A stretch of 62,041 nucleotides of DNA, filler included. It is 6 parts of 6 records of this genome, joined end to end, with 100 filler letters (N's around TTAATTAATTAA, not from the genome) between each part and the next. Parts side by side here need not be neighbours in the genome. Positions count along the whole stretch, not along the records: positions 41,865 to 62,041 come from DRR723986_2432; 5 more parts are not named here. One strand, given 5' to 3'. Positions 1 through 62,041 of this stretch are shown in pieces. Numbering within the stretch: the first letter of the stretch is position 1; each line of letters opens with the position of its first letter. Made by a program: the position numbers and the translations under genes. The notes under the pieces were generated by a model that was not told the DNA's origin, did not search any database, and was given only the letters and a program-made list of their open reading frames with translations.

Positions 1-25
1 GCTCACAGCCCTTAGGGCTGTGAGC
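1..25. repeat. Terminal hairpin GCTCACAGCCC-TTA-GGGCTGTGAGC at contig start
   Basis: Perfect 11-bp inverted repeat with 3-nt loop; the same CAGCCCTTAGGGCTG core recurs at 41746-41760. Confidence 0.9.
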
Positions 26-246
26 TGGTGGTTTTGGCATTGAGAAATGAAAATTTTGAACTCCCAATCCATCCAGCAGCAAGATGTTATTATGCAATTT
101 TCGGCAATCATGAGATGTTTTCTATCGATGGACTTTCTGTCTTTTGCGCCGTATTTCTTATACTACAAACAACTAACAGGAACATTTGAAAGTGAAGCTG
201 AAAACTCTTTCTGTTCCGCCAACTCAATACTTCCGGAGCTTTTGTC

Positions 247-669
247 ATGCAGTGCATTACATATGAAGGTGGTTATAAATATCAGCTTAAAGTCGAATAC
301 CATTGTGAAACAGGAATCTTTCCCGACAATTTGGCCGGGACCGACTACGTTAAACTCGCAACAGACGGAAAGTTGACGATTAAAAAGGGGTACGCCTGGG
401 ATGGCCCCTCCGGCCCGACAATCGACACCAAGACATTTATGCGAGCTTCACTGGTGCACGACGCCTTGTATCAACTGATGCGCCACGGAGAACTCTCTAC
501 CGAGAAATACCGAGACTCCGCAGACCGCTTACTGCAGAAGATGTGCCGAAAAGACGGGATGTTTATACTTCGGGCCTGGGTTGCATACACTGCGCTTAAG
601 CACTTTGGTGATCCTTCGACCGATCCAAGTTCTAAACGGGAGTTAAAATATGCGCCACGAAAGTGCTGA
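247..669 (+). CDS. DUF1353-like protein
   Basis: 140 aa with GYAWDGPSGPTIDT and SLVHDALYQ...ADRL motifs typical of DUF1353 (HD-x-LY) proteins. Confidence 0.7.
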   Translation: MQCITYEGGYKYQLKVEYHCETGIFPDNLAGTDYVKLATDGKLTIKKGYAWDGPSGPTIDTKTFMRASLVHDALYQLMRHGELSTEKYRDSADRLLQKMCRKDGMFILRAWVAYTALKHFGDPSTDPSSKRELKYAPRKC

Positions 670-1528
670 CACCAACAACTCCTAGAATATTGCCAGATAT
701 TAAACTTTTGAGACCAGCGCCATCAGCTTATCTTTAGCGTCCCGGGTGACATACTTTTCCTGCAATTGACGCTGACCTGATTTTGGATTTGGGTACAAAA
801 ACTAACAAGAAGAAAAAACAAGCCCCAATGCGAATGCAGGGCGAAGTGCTCAAACAAACGAGCCCAAAGTGTTAACGCGGGCGAAGTGATCTTCAATTGG
901 GCTCTATCGATTTGAACCGGAGAATAACACAGAGTCCAAAAACTCCAGTCCTGGTCAACAAATGTATTGGCAGATTGTGACGATATGCAAGAAATTGCAG
1001 CGCCGCATCTTGAGCAACGAAACTGCGTTAGCGGCTTGTATTTTGAGGTTTTTCTTGGTCAATTCGCAGATGTTCAGGCACTACAGTTGATACGCGCCAG
1101 TCCAAAACAATACATTGCGACCGGCATACTACAGTGCTGCCACCGGTTGCATATTGCAGCAGCCATTCTTGTATTCCGTGATTCGGTTTTGACTTTGATG
1201 TAAGAATTTGTCAATCCTGATTGGCGTCCGGGGCTCCCAAGAACGGGGGATTTTTTGGCAAGGCAGTAAAATCACGACTACACCTGAAAAAATCCCACGC
1301 GTTGGTATCACTTGTTTTGTGTAGATTATTCACTTGTTCACAGGCATTCATAACATAGCGCTCAAGGTAATTGTTTGCAAATTCGAAAAAGGCACAGTAT
1401 TTTTTGGCAATTGCACTTAAAATCTACAGCGACATAAATAAATTAGCTGCTGAGCACACACACTTGGCATTACAAATGCCGGCCTGCGAAGCAACTGTCA
1501 GAACAAAGTTGAGCCTTTGTTACTCATC

Positions 1529-1567
1529 GTTACTGTGATTGGTTACTGTGATTGGTTATTGTGTTTG
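1529..1567. repeat. 13-bp tandem repeat x3 (GTTACTGTGATTG)
   Basis: Two exact copies (1529-1541, 1542-1554) and one degenerate copy GTTATTGTGTTTG (1555-1567). Confidence 0.85.
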
Positions 1568-1809
1568 GGACGACCATGGCGCGTGTTCTGTGCTACCCAC
1601 AAACATGCCGCCCGACTGTTAATCGACAACGACCGAAGCTCGACGAAGCTTCCGGCTCACGAACGTCATTGAACAGCTCACTTAACATAAGAATACACGT
1701 GTAGCCTCGCTACCGGTTGGAATAGCCTGAACCCAAAGTTCCGGCAGGTAAAAACTAAACCCCAGTCTTCGCACAGCACCGGAAAAAAATACTTCCGTAT
1801 GCGACGGTT

Positions 1810-1836
1810 GTAGATGAGCCCTGTGGCTTATCCTAC
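1810..1836. repeat. Imperfect GTAG-bounded hairpin, REP-like
   Basis: GTAGATGAGCC-CTGT-GGCTTATCCTAC; single copy in the window. Confidence 0.35.
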
Positions 1837-1921
1837 CCCCTACAGCCTGAGCTGATTCGCAGTTAAGACCGACCGCCAGACTAATTACTTCCCCTACTCA
1901 CACAAAAACACCAGCCCAATC

Positions 1922-4900
1922 ATGAATATCTACTATGCCAGTATAATATGTTGCCTGCTCTGGTTTGTGTTAAAATACTTTGCATTTCTGTTTTCAACAC
2001 AAAAAACCACACACAAAGACTTGCGCAGCAAAATCAAGTCTTTTGCAAGGGTTGACGTCCTATCGTATCTGTCGCGGTTTTTCATGGTCGGGACAATATC
2101 CTTCGTTGTTATGATAGCTCTGGTTTGGGCAATAAAACTGTTTAGTGGGGCACGTGCCGGCGCGGATTACGAAAGCTCGATTCAATTGCTGTCAAACGTT
2201 GCATCATTCTCGAGTTCATTCAACGGTACATGGACATATGTTGTTCTCATATCCCTTGGCTTCATTTTAATAACACTGTTAATCGGTGCACATAGAGAGA
2301 GAGTTCGACAAAATTATGAAGTCATTCTGGAAGACTTAAAGGAAGGCAAGCTCAAACCCCTGGCCCCCGACAAAGAAAGCGCCGTCCTTTTTTCTGAATT
2401 AGACCAACTACAACAAGAATTGAATGATCTGGTCCAAGCGCTGGACGGAAATGAAGATGCTGATGCAAAAACGCGGAGCGAGATTGATAGAGTAGAGACT
2501 CGCATGGAAGAAGTCTACCTGCAGTACCTGCTTCTGGAGACGGACCGAAGAATGGATGAGGTGTACAAGGCTCCTCCGCAAGACCGCAAAGAAGTTTTTG
2601 CGCGCTTTTTTACTGGGGAAGGAGCATTAAGAACATTTAAAGCCGTATCAAAACAAAGTTCAAACCTGGCCACGGTGCTTCTATTTTTATCGCTGCTCTC
2701 GGTGCAAATCGGTGAGAGTTCAGTGTTAATCAAACAACACATTCCGCAAGTTCAGGAAATCCACTTAAACTTTCAGATTGGTAAAATTGAAGAAGGCTTG
2801 GGACAAATGCACGCGCTTAGTCCCAATGAGCAACTCCAGCAGTTGAAGGCTGAAGACGAACAACTCATAGACGAACTGGCTAGAGCATTTGAGCTGGCCT
2901 TAGCTGGTGCATTTGATACAACGACAACAGTAAGAAGTGCTCAAACCGTCGCTCAACTTGCAAACTTTCGCTCTTCGATGGTACGAGAGCGGGTTGTATC
3001 CAGGTACTCAAACAAACTCAATACCCTCAAACCCGGAAACTCTTACACTCCCCACCATGTATTTGATCGCAACTCGGCCGGCGCGCATGCAAATAAATCA
3101 GGCGAATTTGCCACAAATTATCACAAGTACACACAGTCTACGAAGCCAGTCACGCAGAGCGGAAAGGAATTCCGCACTTTTCTGCAGCAGGAAATTCTGA
3201 AAGGCAAGTCTCGAAGTTGGAACACAATCAAAGCCGACTTGAAGGACTTTACGAGTTCGTTTGGAAGGCGTGCAAGGCCGAAGGATGTTTTGCTAATGTT
3301 GCTGTCCGAATCAGCCGGTGAACTACAAGGCAGAACTCTTGGAAAATCTACAAACCTGGGGAAGGATCTTGCTGGTAAGCTGCTTAAGGAGACAACGACC
3401 GAAATTGTTAAGTCAACGTATGAGCTCAAAACCAAACAATTCACAAGGGACTTATTATCAGGCAAAGACTTCAACGCTGCTGCTGCTGATGCGAGTTTAA
3501 GTACTAAAGTTCCAGCAAGTCCGCTTGCTGATTATGTTAATAACATAAAAATGAGTTCAGAGGCTGGGCCGGTTAATTTTGAGGCAATTTCCCAAAGGGC
3601 TCAAAGCCGGCCACCTTCGCTGGACTATTATTATCGCAGCCATGCAGACATGACAAATGCGCAGACATCTATGAAGAAGCTGCACGGTACCGCCGCAATC
3701 AAACATGCACCTTTTGCAAGAACGGAAGCGCTGGCAACGTTCGCAGACTATTTTCCACATCAGGTTGGCGCCGAAACGCGTACACCACGTGGGCAGCTCC
3801 TAAGCTCAATCGACAATGCTCAATTTCCACTTGTTAATTATGCTGACCTTCAAACAAGCACGCCCAGAATCAACGGTGGTGCTTTAAATGCTGCGCAACG
3901 AGCAATTTCACGGTCCAGATCATTTTCCAAACTACGAAGATTCCGCAGAATTGGAGGTGTCCTGATTGGAGTCGGCCCGACAAAGTTGCCCGACAAAGCG
4001 CTGAATTATACAAATTTGAAGTGGAAGCGCATTGGCAATAGAGTTCAAATTTATCTGATAGACAAGGACTTGAATCAACGATACATTGGTTCATTTTCGC
4101 AGTCGTCCGTGTACCAGGCGATTGCTTATGCTGCAGATGGAAGGCAAACAACAGTGACAATGACGAAGGCTAACCCTTTCCCTTATTTAAGCATCATGCT
4201 GCACCCAAGCCTTGTGAATACACCACTAGGTTGCCATGCGATAACCCTCGACCGCTTTGTTGACACGTTTGCTTCAAATAACACCCTAGTCCGCAAGCAA
4301 TTAAACTCCGCAGACTTGCAACACAAAATTTATTCGATTGCCGTTTATCATGCCACACTCAGCAATCTACAGTTATCAGCATATGAAGAGCAGTATTTAA
4401 CAGAACAATTGAAGAGCGAGATCGATTATCTGAAATACTACTATTACTGGAGTGATGTTAGGCGAATCTTGCAGTACGGTAAAATCTTTCTTGATAAAAA
4501 ACGCTCCCCCCTCGCAGAAAACACTGAAAACTACAACCCAACATTTGTCGAGTCAATTTGTAACTGCATCGAAAATTCAGATGAATCTTATGAGTCATTT
4601 TTACGCTGCACTGCAAATCAAAATCTACCAGTAAAAACTCCTGAAGAAATTATAAGGTCTAGTCCTGAGATTTGGTCCGGCGTGCGCGAACTATCATATG
4701 AAATTGACGAGAGTCTGTCTTTTTTGCATGCCGACTCGAATCCGACCTGGCCATTCAATTTTGTTGAACAAGTTGTATACGGCCCAGGGCCATTCGGCGA
4801 ACAAGCAGATGAGTCCACAGAACTTCCCTGGGAGTTTCCCATACTGAAGGAACGAGGAATCGTCAATTCTTTGGTCTTGGAGGGCGTTAGAACCAGCGCG

Positions 4901-5245
4901 CAATACAGATTGGTATTCAAAGAGATGCGAGAATTCGCCATTCTTCAGCGTCTGTTTAGAGCGATTTTCGCCGGCCACCTGGGCACGGACTTCGAAACTG
5001 AACAAATCCTGGATTTGATGGCGGACACCGAAAATTCTATGACTGTGGTTGATACTCCCACCTGGAACGTTCCGCGATTTGATCCCGGATACTCCGTAAC
5101 ACTAGAAGAATATCAACAATATCTACTTGCCGATGAATTGCAGAAGGTTGGGTCTGATTGGGGAATTGATCAGAAAAATGAATACAAACTGTTGAGACAG
5201 GCACTAGGAGTTGGGCACAAAGCCAATCTGATTCCTTGCAATTGA
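1922..5245 (+). CDS. Large hypothetical membrane-anchored protein (1107 aa)
   Basis: Long ORF; about 3 N-terminal hydrophobic segments, a coiled-coil-like stretch (~150-205), another hydrophobic segment (~250), then a large soluble region; no family recognised. Confidence 0.85.
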   Translation: MNIYYASIICCLLWFVLKYFAFLFSTQKTTHKDLRSKIKSFARVDVLSYLSRFFMVGTISFVVMIALVWAIKLFSGARAGADYESSIQLLSNVASFSSSFNGTWTYVVLISLGFILITLLIGAHRERVRQNYEVILEDLKEGKLKPLAPDKESAVLFSELDQLQQELNDLVQALDGNEDADAKTRSEIDRVETRMEEVYLQYLLLETDRRMDEVYKAPPQDRKEVFARFFTGEGALRTFKAVSKQSSNLATVLLFLSLLSVQIGESSVLIKQHIPQVQEIHLNFQIGKIEEGLGQMHALSPNEQLQQLKAEDEQLIDELARAFELALAGAFDTTTTVRSAQTVAQLANFRSSMVRERVVSRYSNKLNTLKPGNSYTPHHVFDRNSAGAHANKSGEFATNYHKYTQSTKPVTQSGKEFRTFLQQEILKGKSRSWNTIKADLKDFTSSFGRRARPKDVLLMLLSESAGELQGRTLGKSTNLGKDLAGKLLKETTTEIVKSTYELKTKQFTRDLLSGKDFNAAAADASLSTKVPASPLADYVNNIKMSSEAGPVNFEAISQRAQSRPPSLDYYYRSHADMTNAQTSMKKLHGTAAIKHAPFARTEALATFADYFPHQVGAETRTPRGQLLSSIDNAQFPLVNYADLQTSTPRINGGALNAAQRAISRSRSFSKLRRFRRIGGVLIGVGPTKLPDKALNYTNLKWKRIGNRVQIYLIDKDLNQRYIGSFSQSSVYQAIAYAADGRQTTVTMTKANPFPYLSIMLHPSLVNTPLGCHAITLDRFVDTFASNNTLVRKQLNSADLQHKIYSIAVYHATLSNLQLSAYEEQYLTEQLKSEIDYLKYYYYWSDVRRILQYGKIFLDKKRSPLAENTENYNPTFVESICNCIENSDESYESFLRCTANQNLPVKTPEEIIRSSPEIWSGVRELSYEIDESLSFLHADSNPTWPFNFVEQVVYGPGPFGEQADESTELPWEFPILKERGIVNSLVLEGVRTSAQYRLVFKEMREFAILQRLFRAIFAGHLGTDFETEQILDLMADTENSMTVVDTPTWNVPRFDPGYSVTLEEYQQYLLADELQKVGSDWGIDQKNEYKLLRQALGVGHKANLIPCN

Positions 5246-5310
5246 GGATTGCCATAACGGGCTCCCCCACACAATACAACATTTGACGCGCTAATCCGCC
5301 TCCCCACTTT

Positions 5311-6525
5311 ATGATGATCTACGACCTCATAGTCATCGGTGGCGGGGCCGCCGGCTTTTTTACAGCGATTAACTACGCTGTGCGCCGGCCGGATCATCGC
5401 GTCGTAATCCTGGAAAAGTCACCAAAAACGCTCAGTAAACTGAAAGTCTCAGGTGGTGGACGTTGTAATGTCACACATGCCTGTTTTGATCCCGCTGAAC
5501 TCGTCAAATATTACCCCAGAGGCAACAAGGCGCTGCGTAGCGTTTTTCACCAGTTTCAGCCGGGAGACACAATTTCGTGGTTTTATGACAGAGGCGTGGA
5601 GCTTAAGACCGAAGCCGATAATCGCATGTTCCCCATTACAGATCAGTCACAAACCATAATTGATTGTTTTTGGGGTGAAGTGCAGAAACATGGAATTGAA
5701 GTTAAGACGCGTAGCGGTGTGCAGTCGATTGCACACGATACACAAAACAAAATGTGGAATGTAAAAACTAAGGACGGACTCTACCAGGCTGCAGCTGTGA
5801 TGATCGCCGGTGGCAGCAGTCAACAAGTTTGGGACATGCTGGGAAATTTAGGGCACAAAATTGCCGCGCCGGTGCCTTCCCTGTTTACTTTCCGCATTAA
5901 AGACGCGCGTTTGGAAGGACTTAGTGGTGTCTCACTTAACAATGCAGAAGTCTGGGTAGAGGGCACACGTCTAAAAGAAAGTGGGCCATTGTTGATTACA
6001 CATAAAGGTCTGAGTGCGCCCGCAATTCTTAAGATTTCGGCCTGGGGCGCGCGTGAATTACACGAACTGAATTATCAGTTTAAGCTCAGAGTCAACTGGC
6101 TGGCGGCTTATAGCCTGGAAGAAATCAAAGCCGAACTCCTGAGATATAAACAAGAGAGCCCCAGGAAACTGGTTCACAAGACCAGAGACTTCGATATTCC
6201 CAAACGACTGTGGGAACAGCTCTGTGCACACCTTGTTGATGCCAAAAAGAATTGGGCGGATCTCAACAAAAAAGAACTTCAACAGCTGGCCGAAGAGTTG
6301 TGCGCCTGCCGCTTTGATGTTCTTGGTAAAAATACCTTCAAAGAAGAGTTCGTAACCTGCGGCGGCGTTGAGCTTAAAGAAGTCGATTTTAAAACCATGC
6401 AGAGCAAACTCCTACCGGGGCTCTATTTTGGCGGCGAAGTCCTAAACATTGATGCCCTGACCGGCGGATTTAATTTCCAGGCCGCCTGGAGCACATCGTG
6501 GATAGCTGCCCAAAACATTAAATAG
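5311..6525 (+). CDS. HI0933/YhiN (BaiN-like) NAD(P)/FAD-dependent oxidoreductase
   Basis: GGGAAG, SGGGRCNVT, VTCGGV and LTGGFNFQAAW motifs. Confidence 0.92.
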   Translation: MMIYDLIVIGGGAAGFFTAINYAVRRPDHRVVILEKSPKTLSKLKVSGGGRCNVTHACFDPAELVKYYPRGNKALRSVFHQFQPGDTISWFYDRGVELKTEADNRMFPITDQSQTIIDCFWGEVQKHGIEVKTRSGVQSIAHDTQNKMWNVKTKDGLYQAAAVMIAGGSSQQVWDMLGNLGHKIAAPVPSLFTFRIKDARLEGLSGVSLNNAEVWVEGTRLKESGPLLITHKGLSAPAILKISAWGARELHELNYQFKLRVNWLAAYSLEEIKAELLRYKQESPRKLVHKTRDFDIPKRLWEQLCAHLVDAKKNWADLNKKELQQLAEELCACRFDVLGKNTFKEEFVTCGGVELKEVDFKTMQSKLLPGLYFGGEVLNIDALTGGFNFQAAWSTSWIAAQNIK

Positions 6526-6766
6526 TCACGCCTTGCCGAAAGTTGTGTGACTCTTGAACCCGCCATCAGGTCAGAAAGCTTGGTTAGTGTATAAGGCGGT
6601 TAATTGAGTCTTCGACACCTGGTCAGAATTCTGTCGCTTGAGTATGCGACGTACTTTTCCGTAGGCGAACTGTGAGACTTGTTTAGTCGGCAAGAGGCGC
6701 AACTGATTTGTTAAAATTTGTCCCGCTGAATCTTTATGCATTGCATTGAATTCGTGAAAGATTGCA

Positions 6767-6866
6767 NNNNNNNNNNNNNNNNNNNNNNNNNNNNNNNNNN
6801 NNNNNNNNNNTTAATTAATTAANNNNNNNNNNNNNNNNNNNNNNNNNNNNNNNNNNNNNNNNNNNN
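6767..6866. other. Artificial contig spacer
   Basis: N44-TTAATTAATTAA-N44 (stops in all frames). Confidence 0.99.
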
Positions 6867-8138
6867 CATGCCGTTCATCGCCGCGGCCATGCCATGTTCG
6901 CGAATGCCCCAATAGATGTAGCGGCCCTTGCGATTTTCGATATCGAACATGCCCAGATCGCCGGTTTTGGTGTTGTTCGAGCCGGTCAAATCGGCCGAGC
7001 CCCCCACCGTTTCAGCCATGATCGGGTTGACCACCTCTAGCACCATTTCGCTAGATTTGCGTGTGGCCACCTTTGGGGTGCTTTCGCTGACCTGCTTTTT
7101 CAGGGCGCGGATGGTGCTGGCCAGTTTTTTGGGCGCCTCCAGCGCGTAGCGGCGTTCGAATTCGCTACGTTTGCCGGCGGGCAGGGCGGCCAGGCGCGCG
7201 GCCCATTCGGCATGCGCCGCGGCGCCGCGGGCGCCGATCGCCTCCCACTGGGCTTTTACATCTGCGGGCACATCAAAGGCGCCGCCGGGCCAGCCATAGG
7301 CGGCTTTGGCCGCGGCCAGCTGCGCGGCATCGGTCAGCGCGCCATGGCCCTTTGAGGTGTCTTGGGCGGCATGGCCCAATGCAATGTGGGTTTTGCACGC
7401 AATCATCGAAGGTTTCTTGCTGGCTTTGGCGGCCGTCAGGGCCGCATCAATGGCCGCCGGGTCGTGGCCGTCGATTTCCTGCACATGCCAGCCACTGGCC
7501 TTAAAGCGCGCCACCTGATCGGTGCGATCAGACAGCTCGACCGTGCCATCGATGGTGATGTTGTTATTATCCCACAGCACGATCAGCCGGCCCAGCTGGT
7601 GGCGCCCGGCCAGGCCGATGGCCTCTTGGCTGACGCCCTCCATCAGGCAGCCATCACCGGCGATGACATAGGTGTGGTGATCCACGATCTTGCGGCCAAA
7701 CTGGGCGCGCTGAATTTCCTCGGCCATGGCAAACCCCACGGCGGTGGCAATCCCTTGGCCCAAGGGGCCGGTGGTGGTTTCGATGCCCGCGGCATGGCCA
7801 TATTCGGGGTGGCCTGCGGTTTTTGCGCCCCATTGGCGGAAGGCGCGCAGCTGATCCAGCGTAATGTCGGGGTTGCCGGTGAGATACAGCAGCGAATAAA
7901 GCAGCATCGATCCGTGGCCCGCCGACAGGATAAAGCGGTCGCGATCGGGCCAATGGGGCGCTTTGGCATCGAATTTCAGGTGCTTTTCAAACAGCACGGT
8001 GGCTGCGTCGGCCATACCCATGGGCATGCCGGAATGGCCCGAATTGGCGGCTGCCACCGCATCAAGGGTTAGGGCGCGAATGGCAGTGGCGCGCATCCAA
8101 TGGTCGGGGTTGGCTGAACGCAGGGCAGAAATATCCAC
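6867..8138 (-). CDS. tkt: Transketolase (3' end cut by contig end)
   Basis: [34 protein letters not shown] (ThDP motif), GIREHGM; probable GTG start at 8138 with AGGA upstream. Confidence 0.96.
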
Positions 8139-8349
8139 GAGAGCAATCCTCTGGCTAGGCTTGTTGTTGGCCAGCCTCATACCACCCCCCGCCCATAGTT
8201 CAAGCAAAGCCTGCAAGTCTTTGGGCGCAAAGGGGGCGCATTTTCGCTATTCGTTGTCTAAACTGGCGCAAACGACAGGGCGGTGCGATTCGCATCTGTC
8301 GGGTAAAGACGGCCACAGGTGCAAAGCCATTGGGCAAAAGTGAGGGTAA

Positions 8350-8925
8350 ATGAGCGAAATCGCAGAGCTTGAACGCCGTATGACGGCGGCCATGGATCGC
8401 ATTGCGCAGGCTTTGGATGGGTTGGGCGCGCAGCCCATGCCAGACAGCACTGCCGCAGATGACGGGGCCAAAGAGACGGGTGATGATGGCGCAGAGCTGG
8501 CCAAGCTGCGCCAGGCGCTGGATGATGAAAAACTGGTGACAGCCCAGTTGGAAGAACGGATCAAAGTGCTGAAAGCGCGGCTAGAGGCGGCTGAAACTGC
8601 GCCCGCGCCCGCAGCGGTGCCCGATATGGCGCAGATGCAGGCACAGCTGGATGCGGCAACAGCCACAGCCGCCAGCCTGGATGAGCAGGTGCAAGGCCTG
8701 CGCGCGGCTGGCGTGCAGATGCAATCGGCCATGCAGGCGCTGCGCGACGCCGCAATGGCCGGCGTTGTGGCGCCCGAGCTGATCAACGCCGCGCTACAGG
8801 CCGAACTGGACGCCCTGCGCGCCGCCCGCGCCGCCGATATGGCCGAGGCCGATGCCATCATCGCCACGATCGCACCGCTTTTAGCGCCCGAGCAAAACGA
8901 CCAGCCGGAGGAAGCCAATGCCTGA
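8350..8925 (+). CDS. Coiled-coil hypothetical protein upstream of zapA
   Basis: Ala/Leu/Glu-rich heptad pattern; overlaps the zapA start; conserved alphaproteobacterial position opposite tkt. Confidence 0.8.
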   Translation: MSEIAELERRMTAAMDRIAQALDGLGAQPMPDSTAADDGAKETGDDGAELAKLRQALDDEKLVTAQLEERIKVLKARLEAAETAPAPAAVPDMAQMQAQLDAATATAASLDEQVQGLRAAGVQMQSAMQALRDAAMAGVVAPELINAALQAELDALRAARAADMAEADAIIATIAPLLAPEQNDQPEEANA

Positions 8926-9298
8926 GGTGGAAATTCGTATCGGCGGACGCAGTTTTGAAGTGTCGTGCCAAGATGGCGAAGAGCAGTATTTGCAGGCCGC
9001 CGCTGGCATGCTGGATGCCGAGGCCAGCGTGCTAAGCAGCCAGATCGGGCGCCTGCCCGAGGCGCGTATGCTGCTGATGGCGGGGCTGATGCTGGCCGAC
9101 CGCACAGCCGGCATGCAAGACAAGCTGGCAACGCTCGAGGCGGAACTGGCGCAGTTGAAATCGGCGCCCGCCCCCGCACCCGAGCGTATCGAGGTGCCAG
9201 TGATGCCCGCGGGTGTGGCAGAAACCCTGGCAGAATTAACCGCCCGGGCCGAGGCCTTGGCCGCGCAACTGGAAGACAAAACAAAAGGCCCCGCATAG
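8918..9298 (+). CDS. zapA: Cell division protein ZapA
   Basis: VEIRIGGRSFEVSC...EEQYLQAAA...RMLLMAGLMLAD pattern. Confidence 0.9.
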   Translation: MPEVEIRIGGRSFEVSCQDGEEQYLQAAAGMLDAEASVLSSQIGRLPEARMLLMAGLMLADRTAGMQDKLATLEAELAQLKSAPAPAPERIEVPVMPAGVAETLAELTARAEALAAQLEDKTKGPA

Positions 9299-9327
9299 TG
9301 CGCGGCCCTGATGGCGTGGCAGCGCGC

Positions 9328-9360
9328 AAAAAAAGCAGCCCCTGGGGAGGCTGTTTTTTT
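9328..9360. terminator. Bidirectional intrinsic terminator between zapA and grxD
   Basis: A7-GCAGCC...GGCTGT-T6 between convergent genes. Confidence 0.8.
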
Positions 9361-9369
9361 ATTGCGATA

Positions 9370-9732
9370 TCAGCCGTTTGCCTCGCGAATTTTATCTGCG
9401 GCCTCTTTCGAATAGGCCACGCCACAGCCATCAAGCAGCGTATCCAGCTCGCCCGACAGGGTCATTTCGGTGACGATATCGCAGCCGCCCACAAACTCGC
9501 CCTTAACATAAAGCTGGGGGATGGTGGGCCAATCTGAAAAGTCTTTGATGCCCTGGCGAATTTCGGCATCATCCAGCACGTTTACATCGGCGTAGTCCAC
9601 GCCCATGTAATTCAAAACACCCGCCACGCGCTGCGAAAAGCCGCATTGGGGCATGGTTTTGGTGCCTTTCATGAAAAGCACAACGTCATTGGCCTTGATC
9701 GTGTCTTCGATGCGTGTCTTTGCGTCGCTCAT
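9370..9732 (-). CDS. grxD: Monothiol glutaredoxin (Grx4 family)
   Basis: MKGT...[19 protein letters not shown] motifs. Confidence 0.97.
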
Positions 9733-9750
9733 GTTTTTTCCCTTTACGGT

Positions 9751-9996
9751 TCAGTCTTTGTGCCCCTTGGGCACGAAAGAACGGGCATAGGCCTGTGGGT
9801 CGCGGGGCACTTTCCAGCTGGTGCTATTGCCCCCCAAACCCGAGCTGTAATTTGAATGCAAAACGTGAAACCCGGTGCCGGGCTGTGAGCCGCGTTTTGC
9901 GTGATGCTCGCCGCGCAGGCGTAAAATGGCAATGGCCACGGTGACAGCGGCGATCAGCGCGATCAAGATCGGGATGCTGAACTGCTGCATGGCCAT
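9751..9996 (-). CDS. Small single-pass membrane protein
   Basis: N-terminal hydrophobic helix, short soluble tail; fills the bolA-grxD gap on the same strand. Confidence 0.65.
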   Translation of the reverse strand: MAMQQFSIPILIALIAAVTVAIAILRLRGEHHAKRGSQPGTGFHVLHSNYSSGLGGNSTSWKVPRDPQAYARSFVPKGHKD

Positions 9997-10000
9997 AACC

Positions 10001-10237
10001 CTAGTCTGGCGCGCGGGTGGTCAGCGCCAGGGCATGTAGCGCGCCATTTGGCCCATCCATCACCCCTTTTAGCGCGGCGTAAACGGCGCGTTGCTGTTGC
10101 ACGCGGTTCATGCTGCGAAAGCTTTCGTCAATCACCATCGCAGACATATGCACGCCATCATTCCCATCCACGGTGATCTGAGCGTTCGGAAATGTCTGGC
10201 GCAGCAGGTCTTCGATTTCGTGGGCATGCATTGGCAT
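10001..10237 (-). CDS. bolA: BolA/IbaG family protein
   Basis: DGVH...F...NRVQQQRAVYAAL...LHALALTT; start MPMHAHE with AGGAG upstream. Confidence 0.92.
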   Translation of the reverse strand: MPMHAHEIEDLLRQTFPNAQITVDGNDGVHMSAMVIDESFRSMNRVQQQRAVYAALKGVMDGPNGALHALALTTRAPD

Positions 10238-10367
10238 TTGCGGCTCCTGTTTTGTGCTCTGGACAAAGATGTAAACCTGCCATGCCTTATGTGCAAGAAG
10301 CAGCAGGCCAGATCGTGGCTGGCCCCGCACCCTGGGATGCGGGGCGCGCGCGCGTGCCCTGGCGCCC

Positions 10368-12527
10368 TTAGGCCAGCGCCTGTGCAAAAGCACCACGATA
10401 GAGGGCCGCCAGATCGGCCAGCGGTGCCTCGGCCTGGCCCAGGCGCACGCTATCGCCGGTAAAGCGGCCCACGCTGCGAATGGGCACGCCTGCGTTTGCG
10501 GCGGCCACCATCAGCGCCTCGGCCTTGTCAAAATTGCACGCCACCAGATAGCGCGCCTGATCTTCGCCAAAAAGCTGGCCCATTTCGCTGTCGTCCAAGA
10601 CAATGCCAACACCTGCGGCCTCGGCCATTTCAAAGGCGGCCATGGCCAAACCGCCATCGGCCAGATCGGTGCAGGCGGTGATCAGGGCGTGGTTGTCCAA
10701 GATGAACTGACCATTGCGTTTTTCGGCCGCAAGATCCACGGCGGGGGCATCGCCCTCTTCGCGGTTGAATACCTCGGCCAGCAGTGCCGATTGCCCCAGA
10801 TGCCCGGTGGTTTCGCCAATCAGCAGCGCCACATGGCCATCGCGGGCTGTGCCCAAAATGGCCTGGCCTGGCGTGTCGATCAGGCCCACGGCGCAAATGG
10901 TGGGGGTGGGCAGAATGGGCTGGCCATCGGTTTCGTTATAAAGCGAGACATTGCCGGAAACGATGGGCGTATCCAGCGCCTGGCATGCGGCGCCAATGCC
11001 CTGAATGGCACCCACAAACTGGCCCATGATTTCGGGCTTTTCGGGGTTGCCAAAATTCAGGTTGTCGGTTGTGGCCAAGGGCCGCGCGCCCACTGCCACC
11101 AGGTTGCGATAGGCCTCGGCCACGGCTTGTTTGCCGCCCTCAATGGGGTTGGCGCGCACATAGCGGGGCGTGACATCGGATGTAAAGGCCAGCGCCTTGT
11201 CGGTGCCATGCACGCGCACAATGCCCGCGCCCAGGCCTGGGGTGCGCAGGCTGTCGGCCATCACCATCGAGTCGTATTGTTCATAAACCCATTGCTTTGC
11301 GGCGTAGTTTGGCGTGGCCAGCAGCGCCTTTAGCCCATCGATCGGGTCAATGGCAGGCACGTCTTGCAGCGGTTCTGCGGCGGGGGTGGGCACCCAGGGG
11401 CGGTCATATTCGGGCGCTGATGAGGAGAGTTTTGACAAGGGCAGATCTGCCATCACCTGGTTTTTGTGCAAAATCAGAAAGCGGTCTTCGGGAATGGTTT
11501 CGCCCACGATGGCGAAATCCAGATCCCATTTTTCAAACACCGCGCGCGCCTGGGCCTCTTTTTCGGGGCGCAGCACCATCAGCATACGCTCTTGGCTTTC
11601 TGACAGCATCATCTCATAGGCCGTCATATTGGCCTCGCGCTGGGGCACATCATCAAGCTGCAGCTTGATGCCCAGGCCGCCCTTGTCGCCCATTTCCACG
11701 GCCGAACATGTCAGGCCGGCGGCACCCATATCCTGGATAGAGATCACCGCGCCGGTTTGCATCAGCTCGAGGCAGGCCTCCATCAGGCGCTTTTCGGTAA
11801 AGGGGTCGCCCACCTGCACGGTGGGGCGCTTTTCCTCGATGGTTTCGTCAAACTCGGCGCTGGCCATCGTGGCGCCGCCCACACCATCGCGCCCGGTTTT
11901 GGCGCCCAGATACACCACAGGCATGCCCACGCCAGAGGCGGCGGAATAAAAGATCTTGTCGGCATCGGCCAGGCCCGCGGCAAAGGCATTGACCAGGCAG
12001 TTGCCGTTATAGGCGGGGTGGAAACGCACTTCGCCGCCCACGGTGGGCACGCCAAAGCAGTTGCCATAGCCGCCGATACCCTCGACCACGCCATGCACCA
12101 GCTGGCGGGTTTTGGGGTGATCGACCTGCCCAAAAGACAGCGAATTCATCGCCGCAATCGGGCGCGCGCCCATGGTGAAAACATCGCGCAAAATGCCGCC
12201 CACGCCGGTGGCCGCACCTTGGTAGGGCTCGATATAGCTGGGGTGGTTATGGCTTTCCATTTTGAACACCACCGCCTGACCATCGCCAATATCGACAACG
12301 CCGGCGTTTTCACCGGGGCCACAAATAACCTGTGGGCCGCTGGTGGGCAGGGTGCGCAGCCATTTTTTCGAGGATTTGTAAGAACAATGTTCGTTCCACA
12401 TGGCCGAGAAAATGCCAAGCTCGGTGAAACTGGGCGCGCGACCGATGATTTCCAGAATGCGCTGGTATTCGTCGGGCTTTAAGCCATGGGCGGCAATCAG
12501 GTCGGGCGTGATGGCGGGTTCTTGCAT
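10368..12527 (-). CDS. purL: Phosphoribosylformylglycinamidine synthase subunit PurL
   Basis: [42 protein letters not shown] motifs; start MQEPAIT. Confidence 0.98.
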
Positions 12528-12644
12528 GTGGTTCCCCATAGGCTGCGCGGTTGCGCGCGTCATAGCGGAAGGGCGCGGGTTGGGAAAGAGGCAAGACAAA
12601 AAAGACCGCGCCAGGAGCAGTGCAGGGTTGGCGGCGTCAAGGCC

Positions 12645-12730
12645 AAAAAAAAAGGCCGAGCGCTAAGCTCGGCCGAAGTCCAACAGGGAGGTATGAAGAT
12701 GATGAGAAACTAATCGTCATCACCGTCAGG
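12645..12730 (-). ncRNA. Putative ~85-nt sRNA, SorY/suhB(MmgR)-like
   Basis: Minus strand: 5' hairpin, single-stranded anti-SD ACCUCCCUGUUGGACUU, terminator GGCCGAGC-UUAGC-GCUCGGCC-U9; own promoter upstream; 5' end estimated. Confidence 0.75.
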
Positions 12731-12735
12731 TGCTC

Positions 12736-12763
12736 AATTAGGTATCTGTTCTTGTCCAATCAA
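12736..12763 (-). promoter_or_regulatory. Promoter of the sRNA (TTG-N18-CCTAATT, RpoH-like)
   Basis: TTG at 12763-12761, 18-nt spacer, CCTAATT at 12742-12736. Confidence 0.55.
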
Positions 12764-12771
12764 GGAAAAAT

Positions 12772-12811
12772 ATGCCGCAGGTGCAGCATGCCCGGTATGC
12801 GCAGAATGCAT
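12772..12811. promoter_or_regulatory. Two LysR-type T-N11-A boxes
   Basis: ATGC-N7-GCAT at 12797-12811 and ATGC-N7-GCAG at 12772-12786, directly upstream of the sRNA -35. Confidence 0.6.
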
Positions 12812-12826
12812 GGCTTGCTTAATTTG

Positions 12827-13741
12827 TTAGCTAACTGCCTGATCTTTCACCCGTTTGCGATAGGCAATAATCTCGTCTTGCACGAATTCCCGAAAGGCCG
12901 AAACACGTTTTGAGTGCCGCAATTCTTCTGGATAGGCCAAAAATACCGGAACATCGGTTGATTCGACCTCGGGCAACACCTCGACCAGATCGGGAAAATC
13001 CTGCGTCAGATAATCGGGCAGAACGCCAATGCCCAAATCATGCAGCACCGCCTGCAGCACGCCAAAGTAATTGTTCACCGTCAGGGTCGAGCGCGGCTGA
13101 TGCGCCATCAGGGTTTGCACCAGCTGTGCGCCCGCACCCACCTGCGCAGAGGCCGGGTTTTGGCAAATCAGGCGGTGGTGGCGCAGGTCATCGGGCACGG
13201 TGGGCATGCCGCTGCGTTCGATATAGGCCTGCGAGGCATAGAGGCGCATTTTTACCGCCATCAGGCGTTTGCGGATCAAATCCGCTTGGCTGGGTTCTTT
13301 CATGCGAATGGCCACATCTGCCTCGCGCATGGGCAAATCCAGCACCCGTTCTTCCAGCATCAGTTCGATTTTCAGATCTGGGTATTTCTCGTAAAGCGCG
13401 GGCAGGCGTGGGGCCAGCCACAAGCTGCCAAAGCCCGTGGTGGTGGTGACGCGCAATTCGCCAAATACCTCGTCTTCGCTGTCGCGGATACGCGCCGATG
13501 CCGCATCCAGCCGTTTGGCCATGGCCGATGTGGCATCAAACAGCAATTCGCCCTGTTCTGTTAAAATCAGGCCGCGGGCATGGCGGTGAAACAAGGTGGT
13601 GTTCAGGCTTTCTTCCAGCGCCCGCACCTGGCGGCTGACGGCAGATTGGCTAAGGTGCAGGGCATCGCCCGCATGGGTCAGGCTGCCCGCATCGGCAACA
13701 GCGTGAAAAATTCGCAGTTTATCCCAATCCATCGTCGCCAT
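12827..13741 (-). CDS. LysR-family regulator (LsrB/VtlR-like)
   Basis: MDWDKLRIFHAVA...SQSAVSRQ...LFHRHARGLILTEQGE. Confidence 0.93.
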   Translation of the reverse strand: MATMDWDKLRIFHAVADAGSLTHAGDALHLSQSAVSRQVRALEESLNTTLFHRHARGLILTEQGELLFDATSAMAKRLDAASARIRDSEDEVFGELRVTTTTGFGSLWLAPRLPALYEKYPDLKIELMLEERVLDLPMREADVAIRMKEPSQADLIRKRLMAVKMRLYASQAYIERSGMPTVPDDLRHHRLICQNPASAQVGAGAQLVQTLMAHQPRSTLTVNNYFGVLQAVLHDLGIGVLPDYLTQDFPDLVEVLPEVESTDVPVFLAYPEELRHSKRVSAFREFVQDEIIAYRKRVKDQAVS

Positions 13742-14004
13742 ATTCCTTGTTCGCATCAACACTATAGGGAAAAAATAAAATAATTACATCTCGTTCCGCT
13801 ATGACGTAACGGCCACCATAGCCTGTTGATGATAAAGGACAGATTTTTTTGCCCTCAAGGGCCGGGGCGCGGTATTTTTAGGCGCGTAGCGATTTTCTGG
13901 CGGTAAATTGCGGGCCGTTCGTGTCATAGAAGTGTCGCAAAATCGTTGCACACTCTGCCCCCGATAGTGGCGCATTTCCCCGCGCCGGTTTTGGAATGTG
14001 CCCC

Positions 14005-14883
14005 ATGCGTCTGCCCCCGAAAATTGCCCGCGATATCAGCTATGCCCATTCTGCCAGCTCGAAAGGTGGGCGCGCCCTGATACGGGTGTTGGAAAATGTG
14101 ACAGGCCGCTACAGCCTGATCCGCCGCGCGCGGGGCTACGAGCAAGACGTGGCGCAGGGGCGCGATTTCTGGCAGGTGATGGTGGAACGCTATGGCCTGA
14201 CGCTGGATGTGATGGGCGGCAGCCTGTCGCATATTCCCGCCAACGGCCCCTTGATCCTGATTGCAAACCATCCCTATGGCATTTTGGACGGGCTGATGAT
14301 GGGCCATATCTTGGCCACTGTGCGCGGCGATTTTCGCATCATGGCGCATCATGTTTTTCGCAAGGCCGAAGACATCAACAGGGTGATTTTGCCAATATCG
14401 TTTGATGCCACCAAAGAGGCGGTGCAGCTAAATCTGGACACCCGCAAAGAGGCGCTGCGCTATCTGGGGGCAGGGGGGGCGATTGGCATTTTCCCCGGTG
14501 GCACCGTATCAACCGCCGCGCGCCCCTTTGCCCAGCCGATGGATCCGGGCTGGCGCGCCTTTACCGCGCGGATGGTGGCAAAATCGCGCGCCACTGTGGT
14601 GCCGGTTTATTTCGACGGCCATACCAGCCGCTTGTTCCAATTGGCCAGCCACCTGCACACCACATTGCGCATGGGGCTGCTGATCAAAGAGTTTCGCGCC
14701 CGCGTCGATACACCCGTTCGGGTGGTCATTGGCAAACCCATTGCGCAGGCGGAAATTGACGCGCGCGCGCAGGATTCAAAAGCGATGATGGATTTTCTGC
14801 GCAAAGCCACTTATGTGTTATCGCCAAAGCCGATAGATGCACAAAGCTACGGTTTCGAATTCGAGGAAAAATACCGCGCCTAA
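14005..14883 (+). CDS. Lysophospholipid acyltransferase family protein
   Basis: ANHPYGILDG (HxxxxD) and IFPGG motifs; start could be 13996. Confidence 0.88.
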   Translation: MRLPPKIARDISYAHSASSKGGRALIRVLENVTGRYSLIRRARGYEQDVAQGRDFWQVMVERYGLTLDVMGGSLSHIPANGPLILIANHPYGILDGLMMGHILATVRGDFRIMAHHVFRKAEDINRVILPISFDATKEAVQLNLDTRKEALRYLGAGGAIGIFPGGTVSTAARPFAQPMDPGWRAFTARMVAKSRATVVPVYFDGHTSRLFQLASHLHTTLRMGLLIKEFRARVDTPVRVVIGKPIAQAEIDARAQDSKAMMDFLRKATYVLSPKPIDAQSYGFEFEEKYRA

Positions 14884-14904
14884 GCGGATGATTTGGCGGA
14901 AATT

Positions 14905-15448
14905 ATGGCTGTTGGCATTTTCGACTCGGGCCTGGGGGGCCTGACGGTGCTAGAGGCAGCGCGCAAGCGTTTGCCAGATGTGCCCTTTGTTTACTTTGGC
15001 GATAACCTGCACGCCCCCTATGGGGTGCGCGACAGCGACGATATCTATGGCCTGACCTGCGCCGCTGTCAGCCGTATGTGGGACGAGGGCTGCGATCTGG
15101 TGATCTTGGCCTGCAATACCGCCAGCGCGGCGGCGTTGCGCCGGATGCAAGAAAGCTGGGTGCCGCGCGACAAACGCGTGCTGGGGGTGTTTGTGCCGCT
15201 GATCGAGGCGCTGACAGAACGGCAATGGGGCGATAACAGCCCGCCCCGCGAAGTGGCGGTGAAAAACGTGGCGCTCTTTGCCACGCCCGCCACCGTGGCC
15301 AGCCGCGCCTTTCAGCGCGAATTGGCGTTTCGCGCCATTGGCGTGGATGTCGAGGCGCAGGCCTGCGGGGGGGTCGTGGATGCCATCGAAGAGGGCGATT
15401 TGATCTTGGCCGAAGCTTTGGTGCGCAGCCATGTTGATGCGCTCAAAC
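14905..15448 (+). CDS. murI: Glutamate racemase (3' end cut by contig end)
   Basis: [19 protein letters not shown] motifs. Confidence 0.95.
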
Positions 15449-15548
15449 NNNNNNNNNNNNNNNNNNNNNNNNNNNNNNNNNNNNNNNNNNNNTTAATTAA
15501 TTAANNNNNNNNNNNNNNNNNNNNNNNNNNNNNNNNNNNNNNNNNNNN
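15449..15548. other. Artificial contig spacer
   Basis: N44-TTAATTAATTAA-N44. Confidence 0.99.
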
Positions 15549-15690
15549 GATGCCATGGTCGAGCCATGGCATGACGAAAAGAAAACCACCGCGAAAATTC
15601 AGGTCACGCCTCGGGATCTCTTGGCTTTTGCATTTTCCGGGTTTTGCCTATAGAGCTTCCTGCGAACCATTCTCAAAGAAATGACAGGCC

Positions 15691-17379
15691 TTGCTGCGCA
15701 CGCCCACCCTCACTTTTGCTGACCGTTTCTGGCAAATTGCATCGCTGGCGATTGCCACGCTGGTGCTGTTGCCATTGGCGGCGATCGTGTGGATCGCGCT
15801 GACGCCGACGGGCGAAGTCTGGGGCCATCTTCTGACAACGGTTCTGCCCGGCTCCCTGCAGACGACGGTTTTGCTGATGCTCGGGGTCGGCCTGACCACA
15901 GGCATCACCGGCGTTGCCACGGCCTGGCTCGTGACGATGTGCAATTTCCCGGGAAGAAAGGTCCTCGACTGGGCTCTTCTGGTGCCCCTTGCGGTGCCAA
16001 CCTATATCGTGGCCTTCGCCTATGTCGAAGTGCTCGATTATACCGGGCCGGTCCAGAGCCTGATCCGCACGCTTTTCGGTTTCAAGACGTCCAGAGACTA
16101 CTGGTTTCCCGAAATTCGCTCACTGGGCGGCGCCATTTTCGTCATGGGGGCGGTGCTTTACCCTTATGTCTATCTGACGACCCGGGCGAGCTTTCTGATC
16201 CAGTCCGCCTCGACGCTGGATGTCTCGCGTACCCTTGGCGCTTCGCCTTACGGGCTGTTCTTTCGTGTCGCCCTGCCATTGGCACGTCCCGCCATCGTCA
16301 TCGGCATTTCGCTTGCCTTGATGGAGTGCCTCAACGATATCGGCGCGGTGACATTCTTCGGCGTGAAGACCCTGACCTTTTCCGTCTATGACACCTGGCT
16401 GCACCGTTCCAGCCTCGGTGGCGCAGCCCAGCTCGCGCTGGCCATGCTGGTGATGGTGTTCCTGCTATTGTGGCTGGAACGGTTCGGGCGGCGCAAACAG
16501 CGCTTCGACAGCGGCGGTGGCTCCAAGCACCGGCCACCGACACGCTTCGAACTTGGACGCTGGCAGGCTGCGCTTGCGTTGCTGTTATGCCTGGCGCCGG
16601 TCTTTGTCGGCTTTGTGGTTCCCGGGCTGCTGCTTGCAGACCTGGCCAGCCGGCGCCTGGAAGGTTTTTGGGACAGCGGATTTCTGGATGCTGTCTGGAA
16701 CAGCCTCAGCCTCGCTGCCATTGCAGCGCTGATCACCGTGCTCATTTCCGTTGCCCTGGCCTATGCCCTGCGTCTCAACCCCAGGGGCCCATTGAAGTTT
16801 GCCGTCCGGCTTGCCTCGATCGGTTACGCCATTCCGGGCACGGTTCTCGCCATCGGCATTCTGGTGCCGTTGGCCGGCTTCGACAATTTCCTGGATGCCC
16901 GCATGGAAGCCTGGTTCGGTATCAATACCGGCCTGCTACTGCTGGGGAGCGGCACCGGCCTGGTGTTTGCCTATGTGGTTCGCTTCCTTGCAGTTTCCTA
17001 CGGCCAGGTTGAAGGTGGCTTCGGCAGGATCACACCTCATCTCGACATGGCGGCGCGCACGCTTGGCCGCAACAGCGGTCAGACCCTGACGCAGATCCAC
17101 CTGCCGATCCTGAAGCCGGTGCTGTTGTCCGCAGCCCTGCTCAGCTTCGTCGATTGCATGAAAGAGCTGCCCGCAACGGTTCTCCTGCGTCCGTTCAATT
17201 TCGAAACCCTGGCAACGACCGTGTTCGAGGCCGCCTCGCGCGAAGCCTTTGGCGAAGCGGCCCTGCCCTCGCTTGCCATCGTTCTGGTCGGTCTCATCCC
17301 GGTCATCTATCTCGCCCGTTCCAGCGCCTCGTCCTTCCGCACGCAAACGTCCAAGCGGCAACTGGAGCCGGTCGTCTGA
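15691..17379 (+). CDS. Iron(III) ABC transporter permease (FbpB/FutB type)
   Basis: Two permease repeats, VLYPYVYL, LPLARPAI, MKELPAT, LRPFNFETLA; TTG start uncertain. Confidence 0.9.
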   Translation: MLRTPTLTFADRFWQIASLAIATLVLLPLAAIVWIALTPTGEVWGHLLTTVLPGSLQTTVLLMLGVGLTTGITGVATAWLVTMCNFPGRKVLDWALLVPLAVPTYIVAFAYVEVLDYTGPVQSLIRTLFGFKTSRDYWFPEIRSLGGAIFVMGAVLYPYVYLTTRASFLIQSASTLDVSRTLGASPYGLFFRVALPLARPAIVIGISLALMECLNDIGAVTFFGVKTLTFSVYDTWLHRSSLGGAAQLALAMLVMVFLLLWLERFGRRKQRFDSGGGSKHRPPTRFELGRWQAALALLLCLAPVFVGFVVPGLLLADLASRRLEGFWDSGFLDAVWNSLSLAAIAALITVLISVALAYALRLNPRGPLKFAVRLASIGYAIPGTVLAIGILVPLAGFDNFLDARMEAWFGINTGLLLLGSGTGLVFAYVVRFLAVSYGQVEGGFGRITPHLDMAARTLGRNSGQTLTQIHLPILKPVLLSAALLSFVDCMKELPATVLLRPFNFETLATTVFEAASREAFGEAALPSLAIVLVGLIPVIYLARSSASSFRTQTSKRQLEPVV

Positions 17380-17495
17380 ACCAGGGCAGCCATGCCACCT
17401 CGCCCCCGCTTCACGCCCACCTCGTGCCTTGACAGCCTCCGGGCGAACCGCGTCAATGGCGGCATAGTTCAGACAATTGCCGGGACAGTTTCACG

Positions 17496-19322
17496 ATGGA
17501 AAAGAAACACCAGATAAACCTTTGGTACGCCTTCATTGCCATGATGCTGGTGCTGATGTTCCAAAGCTGGTGGACCACCTACAAGACCGTCGAGCAAATC
17601 CCCTACAGCCAGTTCGAGCAGTACCTCAAGGATGGAAAGATCGAGGAGATCGCCGTCAAGGAGAACTTCATCGAAGGCAAGTTCAAGGCGGAACTGAAGG
17701 ACGGCAAGCAGTATTTCGTCACTACGCGCGTCGAGGTTCCGCTCGCCGACGAACTCAGCAAGTACGACGTCAAATACACCGGCGTCGTCCAGAACACCTT
17801 CATTCGCGACATCCTCTCCTGGGTGCTGCCGGTCCTGCTGCTGTTCGGCCTCTGGATGTTCTTCATCCGCCGGTTTGCCGAAAAACAGGGTCTTGGCGGC
17901 ATGATGACCGTCGGCAAGTCAAAGGCGAAGGTGTTTGTCGAAAAGGACGTGAAAGTCACTTTTCAGAATGTCGCCGGAGTGGATGAAGCCAAGCGGGAAC
18001 TGAAGGAGATTGTCGATTTTCTGAAGGAACCAGCTTCCTATGGCCGTCTGGGGGCACATGTGCCCAAGGGCATCCTGCTGGTTGGCCCTCCGGGCACAGG
18101 CAAGACGCTTCTGGCGCGCGCCGTTGCCGGTGAAGCCGGTGTGCCGTTCTTCTCGATCTCCGGCTCCGAATTCGTGGAAATGTTCGTCGGCGTCGGCGCC
18201 GCACGAGTTCGCGACCTCTTCGAGCAGGCCCGAAAGGCCGCCCCTGCCATCATCTTCATCGACGAGCTGGACGCACTTGGCCGGGCACGTGCCTCAGGCC
18301 CGATGGGCACCAATGACGAGAAGGAACAGACGCTCAATCAGCTTTTGACCGAGCTCGACGGGTTTGATCCGTCCAGCGGCATCATCCTGCTGGCAGCGAC
18401 GAACCGGCCGGAGATCCTCGATCCAGCCCTCCTGCGCGCCGGGCGCTTCGACCGGCAGGTTCTGGTCGACCGGCCGGACAAGATCGGCCGGCGCGCGATC
18501 CTCGATGTCCATGTAAAAAAGATCAAGCTGGCCGCAGATATCGACCTCGATCAGGTGGCCCAGCTGACAGCGGGGTTTTCCGGCGCCGACCTTGCGACGC
18601 TGGTCAACGAGGCCGCCCTTTTGGCAACACGTCGGCAGGCGGATGCCGTTACCCTGCTGGACTTCAACGAGGCAGTGGAGAGGGTGATTGCGGGACTGGA
18701 AAAGCGCAGCCGGATCCTGTCGGACAAGGAACGAAAAACCGTCGCTTTCCACGAAATGGGCCATGCCCTGGTTGCCGCCAACCTGGAAGGCTGTGATCCG
18801 GTGCACAAGATCTCGATCATCCCGCGCGGCATCGGCGCGCTCGGCTACACGATGCAGCGGCCAACCGAGGATCGTTTCCTGTTGTCCTCTCTCGACCTGG
18901 AAAACCGCATGGCTGTCCTGATGGGCGGCCGGGCGGCTGAGGAGATTGTCTTCAACGAGATCTCTACCGGCGCTTCCGACGACCTGCAGAAAGTGACCGA
19001 AGTCGCCCGCGACATGGTCATGCGATACGGCATGGATCCTGACCTTGGCAATCGCGCCTATGCCACCCAGCGCCAGAACTTTCTCGGCCAGCCTGCCGGA
19101 GACGTTGCCGAGGTTTCCGAACAGACCCAGCGGGAGATCGACCTTGCCATCAAGCAAAGGGTGGAAGCTGCCTTCCAGCGCGCCAAGGCGCTCCTGAACA
19201 GCCATCGCGGCGAACTGGAAGAAGGGGCTTCATTGCTGCTTGCAAAGGAAACACTGACCGATCAGGACTTCCCCGCAATCCGCCCCCTTGCCGAACGCCG
19301 GAAGACCGAGGCGGCGGAGTAA
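17496..19322 (+). CDS. ftsH: ATP-dependent zinc metalloprotease FtsH (paralogue type)
   Basis: Two TM helices, Walker [35 protein letters not shown] zinc motif. Confidence 0.95.
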
Positions 19323-19350
19323 GGCCGGTTCGTTTCAATATCGAATTGCC

Positions 19351-21552
19351 TCACGCGGCGAACGTGCTGCCATCTTTCGGCTGTGCTCCGGCGGCCAGGC
19401 GCGGATGGTTGCCATCCATCAGAAATGCCTTCGACCAGGCTTCGAAATGTTCTGCCGGCATCGGCCGCGCGAACAGGAAACCTTGCGCAGTCGTGCAGCC
19501 GTTCTCAGCCAGGAAAACGTGTTGTTCTTCCGTTTCGACGCCTTCGGCGACAACCTCGTAACTGAGGCTTTTCGCCATTGCCAGAATGGTTTGAACGATC
19601 GAGCGGCTGTGATGGTCATCGGCAAGACCACTGATGAAACTTCGGTCGATCTTGAAGGTGTTGAACGGAAGACGCTGAAGATGCGCCAGACTTGAATAGC
19701 CAGTGCCGAAATCGTCTATCGCAAAGGTAATGCCAGCTTCCAGAAGCGGCTTTGCCGCCTCCGAGATTCGCTCCGGATCCCCCATGGCAACGGTCTCCGT
19801 CACCTCGAGCTGCAACAGCTCGGCCGGAAAGCCCGTGATCTCCAGAATATCGAGGACGCGGGCAGTGAAGCCCGGCTTTTCAAGTTGGCGAATGGAAACA
19901 TTCACGGCCAGCGGCAGACGTTGACCATGATCGAGCCAGACCCGACCCTGGCGGCAGGCCAGTTCCAGCACCCTGTCACCCAGGCGCGTGATCAGATCGC
20001 TTTCTTCGGCAACATCGATGAAACATCCCGGTGCCAACAGGCCACGTTCGGGATGGTCCCACCTGGCCAGCACTTCAGCACCAACCACCCTCAACGTGGC
20101 GCAATCGATCTTGGGCTGAAAGGCGATGGTGATCTCGTCCGCCAGAAGGGCCCGTTTCAGTTCCGCTTCCAGACGGATGCGTTCGTGAGAGCGGGAATCG
20201 CGTTCGATCTCGTTGAAGAAGCATGCACGGTTGCCGCCGGTTCGCTTGGCCGCATACATGGCAATGTCCGCGTTCTTCAGGATAGCGGTGTAGTCCTCGC
20301 CGTCATCCGGATAGGTCGAGACGCCGATACTGGCCCCAACGGCCATTGTCAGACCGTTGATTTCCAGCGGTTGCTCGACGCATTGCACCAGTTGATCCGC
20401 GAGTGTGTAGACGTTGGACATGGGCTTTTCAGCAGGCAGGACGATGGCAAACTCATCGCCGCCAAGCCTGGCGACAAGTGGTGAAAAAGCCGTCTTGCCT
20501 GCCGCAACCTTGTCCGAGGAGTTCAGCAAGCGCTGCAGCCGCGCCGCCACTTCCTTCAACAGTGCGTCGCCATGATCGTGTCCGTAGCTGTCATTCACCC
20601 GCTTGAAGCGATCAAGGTCAATAAACAGAACGGCCATCCTGACCGGCGTACCGTCCGCAAGCTGCATGTTTGAATTGAAATGCTGACGGAAGCTCTCCCG
20701 GTTCGGCAGCCGCGTGACCGGGTCCACATAGGCAAGCTCGTGAATGCGGGCCATGTTGTTCCGAATGGTTCCGACCATGTCTCGATAGGCGCGGGCGAGA
20801 ACACCGATCTCATCGGTTCGTTCGACTGGGAAAGGCGCGTCGAAATTGCCGGCACTGACCGTGTGGGCGGTCTGGGTCAGCGCCTTGATCGGCCGGACGA
20901 AATTTTCCGCAAAATGAAACGTCACCGGAATACAGAATATCAGGAGCACCAGGGTAATGACGATGTTCCGTCCCCAGATGGCGAACAGCATGCCGTTGGC
21001 CTGAAGACGTTTGACCGACACCAGCGCAACCCCGAGAACCGGGCTGTCTGCCGTCTCGCGCACCGGCAAGGCTATTTCGATCCTGTCTCCGGTCTGGCGG
21101 ATCTGATCGAGCCCGGTTTGCAGCGACAGCGTGATCAGCGGATGCTGGTCCATTTCGTCGAAGTAGCTCGTGTCCGGATCGCTGTCGATAGTGACCGCAC
21201 GCGCAGGATCGTGAACCTGCGCCAGTTCGACCACGCCGCTGCCGGCAATGCTTTCCAGTTCCTGTTCAAGGATCAGATAGTGGTGGTTGGTCAGATGCGG
21301 TACGGCCAGTCGGCTGACGGTCGCCCCAATGGCACGCGCGTCCGAGACCACCCTTTGCTCCTCGTCCCGCAGGTCCAGGTAGCTCGCCACCATGATCATC
21401 ACGACCGAGAGCGCCAGAAACAGGCCGGCCACCAGCAAGACAAAGCGGGTGCGCAGGCTGGGCAGCCAGGTCGACAGGACTTTTATCAGCTTTGAGACAG
21501 TCCCATGCGTTCCAGGCACGCCAAACACCCCTTGCGAATACCTGAACACCAT
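19351..21552 (-). CDS. Membrane HAMP-GGDEF-EAL c-di-GMP enzyme
   Basis: Two TM helices, HAMP (DEIGVL), intact GGDEF, EVL and DDFGTGYSS; start uncertain. Confidence 0.92.
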   Translation of the reverse strand: MVFRYSQGVFGVPGTHGTVSKLIKVLSTWLPSLRTRFVLLVAGLFLALSVVMIMVASYLDLRDEEQRVVSDARAIGATVSRLAVPHLTNHHYLILEQELESIAGSGVVELAQVHDPARAVTIDSDPDTSYFDEMDQHPLITLSLQTGLDQIRQTGDRIEIALPVRETADSPVLGVALVSVKRLQANGMLFAIWGRNIVITLVLLIFCIPVTFHFAENFVRPIKALTQTAHTVSAGNFDAPFPVERTDEIGVLARAYRDMVGTIRNNMARIHELAYVDPVTRLPNRESFRQHFNSNMQLADGTPVRMAVLFIDLDRFKRVNDSYGHDHGDALLKEVAARLQRLLNSSDKVAAGKTAFSPLVARLGGDEFAIVLPAEKPMSNVYTLADQLVQCVEQPLEINGLTMAVGASIGVSTYPDDGEDYTAILKNADIAMYAAKRTGGNRACFFNEIERDSRSHERIRLEAELKRALLADEITIAFQPKIDCATLRVVGAEVLARWDHPERGLLAPGCFIDVAEESDLITRLGDRVLELACRQGRVWLDHGQRLPLAVNVSIRQLEKPGFTARVLDILEITGFPAELLQLEVTETVAMGDPERISEAAKPLLEAGITFAIDDFGTGYSSLAHLQRLPFNTFKIDRSFISGLADDHHSRSIVQTILAMAKSLSYEVVAEGVETEEQHVFLAENGCTTAQGFLFARPMPAEHFEAWSKAFLMDGNHPRLAAGAQPKDGSTFAA

Positions 21553-21840
21553 ACAGAACAAGTCTTGAAGGTGGATTGAAGAAGGTAAATGCCGACGACC
21601 AGATCGCGTAAACACTGATCTGTTCTTTAGCCGGAAAATCGACTTTCCCGGCTTTTAAAGGATAACGGGTTATCTATGCTTGATTTATGCGGGTTATTCG
21701 CAATTCGATCTATTAACGAATTTGGAATTTTCCTCGGCAATTCTACGAATTGGTTCCAATTCGGGACAAATTGCGCCTGCGACACGTTCAAACAGTCTGT
21801 TTTTATTGAAAAAATCGACGAGCTGGGTGAAGCGGCCATG

Positions 21841-21872
21841 AAAAAAGGTGCCTGCGAGACCGCAGACACCTT
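21841..21872 (-). terminator. Intrinsic terminator after CoA-transferase gene
   Basis: AAGGTG(C)CTGCG-AGAC-CGCAG(A)CACCTT stem with U tract on the minus strand. Confidence 0.75.
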
Positions 21873-21905
21873 GATTTAAAACGACGCCGAAGCGCGCATC
21901 CTGCC

Positions 21906-22170
21906 TTATGACTGAAGCGTTGCCTGGGTCTTTTCCTTGACCTCATCCAGCGTTACGCCGTCCGCGAGTTCAACCACTTTCAGGCCGCCTTCGACAACAT
22001 CGAAGACACCGAAATTGGTGATCACGCGATCAACGCATTTCACGCCGGTAAGCGGTAGCGAGCATTCTTTCAGAAGCTTGGGATCGCCAGCCTTGGAGGT
22101 GTGATCCATGATCACCACCACGCGCTTGACGCCGGCGACGAGATCCATCGCGCCGCCCATGCCCTTGACC
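21906..22170 (-). CDS. scoB: 3-oxoacid CoA-transferase subunit B (5' end cut by contig end)
   Basis: KGMGGAMDLV...CSLPLTG motif. Confidence 0.9.
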
Positions 22171-22270
22171 NNNNNNNNNNNNNNNNNNNNNNNNNNNNNN
22201 NNNNNNNNNNNNNNTTAATTAATTAANNNNNNNNNNNNNNNNNNNNNNNNNNNNNNNNNNNNNNNNNNNN
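22171..22270. other. Artificial contig spacer
   Basis: N44-TTAATTAATTAA-N44. Confidence 0.99.
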
Positions 22271-22338
22271 GCGGGGGATTGAGTTTTTTTGGCCAAATGA
22301 AGCATTGATCCGCGCATTTGGCCCGCTAGTTCCGGGAT

Positions 22339-23004
22339 ATGAGAGATGTTTTGATCATAGGGTCCAGCGGCGGGATCGGTTCGGCATTGATGCAGGAGCA
22401 TCAGGCACGTGGGGATCGTGTGGTGGGCCTGTCGCGGTCCGGCGACGGGTTGGATGTGACGGACCCTGACAGCGTTACGCATCATTTGGGGCGGCTGGCG
22501 GGGCCGTTTGATCAGGTGATTGTCGCCAGCGGCGCGTTGGAGATTGGCGGCGCAGCGCCGGAAAAGACCATTCGTGCGGTGCGCAAGGACGCGATGATGG
22601 ATCAATTTGCGCTCAATGCGGTTGGTCCGGCGCTGGTGCTGGCCCAAGCGCATCGCTTGCTGCGCAAGGATCGCCGCGCGGTGTTTGCGGTTTTGTCGGC
22701 GCGGGTAGGATCCATCGGCGACAATCGTTTGGGCGGCTGGATCAGCTATCGCAGTGCCAAGGCAGCGGTGAACCAGATTGTCCACACAGCGGCAATCGAA
22801 TTGTCCCGCAGTCATCCGCAGAGCATCTGCGTGGCGCTGCATCCGGGCACTGTGGCGACCCCGTTTACCGCGGCCTATCTGGGCCGCCATCCCGCCGTAC
22901 CAGCGGAGGAAGCTGCGCAAAATCTCATGGGAGTTATGGATGGCCTGACGCCTGCACAAACTGGCGGTTTTTTTGACTGGGCGGGCAGCGAGGTGCCGTT
23001 GTGA
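22339..23004 (+). CDS. Short-chain dehydrogenase, C-factor/CsgA-like
   Basis: GSSGGIG, SARVGSIGDN, YRSAK, LHPGTV motifs. Confidence 0.92.
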   Translation: MRDVLIIGSSGGIGSALMQEHQARGDRVVGLSRSGDGLDVTDPDSVTHHLGRLAGPFDQVIVASGALEIGGAAPEKTIRAVRKDAMMDQFALNAVGPALVLAQAHRLLRKDRRAVFAVLSARVGSIGDNRLGGWISYRSAKAAVNQIVHTAAIELSRSHPQSICVALHPGTVATPFTAAYLGRHPAVPAEEAAQNLMGVMDGLTPAQTGGFFDWAGSEVPL

Positions 23005-24527
23005 GCCGGTTGATTTTGGTGTTGGGGGATCAGTTGTCGGAAGGGCTCAGCGCCCTGTCAGCGGCAGACAAGGATCGCGATGTCATCGTGATGGCCGAGG
23101 TTGCCGATGAGGCCGGATATGTCCGCCACCATCCCAAGAAGATCGCATTGGTCTTTGCTGCAATGCGCAAATTTGCGCAGGCGTTGAAAGACGACGGTTG
23201 GGATCTGCGCTATACCCAGCTCGACGATACGCACAATGCTGGCTCCATCGTCGGAGAACTGCTGCGCCGGGCAGAAGAGACCGGGGCGCAAGAGGTGATA
23301 TGTACCGAACCGGGCGAATGGCGGCTGATCGAAAAGCTGAAGTATGCACCGATCAAGGTTCAGATGTTGCCTGATGATCGTTTTCTCGCGTCCCATGCTG
23401 ATTTTGAGAGCTGGGCCGAGGGGCGCAAAGCTTTGCGGATGGAGTATTTCTATCGTGAGATGCGGCGCAAAACCGGTTTGTTGATGGAGGGCGATGACCC
23501 CGCTGGCGGGCAGTGGAATTACGATCACGACAACCGCAAGCCTGCGCCGGATGACGTGGATTATGATGGGCCGTTACGGTTTGAGCCTGACGCTTTGACC
23601 ACAGAGGTGCTGGATCTGGTCGAGGCCCGCTTTGCCGATCATTTTGGTGATCTTTATCCCTTCGAATTTGCCACCACCCGTGCGCAGGCACTGGAGGCTT
23701 TGGATCACTTCATCACCCATGCGTTGCCGAAATTCGGGGATTATCAAGATGCCATGTCGGAAGAGCATGAGACCCTCTATCATGCGGTCCTGTCGCCCTA
23801 CCTGAACATTGGATTGCTCGGACCGATCGAGATTTGCCAAGCGGCAGAAAAGGCGTGGCAGGATGGAGACGTACCGATCAACGCGGCCGAAGGGTTCATC
23901 CGCCAGATCATCGGTTGGCGCGAATATGTGCGGGGCATCTATTTTCTGGAAGGGCCGGATTATGTCACCCGCAACGCCCTGCGTCATGACCGGGATTTGC
24001 CGGATTTCTATTGGGGCGCTGAGACAAAAATGAACTGTATCGCCCATGCGGTGCACCAGACCAAAACCAGCGCCTATGCCCATCACATTCAGCGGCTTAT
24101 GGTGACGGGCAATTTTGCCCTTTTGGCCGGAGTGGACCCCGCACAGGTGCACGAATGGTATCTGGAGGTTTACGCCGATGCGTTTGAATGGGTCGAGGCA
24201 CCCAATACCATCGGGATGAGCCAGCTTGCCGATGGCGGGGTCATTGCGTCCAAGCCCTATGTGTCATCAGGGGCCTACATCAACCGGATGTCGAATTACT
24301 GCAAAGGCTGCGCATACAAGGTCAGCGTGAAAACCGGCGAGGGGGCCTGCCCGTTCAACCTGTTGTATTGGCACTTTCTGGACCGGCATCGGGACAGGTT
24401 CAAAGACAATGCGCGGATGGGCAATATGTACCGCACCTGGGACCGCATGGATGCGAACCGGCGCGAAACCGTTTTGAAAGATGCGGGCAAATGGCTCAAA
24501 CGTTTGGACGCGGGCGAGGTGGTTTGA
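23001..24527 (+). CDS. FeS-cluster bacterial cryptochrome/(6-4) photolyase (CryB/PhrB type)
   Basis: LVLGDQL, HPKKI, HHIQRLMV, KPYVSSG; four Cys (MNC, YCKGC, ACPFN); GTGA overlap with the SDR. Confidence 0.94.
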   Translation: MSRLILVLGDQLSEGLSALSAADKDRDVIVMAEVADEAGYVRHHPKKIALVFAAMRKFAQALKDDGWDLRYTQLDDTHNAGSIVGELLRRAEETGAQEVICTEPGEWRLIEKLKYAPIKVQMLPDDRFLASHADFESWAEGRKALRMEYFYREMRRKTGLLMEGDDPAGGQWNYDHDNRKPAPDDVDYDGPLRFEPDALTTEVLDLVEARFADHFGDLYPFEFATTRAQALEALDHFITHALPKFGDYQDAMSEEHETLYHAVLSPYLNIGLLGPIEICQAAEKAWQDGDVPINAAEGFIRQIIGWREYVRGIYFLEGPDYVTRNALRHDRDLPDFYWGAETKMNCIAHAVHQTKTSAYAHHIQRLMVTGNFALLAGVDPAQVHEWYLEVYADAFEWVEAPNTIGMSQLADGGVIASKPYVSSGAYINRMSNYCKGCAYKVSVKTGEGACPFNLLYWHFLDRHRDRFKDNARMGNMYRTWDRMDANRRETVLKDAGKWLKRLDAGEVV

Positions 24528-24528
24528 C

Positions 24529-24954
24529 CTAAGCGCCCTCGTCTGTGACCAGCCAATCGTCCAGCGTTGCCTTTACTGCATCTGGCCATGCCACCGAGGT
24601 ATGTTTGTCCAGATCAGAGGCCGCAAGAACCTGCGTGCTGTTCCAGCGTTTTTCGCCTTTGCAACTGATCTCGTGCTTGAGCGTCACGGAGGACCGCCCC
24701 ACGCGCACCACGCGCAATTCAAACGTCAGGGTCTGACCAAACAGCGACGGGATCGAGAAATCGCAGGTCAGGTGAACCGTGGGGGTGCCCCAGCGTTCTT
24801 TCCAGATGATCTCGTGCCATGGATAGCCGATGTGCGCCCAGTATTCCTCGTTCACGCCGTTGAGCAGATTGAGGTAGGAGGGGAAATAGGCGGTGCCGGA
24901 AATATCGCAATCGCCAAAGCGCAATTCGCGGTCGGTGACAAATACCTTGCCCAT
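24529..24954 (-). CDS. Acyl-CoA thioesterase (4-HBA-CoA thioesterase family)
   Basis: RFGDCDISGTAYFPSY hotdog-fold motif; start MGKVF with GAGGAG upstream. Confidence 0.85.
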   Translation of the reverse strand: MGKVFVTDRELRFGDCDISGTAYFPSYLNLLNGVNEEYWAHIGYPWHEIIWKERWGTPTVHLTCDFSIPSLFGQTLTFELRVVRVGRSSVTLKHEISCKGEKRWNSTQVLAASDLDKHTSVAWPDAVKATLDDWLVTDEGA

Positions 24955-25030
24955 GCTGCACGGCTCCTCTCTGTGTTGGTCCGGCCCCTGTTTAGCGTGA
25001 AACAAGGGCCGGTCACAATGCGGCGCAGCA

Positions 25031-25375
25031 TCAGCCGTGGCTGGCGCGGCTGTCCTTTGGTGCTTGATCCCGGTCTGCGAGGCCATAGTCGCGGATCACA
25101 TGGGCGATGCGCAGATGATAATCGGTAAAAATACCCGCCCGCCCCTTGGCCTGCGCCTTGCGATGGGCAGCCAGTTTGCGCCAGTTTTGCACGGCTTCTT
25201 CATCGCGGAAGAATGACAGGGACAACAACTTGTCCGGGTTGGTCAGACTTTGAAACCTTTCGACAGAGATAAACCCGTCCACCTGATCGACCAGCGGTTT
25301 CATCTCAGCGGCAAGGTCGAGGTAATCGCCTTTGCGGTCCGGGTGCGGCATCACTTCGAATATTACAGCGATCAT
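25031..25375 (-). CDS. Antibiotic biosynthesis monooxygenase (ABM) family protein
   Basis: MIAVIFEV...GFISVERF...HRKAQAKGR. Confidence 0.9.
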   Translation of the reverse strand: MIAVIFEVMPHPDRKGDYLDLAAEMKPLVDQVDGFISVERFQSLTNPDKLLSLSFFRDEEAVQNWRKLAAHRKAQAKGRAGIFTDYHLRIAHVIRDYGLADRDQAPKDSRASHG

Positions 25376-25695
25376 TTTTGCGCTCCATGCGGTGTGGACA
25401 CCAGCTTGAGAAAGGTCCGGTCCTCGCGCAAGAGGAACTTTTCGGATTGGGCAAACTCATAATTCTCGCGGCCCAGCGGATCTGCGGCCAACCGGGCGCG
25501 ATAGGCCTCATAAGCGGCCAGATCCGGGATGTTATAGATGCCATAGGCAAGGGTGCTGGACCCTTCGTGCGGGGCGTAATAACCGATCAGATCGGCGCCG
25601 CAGCGCGGGATCGCCTGACCCCAGTTGCGGGCGTATTGTTCGAAGGCGGCTTTCTTGGTGGGGTCGATGTGGTATTTGATGATACAGGTCAGCAT
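25372..25695 (-). CDS. NIPSNAP family protein
   Basis: LIGYYAPHEG...LAAYEAYRARL pattern; ATGA overlap with the ABM gene. Confidence 0.88.
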   Translation of the reverse strand: MLTCIIKYHIDPTKKAAFEQYARNWGQAIPRCGADLIGYYAPHEGSSTLAYGIYNIPDLAAYEAYRARLAADPLGRENYEFAQSEKFLLREDRTFLKLVSTPHGAQK

Positions 25696-25765
25696 GGGTG
25701 TCTCCTTGTTGCTGGCCCGGTTCTAGCGGATTGATCGGCGGCAATGCTTCGGCTATGGTCGAAGT

Positions 25766-26449
25766 ATGAAAGACGGCCCAGACATATCCCGCATTGCGGC
25801 GCTGATCGGTGATCCGGCCCGCGCCAATATCCTGACCGCGCTGATGGCGGGCAAGGCCCTGACCGCCACCGAATTGGCCGGAGAGGCGGGTGTGACCGTG
25901 CAAACCGCCAGCGCCCATTTGTCCAAATTGGAGGCAGCGGAGATGATCCAGTGCCGCAAATCCGGGCGGCACAAGTATTTCACGCTTGGCAATGACGATG
26001 TGGCCCATGCGCTTGAGGCGCTGATGGGTCTGGCTGCGGGCGCGGGACACTTGCGCACCCGCACTGGCCCGCGCGATGCAGCACTGCGCGAGGCGCGGGT
26101 TTGCTACAGCCATTTGGCAGGTGAAAAGGGCATCACGCTTTATCAGGGTCTATTGGCACGCGGCATGCTGCATGAGACCGGAGAAGCCGTGACCCTGACC
26201 GCCAAAGGTGAGGTGTTCCTGACGGATTTTGGCGTCGATCTGACCGCACTCAAACGCAGCAAGACGCCGCTGTGCCGGTCCTGTCTGGATTGGAGCGCCC
26301 GGCAAACCCATCTGGCGGGCAGTGTCGGACGGGCCATTCTGGCACAGATGCAGGCCCTCGGTTGGGCACAGCGCGAGGATGGCACACGGGTGGTCCGGTT
26401 CTCGCCCGAAGGTGAGGCCGCGTTTCAGGATGTTTTTGGTCGGCTTTAA
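25766..26449 (+). CDS. ArsR/SmtB family regulator
   Basis: IGDPARANIL, TASAHLSKL, ARVCYSHLAG, CLDWS motifs; divergent from NIPSNAP-ABM. Confidence 0.9.
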   Translation: MKDGPDISRIAALIGDPARANILTALMAGKALTATELAGEAGVTVQTASAHLSKLEAAEMIQCRKSGRHKYFTLGNDDVAHALEALMGLAAGAGHLRTRTGPRDAALREARVCYSHLAGEKGITLYQGLLARGMLHETGEAVTLTAKGEVFLTDFGVDLTALKRSKTPLCRSCLDWSARQTHLAGSVGRAILAQMQALGWAQREDGTRVVRFSPEGEAAFQDVFGRL

Positions 26450-27246
26450 AGCTGACCTTTGGCCTTCAGCCGCTTCATCGCATAGCCAAGGTGTTTGGTG
26501 CTGAACGAATGCCCACCCGGAAACAGGCAGTATTCCAGAATATCTCCGGCAGCGTTTGCACGGGTCTCACAAGACAGGTTCAGCGGCTGGCTTTGCGCCG
26601 GTTTCCCGAAATTTCCAAAGCTGCGGTAATGGGTCAGGGCGTCCATCACCCGGCCCTGATGTGTCTCGCCAATGGGGCGGCCGTTCAATGGCACCGTGCG
26701 GTCGGCATCGCCGTGGACATGGACAATGCTGCGGGTCGGTGCGGCGCAGTCTGCGGGCGGTTCCTTCCAGTAAGTGCCGGAAAACGGCACAAAGGCGGCG
26801 AAGGGCTGCGGGTGCAAACACGCCAGATACCAGACCATCATGCCGCCCGCGCTAAACCCGCTGGCGACCAAACGGGCGGGGTCGATGTCAAAACGGGCAA
26901 CGGCATCGGCAATGACCGCGTCAAAATAGGCAAACTCCGCCGCGCCGGTGCTGTCCATGGTGCGTGGCCCGTTGGGCAGGTTCCATGACCCGTTCACACC
27001 CTGCACCGCGATCAGGGCCAGCCCGGCCTCCGCCGCCACCCGCCGCAAGGCGCGGTTGCGCATCACCCCTGCCGCGCTGCCGCGATAGCCGTGTGCCCAG
27101 ATCAACGCGCCTACAGGGGCCGCGCCATCCTGCGATTGGGGCAATGAGATCCGGTAGGATCGATCACCGATGACACAATCACTGTCCGGGCCGCAGGCAA
27201 AGGCCGGGGCGGCAAGCAGGCTCAAAAGGAGGGCAAGAATACGCAT
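26446..27246 (-). CDS. Secreted alpha/beta hydrolase (PHB depolymerase/LpqC-like)
   Basis: Signal peptide, HGY, GFSAGG nucleophile elbow, HGDAD, GGH. Confidence 0.85.
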   Translation of the reverse strand: MRILALLLSLLAAPAFACGPDSDCVIGDRSYRISLPQSQDGAAPVGALIWAHGYRGSAAGVMRNRALRRVAAEAGLALIAVQGVNGSWNLPNGPRTMDSTGAAEFAYFDAVIADAVARFDIDPARLVASGFSAGGMMVWYLACLHPQPFAAFVPFSGTYWKEPPADCAAPTRSIVHVHGDADRTVPLNGRPIGETHQGRVMDALTHYRSFGNFGKPAQSQPLNLSCETRANAAGDILEYCLFPGGHSFSTKHLGYAMKRLKAKGQL

Positions 27247-27278
27247 GCCGGGCAGAGTGCAACGCCCCGCGCCAAGGC

Positions 27279-27803
27279 TCAATTCACATCCCCGTGCACA
27301 GCCTTTGCATGCAGGGCTTTGGCCTCTGCCGCCAGATCATCCACGGATCGGTCTTTCAGGATCGGTTCAGGAATAACGATATGATGGCCAGTGCTGCGCC
27401 CGTTGGACCAGGAGGTCAGCCGTCGCCAAGCGGTTTGCCGATCCCGAAAGGCAATGGGATCATGCAGGGCAAAGCCCAGAAACCGATGCCCCTTTTGGCC
27501 GGTGATCACGCCGATGTCCTTGATCTCGGCCCATTCTGCCGGTTCCGCGTAATAGCCAGAGATGCCATTTTGATCCATGCGCAGCGCCATAGGCGCGCGC
27601 AGGGCCACACCGGCAAAGTAGAACGCCAGTGCCGCACAACCGACGCCGACGGCAAAAGTGACAAACGGCAGGGCGTCCATCGGGGCCGTGCGTGTCAGGA
27701 CCAGACCAAAAAAGCCCAGACAAAACGCCGCCAGCACCGCAAAAGCGCCCGCGATCATCAGCGATCTGCTGCGCCGGATCGGAACAAGGATCGGCGGCGT
27801 CAT
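27279..27803 (-). CDS. Hypothetical two-TM membrane protein
   Basis: Two hydrophobic helices then a soluble domain; co-oriented between nadE and the hydrolase. Confidence 0.75.
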   Translation of the reverse strand: MTPPILVPIRRSRSLMIAGAFAVLAAFCLGFFGLVLTRTAPMDALPFVTFAVGVGCAALAFYFAGVALRAPMALRMDQNGISGYYAEPAEWAEIKDIGVITGQKGHRFLGFALHDPIAFRDRQTAWRRLTSWSNGRSTGHHIVIPEPILKDRSVDDLAAEAKALHAKAVHGDVN

Positions 27804-27807
27804 CGCC

Positions 27808-29466
27808 TCAACTCGGATCGCGCCAGCGGTTCACAATCGGATAGCGCCGGTCCAGCCAGAACGCGCCTTTGGTCAGGCGTGGTCCGGGGGCGGACTGGAA
27901 CCGCTTGTATTCGGAGATGTAAATCAGATGCTCCACCTTCTTGGCGATATCCCGGTCAAACCCGGCGGCGACACAATCCTCAATCGACCCGTCTTGATCC
28001 ACCAGAATCTCAAGGATCGCGTCCAGCACCGGATAATCCGGCAGGCTGTCGCTGTCTTTTTGATCTTCGCGCAACTCGGCTGTGGGCGGTTTGGTGATGA
28101 TGCGGTCAGGGATCATCTCGCCTTTTGGCCCCATCATCCAGTCGCGGTGATTGGTGTTGCGCCAGCGGCAGGTCTCAAACACACGGGTTTTGTACATATC
28201 CTTGATCGGATTATAGCCGCCCGACATATCGCCGTAGATCGTGGCATAGCCCACCGCGACCTCGGATTTGTTGCCGGTGGTCAGCAGCATTTCGCCAAAC
28301 TTGTTGGACATCGCCATCAACAACAATCCGCGCAAGCGGGACTGGATGTTTTCCTCGGTCAAGCCGGGCTCATACCCTTCGAACAAGGGGGCAAGCGTGC
28401 TGGTAATCGCGGCGCGGCCTTCGGAGATTGGCACGTAATCGTATCTGCAGCCCAAAGCCTTGGCGACTGCTTCGGCATCATCAAGGGATGTTTGCGATGT
28501 GTATTCCGAGGGCAGCATCACACAGCGCACATTGTCTGCGCCAAGGGCGTCCACGGCGATGGTGGCCACAATGGCGCTGTCGATGCCACCGGACAGGCCC
28601 AGCAACACCTTTTTGAACCCGGTTTTGCGCATGTAGTCGCGCAGACCCAGAACCATCACGCGGTAATCCTGTTCCCAGGCATCCGGCAGATGCGCCAGCT
28701 CTTGTTGGACCACGCGCCAACCTTCAGGACCACGTTCCAGATCCACATGGGTGATCTGCCGTTCAAACGCGGGCAATTGCATGGCCAGTTGGCCGCCGGG
28801 GTTCAGGGCAAAGGACGCGCCGTCAAAGACCTGATCATCCTGTCCGCCAATCATGTTGAGATAGATCAGCGGCAGACCGGTCTCGATCACCCGCGCGACC
28901 ATCACGTTCATGCGGGTTTCCATCTTGTTGCGGTAATAGGGCGACCCGTTGGGCACCAGCAGGAACTCCGCGCCCGTTTCCTCAAGCGTTTCTGCCACAT
29001 CGGGGTGCCATGCATCCTCGCAAATCGGTGATCCGATCCGGGTGTTGCCAACGGAGTAAGGCCCGCCCAATGGTCCGGCATCAAAGATGCGGACCTCGTC
29101 AAAAACGGTCTCGTTGGGCAGATTGTATTTGAGCGACCGGCTGGCGATTTTGCCGCCTTTCAGGATCAGATAGGCATTATAGAGCGCGGTGCCTTCGGCC
29201 CACGGCGCCCCAATGGCCAATGCAGGCCCATCCGCGCAATCGGCGGCCAATGCCTCAATATGGGTCATAACATCCAGCTGAAACGCGCGTTTCATCACCA
29301 GATCCTGCGCGTTGTAGCCGGTGATGAACATCTCCGGCAGGGCGACCAGATCTGCACCAGCCTCTTTGCCGGCCTGCCATGCCTCGCGGGCCAGCGCGGC
29401 GTTGCCCGCCAAATCCCCGACGGTTGGGTTCAACTGACCCAATGTGATGCGAAACCGGTCTGCCAT
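27808..29466 (-). CDS. nadE: Glutamine-dependent NAD+ synthetase
   Basis: Nitrilase domain (PE, K, ICED) plus SGGIDS, ENIQSR, TGNKSE, PPTAELR. Confidence 0.97.
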   Translation of the reverse strand: MADRFRITLGQLNPTVGDLAGNAALAREAWQAGKEAGADLVALPEMFITGYNAQDLVMKRAFQLDVMTHIEALAADCADGPALAIGAPWAEGTALYNAYLILKGGKIASRSLKYNLPNETVFDEVRIFDAGPLGGPYSVGNTRIGSPICEDAWHPDVAETLEETGAEFLLVPNGSPYYRNKMETRMNVMVARVIETGLPLIYLNMIGGQDDQVFDGASFALNPGGQLAMQLPAFERQITHVDLERGPEGWRVVQQELAHLPDAWEQDYRVMVLGLRDYMRKTGFKKVLLGLSGGIDSAIVATIAVDALGADNVRCVMLPSEYTSQTSLDDAEAVAKALGCRYDYVPISEGRAAITSTLAPLFEGYEPGLTEENIQSRLRGLLLMAMSNKFGEMLLTTGNKSEVAVGYATIYGDMSGGYNPIKDMYKTRVFETCRWRNTNHRDWMMGPKGEMIPDRIITKPPTAELREDQKDSDSLPDYPVLDAILEILVDQDGSIEDCVAAGFDRDIAKKVEHLIYISEYKRFQSAPGPRLTKGAFWLDRRYPIVNRWRDPS

Positions 29467-29557
29467 GCGCTGCCTCGATAGATAAATACGTCTGCACTGT
29501 GATGTAGCAGATCATCGGCGGGGGAAAACCCCAATCGCGCCCAAGCGTTGCGCCCGA

Positions 29558-29983
29558 TCAGCGCGGCGGAAGGCGTTCAAAGGCGGGAAGGCCGTCTGGA
29601 ACCAGATGAAACGGCTGCTGATCCACCATATAAATTGCGGCTTTGGCTGCGCCAAATTGCGAGGGGTTATCCAATGTGCCAACCTTGAGGACCACATGAT
29701 CCCGCGCGGGAAGTTTGGTTAAGATATGGGTGCCACATTGCCCGCAGAAACAGCGGGTGACCGCCCCCTCCAGATCCGAACGGGTGAATTCCTGCGGGCT
29801 GCCTTTGGTCCAGCGAAAGCCATCCTTGGGCATCATCATAAAGTAGTTCGGCCCGCCGCCCGAAAAATACTGGCATTCGCGGCAGTGGCATTGCGCCTTA
29901 AAAACCGGTGCGCCTTCGGCGGCATATGCCAGCGCTCCGCAATAGCAATGGCCGGTGTATGGGATTTGGGCGTTATCGGTCAT
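29558..29983 (-). CDS. GFA family zinc-binding protein
   Basis: GHCYCG, CHCRECQ, FCGQCGT. Confidence 0.92.
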   Translation of the reverse strand: MTDNAQIPYTGHCYCGALAYAAEGAPVFKAQCHCRECQYFSGGGPNYFMMMPKDGFRWTKGSPQEFTRSDLEGAVTRCFCGQCGTHILTKLPARDHVVLKVGTLDNPSQFGAAKAAIYMVDQQPFHLVPDGLPAFERLPPR

Positions 29984-30169
29984 AGAAACCTCCTGTTTGA
30001 CGGCAGCCTAGGCGGCTTTTTCCAGCGGGTCGAGAGGCGCAGATCGCGCCACAACCGACCCCGACAAAAGACGATTGCCCCCTTTGGCCCCTTTGCATAG
30101 GCTACCGCTCAAAGGCCGCAGGGGGTGCGGCCCAAACCGATCCGGCGCAGTCTTGCGTGAAAAACAGGT

Positions 30170-31564
30170 ATGTCCATGTCGCTCCGTTCCTTGTTGCTTT
30201 GCCTCTCGTTGTTGCCCTTGCCCGCATTGGCGCAGGATGGGCAGGTCCAGACCAAACAATATGATGATGGCGGGATCTATGAGGGCAGTTTCCGTGGCGG
30301 ATTGCAGCATGGTCAAGGCAGCTACAAATTGCCCAACGGCTATGAATACAGCGGCAATTGGGAAGACGGGGAAATCAAGGGCGAAGGCGTCGCCCGTTTT
30401 CCCAACGGATCGGTCTATGAGGGCAACTTTGCCAAGGGCAAACCGGACGGGTTTGGCAAGATCACCTTTGCCGATGGTGGCACCTATGAAGGGGAATGGG
30501 AGGCTGGCGCGATCATGGGGCAGGGCGTCGCGCTTTATGCCAATGGGGTGCGTTATGAGGGACAGTTCCGCAATGCCAAACACCACGGCAAAGGCGTGAT
30601 GCAAAGCCCTGGCGGTTATGAATACAAGGGCGATTGGGTGGATGGGGCCAAACACGGGGTTGGCACGATCACCTATCCCGATGGGGCGGTCTATGACGGT
30701 GATATCCGCGAGGGCAAGCGCCACGGCACCGGAACACTGACAATGCCGGACGGCTTGATTTATGTCGGATCATGGAAAGACGGCCAGATCGACGGCACGG
30801 GCAAGCTGACCCAAGCCAATGGCGATGTCTATGAGGGCATCCTTGTCAGTGGCCGCCGCGAAGGGCGCGGTAAGGTCACCTATGCCAATGGCGACACCTA
30901 CGAAGGCAGCTTCAAGGATGATCGCCGCGACGGTCAGGGCACATTCACCGGGGCTGATGGCTATGTCTACTCCGGCTCTTGGGTGGCAGGGCAGATCGAA
31001 GGGCAGGGGACAGTCACATATCCGGACGGGTCGGTCTATGTGGGATCATTTCGCAATGATCTGGCCGATGGCGAGGGCAAGATCACCTATCCTGATGGTT
31101 CCACCTACGAAGGCGATTGGGCCGGCGGCGTGATTGAAGGGCAGGGCAAGGCGACCTATCCCAATGGTGTGGTTTATGAGGGCAGCTTTAAAAATGCCCG
31201 GAACGACGGACAGGGCGTTATGACCTATGCCGATGGCTATCGCTATGAGGGCACATGGAAAGATGGCCAGCGCCATGGACAGGGCAAAGCCACCTATCCC
31301 GATGGCACCATCTATGTGGGTGAGTTCGACATGGGACAGCGTCACGGCACCGGCAACATCACCATGGCCAGCGGATTTGTCTATGAAGGCCAATGGTTCC
31401 GCGGCGAGATCGAAGGGCAGGGTAAAGCAACCTATGCCAATGGTGACGTCTATGAGGGCACCTTCAAAGCAGGCAAACGACAGGGCGCGGGCACCATGCG
31501 CTATGCCACGGGCGAAGAGGCCAGCGGAGATTGGGAGAACGGCGCGCTGAACGACGGCGGCTGA
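30170..31564 (+). CDS. Secreted MORN-repeat protein (18 full repeats plus a partial one)
   Basis: Signal peptide, then 23-aa YxGxW/FxxGxxxGxG repeats. Confidence 0.95.
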   Translation: MSMSLRSLLLCLSLLPLPALAQDGQVQTKQYDDGGIYEGSFRGGLQHGQGSYKLPNGYEYSGNWEDGEIKGEGVARFPNGSVYEGNFAKGKPDGFGKITFADGGTYEGEWEAGAIMGQGVALYANGVRYEGQFRNAKHHGKGVMQSPGGYEYKGDWVDGAKHGVGTITYPDGAVYDGDIREGKRHGTGTLTMPDGLIYVGSWKDGQIDGTGKLTQANGDVYEGILVSGRREGRGKVTYANGDTYEGSFKDDRRDGQGTFTGADGYVYSGSWVAGQIEGQGTVTYPDGSVYVGSFRNDLADGEGKITYPDGSTYEGDWAGGVIEGQGKATYPNGVVYEGSFKNARNDGQGVMTYADGYRYEGTWKDGQRHGQGKATYPDGTIYVGEFDMGQRHGTGNITMASGFVYEGQWFRGEIEGQGKATYANGDVYEGTFKAGKRQGAGTMRYATGEEASGDWENGALNDGG

Positions 31565-31585
31565 CCAAGCGGCAAAGGATGCACG

Positions 31586-31987
31586 ATGGATGAGGTTGCG
31601 GAGTTTCTGGCAAAGGTTGAGCCGCCGCGCCGCCATGCAGAGGCGGCCGAACTGGACGCGCTGTTTCGCAAAGTCACCGGCTGGCAGCCACGGTTCTACA
31701 AAGGCGGCATGTTGGGGTATGGGCGCTATGATTACACCTACACCTCTGGCCGCAGCGGCAGCACATTTGCCACCGGATTTGCCCCCCGCAAGGCGAAGTT
31801 GTCGATCTACATCATGCCGGGATATGCCAATTTCGATCCGATTTTGGCGCGGCTGGGCAAACACAGCAAAGGCAAGTCCTGCCTTTACCTCAACAAACTG
31901 GCCGATGCCGACACGGATGTCCTCGCCGAATTGATCCGCGCCGGTTTGAAGGACTTAAACGGACATTGGCCAGTGCAGCCGACCTAA
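31586..31987 (+). CDS. DUF1801 family protein
   Basis: GYGRYDYTY.SGRSG, GFAPRK, LGKHSKGKSCLY. Confidence 0.88.
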   Translation: MDEVAEFLAKVEPPRRHAEAAELDALFRKVTGWQPRFYKGGMLGYGRYDYTYTSGRSGSTFATGFAPRKAKLSIYIMPGYANFDPILARLGKHSKGKSCLYLNKLADADTDVLAELIRAGLKDLNGHWPVQPT

Positions 31988-32049
31988 GCTGTTTACTGGA
32001 CAATTCTGCGGCGCTGTGACAGGTGACCGTTGCGATAGGAGAATACCAA

Positions 32050-33387
32050 ATGTCCAGCCAAACCGTTACCCGTTTTGCCCCGTCCCCAACCGGATATATC
32101 CATGTGGGCAACCTGCGGACCGCCCTGATGAACTATCTGATCGCCCGCAAGGCTGGCGGCACTTTCATCCTGCGGATTGACGACACCGATCCAGAGCGCA
32201 GCAAAGAAGAATACGTGGATGCGATCAAGGAAGACCTGACGTGGCTGGGCCTGCACTGGGACCGCGTCGAGCGGCAGTCAGAGCGCCTTGATCGATACCA
32301 CGCGGCGGCGGATGATCTGCGGGCCAAGGGGCGGTTTTATGAGGCGTTCGAGACGCCAACCGAACTGGATCTCAAGCGCAAGAAACAGCTGAACATGGGC
32401 AAGCCGCCGGTCTATGACCGCGCTGCGCTGGCCCTGAGCGAGGATGAAAAGAACGCCCTGCGTGCCGATCGCGGTGATGGTGTGTGGCGGTTCAAGCTGG
32501 ATCAGGAACGGATCGAATGGAATGACGGCATTCTGGGCGATATTTCCATTGATGCAGCCTCCGTTTCCGATCCGGTGCTGATCCGCGGTGACGGGCAAAT
32601 CCTCTATACGCTGGCCAGTGTTGTCGATGACACCGAGATGGGCGTGACCCATGTTGTGCGCGGCTCTGACCATGTCACAAACACCGCAACGCAGATCCAG
32701 ATCATGCAGGCGCTGGGTTTGGGAAATGTGCCAAACTTTGCCCACCATTCGCTGTTGACGGGCCCGCAAGGTGAGGCACTTTCGAAACGTCTTGGCACCC
32801 TGTCTTTGCGCGATCTGCGCGCACAGGGCGTCCAGCCCTTTGCCTTGCTCAGCTTGATGGCGCGGCTTGGCTCCTCTGATCCGGTGGAGTTGCGCACCGA
32901 TATGGAAAACCTGATCGAAGGCTTTGATATCAATCACTTCGGCTCTGCTCCGACCAAATTTGACGTGCAGGATCTGTTCCCGTTGACCGGGCGTTACTTG
33001 CAGCAATTGCCGCTTGATGCCGTGGCAGACGAGATTGCCGCGCTGGGCGTGCCTGCGGATCAAGCGGACCGGTTTTGGTCCGTCACCCGCGAAAACATCT
33101 CGACCCTCAAAGATCTGAGCGGCTGGTGGTCGATGTTCCGCGATGGCGCCGATCCGGTGATCGAAGAGGGCGATGAGGATTTCATCAAAGAGGCTATGGC
33201 GATGCTGCCCGATATGCCGTTTGACGAAAGCACCTGGTCCAGTTGGACCGCCGCCGTCAAAGAGGCCACAGGCCGCAAGGGGCGCGGGCTGTTCCGGCCA
33301 TTGCGTCTGGCCCTGACGGGGCAGGAACACGGGCCGGAAATGGCCGCCGTGATGCCCTTGTTGCAAGTGGTCAAAGCGCGGAAATGA
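32050..33387 (+). CDS. gltX: Glutamate--tRNA ligase
   Basis: RFAPSPTGYIHVGN (HIGH), LRIDDTD, LSKR (KMSKS); AGGAG upstream. Confidence 0.96.
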   Translation: MSSQTVTRFAPSPTGYIHVGNLRTALMNYLIARKAGGTFILRIDDTDPERSKEEYVDAIKEDLTWLGLHWDRVERQSERLDRYHAAADDLRAKGRFYEAFETPTELDLKRKKQLNMGKPPVYDRAALALSEDEKNALRADRGDGVWRFKLDQERIEWNDGILGDISIDAASVSDPVLIRGDGQILYTLASVVDDTEMGVTHVVRGSDHVTNTATQIQIMQALGLGNVPNFAHHSLLTGPQGEALSKRLGTLSLRDLRAQGVQPFALLSLMARLGSSDPVELRTDMENLIEGFDINHFGSAPTKFDVQDLFPLTGRYLQQLPLDAVADEIAALGVPADQADRFWSVTRENISTLKDLSGWWSMFRDGADPVIEEGDEDFIKEAMAMLPDMPFDESTWSSWTAAVKEATGRKGRGLFRPLRLALTGQEHGPEMAAVMPLLQVVKARK

Positions 33388-33444
33388 TCTGCGGGCCGGG
33401 GATCACTCATCCGGCCCAAGGCCAGATCAGCGGCGCGGCCGCAT

Positions 33445-34842
33445 ATGGCTGATGCACAGGCGAAATTCCTGACCGGCAATCTCTTTGCCCATACCGCCGT
33501 GATGGCGTTGACGGCCTCCATCGGGTTGATGGCGGTCTTTGTTGTCGATTTTGTTGATATGATCTTCATTTCGATGCTGGGCAAATCGGAACTGGCTGCC
33601 GCCGTCGGCTATGCTGGCGCGATCTTGTTTTTCACCACCTCCTTCGGGATCGGACTGGCGATTTCTGCCGGAGCTTTGGTGGCGCGGGCGCTTGGCTCCG
33701 GCGATGCCGTACTGGCGCGCGAACGCACCACCCACGCCCTGACATATGGGTTGATGTTCAGCATCGTTTTCGCGGTGATCTTCTGGCTGTCTCTGGAATG
33801 GATGGTGGCATTGCTGGGCGCGACCGGGGAGACCGCTGAACTGAGCGTGCATTTCCTGCAAATTGTGGTGCCAAGCGTGCCGTTCCTGATCCTCGGTATG
33901 ATGGGCAGCGCGGTGTTGCGTGCCCATGGCGATGCGCGGCGGGCGATGATGGCGACGATTTCGGGCGGCGTGGTCAATGCGGTGCTGGACCCGATCCTGA
34001 TCTTCGGGCTGGATCTGGAGCTGACCGGCGCGGCAATTGCCTCCTTCGTGGCGCGGCTGGTGATTGCCGTGGTGGCAATCCTGCCGTTGATCCGGATTTA
34101 TGGGGGCATCGTGCGCCCGCGTCTGGCTGGTATGATCCGCGACCTTGCGCCGGTGCTGGCCATTGCCTTTCCCGCCATTCTTGCACAGATCGCCACCCCC
34201 GTAGGCCAGGCCTATGTCACACGGGCGATGGCCGGATATGGTGAAGAGGCGGTGGCGGGCATGGCGATTGTCGGGCGAATGATACCGGTGGCTTTTGGCG
34301 TGGTCTTTGCGCTGTCCGGTGCTGTTGGGCCGATCATTGGTCAGAACTTTGGTGCGGGCGACATGGACAGGGTGCGACGCGGGTTCAACGCGGCGGTTTT
34401 GTTCACGGCGCTGGTCACGATCTTTGTCTCGGCACTGCTGTTTGCCCTGCGCGTGCCGATTGCCAATCTGTTTGAGGCCACAGGTATTACACGCGATCTG
34501 ATTTATCTGTTTTGCGGGCCGCTGTCCTTGGCGTTTTTCTTTCCCGGTGTGTTGTTTGTTGCCAATGCGGCGTTCAACAATCTGGGTCAGCCGTTCCTGT
34601 CCACCTTCACCAACTGGGGCCGCAATGCGCTGGCTCTGATCCCGCTGGTCTGGCTGGGCGCGATGATCTGGGGGCCGCAGGGGGTGCTGATCGGGCAATC
34701 TCTGGCAGGGGTTTTGTTTGGCATCGTCGCCTGGGTGCTGGCGCTGCGCTGCATCTCGCGGGGCGGCAAACCCGGCAAGACGGGGCAGGAAATTTTTGGC
34801 CGTGAGGGGCGTCTGATGGCGCTATTTCAGGCCCGCAGATAG
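33445..34842 (+). CDS. MATE family efflux transporter
   Basis: About 12 TM; VDMIFISMLG, LRAHGDARRAM, NAVLDPILIFG, GQNFGA. Confidence 0.92.
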   Translation: MADAQAKFLTGNLFAHTAVMALTASIGLMAVFVVDFVDMIFISMLGKSELAAAVGYAGAILFFTTSFGIGLAISAGALVARALGSGDAVLARERTTHALTYGLMFSIVFAVIFWLSLEWMVALLGATGETAELSVHFLQIVVPSVPFLILGMMGSAVLRAHGDARRAMMATISGGVVNAVLDPILIFGLDLELTGAAIASFVARLVIAVVAILPLIRIYGGIVRPRLAGMIRDLAPVLAIAFPAILAQIATPVGQAYVTRAMAGYGEEAVAGMAIVGRMIPVAFGVVFALSGAVGPIIGQNFGAGDMDRVRRGFNAAVLFTALVTIFVSALLFALRVPIANLFEATGITRDLIYLFCGPLSLAFFFPGVLFVANAAFNNLGQPFLSTFTNWGRNALALIPLVWLGAMIWGPQGVLIGQSLAGVLFGIVAWVLALRCISRGGKPGKTGQEIFGREGRLMALFQARR

Positions 34843-35376
34843 CCGGTTGAGATGCAGATCCACCAATGCAGTTTCATCATTGGTGATGGTCTGATGCCGT
34901 GGATAGATCGGGGCGGCGCGGTCATCCAGAATGGGCGTGTCCCAGCCTGACGTTGTGTCAAAAAACCGCTGGACGCCCGCATCCCCAAATTCGCGCAGAA
35001 ACCCCTGCACCACCACATCAAGGTAGCTGCGCAGGATGCAGTGATCGCCGCCATCCACGCGGTTTTCGGGTGTGACGCTGTAGTGGGCGATCTTCGGGGC
35101 ATGGCCTAAGGGGTGAGCAACCGCGTGGCCTGAGGGCTGGCGGTCATAGCCGGTTTCACGCAAATCCAGCGCCGACCAATCGGCATCGGGCACGGCTGCG
35201 ATCAATCCGTCAATGGTGCATGCGGGGTCAGGCTCCACGGTCAGAAAAACCACCTCGCGCAGTTTTGTACGCACCCATCTGCGCCGCCACCCCTGCAATT
35301 GCGCGGGATGCGCATCGGGATAGGCGTGGGTGTTGCGGTTGACGAGGCTGCCATAGCCAAAAAAGTAGGGGGTCAT
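34822..35376 (-). CDS. Gamma-glutamylcyclotransferase family protein
   Basis: FFGYGSL N-terminus, LDLRE motif. Confidence 0.85.
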   Translation of the reverse strand: MTPYFFGYGSLVNRNTHAYPDAHPAQLQGWRRRWVRTKLREVVFLTVEPDPACTIDGLIAAVPDADWSALDLRETGYDRQPSGHAVAHPLGHAPKIAHYSVTPENRVDGGDHCILRSYLDVVVQGFLREFGDAGVQRFFDTTSGWDTPILDDRAAPIYPRHQTITNDETALVDLHLNRLSAGLK

Positions 35377-35449
35377 GAGGGGCTGCCCATTGAATTTCCG
35401 CCGCAGACAACACCGGAAGCGGCGCAAACACAAGCACGCTTGACGGAAT

Positions 35450-35467
35450 GGTATGCCGCGGCATACC
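35450..35467. promoter_or_regulatory. Perfect 18-bp palindrome GGTATGCCGCGGCATACC
   Basis: Exact palindrome between TTGACG (35440) and the riboswitch. Confidence 0.5.
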
Positions 35468-35478
35468 TATAGCCAACC

Positions 35479-35531
35479 GTCATGGGAGAATCGGCATAGC
35501 GCCGGTGCCGAAGGAGCAACCGCCCCGGAAA
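35479..35531 (+). ncRNA. Glycine riboswitch, first aptamer (cut by contig end)
   Basis: GGGAGA...GCCGAAGGAGCAA-CCGCCCCGGAAA matches the glycine aptamer core. Confidence 0.85.
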
Positions 35532-35631
35532 NNNNNNNNNNNNNNNNNNNNNNNNNNNNNNNNNNNNNNNNNNNNTTAATTAATTAANNNNNNNNNNNNN
35601 NNNNNNNNNNNNNNNNNNNNNNNNNNNNNNN
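35532..35631. other. Artificial contig spacer
   Basis: N44-TTAATTAATTAA-N44. Confidence 0.99.
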
Positions 35632-35640
35632 CCTGAATCA

Positions 35641-35650
35641 CGCAAAGGTA
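35641..35650 (-). promoter_or_regulatory. Bacteroidota-type -7 element (TAnnTTTG) pointing off the contig
   Basis: Minus strand TACCTTTGCG. Confidence 0.4.
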
Positions 35651-36037
35651 CGCCCAAAAATATTGGCTCTCCCGATAAACCCAAATCACGCACCGTTAAC
35701 TATTCAATACCGCCCGTTCACCAGGCACCTGATCTCTCAGCGGCTTTAACACTCCCAAAAATCGACGGACACGCAAAAAAAACTGATCCATCCAGAGCAT
35801 GGGCATTATTAGTATCTGTGAGAATTAAGGCTTGTCAAAACGCAATCACTTTTGCAAGTCCACAGCCCCAAGCCTGGCAACTATAAAGACTCCTAACCCC
35901 AAGACATGCGCCTGCCGGCCCAATGACTAACAAAAAGAAAAAAGTAAGCCACTTTGTAAAAGGGGCGCAGCGCTCTGAACCCGCAGAAGTGTTAAGTGTT
36001 AAGCCGCAAGTGACAATTCGCAATGAGTCAAAAAAAA

Positions 36038-36961
36038 CTAGAGCTGGATGCCGGCACCAATTGCGAAGGCTCCCGTCCGCCAGGCATTTTTAGCGTCCAG
36101 GCGCACGTCGTAGGACACGTCCAGGAAATATTTCTCTGACAATGTTAAGGCAAACGCGACGCCGGGAATGATCATGTTGGATTGCAATGGCTGCTCGCGA
36201 ACGCTGAACTCGCGTGCATCGGCAAAAGTGGAAAGACTCTGTATGATGTCGATTTTTAACTTAAAAAATGCCTCGGGAATGTTGTTGAAGCCGGTTTCCA
36301 GGTGGAAGAAAAATTCGTCCTCCAGCTCCTCTGCGCGATGGCGGTACTTAACCGATCCGGCAACCCAACCAAAATTAGTCGAAAGTCCAACCTCCAGTCC
36401 ACCGGCAACCTCTATCGCGCCGTCGCTGAGAAAATCGTACTCGGGATTATCGACAATGCCGTCCGAACTTCCAGGTGGAATACGCAGCGAAGCGGCCACC
36501 GAAGCCGTCATCCTGTCGCGCTGAACAATGCGATAACGCCCGCCGACACCGTAAAACAAAAAGGATGAAATCGCGAAATTGGAATCGACGCTGGTTTCCT
36601 GCAGTTGACCATCCACAATACGCACGGTGCGATAATTTTCGGTCAAGGTGAAATTGCCCCAGGGCAGATCCACAGTCACTGTCAGATCGTCGGTGATGCC
36701 ATATTCGCCGTACAGGCCCACAATAAACTCGTCGTACTCAAAGTTGATGTTGGTGCGGCCGGAAGTGTCTGTTAGTCCACTCAGCTCTATGCCGGAAATG
36801 TTGTCGCCCTCGGAATTGGCATAACTTCCCGCCTCGCCGGCTGCTACGTACACTTTGCCGAAAAAACCACCGGCAGGTCGTGTCCAGGCGTTGCCAAAAA
36901 TGGCCGGAGCGTTGAGCAGGAACACGAGTGCAACAGCACAAAAAGGAAAAATCTTGAACAT
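36038..36961 (-). CDS. Putative outer-membrane beta-barrel protein
   Basis: Signal peptide, AWTRPAG, YGEYGITDDLT, alternating amphipathic strands, C-terminal IGAGIQL. Confidence 0.75.
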   Translation of the reverse strand: MFKIFPFCAVALVFLLNAPAIFGNAWTRPAGGFFGKVYVAAGEAGSYANSEGDNISGIELSGLTDTSGRTNINFEYDEFIVGLYGEYGITDDLTVTVDLPWGNFTLTENYRTVRIVDGQLQETSVDSNFAISSFLFYGVGGRYRIVQRDRMTASVAASLRIPPGSSDGIVDNPEYDFLSDGAIEVAGGLEVGLSTNFGWVAGSVKYRHRAEELEDEFFFHLETGFNNIPEAFFKLKIDIIQSLSTFADAREFSVREQPLQSNMIIPGVAFALTLSEKYFLDVSYDVRLDAKNAWRTGAFAIGAGIQL

Positions 36962-37380
36962 TGTGTTGGACCCCAGTGACATGGCTTACTCCAAAATTGT
37001 ACTTCTCCGGGCAGCTTTCCCCGCAGGTGCACGCATTGTCTTAATCTTCTACCACAAAATACATTGATGCTGCGCAACGCCCAATCCGGGCATAAAATTC
37101 CGCAGGTAGGACACGAATTTTGTCAGGGCGGTTACGAATCTGCGATTAAGATGCCGGATGTATCTGCCTGTCTTCGACTGGAACACGTCTGTTGTATCTG
37201 TCTGTAAATGACGCTGCAGAATGAACTTCTTTGAGCCCTTGCGCGTCGCTGCAGATCCATCTGGTGACATATTAATGCGCATTTCCGTATTGTTATTTTG
37301 CATCGCTGGGCGGCGCGTCTTTTTGCCTGGCTGTGGAAATCCGTATTTTCGTTTTTTTGCTGACAATTCCTTCAGGGCTT

Positions 37381-37851
37381 ATGTATCAACTTGATCCGGC
37401 TATAAAAGCCGTCTGGAGCATTCGTTACCTCGTCTGGACAACCATTTTGAGTGCCGGGCTGCTCTTTTTTGAATGGCAGGCCAGCAGTGGGTCCTGGATT
37501 GCTGCACTTGGTTTTGGTGTGCCAAGCGGTACATTATTTGTCGTGGGGCTGATTTTATCGGCCGTCGCGCCGATAATTCGCTACCGGCACTGGGGTTTTG
37601 AGCTGCGTGAGAATGAATTGATCGTGCAGCAGGGCTTTTTTAATCGCATCAGGACGGTAGCTCCGATACGCCGGATACAGCATCTGGACGTCTCACAGAA
37701 CGTCATTGAGTCAATCTTTGATATTGGCAAACTGGTAATCTACACCGCCGGAACGCGCGGTGCAGATATCGTGGTGCCGGGCTTGCTGCATGAGTATGCC
37801 GAAGATTTGCGCGATCAGCTTAAAAACAATTCGGTAGAAGACGCTGTATGA
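37381..37851 (+). CDS. Bacterial PH (bPH_2) membrane protein, YdbS-like
   Basis: Two TM, RYRHWGF...RRIQHLDVSQ...LVIYTAG. Confidence 0.88.
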   Translation: MYQLDPAIKAVWSIRYLVWTTILSAGLLFFEWQASSGSWIAALGFGVPSGTLFVVGLILSAVAPIIRYRHWGFELRENELIVQQGFFNRIRTVAPIRRIQHLDVSQNVIESIFDIGKLVIYTAGTRGADIVVPGLLHEYAEDLRDQLKNNSVEDAV

Positions 37852-39602
37852 TTGATGCCACAATGGCCAGTCGGTTTGCTGAACCACAGCGGCTGCATCC
37901 ACTGACGATGCTCTACCAGGGCATTGTGCGGCTTCCCGGAGCGGTACTTGCAATCTACTTTAGCTCACAGAATGGTGAGTTCTGGTTTTTTGTGATCGTG
38001 ACGACGCTGATGATTCTTATTAGCGTGCCGGGGATTATCATGCGCTACCTCTACTTCACCTTCTATATTTCGGAAAGTGAGGTGGTTGTTAATAGTGGTG
38101 TGTTTTCGCGCCGCTCGCGCAACATTCCGATAGAGCGAATACAAAATGTTGAGATGCGCCAGAATTTTCTGCAGCGCATCTTTGGAGTGGCGCAGGTGCA
38201 ACTCGAAACGGCCGGTGGTCAGAACACCGAAGGCGTATTTGAGTTTATCTCGACGGCTGACGCGGAGACGCTGCGACTGCTGATTCGCGAATATCAGGCA
38301 GAACTTGAGCCGGCCGACGAAACTGAAGCCGCGTTTCCCAACGGCCATGTTGAGACTGTCGATGCAAGTGACGCAGACTCAGCTGCAGAGCCGGGCGAGA
38401 TCGCCGACGCCGTCAAGGACGGTACCGAAACCTCCACGGCTGCGCGTTCGGCTGCCGCAAATGGGCGCCGCGGTGAGGAGTTGTTGTACGACATGCCCAA
38501 GCGCACCTTGTGGCTGTACGGCATGTTCCGCTTCTCATTTTGGTTCCTGGCCGCAGCATTTACGATTGGCCAGTACACTGGATATACACCCGAAGAATTG
38601 ATCGATTCACATCCGGAACGGCATTTGCTGGATCTGCAGACCAATGACGTCCTGACCTTGTGGCTGTTTGGATTTGCGTTTGCGCTTGGATTTCTACTGC
38701 TCTCCTGGTTTTCCGGCATTCTGTTTACCGTCAACCAATATTACGGATTCCGTCTGGCCATGGAGCGCGGCAAGCTCCTCAAACAGCACGGTTTGCTGGC
38801 GGTTTCCAAGGCGACTATTCCGCTGCGCAAAGTGCAGTCGATGGTCATGAACACCAATCCCTTGATGCGCAAGTTTGGCTATGCCGGCCTCGAAGTCCAG
38901 ACCGCCGGCTTTGGCGGTGACAGGCGTGGCCCTGAAGTCGCTGTGCCGATGGCTACCACGGAAAAAACACTGGAACTCCTGCGCCGGGTAATGCAGGTCA
39001 ATCTGCCGGAGACATTTGAACCAATATCGCGGCTCGCGATTCGGCGCGCCTTCGTACGCCTGCTGATCTTCTGGAGTCTGCTGACGTTTGGTCTCAGTTT
39101 TGCGCTCGAATACTACGTTGCCTGGCTGGCACTGCTCTTGCCGCTGATGTACTATATCGCGTTGCTGCGCTGGCGCTACCGCGGCTATTCCATAATTGGG
39201 GACATGGCTTTTGTGCGCCACGGGTTCTGGTGGCGACGCGTAAGTGTCATTCCACTGCGCAAAATCCAGACGCTCTCCATGTACCAGTCATTTTTCCAGC
39301 GGCGCCTGGGGCTGGCATCGATTTACATCGATACGGCCGGTTCGGGAGCCATCAATGATGCGCGTATTGACGATGTGGCGCAGGAAGACGCAGAAAGAAT
39401 TCTGGAAGAAATGCGCTCGGCATTCAATGCGCTGCAATCTGGTCCGTCATCGGCCAATCAGAACGATACGTCCGTCACCCCAGATGACTCTGTGAGTGCT
39501 GCGGCAGCAGACGTGGAACATACTACAACCAGCGGTGCGGCAGAGTCCGAAGCCGACAGCAACATGCCGCCTCAGGGCGGTCAGGAGAAATATGAAGAGT
39601 GA
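37848..39602 (+). CDS. Multi-bPH_2 membrane protein, YdbT-like
   Basis: RLHP start, three IP..(R/K)(I/V)Q...TAG repeats; ATGA overlap with the ydbS-like gene. Confidence 0.9.
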   Translation: MIDATMASRFAEPQRLHPLTMLYQGIVRLPGAVLAIYFSSQNGEFWFFVIVTTLMILISVPGIIMRYLYFTFYISESEVVVNSGVFSRRSRNIPIERIQNVEMRQNFLQRIFGVAQVQLETAGGQNTEGVFEFISTADAETLRLLIREYQAELEPADETEAAFPNGHVETVDASDADSAAEPGEIADAVKDGTETSTAARSAAANGRRGEELLYDMPKRTLWLYGMFRFSFWFLAAAFTIGQYTGYTPEELIDSHPERHLLDLQTNDVLTLWLFGFAFALGFLLLSWFSGILFTVNQYYGFRLAMERGKLLKQHGLLAVSKATIPLRKVQSMVMNTNPLMRKFGYAGLEVQTAGFGGDRRGPEVAVPMATTEKTLELLRRVMQVNLPETFEPISRLAIRRAFVRLLIFWSLLTFGLSFALEYYVAWLALLLPLMYYIALLRWRYRGYSIIGDMAFVRHGFWWRRVSVIPLRKIQTLSMYQSFFQRRLGLASIYIDTAGSGAINDARIDDVAQEDAERILEEMRSAFNALQSGPSSANQNDTSVTPDDSVSAAAADVEHTTTSGAAESEADSNMPPQGGQEKYEE

Positions 39603-40512
39603 AAACACAGCGGCAGCGGGTGAGCGCCGTGCCGGATTTGTCGCGATTGTAGGCGAAGCCAACGTCGGCAAATCAACCTTGCTCAATGAAATCCTGGGCG
39701 TTAAACTTTCGATCGTCAGCAAAAAGCCGCAGACCACCCGCAAACGCGTCCTGGGAATCCACTCCAGCGAAAACGAGCAGATGGTCTTCCTGGACACACC
39801 TGGAATCCTGACACCGCGCTACGAGCTGCACCGCTCCATGATGGAATACGTGCGCGACGCCATCGACACTGCCGATGTAATTTTACTGCTGCTGGACGCC
39901 ACACAGGCGGCGACTTCACTCGAATTCGTTGAAAATAAACTTAAAGTTGCGCTCGCCGAACTGGACAGGCCCGTCGTCATTGGCTTAAACAAAATCGACC
40001 GCGTACACCTCAAAAAATCCGTCCTGCCCATCATGCAGGAACTGCTGGAAGTTAAGACTGTCCGCGACGTTGTACCGCTTTCGGCGCTTGAAGGCAGCAA
40101 CGTTGATGCGTTGATGACGGCGCTTGCCGCGCACCTTCCGCAGCACGAGTTTTACTACGATCCCGAAGATTTAAGTGAATTGCCACAGCGCTTTTTTGTT
40201 GCTGAGTTAATTCGCGAGACCGTTTTCCGCGAGTTCCGTCAGGAAATTCCATACTCAACCGAAATCGTGATCAATGAGTTTAAGGAACGCGAAGTCGGCA
40301 AACTCTATATTAACGCAGATATCGTCGTTGAACGCGATACACAAAAAGCGATCGTGATTGGCAAGGGCGGTTCAAAGTTAAAAGAACTTGGCCAGCGTGC
40401 CCGTAAGTCGATCGAGGTCCATCTGGGTACGCCCGTTTATCTTGAAGTCTTTGTGAAGGTGCGTCAGGATTGGCGCGACGACAGAGGACAGCTGCAAACC
40501 TTTGGCTATTAA
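39592..40512 (+). CDS. era: GTPase Era
   Basis: GEANVGKST, PQTTR, DTPG, NKID, KH domain VIGKGG. Confidence 0.97.
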   Translation: MKSENTAAAGERRAGFVAIVGEANVGKSTLLNEILGVKLSIVSKKPQTTRKRVLGIHSSENEQMVFLDTPGILTPRYELHRSMMEYVRDAIDTADVILLLLDATQAATSLEFVENKLKVALAELDRPVVIGLNKIDRVHLKKSVLPIMQELLEVKTVRDVVPLSALEGSNVDALMTALAAHLPQHEFYYDPEDLSELPQRFFVAELIRETVFREFRQEIPYSTEIVINEFKEREVGKLYINADIVVERDTQKAIVIGKGGSKLKELGQRARKSIEVHLGTPVYLEVFVKVRQDWRDDRGQLQTFGY

Positions 40513-40530
40513 ACAAACCCACCAGCGCGC

Positions 40531-41133
40531 ATGTCTACTTCGCATAACAACGGTGTTGCTTCCAGTCACAGCTTTGACGATGGTTATGACGGCAAACGCA
40601 AGCGCCTCGCCATTCAGGCCGAAGCAATGTTGCGTGCGCGTGAGGATTATGCCAGTCTGACGCCGGAAGAGTTGTTTAAGCCGCAGACGCTTAGAGCGAT
40701 GCATCACGCGGTGTTTAACAGTACCCTGGAAGATGCCGGTGAGCTGCGCTCAAAGCCGATACGATTGGCCTGGCATATTCCTTCCGCACAGGGCGCTGCC
40801 GAAATTCACGAAGCGCTAAGCGCATATGCTGCAGACTGTCAACGGCGTGTTAAGCTTGTTAAACAAACGCCGAAGGCGCTGCCGGCTTTGTTCGGTTTTG
40901 CCTTTTGGAAGCTGGTTTATATTGCGCCGTTTGCGGACGGCAATGGTCGGGTTGCGAACTTGCTGGTTCAGTTGTTGCAGCAGCAATATGGCTTGGAACC
41001 GCACTCGGTCTACGAACGTTCATCGGCTGATTACATGATGTTTTTGGACTGCCTGCGGGCCTATGATGCGGGTAATGCGACGCCATTTTTTGCACATCTG
41101 GCGCGTCGTTTGCAGTTCTCGCGTTTTGGTTAA
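40531..41133 (+). CDS. Fic/Doc family protein with degenerate active site
   Basis: MHHAVF, AGELR, IAPFADGNGRVAN (canonical HPFxDGNGRxxR). Confidence 0.82.
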   Translation: MSTSHNNGVASSHSFDDGYDGKRKRLAIQAEAMLRAREDYASLTPEELFKPQTLRAMHHAVFNSTLEDAGELRSKPIRLAWHIPSAQGAAEIHEALSAYAADCQRRVKLVKQTPKALPALFGFAFWKLVYIAPFADGNGRVANLLVQLLQQQYGLEPHSVYERSSADYMMFLDCLRAYDAGNATPFFAHLARRLQFSRFG

Positions 41134-41741
41134 ACGGATTGATATTTAGGGTTTGAGGCTTGAGTTTTGAGGCTTGGCAGATAGTTGTTGAGTAATTTGT
41201 GTCTGGGTTTGTTAACCGATGGATTTGGGCTTGATCACTGCGCCCCTCTCATTCCATTCGGTGGCTGGCTTTTGTTTTTGCTAGTATTTTAGAGATCAGC
41301 GATCACTCACTGCGCCGATAAGTCTTTTCGTGTGTCCGCCCCAAGATTTACTCCACTGAGCAAGCCAATAAGTTTAACATGTCAGGTTGTCCGGAATTGT
41401 TCAGTTCACGGCAATTGTGCCTAGTATCAGTGATCAAAGTTTAATAAACAATGGGTTGCGGGTTATAGTGACGGTGCTGATACGTACCAGGCAGTCGATG
41501 TGCCGATTCCGGAATAACATGATGCGCCGACGGCGATGTTTTGCGGTTTTGAGCGCTCAGTTGAGGCTGAAGTGAGGAGGCTCACAAACAGTCCACAAGT
41601 CTGTGATATCGCGTCTTTTTCACAAAGCCAAATATTAGGTCTTTACAAGGACAATGGATCGAGTGGTCAGTAATTTGGGTTTAGTGGATCAGATTTGTGG
41701 TTGAGCGGGTAATTTTTGAGAGCATCTAAAATCCACAACAG

Positions 41742-41764
41742 GATCCAGCCCTTAGGGCTGGATC
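41742..41764. repeat. Terminal hairpin GATCCAGCCC-TTA-GGGCTGGATC at contig end
   Basis: Perfect 10-bp inverted repeat; same core as 1-25. Confidence 0.9.
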
Positions 41765-41864
41765 NNNNNNNNNNNNNNNNNNNNNNNNNNNNNNNNNNNN
41801 NNNNNNNNTTAATTAATTAANNNNNNNNNNNNNNNNNNNNNNNNNNNNNNNNNNNNNNNNNNNN
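41765..41864. other. Artificial contig spacer
   Basis: N44-TTAATTAATTAA-N44. Confidence 0.99.
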
Positions 41865-42990
41865 AATGAATACCCGCCTGCAGGTAGAACACCCGGTCAC
41901 CGAAATGGTAACCGGCCAGGATCTGGTGGAATGGCAACTGAAAGTGGCCTGGGGTGAGCCCCTGCCGCTGACCCAGGACCAGGTAAAGACCCGTGGCCAC
42001 GCCATCGAGGCGCGTATCTACGCCGAAGATCCGGATCAGGACTTCCTGCCAGCCACCGGAACCCTACGTTACCTGAGCACTCCGGATGAGTCTGCCCACG
42101 TGCGGGTAGATACCGGCGTGACCGAAGGCGATGAAATCAGCATCCACTACGACCCGATGATCGCCAAACTCATCGTGTGGGACGAAACCCGCGAACAGGC
42201 GGTCAACCGCATGGTTCAGGCCCTGGAGCACTACCGTATCGCCGGGCTGAAAACCAATATCCGGTTCCTGCACGCGGCGGTGGATGCGCAGCCATTCCGC
42301 GAAGCCGAACTGACCACCAACTTCATTGCCACTCACAACGACCTGCTGTTCCCGAAATCCAGACTGGATCTGGACAAGGCACTGGTGCTTGCCGCTGGGT
42401 TCATCCTGGAGCAGCGCAAATCAGCGGAACCGGTCACCGGCGATCCCTGGTCGCCGTTCGGCCGCAAGAACAGCTGGCGCATGAACTCCGAATACGCCCA
42501 GCCTCTCACCCTTCAGGTGGGCGACGATAAACACGAGCTCAAGATCCTGGAACGGGATGACCGCTACCAGGTGTTCGTGGGCGGCAGCGTGTACCACCTG
42601 AACGCCAAACTGAATGACGATTACCTGCAGGCGGTCATCAACGGCCACCGGCTAAGCGTGCACGGCAACCTGCACAACGAAGAACTGGTGCTCTTCTACG
42701 AGGGCGATACCTTCAAGTGCACCGTATACCGGGAAACCTACGGGTTTGAGGAACTGGCCAGCGAAGGCAGCCTGGCGGCGCCCATGAACGGCTCCGTAGT
42801 GGCGATTCAGGCCCAGGTAGGCGACAAGGTAACGGCCGGCCAGACGCTGGTGATCATGGAAGCCATGAAAATGGAACACGCCATCAAGGCACCCGCCGAT
42901 GGTGTGGTTTCCGAGATTTTCTACGCCGAGGGTGACCAGGTGGCCGAGGGTGCGGAACTCATCGCCATCGACACCGGGGAGGCAGAATAA
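41865..42990 (+). CDS. liuD: Methylcrotonyl-CoA carboxylase alpha subunit (5' end cut by contig start)
   Basis: [20 protein letters not shown], biotin motif EAMKM; next to HMG-CoA lyase. Confidence 0.9.
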
Positions 42991-43898
42991 TGGCCTTTCC
43001 GAAGCAGGCTCGGTTGGTGGAAATGAGCCCCAGGGACGGGCTCCAGAATGAGCCCGGCGATGTGATCGCCACCGGGGTCAAAACCGGCCTGATCGACCGG
43101 CTGGCCGATTGCGGTCTCAGCCACATCGAGGCCGCCAGCTTCGTATCACCCAAATGGGTGCCGCAAATGGGCGACGCGGCCGCAGTGATGGCCGGCATCA
43201 CCCGTAAACCCGGCGTTCGCTACTCGGCCCTCACCCCGAACCTGAAAGGGTTCGAGGGCGCCCTGGCGGCCGGGGCCGACGAAGTGGCGGTATTCGGTGC
43301 AGCATCGGAGTCCTTCACCCAAAAGAACATCAACTGCACGATTGCTGAAAGCCTGGAGCGCTTTGCACCGGTGGTTGAAGAAGCCCGCAAACACGGCATT
43401 CCCGTGCGCGGTTACGTGTCTACCGTGATGGGCTGCCCGTACGAAGGCGATATCCAACCGGCACAAGTGGCCTCCGTGGCCAAGGCCCTGTACGACATGG
43501 GCTGCCACGAAATTTCCCTGGGCGACACCATCGGCGTGGGTACGCCACTGAAAGCCAAGCGCATGCTCGAAGCCGTGGCTGCCCATGTGCCCATGGACAA
43601 ACTGGCGGCGCATTTCCACGACACCTATGGCCAGGCCCTGGCCAACCTGTACGCAGTACTGGAAGAGGGCGTAAGCGTGATTGACGCCTCTGTGGCCGGT
43701 CTGGGCGGCTGCCCTTATGCCAAAGGGGCATCTGGCAACGTAGCCACCGAAGACGTGCTATACCTGCTTAACGGCCTGGGCATCGATACCGGCGTGGATC
43801 TGAACAAGCTGGTGAAAACCGGCGACTGGATCTGCGCGCAACTGAAACGTCATAACGGCTCTAAAGTGGGCCAGGCACTCGGGGGCCTGTGCCAGTAA
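42990..43898 (+). CDS. liuE: Hydroxymethylglutaryl-CoA lyase
   Basis: [29 protein letters not shown]. Confidence 0.96.
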
Positions 43899-43938
43899 CT
43901 TTCCAGCCCTCAACTACAAAAACAATGGAGGCAGAGAC

Positions 43939-45627
43939 ATGAGCAAGACTCTCCCAAGTTACACCAGTGGTATCGCAGAAAAGCCACTGCTGGGCATGAC
44001 CATCGGCGATATGCTGGACCGCACCGCCCAACAGTTTCCCGACAACGAGGCTCTGGTGTGCCTGCACCAGGACATTCGCTGGACTTACAAAGAGTTCGTC
44101 GACAAGGTGAACGAGGCGGCCCGGGCGTTCATGGCCATCGGCGTCAAGCGTGGCGACCGCGTGGGCATCTGGTCACCCAACCGTTACGAATGGACCGTTA
44201 CCCAGTTTGCGACCGCGAAAGTGGGCGCCATTCTGGTAAACATCAACCCGGCCTACGGTGTGCACGAGCTGAAGTACGCCATGAATCTGGCCGGCATCAG
44301 CGTTCTGGTTACCGCCGACAGCTTCAAAACCTCCAACTACCGGGAAATGATCTACGAGCTGGCCCCGGAACTGAAGCGCAGCGCACCCGGTAAACTCAAA
44401 GCTGACAACGTCCCCGATCTCCGGGCGGTCATTAACGTACACCCGGATAACCACGAGGGTATGTGGACCTGGCAGGATTTCCTGGGCTTTGCCGGCGACG
44501 TATCAGAGGCGGACCTTGCCAAGCGTCAGGATGAGCTGCAGTTCGACGACCCCATCAATATCCAGTTCACCTCCGGTACCACCGGCAACCCGAAAGGCGC
44601 CACGCTCACCCACCACAACATTCTGAACAACGGCTATTTTGTTGGTGAAAGCCAGCGCCTGACCGAGAACGACCGGCTGGTGATTCCTGTGCCGCTCTAC
44701 CATTGCTTCGGCATGGTGATGGGCAACCTGGGCTGCATCACCCATGGCACCGCCATGATCTACCCGAGCGAAGGCTTTGACCCGAAAACCGTACTCCAGG
44801 CCGTCCACCAGGAAAAAGCCACGGCCTTGTACGGTGTGCCCACCATGTTCATCGCCGAACTGGCCGACCCGGAGTTCGATAGCTACGACCTCTCCACCCT
44901 GCGCACCGGCATCATGGCGGGTTCCATCTGCCCCGCCGAAGTCATGAAGAAGGTCAACGGCAAAATGCACATGAAGGAAGTGCAGATTGCCTACGGCATG
45001 ACGGAAACCAGCCCGGTTTCCACCCAGACCAGTTCCCTCGACCCGTTCGAGAAGCAGGTCACTACCGTAGGCCGCACCCAGCCGCACTTGGAAACCAAGA
45101 TTGTCGACCCGGGCACCGGCAACGTCATGCCCCGAGGTGAGATTGGCGAACTGTGTACCCGCGGCTACAGCGTGATGCTGAAGTACTGGAACAACGAGGA
45201 AAAGACCCGCGAAGCCATCGACGATGCCGGCTGGATGCACACCGGCGACCTGGCGACCATGGACGAGGATGGTTACATCCAGATCGTGGGCCGCATCAAG
45301 GACATGGTGATCCGCGGTGGTGAAAACATCTACCCGAAAGAGATCGAAGAGTTCCTCTACACCCACCCAGCCATTGAAGAGGTGCAGGTAACCGGTATTC
45401 CGGACGAGAAGTACGGTGAAGAGCTGATTGCCTGGGTGAAACTGCGGCCCGATGCAGACCCGGTAACCGCGGAGGACCTGCAGGCCTTCTGCAAGGGCAA
45501 GATTGCCCACTTCAAGATTCCCAAAAACTACAAGTTTGTGGATGCATTCCCAATGACCGTGACCGGGAAGATCCAGAAGTTCAAGATGCGGGAAATCTCG
45601 ATTGAGGAAATGGGACTGAAGCAATAA
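43939..45627 (+). CDS. AMP-binding acyl-CoA synthetase
   Basis: [34 protein letters not shown]. Confidence 0.95.
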
Positions 45628-45648
45628 TCGAATACCGCCCAACCCCAG

Positions 45649-45672
45649 GAAACCCGGCCACGGCCGGGTTTC
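45649..45672. terminator. Hairpin between convergent genes
   Basis: GAAACCCGGC-CACG-GCCGGGTTTC. Confidence 0.75.
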
Positions 45673-45687
45673 TGCTATCAGTGAAAC

Positions 45688-46953
45688 CTAATGCTTGCTC
45701 ATACGCTTGTACCGGTAGGGCTCACCCTCTTCATTCTGCAGTTGATAATCGTAGGCAGCCTGGAGCCCGGTTTCGTCTTCCGTCTCGTCCTCCGGTTCCT
45801 GCTCCAGATAGCGCGGGTATAGAGGTGAAAACATGGCCACGACAATGCCAATAGCGCAGAAGAACCCAAAGGCATCGGCATAGCCCACCTGCCCCACCAG
45901 CATACCGACCACAGGCGAGCCCGCTGCCTGTCCCAGAGACACCGCCATGAATGGCAGCACCGGCCCCATGGACAGCCGCCCCGGCAACAAACGAATCCCT
46001 GTCATCAGGTACAGCCCGGTCAGACTCATATAGGCCAGCCCGAACACCAGGGCTGAAAACCCTGCCAGCGGCAGGTTGTCTGGACTGGCAGCCAACAGAG
46101 CCAGGCTCGCCGCAAGCATCATCAACATCAATGCCTGGGTGATCGGCGGGTTATTGCGGTCTGCCAGATCGGCAACCACAGCACCACCCAGGCCAGCAAC
46201 CCCAACCCCCAGCCACAGCCAGGCGGTGGAATCGGAACTCATTTCACCCAGGTTCACCACCAGGTCGGGCGCGAAAATCCAGTAGGCCGCCGAGACAAAA
46301 CCCATCATGAAGCCAAAGATCGAGAGCCGTAACAGGCGCCACCACTGCAAGGCCGTGATCGCCGGCGGTGGCGCTGCGTTAGATGGCATCACCCGTGAAA
46401 CCGAAGGCAGGAAAAACCAGGTGGCAAACACCCCGATCAGGGCAAGAACGGCAAAAGACGCGTAGGTATAGCGCCAGGCCCCGGCCAGAAAAAGAACCGT
46501 GGGCACCGCGACCATCACACCCACGCTGGTGCCAGCATTCATCACCGAGCTGACCCGGCCATGCATCGAGCGCCGAACCAGTGCCTGCATGGCCGCTGTC
46601 AGGGCAGGCATCATCAGGCCCGTGCAGATACCACAGGCAAATACGCCCAGCCCCAGTGACAGGGCACCGGCCGACTGACTGATCAAAGCCAGTCCGACTA
46701 CCCCAAAAACGCCGGAGGCCATCGCCGTATTCCGGGCGCCGAGACGGTCGGCACACCAGGGCGCCACCACCGACGCCAGGGCAAAGCTGATCAGAGGGAG
46801 TGCACCGATGATACCGATCACATGGGGCGACAAAGACAGATCCGCACGAATGGGCGGAACAAACAGACCGAAGGCGAAGCGCGCAAGGCCGAAGCTGATC
46901 GCAATCAACCCCGCGCCCAGGAGCGCGAACGCTGTGCTGGAGGGAAACTTCAT
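45688..46953 (-). CDS. MFS transporter (YbfB/YjiJ-like)
   Basis: About 12 TM, FGLARFAFGLF, ADRLGAR; acidic C-terminal tail. Confidence 0.9.
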   Translation of the reverse strand: MKFPSSTAFALLGAGLIAISFGLARFAFGLFVPPIRADLSLSPHVIGIIGALPLISFALASVVAPWCADRLGARNTAMASGVFGVVGLALISQSAGALSLGLGVFACGICTGLMMPALTAAMQALVRRSMHGRVSSVMNAGTSVGVMVAVPTVLFLAGAWRYTYASFAVLALIGVFATWFFLPSVSRVMPSNAAPPPAITALQWWRLLRLSIFGFMMGFVSAAYWIFAPDLVVNLGEMSSDSTAWLWLGVGVAGLGGAVVADLADRNNPPITQALMLMMLAASLALLAASPDNLPLAGFSALVFGLAYMSLTGLYLMTGIRLLPGRLSMGPVLPFMAVSLGQAAGSPVVGMLVGQVGYADAFGFFCAIGIVVAMFSPLYPRYLEQEPEDETEDETGLQAAYDYQLQNEEGEPYRYKRMSKH

Positions 46954-47049
46954 ATCGGTCTGCCCTGCTCGCTGTCCATAGCGGTCAGCGTAGTCAGCAA
47001 AACCACCAGCATCAAGCCGGTCGCCGGAATCCCACCGCTCAGCCAGTCG

Positions 47050-47083
47050 TCGTCACACAACCGTAACACGCCTGAAGCACAAT
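47050..47083 (+). promoter_or_regulatory. Pho box plus -10 of the HAD gene
   Basis: TCGTCAC-acaa-CCGTAAC, 10 nt, CACAAT. Confidence 0.7.
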
Positions 47084-47084
47084 C

Positions 47085-47096
47085 TGGTGTATACCA
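47085..47096. promoter_or_regulatory. Putative PhnR (GntR/HutC-type) operator
   Basis: TGGTGTATACCA. Confidence 0.8.
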
Positions 47097-47108
47097 AAGG
47101 AGTTAACA

Positions 47109-47771
47109 ATGCTAGCCATTTTTGATCTGGACGAGACCCTGATTCAGGGGGACAGCTCTCAATTGTTCACCGAGTTCCTTCGGGCACAGGAGATCGAGCG
47201 CACTGACGATGCCCTCGATAAAGACCGGGATTTCATGTCGGACTACCGACAAGGCCGGCTGAACCTTCAGGCGTATATGGAATTCAGCCTGGCACCGCTG
47301 CAGGGCTGGCACCGGGAGCAACTCAACACCCTCGTCAGCCGGTTTATTGATCGTGTCATTGCGTCACGGGTGTTACCGACCGGCCGCGAGCGTGTTGCGT
47401 GGCATAAGGCCCAGGGGCACCGGGTGTTGATCATATCGGCTACCGGCGAACATCTGGTCAAACCCATTGCCCAGCATCTGGGCATTGAGGAAGGCATCGG
47501 CGTGGAAGTGGAATGGCGCGACGGAAGCCTGACCGGACAGATCGGGCCAAGGCGCCCCTTCCAGGAAGGTAAGGTGGCCGCCCTGCGCGAATGGCTGGGG
47601 AGGGACCAGGTAACACCGGAAAAGACTTGGTTCTATTCCGACTCGCATAACGATCTGCCGCTACTGGAACGAGTTGATTTCCCTGTTGCGGTCAACCCGG
47701 ACCCCAGGCTGAGACAACACGCCCAGAAACACGGCTGGCAGATCCTGACAGATTCTGCGACCCTGCCATGA
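47109..47771 (+). CDS. HAD-IB family hydrolase
   Basis: FDLDETL, ISAT, GK, YSDSHNDLPLL motifs. Confidence 0.92.
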   Translation: MLAIFDLDETLIQGDSSQLFTEFLRAQEIERTDDALDKDRDFMSDYRQGRLNLQAYMEFSLAPLQGWHREQLNTLVSRFIDRVIASRVLPTGRERVAWHKAQGHRVLIISATGEHLVKPIAQHLGIEEGIGVEVEWRDGSLTGQIGPRRPFQEGKVAALREWLGRDQVTPEKTWFYSDSHNDLPLLERVDFPVAVNPDPRLRQHAQKHGWQILTDSATLP

Positions 47772-47846
47772 TGCTACGACACCTGGCAATAGCCCGGGCA
47801 TGTCTTGCGGCGCCAGCGATCGTGCCGGCCGCCGCCCCTTCCCCGG

Positions 47847-48752
47847 TTATCCCAAAACCACAAGCAGCAAGCCGGCCAGTATGGTCAGAACCCCCACGAC
47901 CTTCGGCCCATGCAAGGCCTCGCCCAGGAAATACCAGCCCAGGGCTACGCCCATGGGAATACTGATTTGCCGGAACGCGACAACGTAACTCACATCGTCC
48001 GCATAGGCCATAGCCCAAACCACCAACGCGTAGGTGCCCAGAATCAGGATGCCAGCCGCCATGGTGCTGCGCCAATTTGCGGCCAGCTTCCTCAACAGTC
48101 GTCGCTCTTCGGATTGTAACCACAGACCAAGACTGAGCCAGCACAGCGCCGACCAGGCCTGGAGAATCACGAACACGAGTGCCACCTCGGCGTCCTGCGC
48201 CAGTCCCGCCAATAGCGCCCGCATCCGCTCGGTGGCCAGATCATCAACCATGGAGTAACCGGCCGTGCTGGCTGCGGCCAACAGCGCAAACAACGTGGCC
48301 AGGTTACGGTAGTTCGCCAGCGTGAAGTCGCGGAATCTCTGCATTGGCAGAACAATACAGCCAGCCACAATCAGACTGATCCCTATAACCGCAGCAGTGG
48401 TGATTGCCTCCGCGGTGCCAAGGAACAACGTGCCCACTAACAGGATGATCAGCGGCGAAGAACGGGCCAGCGGGTAAACCACCGACAATTCCCCGTGTCG
48501 GTATGCTGCCGCCAGACTGCTCAGGTAGGTAGCCTGAAAGAAACCGGTCGCGACCACCAGCCACCAGATCCCTGCGTCCAGTTCCGGCAACATCCGGTGG
48601 TAATACAGTAAGACTGGCAATGTCAGAAAGGCGCCCCAGAAGGTGCTATACCAGAAGAAAGCACCAGTGGGACTGACTTTTTTGCCAAACAGGTTCCAAC
48701 CCGCATGGGCCAGCGCCGACACCAGTACAATAACAATCGCGGTTGGTGTCAT
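47847..48752 (-). CDS. EamA/DMT family transporter
   Basis: About 10 TM, HAGWN, LSVVYPLAR, VVAFRQ.SI; starts 19 nt after the ABC permease stop. Confidence 0.9.
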   Translation of the reverse strand: MTPTAIVIVLVSALAHAGWNLFGKKVSPTGAFFWYSTFWGAFLTLPVLLYYHRMLPELDAGIWWLVVATGFFQATYLSSLAAAYRHGELSVVYPLARSSPLIILLVGTLFLGTAEAITTAAVIGISLIVAGCIVLPMQRFRDFTLANYRNLATLFALLAAASTAGYSMVDDLATERMRALLAGLAQDAEVALVFVILQAWSALCWLSLGLWLQSEERRLLRKLAANWRSTMAAGILILGTYALVVWAMAYADDVSYVVAFRQISIPMGVALGWYFLGEALHGPKVVGVLTILAGLLLVVLG

Positions 48753-48771
48753 AGGATCACTGCCGGGCCGT

Positions 48772-50502
48772 TCATTCGGTGCCCTGGCGCCAGGCCCGCG
48801 TAGACCGATCCACCCAGAAGCGCAGGCCACCCTGAATGAGCTTCGCGGCAGCACAAGTGGTGGTTATCAGGATCGCCATGGCGGCGGCGGGCGCAATGTC
48901 TCCCGCTTCATCCATGTTCAGTACCGCGACAGAGGCGAGTTGTGAATCGTGACCGTACAGGAAGACCACCGCAGACACCGTGGTCATGGCGTTAACGAAA
49001 AGGTAGAGCGCAACGTCAAGAATCGCCGGCAGACACAAGGGCAAGGTCACGGTGAACAGGACCCGCCAGCGAGACGCTTTCAGGGACTCGCCCACCGCTT
49101 CGAACTCCTGATCAAGCTGCTTTAACGCCGTTACCGCCGTCAGGTGGGACACCGCGTAAAAATGGCTCACGGTACACAGAATCAGAATAAACAGCGTGCC
49201 GTAGATCCCGTTAATCGGGTTATCCGGATGATTAAAGAAGAAAATATACGACAACCCAAGCACCAGGCCAGGTACCGCCAGCGGCAACAGCGACAGGAAC
49301 TGAAAAACACCGGTCAGCAGCCTCGGCTGGGGTGTGCGCTCCATCAGCCAGGCGTTGAAGAAAACCAGCAGTGTCCCGATTACCATGGTGCCCAGGGCCA
49401 TTTGCAGGCTATTGGTATAGGCGCCCCAGCCACCCCCGTCCATACGGCCGAACTGATAGTTGTTCAGGCTCAGTTCCAGATTGTACGGCCAGAAAGTCAC
49501 GAACGAGGCGTAGACAGCCATACCGATAATGGCCAGGATGAACAGGATCGTCGGCGCCAGCATAACAGCACCGATGACATCCCTCCTGTGGTCCCGGCGC
49601 GGCCGGTAAGGAACCGAACGCGCGGTAAAGCTTGCCGATTGCTTGCGCTGCACATAGCGGTCGGCCAGAAAGGCCAGCATGGCGGGCAGCAAAAGCAGCA
49701 CGCTGACGACGGCCCCCATTTCAAATTTCTGTTGCCCGATCACCTGTTTGTAGATGTCGGTAGCCAACACGTCGAATTGCCCGCCAATCACCTTGGGCAC
49801 CCCGAAGTCAGTGATCACCAGAGTGAAAACCACAAACGCGGCACTGACCAGTCCATAACGGGCACCTGGCACCGTCACGGTCCAGAAGGTGCGCCAGGGG
49901 CTCGCCTTCAACGCGGTTGCGGCCTCATAGTGCCGACCATCGGCATTGTCCATTGCCGTCAGCAGAATCATCAGTGCATGGGGAAACGTCCAGAAACAGG
50001 ACCCCATGATAATACCGATGGGGCCGTAGATTTCGGCACCGAACAACCAGCTTTTCAGGACACCCTGATTCCCGAACAGATACACCAGGCTGATCGCTGG
50101 CAACAGAGAGGGCGCCAGTATCGGCAGCACCAGAACCCCGCGGATCCAGCCGGTCATCGGCAGGCGAGTTCGTGTCAACGCCCAGGCCGCCATAAACGCC
50201 AGACCGACCACCACCAGGGTGCTCAGTCCCGCAACCCAGAGGGAGTTGAAAAACGCCGATTCGATGCCGCCGGAACTCAGATAATGGGCAAAGTTGTCGA
50301 GCCCGACAAAGTCACCGGCCTTGTTCTCCACACTCTTGGACAACAGGGTATAGAGCGGCGCCAGAACCAGAAGGCTCAAAACCGCGCAGCCGAGCACCAG
50401 CAGCAACGCAAACAGCCAGCGCCCGGTGACACGCTGCCGGAGTTCCGACAAGGCCCCGGCCCTGCGTGAGGGCGAGGTTAAAGGTACAGAGGAATCCATC
50501 AT
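48772..50502 (-). CDS. Putative 2-aminoethylphosphonate ABC transporter permease (two fused domains)
   Basis: APSLLPAISL, TDFGVPKVIGG, FVNAMTTVSAV; start could be 50532. Confidence 0.9.
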   Translation of the reverse strand: MMDSSVPLTSPSRRAGALSELRQRVTGRWLFALLLVLGCAVLSLLVLAPLYTLLSKSVENKAGDFVGLDNFAHYLSSGGIESAFFNSLWVAGLSTLVVVGLAFMAAWALTRTRLPMTGWIRGVLVLPILAPSLLPAISLVYLFGNQGVLKSWLFGAEIYGPIGIIMGSCFWTFPHALMILLTAMDNADGRHYEAATALKASPWRTFWTVTVPGARYGLVSAAFVVFTLVITDFGVPKVIGGQFDVLATDIYKQVIGQQKFEMGAVVSVLLLLPAMLAFLADRYVQRKQSASFTARSVPYRPRRDHRRDVIGAVMLAPTILFILAIIGMAVYASFVTFWPYNLELSLNNYQFGRMDGGGWGAYTNSLQMALGTMVIGTLLVFFNAWLMERTPQPRLLTGVFQFLSLLPLAVPGLVLGLSYIFFFNHPDNPINGIYGTLFILILCTVSHFYAVSHLTAVTALKQLDQEFEAVGESLKASRWRVLFTVTLPLCLPAILDVALYLFVNAMTTVSAVVFLYGHDSQLASVAVLNMDEAGDIAPAAAMAILITTTCAAAKLIQGGLRFWVDRSTRAWRQGTE

Positions 50503-50551
50503 GAAGGTCTTACCAGGGTGAAACGAGGGCATCGGGTTTTCGCGACCTCTT

Positions 50552-51622
50552 TCAGGCCGCGAAGCAATGCAAGGCATCAGACGGCAGGTTGAGACAGACT
50601 GCACCGCCCACCCGCAATTCCAGTTGTCGGGCAGAGCGCGGGTCTACGTCCACCACCAGGTCCAGTTCCACGCCATGCAGCCGGACGTGGGTGCGAATAA
50701 AGGCCCCCAGGTAATCCATCGCCTGGACCTGGCCTTCCCACTCACCGTCGCCCTGCGGCAGGAGATGAACATCCTCAGGCCGAATCGCCAGACGAATGCC
50801 GTCCGGCGTGGCCGGTAGCGGCCTGACCAGATCCAGCTCCCGATTGCCGAGGCGAACACGTTGCCCGTTCACTGGAGCGCTGTCGAAAAAGTTCATTGCC
50901 CCGATAAACGACGCCACAAACGCCGAAGCAGGCTGTTGGTAGATGTCCAGGGGTGTTCCCACCTGTTCAATCACCCCGTTATTCATAACCACCACTCGGT
51001 CTGCCATGGCCAGGGCTTCTTCCTGATCGTGGGTTACCATGATGGTGGTAACGCCCAGTTGCTTCTGCAGGCTGCGAATCTCGCTGCGAAGGTGGTGGCG
51101 AACTTTCGCATCCAGAGCTGAGAGTGGCTCATCGAGAAGCAGCAGGCCCGGGGATGGCGCCAAGGCTCGGGCAAGCGCCACCCGTTGCTGCTGGCCACCG
51201 GAAAGCTGCGCGGGATACTTGCGGGCGTGATCCTCCAGCCCGACCACGGCCAGAAGCTCGTCTACCCGATCACGAACCCGGGCCTTGGGCATACCGATGC
51301 TACGCAGTCCGTACGCCACATTGTCGGTTACCGTCATGTTCGGGAACAGCGCGTAGGACTGGAACACAATGCCGAAGTCACGATCCCGGGGCGGCTTTTG
51401 CGAGATATCGACATCGCCCTGTCGGAGCGTGCCGCAGCTCTGCTGTTCAAGCCCGGCAATAATGCGAAGCAGGGTCGTCTTGCCACATCCGGACGGCCCC
51501 AGAAAACACACCAGTTCACCGGGCTCAATGGTGAGATTGATATCCTTCAAGGCACAAAACTCGCCGAAGAACTTGTTTACGCCCCGGACTTCCAGACGAC
51601 TTCCCTGGGTATGCTGAATCAT
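50552..51622 (-). CDS. Putative 2-aminoethylphosphonate ABC transporter ATPase
   Basis: GPSGCGKT, LSGGQQQR, LLLDEP, C-terminal TOBE-like region. Confidence 0.92.
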   Translation of the reverse strand: MIQHTQGSRLEVRGVNKFFGEFCALKDINLTIEPGELVCFLGPSGCGKTTLLRIIAGLEQQSCGTLRQGDVDISQKPPRDRDFGIVFQSYALFPNMTVTDNVAYGLRSIGMPKARVRDRVDELLAVVGLEDHARKYPAQLSGGQQQRVALARALAPSPGLLLLDEPLSALDAKVRHHLRSEIRSLQKQLGVTTIMVTHDQEEALAMADRVVVMNNGVIEQVGTPLDIYQQPASAFVASFIGAMNFFDSAPVNGQRVRLGNRELDLVRPLPATPDGIRLAIRPEDVHLLPQGDGEWEGQVQAMDYLGAFIRTHVRLHGVELDLVVDVDPRSARQLELRVGGAVCLNLPSDALHCFAA

Positions 51623-51711
51623 GGTACCCCCTGCTTTTCTGATATCTGCCCGGGCACACCAGAACGGGTGCCCGGTCGCACAGGCCGGGGCTGGGCCCGG
51701 CTCCGAGCGGA

Positions 51712-52725
51712 TTACTTGGCTTCGGATTTGCCGTCGTAACGACGCGCCCACTCGGTCAGAATGGCTTCGCGATTACTGGCGGCCCAACCAAAATCGTTGT
51801 CGATAATCAGCGCTTCCGCGTTGGCGGGAAAATGTTCCACCGGCTGTGCCACACCTGGCATCGCTACAATGGCGTAGCCTTCGTTGTACATCTCCATGGC
51901 CTGACGGGTGATCGACCAGTCGACCAGAGTCTGGGCGGCTTCCAGTTTGTCGGTGCCGTCAACAATGGCGGTAGCTTCAACTTCCCAGCCCAGCCCTTCT
52001 TCCGGGAACACCAGCTCCAGAGGCGCGCCCTTCTCTTTCAGACGGGCACCACGGAAAGCGAAAGACACACCAATCGAGGTCTCACCCGAAGCAGCCATTT
52101 TGCAAGGCTTGGAGCCGGAGTGCGTATAGCGACTGATGTTCTGATGCAGGCCGTCCATGAACTCCCAGCCTTTGTCTTCGCCCATCAACTGGAGCCAGGC
52201 TGAAACGTCCAGAAAACCGGTTCCGGAAGAGTTCGGATTCGGCATCACAACATGGCCCCGATACACCGGCTTGGTCAGATCCTGCCAACTGGTGGGCATG
52301 GGCAAATTGTTCTTCTCAGCCTCGATGGTGTTGACGCATACCGCCGCCATCCAGGCATCCATGCCCACCCATGAGGGAGTCTCATCACGGTCACGGAACT
52401 TCGGCGACAACTTTTCCAGCCCTTCCGGCGCATAAGGCGTCAGCATGCCTTCGTTCTTCAGCAACAGCAGGCTGGTTCCCGCCAGCCCCCAAACGACATC
52501 CGCCTGCGGGTTTTCTTTCTCGGCCAGCAGTCGCGCGGTGATGACACCGGTAGAGTCGCGAACCCAGTTGATCTTGATGTCCGGGTGGTCTTCATTGAAT
52601 CGGGCGGCATACTTCTTGAGATCTTCCGCCTCAACCGCGGTGTACACGGTCAGTTCGGTCTGGGCGTTGGCGTTAACGGCCGCCATCAGGGCGGTCAGGG
52701 CCAGGGCTTTTTTCAGGTGTTTCAC
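51712..52725 (-). CDS. aepX: 2-aminoethylphosphonate ABC substrate-binding protein
   Basis: Signal peptide, LTVYTA, WVRDSTG, PNSSGTG, YTHSGSKPC; next to phnWX. Confidence 0.88.
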   Translation of the reverse strand: MKHLKKALALTALMAAVNANAQTELTVYTAVEAEDLKKYAARFNEDHPDIKINWVRDSTGVITARLLAEKENPQADVVWGLAGTSLLLLKNEGMLTPYAPEGLEKLSPKFRDRDETPSWVGMDAWMAAVCVNTIEAEKNNLPMPTSWQDLTKPVYRGHVVMPNPNSSGTGFLDVSAWLQLMGEDKGWEFMDGLHQNISRYTHSGSKPCKMAASGETSIGVSFAFRGARLKEKGAPLELVFPEEGLGWEVEATAIVDGTDKLEAAQTLVDWSITRQAMEMYNEGYAIVAMPGVAQPVEHFPANAEALIIDNDFGWAASNREAILTEWARRYDGKSEAK

Positions 52726-52764
52726 GCTACTCTCCTTTTACGGCATCAGTTCGGTTAGGCTTTC

Positions 52765-52776
52765 TGGTCTATACCA
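52765..52776. promoter_or_regulatory. Putative PhnR operator
   Basis: (TC)TGGTCTATACCA(GA). Confidence 0.85.
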
Positions 52777-52791
52777 GATTCGCTAACCACC

Positions 52792-52836
52792 ACCTTAGGG
52801 ACATTTGATTGCAAAGACGTGACAGCTCGATGACGT
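52792..52836 (-). promoter_or_regulatory. Pho box plus -10 of the aepX operon
   Basis: Minus strand ACGTCAT-cgag-CTGTCAC-gtct-TTGCAAT, 10 nt, TAAGGT. Confidence 0.8.
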
Positions 52837-52851
52837 TTCCTTGTCGGTCCC

Positions 52852-53679
52852 TCAGGGGCGCTCTCCCGCTGCCAGACGGCTCTCGATATCGCGGATAACC
52901 CCTGGCAGGTCCTGTATCGAATCGATGACATAATGGGCTGCCGATCTCGCCATCACCTGGCGACCACGGGCCAGCAACGCTTCGCGATCGTTCTCCGGAA
53001 GGGCGTAAAACTGAGCTTCACTCAATCCGACTGAATTACCGGAGGCCACTACGGCCACCGTCCACATACCCGCATTCAGACCTTCCTCAATACCCGTCCC
53101 TGTATCGTCTACTTTGACGCAGGCCTGCACTGCGCCAATGCCCAGTTCGAGCGCGTTTTTCAGGCTCATGTGTGGTGCCGGTCTACCGGCCGGCACTTCT
53201 GTCGCCACAACCACGCTTTCCGGTATAAATCCCTGATCCGCGAGCCCCGGCAGCATAACGTTCACCATGTCTCGGCTATATCCGGTGTTCACCCCCAACC
53301 TGATGCCTTTTTCACGAAGCAGATCCTGAAGCGCCAGGGCACCCGGAATCAGTGTTGCCCGTTCCGCAATCGCCGCGGTCTGAAGGGGCAGAAATGCCTC
53401 ATAGAGGCGATCGACATCAACGGCCTCCGGCGCCTTACCATGAGTCTCCAGCCATTGGCTCCGAATGCGGGGCATCGCAAGCAAACAACGGATATGCTCA
53501 CGCTTTTCGGTCCCCATGGGCTCCCGGGCTTCGGTTTCGGAGACATCAATGCCCTCGTTCCGGAACAACTGGAGAAAGGCCTGAATCGGTGCCAGTGAAC
53601 CGAAATCCACGCAGGTTCCGGCAAGGTCCATAATCACCGCTTGCAGAGGACCGGTGTAACGACGGGTGTAACTGTGCAT
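52852..53679 (-). CDS. phnX: Phosphonoacetaldehyde hydrolase (phosphonatase)
   Basis: DLAGTCVDFGS, PMGTEKREHI (Schiff-base Lys), GRPAP, VKVDDT, GLNAGMW. Confidence 0.95.
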   Translation of the reverse strand: MHSYTRRYTGPLQAVIMDLAGTCVDFGSLAPIQAFLQLFRNEGIDVSETEAREPMGTEKREHIRCLLAMPRIRSQWLETHGKAPEAVDVDRLYEAFLPLQTAAIAERATLIPGALALQDLLREKGIRLGVNTGYSRDMVNVMLPGLADQGFIPESVVVATEVPAGRPAPHMSLKNALELGIGAVQACVKVDDTGTGIEEGLNAGMWTVAVVASGNSVGLSEAQFYALPENDREALLARGRQVMARSAAHYVIDSIQDLPGVIRDIESRLAAGERP

Positions 53680-53710
53680 AACGCTTCTTCCTTTTGCGAT
53701 CAGAGTGAGA

Positions 53711-54862
53711 TCATTGGTTTTCGAGATTGTCTGGCGCAGCAGCCGGAGGGGGTACCGGCACCGACATTCCCAGCGACTGACAGGCATCGGCAATCGCCGC
53801 CACCACTGCATCAATCTGCGGATCATGAAGTTGGCCAATACAGCCAAGCCGGAAGCTCTCCGCGACCGTCAGCTTGCCGGGATAGATCAGGAAACCTCGG
53901 GCCTTGATGGCCTCGTAAAAACGGGGAAAATCGAAATCCGGGCTGTCTGGAGACAGGAAAGTCGTAATGATTGGAGACAGCCATTCATCGGCCAGCAGAG
54001 TCTGGAACCCTAGCTCGCGAAGGCCCGCCACCAGTCGGTCTCGGTTTCGGCTGTAGCGGGCAAGACGACCGGCCACACCGCCTTCGGCCTCGTGTTCTCG
54101 CAGGGCCTGCAAAAAGGCGGCGACCACGTGGGTCGGCGGCGTATAGCGCCACTGCCCCGTTCTTTCCATGTACCGCCATTGGTCGTACAGATCCAGCGAC
54201 AGGCTGTGGCACTGCCCTTCGGACTCAGACAGCAGGGTCTTGTCCACTATGGCAAAACCGAAGCCCGGCACACCTTCAAAGCACTTGTTGGCGGACGAAA
54301 CCAGCGCCGCACAGGGTAACTCCGCCACGTTGACCGGCAACGCGCCAAACGCGCTCATGCTGTCGATAATCAGGCGCTTGCCAGCCTTTTCACAGACCTC
54401 GGCGATTTCAGGAATCGGGTTGAGAATGCCCGAACTGGTTTCGCAGTGAACGACCACCACCTGATCAATCTCCGGGTGCTGTCGAAGTGTCCGTGCCACC
54501 TCGTCACCCCGCGGCGGATGGTAATCTCCTTTGTCGATGGCCAGGCATCGACGGCCCAAGCGATCAAGAATTTTGCTGATTCGCTGTCCATAGGCTCCGT
54601 TCATCAGTACCAGCGTGGTGCTGTTCCGGGGAACCAGCGTGCCCAACGTGGCTTCCACCGCAAAGGTACCGCTACCCTGCATGGGAACGCACACATGACT
54701 ATCCTGGCCACCGGCCACACGCAGCAGACGCGCACACACCTCTGCGGTGAGCTCATTAAAGTCGTTATCCCAGGAGCCCCAGTCGTGCAACATGGCCTGC
54801 TTCACAGACAGACTGGTGGTCAGCGGACCGGGGGTCAGTAAATACGGATCGTTCGGGGTCAT
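53711..54862 (-). CDS. phnW: 2-aminoethylphosphonate--pyruvate transaminase
   Basis: [45 protein letters not shown]. Confidence 0.97.
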
Positions 54863-54879
54863 TGGAGTCTCCAACGGAA

Positions 54880-56112
54880 TTAGCCAGTGCGTTTGCGGGC
54901 TCGTGCCGCAGCACAGCGGTGGATAAAATCAGGATCAAAGGGATCAATGGCGCCAAACCGGTCCAGGCGAAACGGCTCGGAAGTGACGAAGGTCGGCTGG
55001 CCGGCTATCAGTTCGCTGATGAATCGACCAATGCCTCCCGACATACCAATGCCGGCACCGGAACAGCCGGTTGCAGCGATAAAACCCTGAATGCCAGGCA
55101 TGGGGCCCAGCAGGTAGAAGCCGTCCGGGGTATAGCTGGAAACGTTGCTGACGTAGTGGGCCAACCGGAGTTCGTCCAGCAGGGGAAGCTGAGACCGCAG
55201 TGACGCGTACCCGTCCTCAAGGGCATGCTCACCCGCTGGATCGGTATCGAAGCGGAAGCCCTGCAGACTCTCGGGCAGGACCGCCGGGTCTGCAACCACG
55301 GCCTGTGCTTCCCGAAGACCGAACAGCAAACCGCCCACGTCTGGCCGCGCATAGGCGCCACTGTCGGGCAATATCGTCATCGGGCCATGGGCAGGAATAC
55401 GAGCGTCAGGTGCCGATATCCAGTAATGACTGCGCACCGGCGCCATGCCAAGGTGAACACCCACTTGCCTGGCCAGAGCCGTACTCCAGGGGCCGGCGGC
55501 ATCAACCACCAGGCCGGCCGAGAGCACCTCACCATGCCCGAGGCGAACACCCGTTACCCGGCCACCCTGCATAAGCAGGTCGCTGACACTTTGCTTCAGA
55601 CGAAACCGAACACCATGGCGGCGCCCCTCAGCGGCATAAGCCATGCACAACGAATAAGGATCAATATAGCCATCGCCCGGCAACCAGAGGGCGGCAGTAT
55701 CGGGTGTCAAATCAAGCCACGGAGCCAGTTGCATGGCATCCTGCACGGCAATCGCTTTTGCAGTCACGCCGGCCTCTTTTGCTCGCCGGGCTGTCTCTTC
55801 GAGCTGGCGCAGCCCGTCTGGTTGCGCAGACACCTGCAGACTGCCAACGCTTCTGAGCGGTAAGGGCTCACCGCTGCTCTGCCCCATTTCCTCAATAGCG
55901 CGAAAGGTTTCCATGGCCAAAGCCGTCAAGGCCGAATGCGGACGGATACGGGTAAGAAGCGCAGCCGCGTAGCTGGTGGTCTGCTCTCCCAGACCGTGTC
56001 GCTCAACCACGGTGACGCTGAGGCCGGGTAAACGACTGAGATATCGGGCAATCGCGCATCCGAGAATGCCGCCTCCAATAATGACGACATCCGGATGATG
56101 GGGTGTGGGCAT
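54880..56112 (-). CDS. FAD-dependent amine oxidoreductase (DAO/sarcosine oxidase superfamily; Pbf-like)
   Basis: [25 protein letters not shown]; first gene of the phnWX operon. Confidence 0.88.
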
Positions 56113-56130
56113 GGTAGCTCCTCGCTCATC

Positions 56131-56142
56131 TGGTATAGACCA
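56131..56142. promoter_or_regulatory. Putative PhnR operator
   Basis: (C)TGGTATAGACCA(G). Confidence 0.85.
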
Positions 56143-56186
56143 GTTTGACGAGGAACTGTGACGGTTTTATGAAGACCCGATGACAG
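56142..56186 (-). promoter_or_regulatory. Pho box plus -10 of the oxidoreductase-phnWX operon
   Basis: Minus strand CTGTCAT-cggg-TCTTCAT-aaaa-CCGTCAC, 10 nt, CAAACT. Confidence 0.82.
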
Positions 56187-56210
56187 TCCGGAGACGATCT
56201 GCCGGAGCGG

Positions 56211-56939
56211 TCAGCTCACTTCAACCTGAATACTCAAGGCATCGTGCAGCCAGAACTCTTCATCGAACTCGATAAAGCCTCCCTGACCGTCCTGACTGCA
56301 ACGGGTGACATAGAGCCCTGCGGTACCAGCCGTTACACCGATGGCACTCGCCTGAGGATCCACCAACGCCGTGGGATACATTTCAATTCGCTTACCCTTC
56401 AGTTCCACGCCATATTGCTCCCGGAGAAGTTTCCAGAGCGAGCGGTTGAAATCGTATGTCTCAATGCCCGGCAAGCGGGTCGCATTCAGGTAAATGTTCT
56501 CAACCAGCACTGGCCGGCCATCAATCTGACGGCGCCGACGAAGCCAGATCACCGGATCGCCGACAGCCAGGCCGGTTTTTGTGGCAAGCCAAGCATTGGC
56601 CTCGGTCGCGGTGACATCCAGGGTTTCGGTTTCGGGCACTCGGCCCTGAGCGGTAACGTTGTCTGAGAAACTGTAATCGTGCGTTGGTTTGTAGATCAGC
56701 CGGGGCGGGGAAACAAACCAGCCACGGCGATTGGAGCGGTAGATCTTTCCCTCTGCTTCCAGTTGCGCGAGCGCGAGACGGGTGGTGACGCGGGTAGTGC
56801 CGAATTGTTCGGCCAGGATTCGCTCGGAGGGTAATCGGGTATTCGGGGTCAGCACTCCCTTGTCGATCTGCCCCGCTAACTGATCTCGCACCCTCAGATA
56901 AAGCGGCAGGGTACCCTCCGCAAACGCTTGCTGCTGCAT
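56211..56939 (-). CDS. phnR: GntR/UTRA phosphonate utilisation regulator
   Basis: LPSER, TTRVT.R.AL, IYRSNRRGWFVSPPRL, EFDEEFW.HDA. Confidence 0.9.
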   Translation of the reverse strand: MQQQAFAEGTLPLYLRVRDQLAGQIDKGVLTPNTRLPSERILAEQFGTTRVTTRLALAQLEAEGKIYRSNRRGWFVSPPRLIYKPTHDYSFSDNVTAQGRVPETETLDVTATEANAWLATKTGLAVGDPVIWLRRRRQIDGRPVLVENIYLNATRLPGIETYDFNRSLWKLLREQYGVELKGKRIEMYPTALVDPQASAIGVTAGTAGLYVTRCSQDGQGGFIEFDEEFWLHDALSIQVEVS

Positions 56940-56969
56940 ACTCCGCTCCTGTCACCCACAAAACCTGCC

Positions 56970-57003
56970 ACGCTAAGCCGGCACTGTGACGACAGTATGA
57001 CAG
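56970..57003 (-). promoter_or_regulatory. Pho box plus -10 of phnR
   Basis: Minus strand CTGTCAT-actg-TCGTCAC, 10 nt, TAGCGT. Confidence 0.78.
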
Positions 57004-57043
57004 AGCACGGGCGAAGGGCGTAAGTTCCTGAACCCGGTACGTT

Positions 57044-57084
57044 AAAACAAGAAACCCCAGGCCACATCGGCGGCCCGGGGTTTC
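57044..57084 (-). terminator. Intrinsic terminator after the phosphoesterase gene
   Basis: GAAACCCC(G)GGCC...GGCC(T)GGGGTTTC followed by TTGTTTT on the minus strand. Confidence 0.75.
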
Positions 57085-57115
57085 GGTCTATTGCTTTTCA
57101 ATGAGCAGAGATCGC

Positions 57116-59545
57116 TCAGTACAGCAAACTCAGCGACACGTTATCAAAGTAAACGTCGTTGTCGTTGCCGGCCTTGCGCTCACCGCCAATGTGCACCACC
57201 ACGCTGCGGACACCGGCCGGTAAAAAGCCCTCTATTGACTGGGTTTCCCAGCTCTTGATGGAGGTACTGGTACGCTCCGGCGACTGGTTCCACGCCACCG
57301 GCTGATCGTTCGCATCGCGCAACTCAATCCTCAATTCCGGTATATCATCCGCCGACCAGGTGGTCATTTGCGCCGAGAGATCCAGATACACCTTACCGGC
57401 GTCGATATCCTGCCCGTAGGACGAAATATCCACCTGCTGGAACGCCGAATCCGTGCAGCAGTCGCCAGGCAGTCCCTGGCCGAACCCTCGGCCCGCGAAA
57501 TAGTAGTCGCCCTCGACCGCACCAAAGCCCCCGTTGTTGTTGGCCGTGATGGCACTGACCAGTCCGCTCGACAGCGTCCAGGCCGACAGGTCTCCGGCTT
57601 CTGCATCACCATTGGTCAGCAGGTTCGGGGTGCGGGTGCCGGCCAGGCTGAAACTGTAGCCCTCACTCCAGGACGACCAGTTCATCTGCGAGTCTCTCAC
57701 CCGGGCCCGCCAGTAATAGGTGGTGCCGGGTTTCAGCCCCAGAGTGGGCCTTGGCTGGCCGCCGTAGGCATCGTAGGAGGAAACGTGCGTATTCTGAGAG
57801 GCAAACCGTTTGTTCCAGCGGTAGTAGTCATCCCCCCCCGGACGGACGGTCTTCAGGCTTAACAGCTCCGACAGATTCAGGCGGAAGATATCGGCGCCCT
57901 GCTGGGTATCAATGGCTTCATAGCCCTGATATTCATCACCGCCCACCTGAGTGGCTTCATCATAGAACAGATTGTGGCGCCGGGTTTCGTTACCCCATAC
58001 GTCAAACACGACCCCCTCGAACTGCTCATTCTCGGAGATCTGCCATTGCACTTCGTGCACCTGCTCAGGCGCACCCACGTTCACCGCCAGCTGAATATCC
58101 GTGGCCGGCAACTCACCCGTTCCCGCGGTTGCCTGCGGCAGGTTGTCATTGCGTTTACTGGCGAAGGTTACCTCATCCACCACCTCAAATTCGGTATCAC
58201 CGTCATACCCACCTTTTTTCCGCTGCAACGTCACCGAGGCGTCCGCTCCAAAACGGTACGTCAGCACGCTGTAACCAAACTCGCTACGGCTGACCTCAAA
58301 GGTATCGTAGTCGCTGATCTGATTGTTCTGATGATCGGCGTTGTCGAGTGGTTCAATGTAGCCTGAGGCACTGGCTGCGTTGAGCCACAGGTGCGGCGTG
58401 TTTAACGACTGCCCGCGGGAATAGGAATGAGTGTGCCCGAAGAAATGGCCGGTGACCGCACCGGTGCGGTCGCTGTATTTTTCCAGCTCAGACACCATTT
58501 CGCAGGAACCAATGCTTTCCCCCACATTCCACATCTCAGACAGGCAGCCGTGATGGAACATGCCCATCACGAAGGTCTTCTGCTGGATTTCGGCATCAAG
58601 CAGCGTTTCCCGCAGCCATTGGCGCTGAACCGCCAAGGTCTCGCGATTGAAACTGCCGTGGGCGCCCGAAATCGGGTAGCTGTCCAGCCCAATCAACCGA
58701 AGGTCCAGATAATCGATGAAATACCAGTGATCCTCATAGCCCACCGATCCGTTTTCCGGTGGCGACATGTAAGTTCGATACAGCTCCAGCTCCGCATTCG
58801 AGTAGTAGTCATGGTTACCCGGAACCGTAATCAGTGGCACGTAGGGTGTGATATCTGCCATTCGCCCGAACAGCTGGTCCCGCCAGTTGGAACGGTTGCC
58901 GCCGGTTTGTACCACGTCCCCGGAGATAGTGATGGCAGCAATGTTCTCGGCACAGGTCTCGGGCTGAGTACCGTTGCATTCCTCGGTCATGAAACCATCT
59001 GTCACCACGTTGTTCAGCACCACCTCGTAGATCTCCCGATCCAGCTGGGTGTCACTGATCGCAATGAACCGCGCCTGCTCAACATCGTCGCTCGCATCTG
59101 GCCAGGTTTTGAAGGCAAAGGCCTGTGTCACCCGCCCCACTCCGCCTGCGTCGTTCGTCAGCACGTAGTATTCGTATAAACGATTTGACTCGAGCCCCGA
59201 CATGACCGCCCGATACACCAGGCCATCCTCGGAGTGAACGCCAGCGTCAATCTTCTGAAACTCGTCCGAACTGCCGAAAGGACGCACCCACACCTGCGGC
59301 TGCGTGTTCTCGGTCTCAAACATCACCGTCATGGTATCGCTACCCGGTGCCTGCAAATACGGCCTGACAATAAATTCGGGGGGCTGCTCTGCCGAAGGCG
59401 CCGGCACCACCACAGGGTCTGGGTTGCCCGGCTGCTCAGTGCCAGGGGCCGGAGCTGCGTCAGAACTCGAACTGGAATCGTTACAACCTGTCAGCAGCAG
59501 GGCCGAGGCACCGGCTGCCAGCAGTATGCGGTAGGGGGAAGACAT
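57116..59545 (-). CDS. Lipoprotein metallophosphoesterase (purple-acid-phosphatase-like) with FN3-like and putative C-terminal carbohydrate-binding domains
   Basis: Lipobox LLTG-C21; PYLQ..MTVMFET N-domain; SDTQ, GDVV, GNHD, FHH, GHTH; YYWRARVRD...WSSWS; NLLTNGDAE...YFDNVSL jelly-roll pattern. Confidence 0.88.
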   Translation of the reverse strand: MSSPYRILLAAGASALLLTGCNDSSSSSDAAPAPGTEQPGNPDPVVVPAPSAEQPPEFIVRPYLQAPGSDTMTVMFETENTQPQVWVRPFGSSDEFQKIDAGVHSEDGLVYRAVMSGLESNRLYEYYVLTNDAGGVGRVTQAFAFKTWPDASDDVEQARFIAISDTQLDREIYEVVLNNVVTDGFMTEECNGTQPETCAENIAAITISGDVVQTGGNRSNWRDQLFGRMADITPYVPLITVPGNHDYYSNAELELYRTYMSPPENGSVGYEDHWYFIDYLDLRLIGLDSYPISGAHGSFNRETLAVQRQWLRETLLDAEIQQKTFVMGMFHHGCLSEMWNVGESIGSCEMVSELEKYSDRTGAVTGHFFGHTHSYSRGQSLNTPHLWLNAASASGYIEPLDNADHQNNQISDYDTFEVSRSEFGYSVLTYRFGADASVTLQRKKGGYDGDTEFEVVDEVTFASKRNDNLPQATAGTGELPATDIQLAVNVGAPEQVHEVQWQISENEQFEGVVFDVWGNETRRHNLFYDEATQVGGDEYQGYEAIDTQQGADIFRLNLSELLSLKTVRPGGDDYYRWNKRFASQNTHVSSYDAYGGQPRPTLGLKPGTTYYWRARVRDSQMNWSSWSEGYSFSLAGTRTPNLLTNGDAEAGDLSAWTLSSGLVSAITANNNGGFGAVEGDYYFAGRGFGQGLPGDCCTDSAFQQVDISSYGQDIDAGKVYLDLSAQMTTWSADDIPELRIELRDANDQPVAWNQSPERTSTSIKSWETQSIEGFLPAGVRSVVVHIGGERKAGNDNDVYFDNVSLSLLY

Positions 59546-59560
59546 GAAACTCTCCTTTAT

Positions 59561-59588
59561 TGGTATATACCAGTTTTGGTACCTACCA
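59561..59588. promoter_or_regulatory. Tandem putative PhnR operators
   Basis: TGGTATATACCA (59561-59572) and TGGTACCTACCA (59577-59588). Confidence 0.85.
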
Positions 59589-59654
59589 AAATAGAGGGAG
59601 AAAGTGTCAGTCCTGTGATTATTGTGTTGCGGTCACCTTAAAGATTCATGACAA
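59588..59654 (-). promoter_or_regulatory. Pho-box array (11-bp phase) plus -10 of the phosphoesterase gene
   Basis: Minus strand TTGTCAT-gaat-CTTTAAG-gtga-CCGCAAC-acaa-TAATCAC-agga-CTGACAC, 10 nt, TATTTT; inner half-sites are degenerate. Confidence 0.65.
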
Positions 59655-59655
59655 C

Positions 59656-59667
59656 TGGTACATACCA
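59656..59667. promoter_or_regulatory. Third putative PhnR operator upstream of the phosphoesterase
   Basis: (C)TGGTACATACCA(G). Confidence 0.82.
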
Positions 59668-59702
59668 GATGCCCCCTTGCGAACGACTCCGGTGATGCCT
59701 GT

Positions 59703-59744
59703 AACCGTGCCGGGCCGTCTCAAGCAGGCCTGCCCGGCACGGTT
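59703..59744. terminator. GC-rich hairpin downstream of the GST gene
   Basis: AACCGTGCCGGGC ... GCCCGGCACGGTT 13-bp inverted repeat; no clear U tract. Confidence 0.55.
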
Positions 59745-59774
59745 GTCATGCCCCGTATCTCAAAGCCGGCAAAA

Positions 59775-60410
59775 TCAGACCACTGCGGCTTTGAGCTGCT
59801 CTGCCAGTTCATCGTCCAGTGCGTTGGCACGTCTGGCCGCTGGCCGGCTTTCCAGTCTGTCGGTGTACTCCCGGAACACATCGAGCCTGGGGATGTTTTC
59901 CTGCATCATTTCCCACCAAAGATAACTACTCACCAGCACATCTGCAGCCGTGAACTGATCACCGCAGATATAGGGAGTTTTTGCCAGCGCTTGTTCCAGT
60001 ACCTTAATACTGTCGTTGACTGGCCCACATCCTACAGCCTGCTCGTTGCTGCTATCGATCCGCCAATCATAAGCGATGGCGCTGCTCGCCATTTCAAAAG
60101 GCCCCGCCATAAAAAACAGCCAGCGGTAATACCCGCCACGCTCCGGTGCGTGGAGCCCGGGAGCCAGATTCTTTTCCGGGAACCGATCGGCCAGCCAGGC
60201 ACAGATCGCGGCGACTTCAGTCACCACCACGTCGCCATGCTTGATAGCGGGCACCTTGCCCATCGGGTTAATGGCCAGGTATTCCGGCCCTTTCATATCC
60301 CCGCCAAACTCCAGTGTTTTCACCGTATAATCGGCACCCACTTCCTCCAGCATCCATCGAACCACGCGCCCGCGGGACATGGGATGGGTATAAAGCGTCA
60401 GATCTGACAT
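59775..60410 (-). CDS. Glutathione S-transferase family protein
   Basis: HPMSRG, INPMGKVP, EVAAIC, FTAADV. Confidence 0.93.
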   Translation of the reverse strand: MSDLTLYTHPMSRGRVVRWMLEEVGADYTVKTLEFGGDMKGPEYLAINPMGKVPAIKHGDVVVTEVAAICAWLADRFPEKNLAPGLHAPERGGYYRWLFFMAGPFEMASSAIAYDWRIDSSNEQAVGCGPVNDSIKVLEQALAKTPYICGDQFTAADVLVSSYLWWEMMQENIPRLDVFREYTDRLESRPAARRANALDDELAEQLKAAVV

Positions 60411-60477
60411 ATTGATCTCCTTTTCCTGCCAGTTGTTTTCGTGATTGTGTGTACTGCAGCGCCAGCTTATGCGGCAA

Positions 60478-60498
60478 TTAGGCAAGAATCCGTCCTAA
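60478..60498. promoter_or_regulatory. Inverted repeat in the GST/WYL divergent region
   Basis: TTAGG-caagaatccgt-CCTAA. Confidence 0.5.
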
Positions 60499-60556
60499 AT
60501 AAATGAAATAATTCGTGGCATCATCTGACGGCTGATTCAGCTCCCCGGAGGCGCCC

Positions 60557-61513
60557 ATGTCTGGCCCAACCACCCGTGTATTGACTGTTCTGGAACTACT
60601 TCAGGCTCATGGCCAGTTGGGCGGAGGGGAGTTAGCGCAACGGCTGGGCGTAAACCGGCGCACGGTTCGGCGCTACATCCGGATACTGGAGGATCTGGGT
60701 ATCCCTGTGATGACAGAACAGGGACGCTACGGTGGGTACAGACTGGTGGCGGGCTTCAAACTACCGCCGATGATGTTCACCAACGAGGAAACGCTGGCGA
60801 TCTCGCTGGGCCTGCTTTCCGCGAAGCAACTTGGATTGACCGATGCAGCGCCCGCTATTGCCAGTGTTCAGGCCAAACTTGAGCGGGTAATGCCCGACAA
60901 GCTAAAAGGTCGGGCTCGGGCCATCAGCGAGACAGCCAGAGTAATCCTGCCGCGCAAAGAGCCCAATCTGGATGAACATGCACTGGACACACTGGCCACT
61001 GCCACAGAAACCGCTCGTTCAGTCCATTTCATATACCACGCTCCACAACACCCCGAAATGGAGCGGAACATCGACCCCTACGGCCTGGTTTTCAGACAGG
61101 GGCGCTGGTATGTCACGGGATTTTGCCATCTCCGGTCGGCCATGCGCTCATTCCGACTGGACCGAATCAGCGAGGTTCAGCTGCTCGCAGACCGCTTCAC
61201 ACGGCCTGCAGATTTTGATGCCGCAGAATTCCTGCACCAGAGCTTCATGGCCTGGAACAATACCCACGCGGTATCCCTGACCTTTCATACCGATCCTGCA
61301 ACGCTAGCCTCATTATTTGATCCTGGCGAATACTGCCGTGATGGCATTCAGCAAACTGCCGATGGCCTTTTGATGGAAACCCACGTCGACAGCTTCGAGT
61401 GGTTCGCCAGCTGGCTAGCCCAGCTGACCTTTGCTTTCACCATTCATTCCCCTGCTGAGCTCAAACACGCGGTAAAGGCGCACGCCACTCGCCTTCTGGA
61501 TAGTTGCCGATAG
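60557..61513 (+). CDS. HTH-WYL-WCX (YafY-type) transcriptional regulator
   Basis: RTVRRYI, GRYGGY, LPPMMF, RNIDPYGLV...WYV.GFCHLR...RSFRLDRI. Confidence 0.93.
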   Translation: MSGPTTRVLTVLELLQAHGQLGGGELAQRLGVNRRTVRRYIRILEDLGIPVMTEQGRYGGYRLVAGFKLPPMMFTNEETLAISLGLLSAKQLGLTDAAPAIASVQAKLERVMPDKLKGRARAISETARVILPRKEPNLDEHALDTLATATETARSVHFIYHAPQHPEMERNIDPYGLVFRQGRWYVTGFCHLRSAMRSFRLDRISEVQLLADRFTRPADFDAAEFLHQSFMAWNNTHAVSLTFHTDPATLASLFDPGEYCRDGIQQTADGLLMETHVDSFEWFASWLAQLTFAFTIHSPAELKHAVKAHATRLLDSCR

Positions 61514-61587
61514 CCGTTGTCGATTTCGACCATTCCCAACCGACTAGACTCATAGACACAAACCAAACGTCCAGGAGGGTTATCGCA

Positions 61588-62041
61588 ATGACACATCCGA
61601 GAAATACCATTTGCCTCTGGTTCAACGGCCAGGCTGAGGAGGCCGCTCAGTTTTATACCAGCATCTTCCCCGATTCCTCAGTCGGCAGGATATTGCGCGC
61701 ACCCGGGGATTATCCCGCCGGATCCAGGGGCGACGTCTTAACGGTTGAATTTACGGTGCTTGGCGTTCCCTGTCTTGGGCTCAACGGCGGCCCCGCCTTC
61801 CAGCATAACGAGGCCTTCTCTTTCCAGATTGCGACTTGGGACCAGGAAGAAACAGATCGCTATTGGCATGCCATAGTCGATAACGGGGGCGAGGAAAGTG
61901 CGTGCGGATGGTGCAAAGACAAGTGGGGACTTTCGTGGCAGATAACCCCTGTGGCCCTTACCGAGGCGATCAATAACCCGGACCCCAATGTTGCCAAGCG
62001 TGCCTTCGACGCCATGATGACCATGGGAAAAATCGATATTG
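61588..62041 (+). CDS. VOC/PhnB-like (3-demethylubiquinone-9 3-methyltransferase domain) protein, runs off the window
   Basis: Manual translation: MTHPRNTICLWF...AEEAAQFY...LNGGP...CGWCKDKWGLSWQI; AGGAGG upstream. Confidence 0.9.
   Translation, partial: MTHPRNTICLWFNGQAEEAAQFYTSIFPDSSVGRILRAPGDYPAGSRGDVLTVEFTVLGVPCLGLNGGPAFQHNEAFSFQIATWDQEETDRYWHAIVDNGGEESACGWCKDKWGLSWQITPVALTEAINNPDPNVAKRAFDAMMTMGKIDI

Follow-up and report, generated by a model that had tools for sequence, protein, structure and literature searches.

The cluster described here, for the use of the natural phosphonate 2-aminoethylphosphonate (AEP), lies in a 62-kb window (the whole stretch of DNA that was analysed). Its transport genes, all on the minus strand, encode the AEP-binding protein PhnS2 (51712..52725; TIGR03261, 540 bits), the ABC ATPase PhnT2 (50552..51751; TIGR03265, 495 bits), and the fused ABC permease PhnU2 (48772..50604; TIGR03262, 788 bits). 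A DMT/EamA membrane protein is encoded on the same strand (47847..48854); besides EamA, it matches TIGR03340, named [quoted passage not shown], at 190.6 bits, i.e., below the cut-off of 288. Since this ORF and the end of phnU2 overlap, the gene is probably the last one of the phnS2 operon. Another minus-strand unit starts with a FAD-dependent amine oxidoreductase of the DAO family (54880..56112; PF01266, 199 bits), to which dimethylglycine dehydrogenase/oxidase and sarcosine oxidase come closest among proteins of solved structure, and continues with the AEP:pyruvate transaminase PhnW (53711..54874; NF010006, 554 bits) and the phosphonoacetaldehyde hydrolase PhnX (52852..53847; TIGR01422, 328 bits). 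The family match of PhnX begins at residue 68 of the listed ORF, and the true start is probably later than the listed one.

The regulator PhnR (56211..56939, minus strand) is of the GntR/HutC type and comprises a GntR and a UTRA domain; its best model, TIGR03337 (phnR), is matched at 249 bits, below the trusted cut-off of 297, and its nearest solved proteins are the repressors DasR and NagR/YvoA. The cluster also harbors genes of two hydrolases. One is a 220-aa HAD-IB protein (47109..47771, plus strand) with an N-terminal DxDxT motif and no signal peptide; the other is an 809-aa lipoprotein phosphoesterase (57116..59545, minus strand; lipobox LLTGC), whose gene is followed by an intrinsic terminator with a 15-bp stem and a T tract (57051..57084, minus strand).

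Operator palindromes

The palindrome TGGT-N4-ACCA was found seven times in the window vs. 0.79 expected, and none of 100 shuffles reached this number. Six copies reside in four intergenic regions of the AEP cluster, exactly where the initial annotation had placed them: TGGTGTATACCA at 47085..47096, 12 nt before the ATG of the HAD gene (47109); TGGTCTATACCA at 52765..52776, between the phnS2 start (52725), from which it is 39 nt away, and the phnX stop (52852); TGGTATAGACCA at 56131..56142, 18 nt before the oxidase ATG (56112); and three sites, 59561..59572 (TGGTATATACCA), 59577..59588 (TGGTACCTACCA), and 59656..59667 (TGGTACATACCA), in the interval bounded by the ATG of the phosphoesterase (59545) and the stop of GST (59775). 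The seventh copy, TGGTTCCGACCA at 20766, lacks the central TA, is situated within a long ORF (19351-21615), and is the one chance match that the background predicts. The strict HutC-type form TGGTnTAnACCA is exact at 47085, 52765, 56131, and 59561, with one mismatch at 59656 and two at 59577. When two mismatches are allowed, it has 28 matches in the window vs. 15.0 expected, so only exact or near-exact sites stand out. The cluster palindrome agrees with the HutC-subfamily consensus GT-M-TA-K-AC (GTMTAKAC) as quoted in PMC4494728.

To assess conservation of the palindrome, 80 phnR loci of other genomes were scanned, counting operators up to 160 bp upstream of a gene; many of these loci belong to close relatives, so the counts given below overstate the independent support. 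The strict motif occurred 161 times in the 1,000,147 bp surrounding phnR or lying downstream of it vs. once in the far-upstream flanks (450,254 bp). Strict operators precede phnS2 in 48/49 loci, the FAD oxidase in 37/39, the 809-aa phosphoesterase in 7/7, the HAD-IB hydrolase in 22/29, and phnW in 23/49, and they are almost missing upstream of the internal operon genes (phnX, 0/53; phnT2, 0/57; phnU2, 0/49) and of phnR itself (1/80). These in silico results support the palindrome as a conserved operator specific to the phnR loci and, along with the match to the HutC consensus, its earlier assignment to HutC/UTRA-type GntR operators; PhnR is predicted to be the protein binding it.

The DMT gene had also been counted as a regulon member. 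In the window, it lacks an operator of its own. A homologue occurs in 53 of the 80 loci (at least 35% identity over at least 50% of the query) and has a strict operator of its own in only one of them; hence, its membership holds most simply via the phnS2 operon. The link of this protein with phosphonates is already known: it is encoded in TIGR03340 and was noted, as “DUF6”, in PMC3266647.

Pho-box-like repeats and promoter layout

Direct CTGTCAy repeats, phased as 7+4 nt and ending 10 nt before the -10 hexamer, represent the classical Pho-box layout of E. coli. Base-by-base re-reading confirmed all five such arrangements claimed for the cluster. On the minus strand, these include CTGTCAT-actg-TCGTCAC (57003-56986), 10 nt, and TAGCGT (56975-56970) in the phnR promoter (56970..57003; Pho-box score 13/14); ACGTCAT-cgag-CTGTCAC-gtct-TTGCAAT (52836-52808), 10 nt, and TAAGGT (52797-52792) in the phnS2 promoter (52792..52836); and CTGTCAT-cggg-TCTTCAT-aaaa-CCGTCAC (56186-56158), 10 nt, and CAAACT (56147-56142) in the oxidase promoter (56142..56186). 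The phosphoesterase promoter (59588..59654, minus strand) contains five 7-mers phased by 11 bp (TTGTCAT, CTTTAAG, CCGCAAC, TAATCAC, and CTGACAC; 59654-59604), located 10 nt before TATTTT (59593-59588). On the plus strand, the HAD gene is preceded by TCGTCAC-acaa-CCGTAAC (47050..47067; 11/14) and, 10 nt further, by the -10-like hexamer CACAAT (47078..47083), conserved as CACAAT/CATAAT. No sigma-70 -35/-10 consensus promoter was found in the promoter intergenic regions of the cluster, as expected if the promoters are activator-dependent.

The enrichment of Pho boxes in the window alone is modest: seven sites score at least 12/14 vs. 3.8 +/- 1.5 in 30 Markov shuffles; five of them are in the intergenic regions of phnS2, the oxidase, and phnR, and the sites of HAD and the phosphoesterase score below 12/14. 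Cross-species conservation is the stronger evidence. In the Marinobacter alignments, the Pho boxes are conserved blocks within otherwise divergent flanks, and a score of at least 12/14 is reached upstream of the oxidase in 35/39, phnS2 in 27/49, and phnR in 25/80 regions, as compared with 39/2000 random control segments (a score of 11 was reached in 134/2000). Of the 29 HAD upstream regions, 7 reach 12 or more and 11 reach 11 or more; upstream of the phosphoesterase, the best pair scores 11/14 in 5/7 loci and never 12. Accordingly, a Pho box is strongly supported at the oxidase, phnS2, and phnR promoters, moderately at HAD, and weakly at the phosphoesterase.

The operator shares one base with the -10 hexamer or starts 1 nt after it in the oxidase, HAD, and phosphoesterase promoters (in the oxidase promoter, the last base of the operator is the common one), and it follows the hexamer by 15 nt in the phnS2 promoter. 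The gap from the end of the Pho box to the operator amounts to 17 nt, or to a multiple of 11 added to 17 or 15 nt. Several genera share this order of elements (Pho box, 10 nt, -10 hexamer, operator), e.g., Marinobacterium, where perfect CTGTCAC-N4-CTGTCAT boxes are found at an unchanged distance from the operator. The phnR promoter in the window possesses a Pho box and no operator, placing phnR outside the PhnR-repressed set.

The two hydrolases and competing readings

The HAD-IB protein matches TIGR01490 at 169 bits (cut-off 98) and NF052360 at 225 bits (cut-off 280), so it appears histidinol-phosphatase-like, yet below the cut-off of that model; the nearest solved structure is 3fvv, followed by SerB. 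Among 19 distinct Marinobacter upstream sequences, the repeats begin the sole conserved block, and the operator keeps its position in 17; two M. litoralis loci (L019, L020) have the HAD gene with neither operator nor Pho box in the upstream alignment. Seven of the 29 HAD loci lack an operator within 160 bp, and in some of these the gene is internal to an operon. In other genera, HAD homologues are embedded in phn operons or clusters: as the last gene (L029, from Nitrincola, and also L024), the first gene after phnR (Oceanospirillaceae L070/72/73/78), or a neighbour of phnR (Vreelandella L076/L080). Together with the operator counts, this arrangement upholds in silico the proposed extension of the regulon to HAD.

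The phosphoesterase combines a purple-acid-phosphatase-like N-domain and a metallophosphoesterase core with subsequent Ig-like and beta-sandwich modules. Its metal-ligand motifs are intact (invariant residues D165, D210, N244, H245, H331, H371, and H373). The predicted structure (pLDDT 87.5) resembles plant PAP/phytase (E about 1e-18) and PhoD (5e-14) in fold, and the PDB contained no sequence match. The evidence on its regulation comes from seven Marinobacter loci, six of which have the gene directly upstream of phnR. The proximal canonical operator, 15 nt before the start, is kept in all seven, in line with the claim that the regulon reaches this gene; the distal one, just upstream of the phased repeats, is an exact TGGT-N4-ACCA in five, a one-base variant in L005, and missing in L019. 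The second operator, abutting the -10 hexamer, is of the TGGTA-NN-TACCA type without central TA. Counting against this claim, Marinobacter species with no copy at their phnR locus also have members of the family, as do Hahella, Photobacterium, and Vibrio.

It is rather unlikely, though worth serious consideration, that the phosphoesterase is primarily a member of another, related regulon governed by a PhnR paralogue with a different inducer. The TGGTA-NN-TACCA sites at 59577 and 59656 would then be operators of the paralogue, which was lost from the locus or resides elsewhere in the genome of the window, and only the canonical 59561 site would be shared with PhnR. Such a GntR/UTRA protein (237-247 aa, 35% identical to PhnR; best model TIGR03337 at 179-183 bits) is indeed encoded divergently from the phosphoesterase in two related Marinobacter species (L005, L012), where the proximal site of non-canonical type reads as a perfect TGGTACGTACCA; in genomes free of the paralogue, this site drifts to TGGTAGGTACCA, TGGTGGGTACCA, and TGGTGGGCACCA. 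Still, the paralogue is absent from the window and from 5/7 phosphoesterase loci, the adjacency to phnR and the canonical site argue for PhnR, and other HutC operators tolerate variation of the central dinucleotide. The presence of the paralogue beside the phosphoesterase in the two species implies that PhnR may not be its sole regulator, and two of the three operators may belong to the second one.

A chance location of HAD beside the cluster, as a histidinol-phosphatase or another housekeeping phosphatase with a palindrome and repeats not functional for it (e.g., serving the divergent MFS gene, which shares the intergenic region), seems quite improbable. The best named model is NF052360, look-alike clusters in the Atlas are named “putative histidinol-phosphatase”, and M. 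litoralis lacks both elements; however, all 11 sampled of the 28 distinct phn-linked homologues also match that model below its cut-off (177-227 bits), the MFS neighbour is present in only two loci, and in the 19 Marinobacter loci with the operator, 12-13 nt separate it from the ATG of HAD. Moreover, phn operons of at least four other genera contain HAD homologues, including a PhnZ/PhnY*-type cluster, and a substrate-specific repressor is not expected to control a housekeeping gene of the histidine pathway. There is a similarly small chance that the TGTCA-type repeats are sites of another regulator (e.g., of nitrogen or carbon limitation) or part of a sigma-54 promoter, with AEP acting on the cluster as a source of nitrogen or carbon, in place of phosphate starvation. 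The HAD and phosphoesterase repeats do depart from the TGTCA core, and CTGTCACGTCTTTGCAA, a conserved stretch at phnS2, bears a superficial resemblance to a -24/-12 element. However, the sigma-54 consensus has GG and then 10 nt before GC, whereas this stretch has GT and 9 nt; the phasing, the spacing to the -10 hexamer, and the perfect Marinobacterium boxes also speak for PhoB. According to PMC9311074, the AEP genes of P. putida are also under NtrBC and CbrAB, but the Salmonella phnR-phnSTUV-phnWX genes are cited there as Pho-regulated.

Proposed dual control and known systems

Overall, the region, from a Marinobacter that is close to M. nauticus, is likely a regulon for the utilisation of AEP, controlled by both PhoB and PhnR. 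On phosphate starvation, PhoB~P would bind the 11-bp-phased TGTCA-type repeats, which would stand in for a -35 element at a distance of 10 nt from the weak -10 hexamer that follows, and activate the phnR, phnS2T2U2-DMT, and oxidase-phnW-phnX promoters, probably that of HAD, and possibly that of the phosphoesterase. PhnR, as a GntR repressor of the HutC type whose ligand domain is UTRA, would bind the 12-bp palindrome TGGT-M-TA-K-ACCA abutting or just downstream of the -10 hexamer and block RNA polymerase until released by an inducer, presumably AEP or a catabolite such as phosphonoacetaldehyde. With its Pho box and no operator, phnR would be expressed on starvation without autoregulation. The binding of both proteins is predicted from motif class and position; the sign of regulation and the inducer are likewise inferred. 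The PhnR-repressed set would comprise the ABC importer with the DMT protein, PhnW and PhnX together with the FAD amine oxidase (putatively of a kind that oxidises N-methyl-AEP), the cytoplasmic HAD-IB enzyme, and the outward-facing surface lipoprotein. Outside the cell, the lipoprotein may free AEP, or the phosphate analogue of AEP, from glycans or lipids attached by an ester link; inside it, the HAD enzyme may hydrolyse a 2-aminoalkyl phosphate or phosphonate ester after import; such a role of both in releasing esterified AEP is conjectural.

The regulatory logic, PhoB activation combined with a HutC-type PhnR repressor, is of a known kind. The new part is the inclusion of two uncharacterised hydrolases, the HAD-IB protein and the surface lipoprotein, in an AEP regulon, where they may free phosphonate from larger molecules. 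The modifying step suggested earlier for the pathway is represented by the FAD amine oxidase, which matches a class of ancillary enzymes already published, PbfB/C/D (PMC10590968), and is not new. As a precedent for the cluster, dual control of the P. putida AEP genes by PhoBR and a substrate-specific regulator is established (PMC9311074).

Gene Content and Putative Operators of the phn Cluster

In the gene cluster for the use of 2-aminoethylphosphonate (AEP; phn cluster, 47.0–59.8 kb), the minus strand encodes an 809-aa metallophosphoesterase (57116–59545) with a strong intrinsic terminator 3′ of its gene (57084–57051), the regulator PhnR harboring GntR and UTRA domains (56211–56939), an FAD amine oxidoreductase (hereafter, the oxidase; 54880–56112), PhnW (53711–54874), PhnX (52852–53847), PhnS2 (51712–52725), PhnT2 (50552–51751), PhnU2 (48772–50604), and a TIGR03340-type DMT/EamA protein (47847–48854), whose ORF overlaps the end of phnU2. 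A HAD-IB hydrolase is encoded on the plus strand (47109–47771).

Both PhnR domains score above the model cut-offs (GntR PF00392, 61 bits; UTRA PF07702, 101.5 bits); the best model is TIGR03337 (249.2 bits vs. a cut-off of 296.75), the location beside phnWX and phnS2T2U2 fits the PhnR-type context, and the nearest solved proteins are the repressors DasR and NagR/YvoA (E about 1e-24). The source of the window is a Marinobacter; PhnR is 100% identical to its counterparts from M. nauticus DSM 50418 and a Marinobacter MAG (phnR loci L002 and L001). The DMT protein also matches its best model, TIGR03340, below the cut-off (190.6 bits vs. 288); it lies within a phosphonate cluster, and, of the 80 phnR loci from other genomes, 53 have a homologue of at least 35% identity. 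The association of such “DUF6” proteins with phosphonate use is already recorded in TIGR03340 and in passages of PMC3266647.

The putative PhnR operator, the palindrome TGGT-N4-ACCA, occurs seven times in 62 kb against 0.79 copies expected, and none of 100 shuffles reached seven. The initial annotation had placed six copies between genes, and they are indeed found in four intergenic regions of the phn cluster: upstream of the HAD gene (47085), phnS2 (52765), the oxidase gene (56131), and the phosphoesterase gene (59561, 59577, 59656). Four sites match TGGTnTAnACCA exactly, 59656 deviates by one mismatch and 59577 by two; the latter two lack the central TA that defines the strict, or canonical, form. 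The seventh copy (20766) is attributed to chance, given that it lacks the central TA and lies within an ORF, one chance occurrence being expected.

The conservation of the operator was followed in the 80 loci, fetched with a PhnR alignment, including up to 10 kb of flank per side, and annotated by tblastn with the window proteins (at least 50% query coverage and 35% identity, best match per locus); an operator was counted if situated within 160 bp upstream of a gene. The strict palindrome appears 161 times in the 1.00 Mb that begins 3.3 kb upstream of phnR and runs to the end of each locus, and once in 0.45 Mb of the farther upstream flank of the same loci. It precedes phnS2 in 48/49 loci, the oxidase gene in 37/39, the phosphoesterase gene in 7/7, the HAD gene in 22/29, and phnW, where it heads a unit, in 23/49, and it is rare or missing before phnR (1/80), the DMT gene (1/53), phnX (0/53), phnT2 (0/57), and phnU2 (0/49); these counts are not independent, since many close relatives are among the loci. 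The set spans, e.g., Marinobacter, Marinobacterium, Oceanospirillum, Amphritea, Nitrincola, Vreelandella, and Neptunomonas. Overall, this cross-species conservation strongly supports the operator predicted from the sequence. RegPrecise has PhnR regulogs, in which such sites may already be included. The palindrome agrees with GT-M-TA-K-AC, the consensus of the HutC subfamily as worded in the passages covered of PMC4494728, and its sites are located in promoters of the cluster genes. A palindrome without the central TA, TGGTATCGACCA, is located 45 nt before phnR solely in M. mangrovi (L021:9911), where it may represent a lineage-specific autoregulatory site.

Two related Marinobacter species possess a second GntR/UTRA gene on the minus strand, divergent from the phosphoesterase gene (L005:6446–7189 and L012:6513–7226). 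Its product is 35% identical to PhnR and also has TIGR03337 as the best model (179–183 bits); no such paralogue was found in the remaining 78 of the 80 loci or in the window, where tblastn retrieved only PhnR itself (35%). In L005 and L012, the non-canonical proximal operator of the phosphoesterase gene is a perfect TGGTACGTACCA; in genomes lacking the paralogue it drifts to TGGTAGGTACCA, TGGTGGGTACCA, or TGGTGGGCACCA, and the canonical TGGTATA(T/G)ACCA is retained. Hence, two of the three sites in the phosphoesterase promoter may be, or may once have been, sites of the paralogous regulator.

Several peculiarities were observed within and around the cluster. The oxidase gene is truncated in the MAG of M. 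excellens HL-55 (L004:10798–11990, a partial tblastn match, with the downstream genes shifted by about 76 bp) and missing at L005:10797–11082 and L014:10992 (a MAG), where the operator now precedes phnW, in L005 by 273 nt; so, unless this is an assembly artefact, some lineages can dispense with the oxidase gene or are losing it. In L014, a second DMT paralogue (19034–20028), 69% identical to that of the window, is divergent from the HAD gene, and the HAD operator sits between the two. In the window, the intergenic region upstream of the HAD gene is shared with a divergent gene for an MFS transporter (45688–46953, minus strand), whose start is 131 nt from the operator; as just 2 of the 80 loci have such a neighbor, this gene is probably outside the regulon. 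At the other border, a GC-rich inverted repeat, CCGTGCCGGGC...GCCCGGCACGG (59707–59745), lies just 3′ of a GST gene (59775–60485, minus strand); it probably serves as the terminator of that gene, insulating the phosphoesterase promoter, and is not among the results of a simple terminator scan. Beyond it, divergently from the GST gene, runs the gene of a WYL-domain regulator (HTH_11 + WYL + WCX; 60557–61513, plus strand); the next one encodes a 3-demethylubiquinone-9 3-methyltransferase-family protein (PF06983). Both are unrelated to the phn cluster and found only in L001 and L002.

Promoter Layout and Predicted Phosphate Control

As described for E. coli, a Pho box consists of at least two 7-bp direct repeats CTGTCAy phased at 11 bp, which replace the −35 element 10 nt upstream of the −10 hexamer. 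Such a layout had been proposed for five promoters of the cluster, and a base-by-base rereading bore it out: each carries (C/T)TGTCA(C/T)-like 7-mers with 11-bp phasing and, after 10 nt, the hexamer. The operator overlaps the −10 hexamer by a base or starts 1 nt after it in three promoters (oxidase, HAD, and phosphoesterase); in the phnS2 promoter, it follows 15 nt after the hexamer, and the phnR promoter features repeats and hexamer without an operator. In the Marinobacter upstream alignments, repeats, hexamer, and operator stand out as conserved blocks in otherwise divergent flanks.

To quantify the layout, pairs of half-sites spaced by 11 bp were scored (maximum 14) in the 200 bp preceding each gene. 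A score of at least 12 was recorded before the oxidase gene in 35/39 loci, phnS2 in 27/49, phnR in 25/80, the HAD gene in 7/29 (11/29 at a score of at least 11), phnW in 1/49, and the phosphoesterase gene in 0/7 (a score of 11 in 5/7), compared with 39 of 2000 random 203-bp segments (134 at a score of at least 11). Within the window, a Pho box is recognizable at phnR, phnS2, and the oxidase gene, partly at the HAD gene (11/14), and weakly at the phosphoesterase gene (at most 11/14); on its own, the window displays a modest enrichment (7 sites vs. 3.8 ± 1.5 in 30 Markov shuffles). For sites with a score of 11 or more, the distance from the end of the Pho box to the start of the operator forms clusters at 17 nt as well as at 15, 26, 28, and 37 nt, which represent one architecture with extra phased repeats. 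The same layout recurs beyond Marinobacter, e.g., as CTGTCAC-N4-CTGTCAT at 17 nt in a Marinobacterium locus (L050).

Other promoter types were considered as well. A scan of 15 kb for sigma-70 consensus promoters returned three matches vs. 5.7 expected, all outside the phn intergenic regions, which fits activator-dependent promoters. A sigma-54 promoter at phnS2 was suggested by the conserved CTGTCACGTCTTTGCAA, superficially resembling a −24/−12 element; it was rejected because the sigma-54 consensus used for comparison has GG, where GT is found here, and the spacer is one base short. The stretch in question, CTGTCACGTCTTTGCAATCAAAT (52808–52825, minus strand), is conserved in 15 of 18 distinct aligned phnS2 upstream sequences of Marinobacter, differing in two M. 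litoralis loci and M. mangrovi, and is read as Pho-box repeats.

On this evidence, the support for control by PhoB is rated as good at the promoters of phnR, phnS2, and the oxidase unit, moderate at that of the HAD gene, and weak at that of the phosphoesterase gene. The whole picture is best explained by activation by PhoB at the predicted sites combined with repression by PhnR, an arrangement of a known kind with ordinary logic. Titles and abstract beginnings in the literature gave no evidence of phosphate-starvation expression data for Marinobacter with AEP.

Two Hydrolases of the Predicted AEP Regulon

The initial annotation had extended the regulon to, among others, a HAD phosphatase and a lipoprotein phosphoesterase. 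For the former, a HAD-IB hydrolase, the extension proved well supported: along with the operator upstream of the gene in 22 of the 29 loci, homologues (36–43% identity) reside within phn clusters of other genera, a line of evidence independent of the motif. Its position varies: it is the last gene in the order phnR-phnS2T2U2-phnWX-DMT-HAD (L024 and a Nitrincola locus, L029), the first after phnR with an operator upstream (Oceanospirillaceae loci L070, L072, L073, and L078), or adjoins phnR (Vreelandella loci L076 and L080). In Marinobacter, the operator is situated 12–13 nt before the HAD ATG in 17 of 19 distinct upstream sequences; two M. litoralis loci have the gene without operator or repeats. 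The cluster of an Osedax symbiont (L072:1108–6029; also in L073) encodes PhnR, the HAD-IB protein, an HD-domain oxygenase of the PhnZ type (209 bits), a PhnY*-like hydroxylase, PhnX, and a DMT protein, with a single operator, before the HAD gene, and no ABC importer. This cluster combines genes for oxidative and hydrolytic C–P cleavage, so the HAD protein accompanies different C–P-cleaving chemistries.

The HAD protein is cytoplasmic, with motif I (DxDxT) reading DLDET at residues 6–10. It belongs to HAD-IB according to TIGR01490 (169 bits, cut-off 98) and falls short of the equivalog level of its best named model, the Pseudomonas-type histidinol-phosphatase NF052360 (225 bits, cut-off 280); all 11 phn-linked homologues sampled from 28 distinct ones likewise score 177–227 bits on the histidinol-phosphatase model, below the cut-off. 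Among solved structures, an uncharacterised protein of Bordetella (3fvv) comes closest, ahead of phosphoserine phosphatases, and the look-alikes in the atlas are only generic clusters named “HAD family hydrolase/putative histidinol-phosphatase”. Histidinol phosphate is a 2-aminoalkyl phosphate, and a relative acting on phosphoethanolamine-like esters or AEP monoesters would be chemically natural; such compounds are candidate substrates of the phn-linked protein.

For the phosphoesterase, the claimed extension is supported within Marinobacter. The gene adjoins phnR in 7 of the 80 loci (L001–L005, L012, and L019, divergent in the last), all of which have at least one canonical operator 10–17 nt before its start; the Pho box is weak there, with none of the seven reaching 12.

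The N-terminus of the phosphoesterase carries the lipobox LLTGC (residues 17–21) and a low-complexity linker, followed by the Pfam domains Pur_ac_phosph_N and Metallophos. An alignment of 30 sequences revealed invariant D165, G209-D210, G243-N244-H245, H331, and G370-H371-T372-H373, i.e., the D, GD, GNH(D/E), H, and GHxH metal ligands of the Metallophos fold. Purple acid phosphatases (PAPs) are hallmarked by the motif GDxxY, whose tyrosine is the ligand of the Fe3+-tyrosinate chromophore; this protein reads GDVVQ instead and was hence counted among PAP-like proteins rather than true PAPs. Its AlphaFold2 model (mean pLDDT 87.5, pTM 0.81) matched in Foldseek, over the N-terminal half, plant purple acid phosphatases/phytases (E 2e-18 to 5e-16) and B. 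subtilis PhoD (5e-14). Within the C-terminal 340 residues, some parts matched, with much lower coverage, beta-sandwich modules from glycoside hydrolases, from a sugar-binding F-box domain, and from a tailspike. Pfam at E ≤ 1 yielded only sub-threshold Ig/FN3-like signals for this region, so its possible sugar-binding character rests on weak partial Foldseek matches to the model. A sequence search of the PDB returned nothing at E ≤ 0.01, and the homologues, bearing generic names only, are found in Marinobacter, Hahella, Photobacterium, and Vibrio.

No biogenic phosphonate is more common than AEP, much of which occurs in nature ester-bound to lipids, glycans, and proteins; the AEP pathways known to us begin from free AEP or close analogues. 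The removal of phosphonate ester substitutions on marine polysaccharides has been postulated as a key step, with no enzyme named for it in the passages covered of PMC5649143. An attractive inference is that the two hydrolases would release ester-bound AEP. One joint reading, possible albeit rather unlikely, would make the lipoprotein a cell-surface phosphonate-ester (or phosphodiester) hydrolase and the phn-linked HAD-IB clade a cytoplasmic hydrolase of small 2-aminoalkyl phosphate/phosphonate esters. The beta-sandwich modules of the former would hold AEP-decorated glycans or lipids, its PAP-like center would cut the P–O–C ester and free AEP for import, and the latter would accept, e.g., phosphoethanolamine or an AEP monoester. 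If so, aminophosphonate catabolism would gain in them its first dedicated “release” enzymes, and they would be candidates for the enzymes detaching ester-bound phosphonates from marine high-molecular-weight organic matter. By linking two uncharacterised hydrolases to the AEP regulon, the conserved operator singles out two concrete, easily expressed candidates and also offers a simple regulatory test.

Comparison with Known Systems

The palindromic sites of the window share with the dre consensus of DasR/NagR (YvoA) the TGGT...ACCA arms and the central TA; those regulators respond, in contrast, to GlcNAc-6-P or GlcN-6-P and govern a different regulon. Another parallel is found in Salmonella enterica, whose phnR-phnSTUV-phnWX is cited as Pho-regulated in passages of PMC9311074 and whose PhnR is called a putative regulator in those of PMC5351497; no published operator for it was found in the literature passages covered. 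In both cases, a GntR/HutC-type regulator with TIGR03337 as its best NCBIfam match is encoded beside an AEP ABC importer and phnWX under phosphate-starvation control, the latter being predicted for the window. The window PhnR, however, scores below the TIGR03337 trusted cut-off, the transporter is PhnS2/T2/U2 with a fused permease instead of PhnSTUV (only 53–72 bits to PhnS), and the cluster adds the FAD oxidase, DMT protein, HAD-IB hydrolase, and surface phosphoesterase.

In Pseudomonas putida BIRD-1, according to passages of PMC9311074, the AEP genes are governed by PhoBR/NtrBC/CbrAB and the LysR-type AepR, and AEP transport and phnWX are fully expressed only when both the nutrient-stress and the substrate-specific regulator act. 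Such two-input logic, established there, is common to the window cluster, where it is predicted; the differences are that a LysR-type activator is replaced by a protein of the HutC type, for which the position of the sites points to repression, and that no accessory hydrolases are described in those passages.

The window oxidase, whose nearest solved proteins are dimethylglycine and sarcosine oxidases, fits the description of PbfB/C/D, PF01266 FAD amine oxidoreductases converting N-methyl-AEP to phosphonoacetaldehyde; Pbf enzymes are accessory genes recurring in phnWX/phnWYA clusters and broadening their substrate range (PMC10590968, PMC12366243, in part). The ancillary enzymes named there are PbfA, B, C, D, and F, and the passages covered mention no HAD-IB hydrolase or metallophosphoesterase among them; nor did titles and abstract beginnings appear to tie phnW/phnX to a HAD-IB hydrolase, metallophosphoesterase, histidinol phosphatase, or purple acid phosphatase. 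With plant PAPs/phytases and PhoD, the phosphoesterase shares, as modeled, an FN3-like N-domain and a metallophosphoesterase core that align structurally, whereas the identity is only 12–16%, and the window protein is extended by a lipoprotein anchor and, at the C-terminus, by some 340 additional residues of beta-sandwich modules.

Follow-up and report, generated by a model that had tools for sequence, protein, structure and literature searches.

Our analysis of a 62,041-nt window (the whole stretch of DNA that was analyzed; all coordinates below are positions along it) suggests that P0001, an 809-aa lipoprotein metallophosphoesterase of Marinobacter origin, is a PhnR-repressed envelope hydrolase that is predicted to release 2-aminoethylphosphonate (AEP) from esterified conjugates; we put the probability of this reading at about 0.5. 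It draws on the operators at the promoter of the gene and their recurrence upstream from homologues, on a terminator of its own and a place directly upstream of AEP catabolic and transport genes, on a linkage to such genes that recurs in distant clades, on a lipobox, a disordered tether, and polymer-binding accessory domains, and on invariant metal ligands in a fold whose solved relatives include diesterase-capable enzymes. There is also a need for such an activity: according to the excerpted text of PMC8316502, phosphonates are built into lipids and glycans, most biogenic AEP is esterified to these, and uptake and breakdown by the transporters and enzymes known so far are limited to free AEP, for which AepX has high specificity (Kd, 23 nM). 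N-Methyl-AEP, on which the Pbf oxidases act, likewise occurs lipid bound in marine invertebrates (excerpted text of PMC10590968). We count against the reading the majority of homologous loci that are unlinked to phosphonate genes, the exchange of flanking gene sets in the Flavobacteriaceae, the divergence of GntR regulators, a C-terminal domain lacking a Pfam match, a PhnR score below cutoff, and the lack of a sigma-70 consensus.

The gene occupies 57116..59545 on the minus strand (stop codon included), and its product is 99% identical to the nearest homologue and 96% identical to that of Marinobacter excellens HL-55. All features of the protein given here are on the same strand. A signal peptide ends in a lipobox (residues 1-21, LLLTG-C21; 59483..59545) that fits the pattern [LVI][ASTVI][GAS]C and has equivalents of the L(A/S/T)GC type in the gammaproteobacterial homologues. 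The residue at +2 is Asn, which differs from the one that the Escherichia coli rule assigns to inner-membrane retention. Judged from its sequence, P0001 is most likely anchored in the envelope, with the outer membrane favored and the side that it faces predicted. There follow a Ser/Pro/Ala low-complexity tether (residues 22-57; 59374..59482), with residues 19-38 disordered at a pLDDT of <50 in an AF2 model of pLDDT 89; a PAP-type N-terminal beta domain (residues ~58-147; 59105..59374), all-beta in the model and matched by Pur_ac_phosph_N (PF16656; residues 63-147, 41 bits versus a cutoff of 30, E = 3e-10); a calcineurin-like binuclear metallophosphoesterase domain (residues ~157-470; 58136..59077), supported by Foldseek, profile matches, and Metallophos (PF00149; residues 159-375, 44.5 bits versus a cutoff of 21.5); an Ig/FN3-like beta region into which a helical stretch is inserted (residues ~471-635; 57641..58135); and a lectin-like C-terminal beta-sandwich (residues 636-809; 57119..57640). 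This layout agrees with the first-pass annotation, which had described a lipoprotein with a PAP-like N-domain, calcineurin-like metal motifs, an FN3-like segment, and a C-terminal domain; for the FN3-like segment, the evidence consists of a weak match to Ig_Rha78A_N (PF25788; residues 600-634, 24 bits, under the cutoff of 27.4) and the all-beta secondary structure of residues ~416-634 in the model.

The PF00149 superfamily has five canonical motifs, DxH, GD, GNH[DE], H, and GHxH. The corresponding residues of P0001 are D165-T-Q167, G209-D210, G243-N244-H245-D, H331-H332, and G370-H371-T-H373, so that the first motif is indeed DTQ, as had been claimed. Motif I is DxQ in 77/77 family rows, with the Asp kept and Gln for His; motifs II to V are invariant in the same rows, all of which carry D165, D210, N244, H245, H331, H371, and H373, and the metal-motif residues of P0001 are unchanged in a 37-row alignment as well (37/37). 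Past GHxH, the sequence continues Y375-S-R377-G-Q-S380, and the family has an additional conserved signature, YSRGQS/E337/W339. The Tyr of GDxxY is the Fe(III) ligand that defines the purple chromophore of purple acid phosphatases (PAPs). It is missing from P0001, which has Q at position 213, and is outside the five commonest residues there among the 77 rows (Q 25, E 22, N 10, A 8, and D 4, together 69 of the 77). The missing Tyr, together with the DxQ motif, thus sets the family apart from standard PAPs.

A Foldseek search per domain, which the first-pass annotation had suggested, likened the catalytic half to PAPs and PhoD and the C-terminal domain to sugar-binding beta-sandwiches. The catalytic half (hits 3zk4, 6gja, 1kbp, and 2yeq) was closest to plant PAPs/diesterases and PhoD, with a probability of 1.00 to PAPs, the pig and human enzymes included, and to PhoD and an alpha/beta sandwich in common with the solved members; the family profile matched PAPs, SMPDL3A, and 2dxl. 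Among the solved structures nearest to it are enzymes capable of diesterase activity, namely, lupin PPD1 (3zk4), PhoD (2yeq), SMPDL3A, and 2dxl/3d03. Pfam gave no match of P0001 to the PhoD profiles PF09423/PF16655 (PhoD_N, PF16655, reached only an E value of 0.014, on the middle region) and none to Sulfatase, Phosphodiest, or Metalloenzyme. P0001 belongs to a small, uncharacterized subfamily of PAP-like binuclear metallophosphoesterases.

The lipoprotein gene lies directly upstream of phnR, after which the locus holds an FAD oxidase gene, phnW, phnX, aepXVW, and phn-EamA, all on the minus strand. The phnR-type GntR/HutC regulator (56211..56939; Pfam GntR and UTRA), a presumed palindrome binder, has TIGR03337 phnR as its best family at 249 bits, under the NCBIfam cutoff of 296.75. 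Pfam, NCBIfam, and an operator scan identify the parts of two further stretches. One (52852..56142) comprises an operator (56131-56142), the Pbf-type FAD oxidoreductase gene (54880-56112), phnW (53711-54874; 554 bits, over cutoff), and phnX (52852-53847; 328 bits, over cutoff). The other (47847..52776) comprises an operator (52765-52776) ahead of the aepX-type gene, the AepXVW-type transporter genes phnS2 (51712-52725), phnT2 (50552-51751), and phnU2 (48772-50604), with matches to TIGR03261, TIGR03265, and TIGR03262 that are all over cutoffs, and the gene for a phn-associated EamA protein (47847-48854; TIGR03340, 191 bits, under cutoff).

Three perfect copies of the TGGTAnnTACCA palindrome precede the lipoprotein gene: the distal O3 (59656..59667; center ~116 nt upstream of the ATG), O2 (59577..59588), and the proximal O1 (59561..59572), which lies 16 bp from O2, center to center, and ends 3 nt before a Shine-Dalgarno-like AAGGAG read from the sequence (59552..59557, minus strand), itself 6 nt ahead of the ATG at 59545. 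Scanning the whole window for TGGTANNTACCA with up to one mismatch gave 7 sites, versus a mean of 0.53 in 100 shuffles, none of which reached 7 (0/100). The motif is common to the lipoprotein gene and three other promoters of the locus, where it occurs as single one-mismatch sites ahead of the FAD oxidase (56131), the aepX-type binding protein (52765), and an MFS/HAD-IB divergent pair (47085); a further site is at 41478. The claim that this promoter has the most operators in the locus is therefore borne out, at three perfect copies versus one imperfect copy each elsewhere. PhnR may well be the protein that binds these palindromes. An intrinsic-terminator-like hairpin (57051..57084, minus strand; 15 pairs, 10 of them G-C, with a T-rich tail) starts 32 nt past the stop codon and indicates that the lipoprotein gene is a separate transcription unit. 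A scan upstream of the gene found no sigma-70 consensus promoter and no Pho-box-like repeat (≤3 mismatches), whereas such a repeat is present at each of the promoters of phnR, the oxidase gene, and aepX.

We propose that PhnR would repress the lipoprotein gene through the three palindromic operators and that free AEP would lift this repression. The enzyme is then predicted to cleave the P-O ester by which AEP is attached to a macromolecule or to fragments of one, and probably that of N-methyl- or hydroxy-AEP as well; such a bond would be a phosphonate monoester, chemically similar to a phosphodiester. The lectin-like C-terminal domain would hold the substrate, and of the two conceivable substrate classes, phosphonoglycan seems likelier than phosphonolipid. 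AepX could then bind the freed AEP, AepVW import it, and PhnW/PhnX and the FAD oxidase degrade it. The bond cleaved, the nature of the carrier, and the cellular side faced are all predictions of this scheme.

Co-occurrence with phosphonate genes was surveyed in the neighborhoods of the best 79 of 593 relatives, counting core phosphonate markers within 10 kb. A marker was present in 14/79 loci, 12 of which had a C-P catabolic enzyme, and these linked loci are spread over at least four distant clades, among them the Flavobacteriaceae, where PbfA is present in SusC/SusD loci. No core marker lay within 10 kb in the other 65/79, which include Photobacterium, Vibrio, Motilimonas, Cyclobacterium, Saprospiraceae, and Oceanococcaceae clades. 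A lack of linkage between homologues and phosphonate genes had been named beforehand as an observation that would speak against an envelope AEP-ester hydrolase; most loci are of this kind, and 14 are not. Of the checks suggested along with that idea, those open to computation mostly favor it: it is partly supported by the fold, the operators, and the recurrent linkage and is weakened by the unlinked majority. In Chitinibacter (L023), the enzyme gene is followed by genes for a phn-type LysR, AepX, a PhnZ-like HD protein, AepVW, PhnW, PhnX, and a TIGR03329 protein; in Paraglaciecola (L037), it adjoins a TonB-dependent receptor gene, with PhnX, PhnW, TIGR03329, and HD genes close by.

In 12 of the best 79 loci, the operator motif closely precedes the homologue (background across loci, 74 hits in 1,481,277 bp), namely, all 10 from Marinobacter (L001-L009 and L011), Salinibius L020, and Paraglaciecola L037. 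The 79-bp spacing between O3 and O2 recurs in L002, L004, L005, L006, and L011 and the 16-bp spacing between O2 and O1 in L002-L006, so that both are combined in L002, L004, L005, and L006. In Marinobacter, the operator stays upstream of the gene even without adjacent phnWX: 6/10 loci have no PhnW/PhnX within 10 kb, and one of these six, L007, retains only the AepX-type binding protein. Five Marinobacter loci have an adjacent GntR regulator only 35 to 38% identical to the PhnR of the window, and the effector may therefore differ.

These data bear on whether P0001 is instead a general phosphate-scavenging acid/alkaline phosphatase or phosphodiesterase, PAP- or PhoD-like, that acts on ordinary phosphate esters (nucleic acids, phospholipid head groups, and sugar phosphates), in which case the AEP-gene neighborhood would merely reflect a common phosphorus-acquisition theme. 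The fold, nearest to PAPs and PhoD, is in keeping with this, as are the unlinked loci, the five loci of 79 that have a PhoD gene nearby instead (four Oceanococcaceae-group and one Mycobacteriales MAG), the alkaline phosphatases of three Flavobacteriaceae loci (L046, L060, and L063), and the source annotations of the homologues, which read simply metallophosphoesterase or purple acid phosphatase. We nevertheless consider scavenging unlikely, given a promoter with three PhnR-type operators and no Pho-box-like repeat, the persistence of operators with the gene across Marinobacter even where phnWX lie elsewhere, the recurrence of C-P catabolic enzymes in distant clades, and an active site that departs from that of a standard PAP throughout the family.

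The Flavobacteriaceae loci raise another, still less probable alternative, that of a wider head-group diesterase removing 2-aminoethyl-phosphoryl and -phosphonyl decorations alike from glycans or lipids, so that phosphoethanolamine diesters and AEP esters would both be cleaved and each lineage would keep the downstream pathway that fits the product. Phosphonate monoesters are, after all, chemically close to phosphodiesters. The enzyme and a 360-aa neighbor of the alkaline-phosphatase superfamily are constant in 12 of these loci, and the flanking catabolic genes switch. In six (L044, L049, L063, L064, L069, and L074), the enzyme comes right after PbfA (NF049939, 716 bits versus a cutoff of 525) within a SusC/SusD locus, and three of these loci, L049, L063, and L064, also have PhnX-like genes, with TIGR03364 genes present in L049 and L064 alone. 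In another six (L040, L046, L050, L052, L060, and L075), PbfA/PhnX are replaced by glutamine-synthetase-like, Fe-ADH, peptidase C26 hydrolase, and aldehyde dehydrogenase genes, a set of the gamma-glutamylation type for amino alcohols, which suggests that the substrate of the family need not be a phosphonate. The amino-alcohol reading of this set, however, comes from sub-cutoff NCBIfam matches, and all co-regulated genes in the window point to AEP.

Improbable, in our view, is a phospholipase-C/sphingomyelinase-C-type phosphonolipid hydrolase that frees AEP from ceramide-AEP or diacylglyceryl-AEP and uses the C-terminal beta-sandwich to dock on membranes rather than glycans. The fold would be able to do this chemistry, as indicated by a profile match to acid-sphingomyelinase-like phosphodiesterase 3a (E = 3e-8); patatin-like lipase genes lie 1.5 to 6 kb away in Marinobacter L003-L006; and the operon includes a Pbf-type oxidase, whose characterized relatives act on N-methyl-AEP, a compound that is lipid bound in marine invertebrates (excerpted text of PMC10590968). 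The patatin genes, however, are nonadjacent and lack the operator, the TonB-dependent and SusC/SusD importer partners are typical for oligosaccharide uptake, and accessory modules of homologues are of carbohydrate- or chitin-binding types (CBM_5_12 and ConA-like). Overall, homologues carry CBM5/12, ConA-like, or PKD modules, with two CBM_5_12 and a Laminin_G_3 in L023, CBM_5_12 and hemopexin in L016, and PKD in L037. The C-terminal domain itself, in which the NLLTNGDAE...YFDNVSLSL segment noted earlier was found, resembles the sugar-binding domains of Fbs1/Fbs2/FBG3 (3wso, 8zuh, 1umh, and 2e31; TMt, 0.51 to 0.69) and the CBM entry 2c26 in Foldseek; its nearest Atlas clusters are FBA, DUF642, CBM_4_9, and GalBD-like, with scores of 0.85 to 0.90 (FBA, 0.90) that serve as leads only. 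Residues 636-809 had no Pfam match at E values up to 1 and no named CBM family; the structural similarities suggest that the domain may bind glycan. A catalytically dead protein that only captures phosphonate-bearing ligands, its metal site lost through the His-to-Gln change in motif I and lacking a Tyr at the PAP position, is very improbable, since the remaining metal ligands, the GNH[DE] His, and the Gln itself are invariant and, with the YSRGQS/E337/W339 signature, imply selection on an active site.

Returning to AEP release, we tentatively propose, at somewhat less than even odds, a family of DxQ-type, PAP-like metallohydrolases dedicated to the release of esterified phosphonates outside the cytoplasm, of which P0001 would be the first recognizable member. 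Such a family would open the pool of AEP, N-methyl-AEP, and hydroxy-AEP bound to glycans or lipids to the PhnWX/PbfA pathways, and its members would serve lineages from Marinobacter to Chitinibacter as well as hitherto unrecognized SusC/SusD phosphonate loci of marine Flavobacteriaceae. The gene is a concrete candidate with a clear genetic handle: it stands alone between a promoter and a terminator of its own and has a repressor/operator set (PhnR binding is predicted), and independent occurrences adjoin C-P-cleaving enzymes in four clades. Confirmation of this role would provide a metagenome marker gene for bound-phosphonate use, define phosphonate-targeting SusC/SusD loci in the Flavobacteriia, and reveal a metallophosphoesterase active site with an invariant Gln for the canonical His or Tyr ligand.

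The reaction type proposed for P0001, hydrolysis of phosphonate monoesters, is that of PMH/PehA of the alkaline-phosphatase superfamily. Their fold is unrelated to that of P0001, and we know of no tie between them and AEP clusters. SMPDL3A (5ebb) and 2dxl/3d03, both calcineurin-like diesterases acting on head-group phosphoryl esters, perform the chemistry that we propose; the profile matches (E = 3e-8 and 6e-5, respectively) cover motifs II/III-V and reflect remote similarity, and these enzymes lack the PAP N-domain and the lectin domain. Their motif I is DxH, and 2dxl/3d03 is presumably the glycerophosphodiesterase GpdQ of Enterobacter, which accepts phosphonate monoesters as well. The neighboring genes in the window match the families of the PhnR/PhnWX/AepXVW AEP locus, with the operator motif at the locus promoters. 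The published descriptions of AEP loci that we covered list transporters, PhnW/X/A/Y, PbfA-F, and FAD oxidases; the word "phosphoesterase" has 0 occurrences in PMC8154272, PMC10574752, PMC12366243, and PMC10590968. We found no description of such an enzyme in AEP catabolism in the open-access papers that were searched, in agreement with the earlier statement that no enzyme of this architecture has been characterized from AEP clusters. The top matches were plant PAPs/diesterases (lupin PPD1, 3zk4; wheat purple acid phytase, 6gja/6git; kidney bean PAP, 1kbp), at Foldseek E values of 2e-19 to 3e-16 and profile values of 1.4e-14 to 9e-8; like P0001, they combine an FN3-like domain at the N terminus with a calcineurin-like domain behind it, with ligands D, D, N, H, H, and H. 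P0001 differs from them, at 15 to 17% identity, in lacking the GDxxY Tyr, in its DxQ motif I, in being a bacterial lipoprotein, and in its Ig-like and lectin-like domains, which make up ~340 extra residues. Bacillus subtilis PhoD (2yeq), a secreted phosphodiesterase/phosphatase, shares the PAP-like fold (Foldseek E = 1.3e-14) but is 12% identical, and P0001 has no PF09423 and has other accessory domains and another regulon; some distant family members carry PhoD_N.

P0001, an 809-residue lipoprotein encoded at 57116..59545 on the minus strand, is a PAP-like metallophosphoesterase set apart by its DxQ metal site, its architecture, and its regulon. The first-pass annotation had described a lipoprotein phosphoesterase behind three operators, and the ORF, the domains, and the three operators are all present; it had further proposed that the enzyme could cleave a phosphonate monoester outside the cytoplasm, releasing 2-aminoethylphosphonate (AEP) for AepX, a hypothesis to which we give about even odds. 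The protein shares 96% identity with one from M. excellens HL-55 and 99% with a JGI/Logan cluster representative, and the source of the window resembles Marinobacter. A signal peptide with a lipobox (LLLTG-C21) is followed by a Ser/Pro/Ala-rich segment that is disordered in the model (pLDDT <50 at residues 19-38), a purple-acid-phosphatase-type N-domain (residues 63-147; PF16656), a calcineurin-like metallophosphoesterase domain (residues 159-375; PF00149), an all-beta region in which residues 600-634 weakly match Ig_Rha78A_N, and a C-terminal beta-sandwich without a Pfam match (residues 636-809, the lectin-like domain). The AlphaFold2 model, built from 37 family sequences, is confident (mean pLDDT 89, pTM 0.83).

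The family is small: a complete HMMER search of 1.84 billion cluster representatives gave 1255 clusters at E <=1e-3, 309 at 1e-10, and 116 at 1e-30. Across 77 aligned members, drawn from Pseudomonadota, Bacteroidota, Myxococcota, Acidobacteriota, Thermodesulfobacteriota, and Actinomycetota, D165, Q167, D210, N244, H245, H331, H371, and H373 are invariant, as are Y375, R377, S380, E337, and W339; the canonical histidine of motif I is thus always glutamine. At position 213, the site of the PAP tyrosine, 69 of the 77 rows have Q, E, N, A, or D, tyrosine lying outside the five commonest residues listed. NCBIfam contained no family for P0001 (best E = 0.076), Pfam none for the C-terminal domain searched by itself, and the PDB sequences nothing meaningful with P0001 as single query (best E = 0.25); relatives came only from the family profile and the fold search. 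Among the closest folds to the catalytic half are lupin PPD1 (3zk4; E = 2e-19), wheat purple acid phytase, kidney bean PAP, and PhoD (2yeq; E = 1.3e-14). Profile matches extend to SMPDL3A (E = 3e-8) and, at E = 6e-5, to the 2dxl/3d03 phosphohydrolase, which we take to be the glycerophosphodiesterase GpdQ. Structural matches of the C-terminal domain are to the sugar-binding domains of Fbs1, Fbs2, and FBG3 (TMt 0.51-0.69) and to the carbohydrate-binding module (CBM) 2c26; its nearest Atlas clusters are FBA (0.90), DUF642, CBM_4_9, and GalBD-like, scores that serve as leads only. Among the viral folds of BFVD, the matches were all generic, either PAP/PhoD-like or to tail-fibre beta-domains.

The genes downstream of P0001 on the same strand encode, by NCBIfam, PhnR, a DAO-family FAD oxidoreductase, PhnW (554 bits), PhnX (328 bits), a PhnS2/T2/U2 transporter of the AepXVW type (540, 495, and 788 bits, all above cutoff), and a phosphonate-associated EamA protein. 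According to the available text of one study, the FAD oxidases of AEP clusters PbfB, PbfC, and PbfD oxidize N-methyl-AEP, which is lipid-bound in marine invertebrates (PMC10590968). Upstream of the P0001 ATG are three perfect copies of TGGTAnnTACCA, at 59561-59572, 59577-59588, and 59656-59667. Single sites of this type, each with one mismatch, lie at 56131, before the FAD oxidase-phnW-phnX unit, at 52765, before the aepX-type binding protein gene, at 47085, between divergent MFS and HAD-IB genes, and at 41478. At up to one mismatch the motif occurs seven times in the window against 0.53 expected, a count reached in none of 100 shuffles. From this distribution we infer that the palindromes are bound by the GntR/UTRA regulator at 56211..56939, whose best NCBIfam match is phnR (249 bits, below the 296.75 cutoff). 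Mycobacterial PhnF presumably binds the same palindrome; a literature search with the operator string matched only an unrelated human-genetics paper.

A strong terminator-like hairpin (57084-57051) lies 3' of the P0001 stop codon, which argues that the gene is its own transcription unit; a sigma-70 consensus scan located no promoter between its operators. Measured between centres, the three operators are spaced by 79 bp and 16 bp both in the window and in four fetched homologue loci (L002, L004, L005, and L006), in Marinobacter species whose proteins are just 71-82% identical. This constancy suggests a fixed repression architecture, possibly a loop. The outer operators are 95 bp apart, about nine helical turns, a distance that would allow DNA looping. 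Three operators might also give tighter control, suiting a costly exported enzyme induced by its own product. On the minus strand, Pho-box-like direct repeats (CTGTCAT-n4-CTGTCAT, three mismatches each) were noted at 56986-57003, 56169-56186, and 52819-52836, in front of phnR, the FAD oxidase-phnWX unit, and aepX. Five such matches occur in the window against 3.97 expected, which is not significant, although three of the five lie in those promoters; the same scan found none (at up to three mismatches) upstream of the P0001 gene. It may be, then, that Pho and PhnR jointly control the genes for catabolism and uptake, and that the esterase gene answers only to PhnR.

Scanning a single genome for each species yielded 593 relatives, and the 79 best loci were retrieved together with 10 kb of flank at either end; ORFs were called, 1185 neighbor proteins were clustered, and cluster representatives were annotated by Pfam and NCBIfam. 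The palindrome stands immediately 5' of the homologue in 12 of the 79 loci, comprising all ten from Marinobacter (L001-L009 and L011), Salinibius L020, and Paraglaciecola L037, against a background of 74 matches in 1,481,277 bp overall. Six of the Marinobacter loci (L003-L006, L009, and L011) are without phnW or phnX within 10 kb, yet they keep one to three operators, and L007 keeps only the AepX-type binding protein and HAD-IB genes. L004, L005, L006, L009, and L011 carry a divergent PhnR-like regulator, 35-38% identical to that of the window; the regulator of L004 scores 183 bits on TIGR03337. L004 (Marinobacter zhejiangensis) also has two tandem paralogues at 9974-14608, of 824 and 643 aa (the latter without the lectin domain), with a further perfect operator between them at 12539 and, upstream, a PhnR-like regulator gene and one for YjdM (PhnA zinc-ribbon).

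As core phosphonate markers we counted PhnW, PhnX or PhnX-like proteins, PbfA, TIGR03364, TIGR03329, PhnZ-like HD proteins, AepX/W, and phn-type LysR. Co-occurrence with phosphonate genes, which the first-pass annotation had named as a check, was found in part: 14 of the 79 loci, from several clades, have a core marker within 10 kb, but 65 do not. A C-P catabolic enzyme is present in 12 of the 14, L060 among them, and three rest on one non-enzymatic or borderline marker (AepX in L007, LysR in L025, and TIGR03329 cluster membership in L060). Five loci (Marinobacter L001, L002, and L008, Chitinibacter L023, and Paraglaciecola L037) have both PhnW and PhnX within 10 kb. The 1083-aa homologue of L023, which carries two CBM_5_12 modules and one ConA-like module, is followed by phn-type LysR, AepX, a PhnZ-like HD oxygenase, AepV/W, PhnW, PhnX, and a TIGR03329 oxidoreductase; that of L037 adjoins a TonB-dependent receptor and is surrounded by PhnX, PhnW, HD, and TIGR03329 genes. 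The phosphonate-linked contexts fall in separate, deeply split clades of a FastTree built from the catalytic core (77 rows, 392 columns), a quick tree with some long-branch warnings that serves only to establish that the linked loci do not form a single clade.

Six Flavobacteriaceae loci (L044, L049, L063, L064, L069, and L074) place a short homologue, about 530 aa without the lectin domain, within a SusC/SusD locus (L044:60-11903, L049:2152-15835, and L063:490-12600). The homologue directly follows PbfA (716 bits; cutoff 525) and a PA14-containing NPP-type phosphodiesterase, and directly precedes a 360-aa member of the alkaline phosphatase superfamily that fits no known family; PhnX-like genes (L049, L063, and L064) and TIGR03364 and DUF5690 genes are also near. 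Leeuwenhoekiella marinoflava is one isolate with a SusC/SusD-PbfA locus. These look like phosphonate-conjugate utilization loci, of which we found no description in the literature. Three predicted extracytoplasmic phosphoesterases (the NPP-PA14 protein, the DxQ enzyme, and the 360-aa protein) thus stand together in marine Flavobacteriaceae. The 360-aa protein was considered as PhnA and rejected, with zero NCBIfam and zero PDB sequence hits. In the available text of a study of Maribacter forsetii, an expressed SusC/D pair beside an alkaline phosphatase, an FAD oxidoreductase, and a phosphonatase-like hydrolase is left uninterpreted (PMC11345257).

Taken together, the predicted extracytoplasmic lipoprotein, the conserved binuclear hydrolase site, the lectin-like or CBM accessory domains, the oligomer importers of other lineages, the probable co-regulation with genes for taking up and cleaving AEP, and the pathway's restriction to free phosphonate otherwise are consistent with P0001 as an envelope hydrolase that would feed the AEP pathway. 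The bond cut would be a phosphonate monoester; diesterase-capable members of the calcineurin-like fold (GpdQ and PAPs) can handle such esters. The accessory domains and the TonB/SusCD partners favor a glycan-borne over a lipid-borne substrate. Two patatin-like lipase genes and a flavin monooxygenase gene recur about 1.5-6 kb upstream of the homologue in L003-L006, near Marinobacter homologues without phnWX nearby, and could reflect a lipid substrate or unrelated synteny.

The AEP-ester hydrolase reading is partly supported, with independent comparative evidence now behind it. The many loci without a core marker within 10 kb count against it, as do the PhoD genes near five of the 79. So do six further Flavobacteriaceae loci (L040, L046, L050, L052, L060, and L075), which keep the DxQ enzyme and its 360-aa partner and swap the phosphonate genes for a glutamine-synthetase-like, Fe-ADH, peptidase C26 hydrolase, and aldehyde dehydrogenase set (L040:124-12609). 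If this set is read, from sub-cutoff matches, as a gamma-glutamylation-type amine or amino-alcohol pathway, the family's common denominator would be an aminoethyl-phosphoryl/phosphonyl head-group esterase, not strictly phosphonate-specific. No AEP-ester or phosphonolipid hydrolase of this kind in AEP catabolism was described in the open-access full text searched. The word "phosphoesterase" does not occur in the main text of PMC8154272, PMC10574752, PMC12366243, or PMC10590968, from the group that defined PbfA-F, and in these papers "phosphodiesterase" appears only for PhnP and the 2H family (PMC10574752).

At 45688-47771 in the window, an MFS transporter gene (minus strand) and a HAD-IB hydrolase gene (plus strand) diverge around the operator at 47085. 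The hydrolase best matches histidinol-phosphatase in NCBIfam, below cutoff, and its gene accompanies the locus in L001, L002, L007, L008, and L037. Genes at 41866-43898 and 43939-45627, considered because of the one-mismatch site at 41478, were rejected as members of the system since they encode a leucine-catabolism-type carboxylase and HMG-CoA lyase and an acyl-CoA ligase. Within 40531-42990, the ORF at 41866-42990 aligns with biotin carboxylase-type carboxylases over their C-terminal part alone (from about model position 289) and with the biotinyl domain. A Fic-domain gene precedes it where GC is lower (48% at 40-42 kb), and truncation or interruption of the carboxylase gene is possible. Positions 1-6000 are likewise low in GC (45-46%, against 55-62% elsewhere) and hold a 1107-aa ORF (1922-5245) without a Pfam match at E <=1e-6; this stretch may be a foreign insertion.
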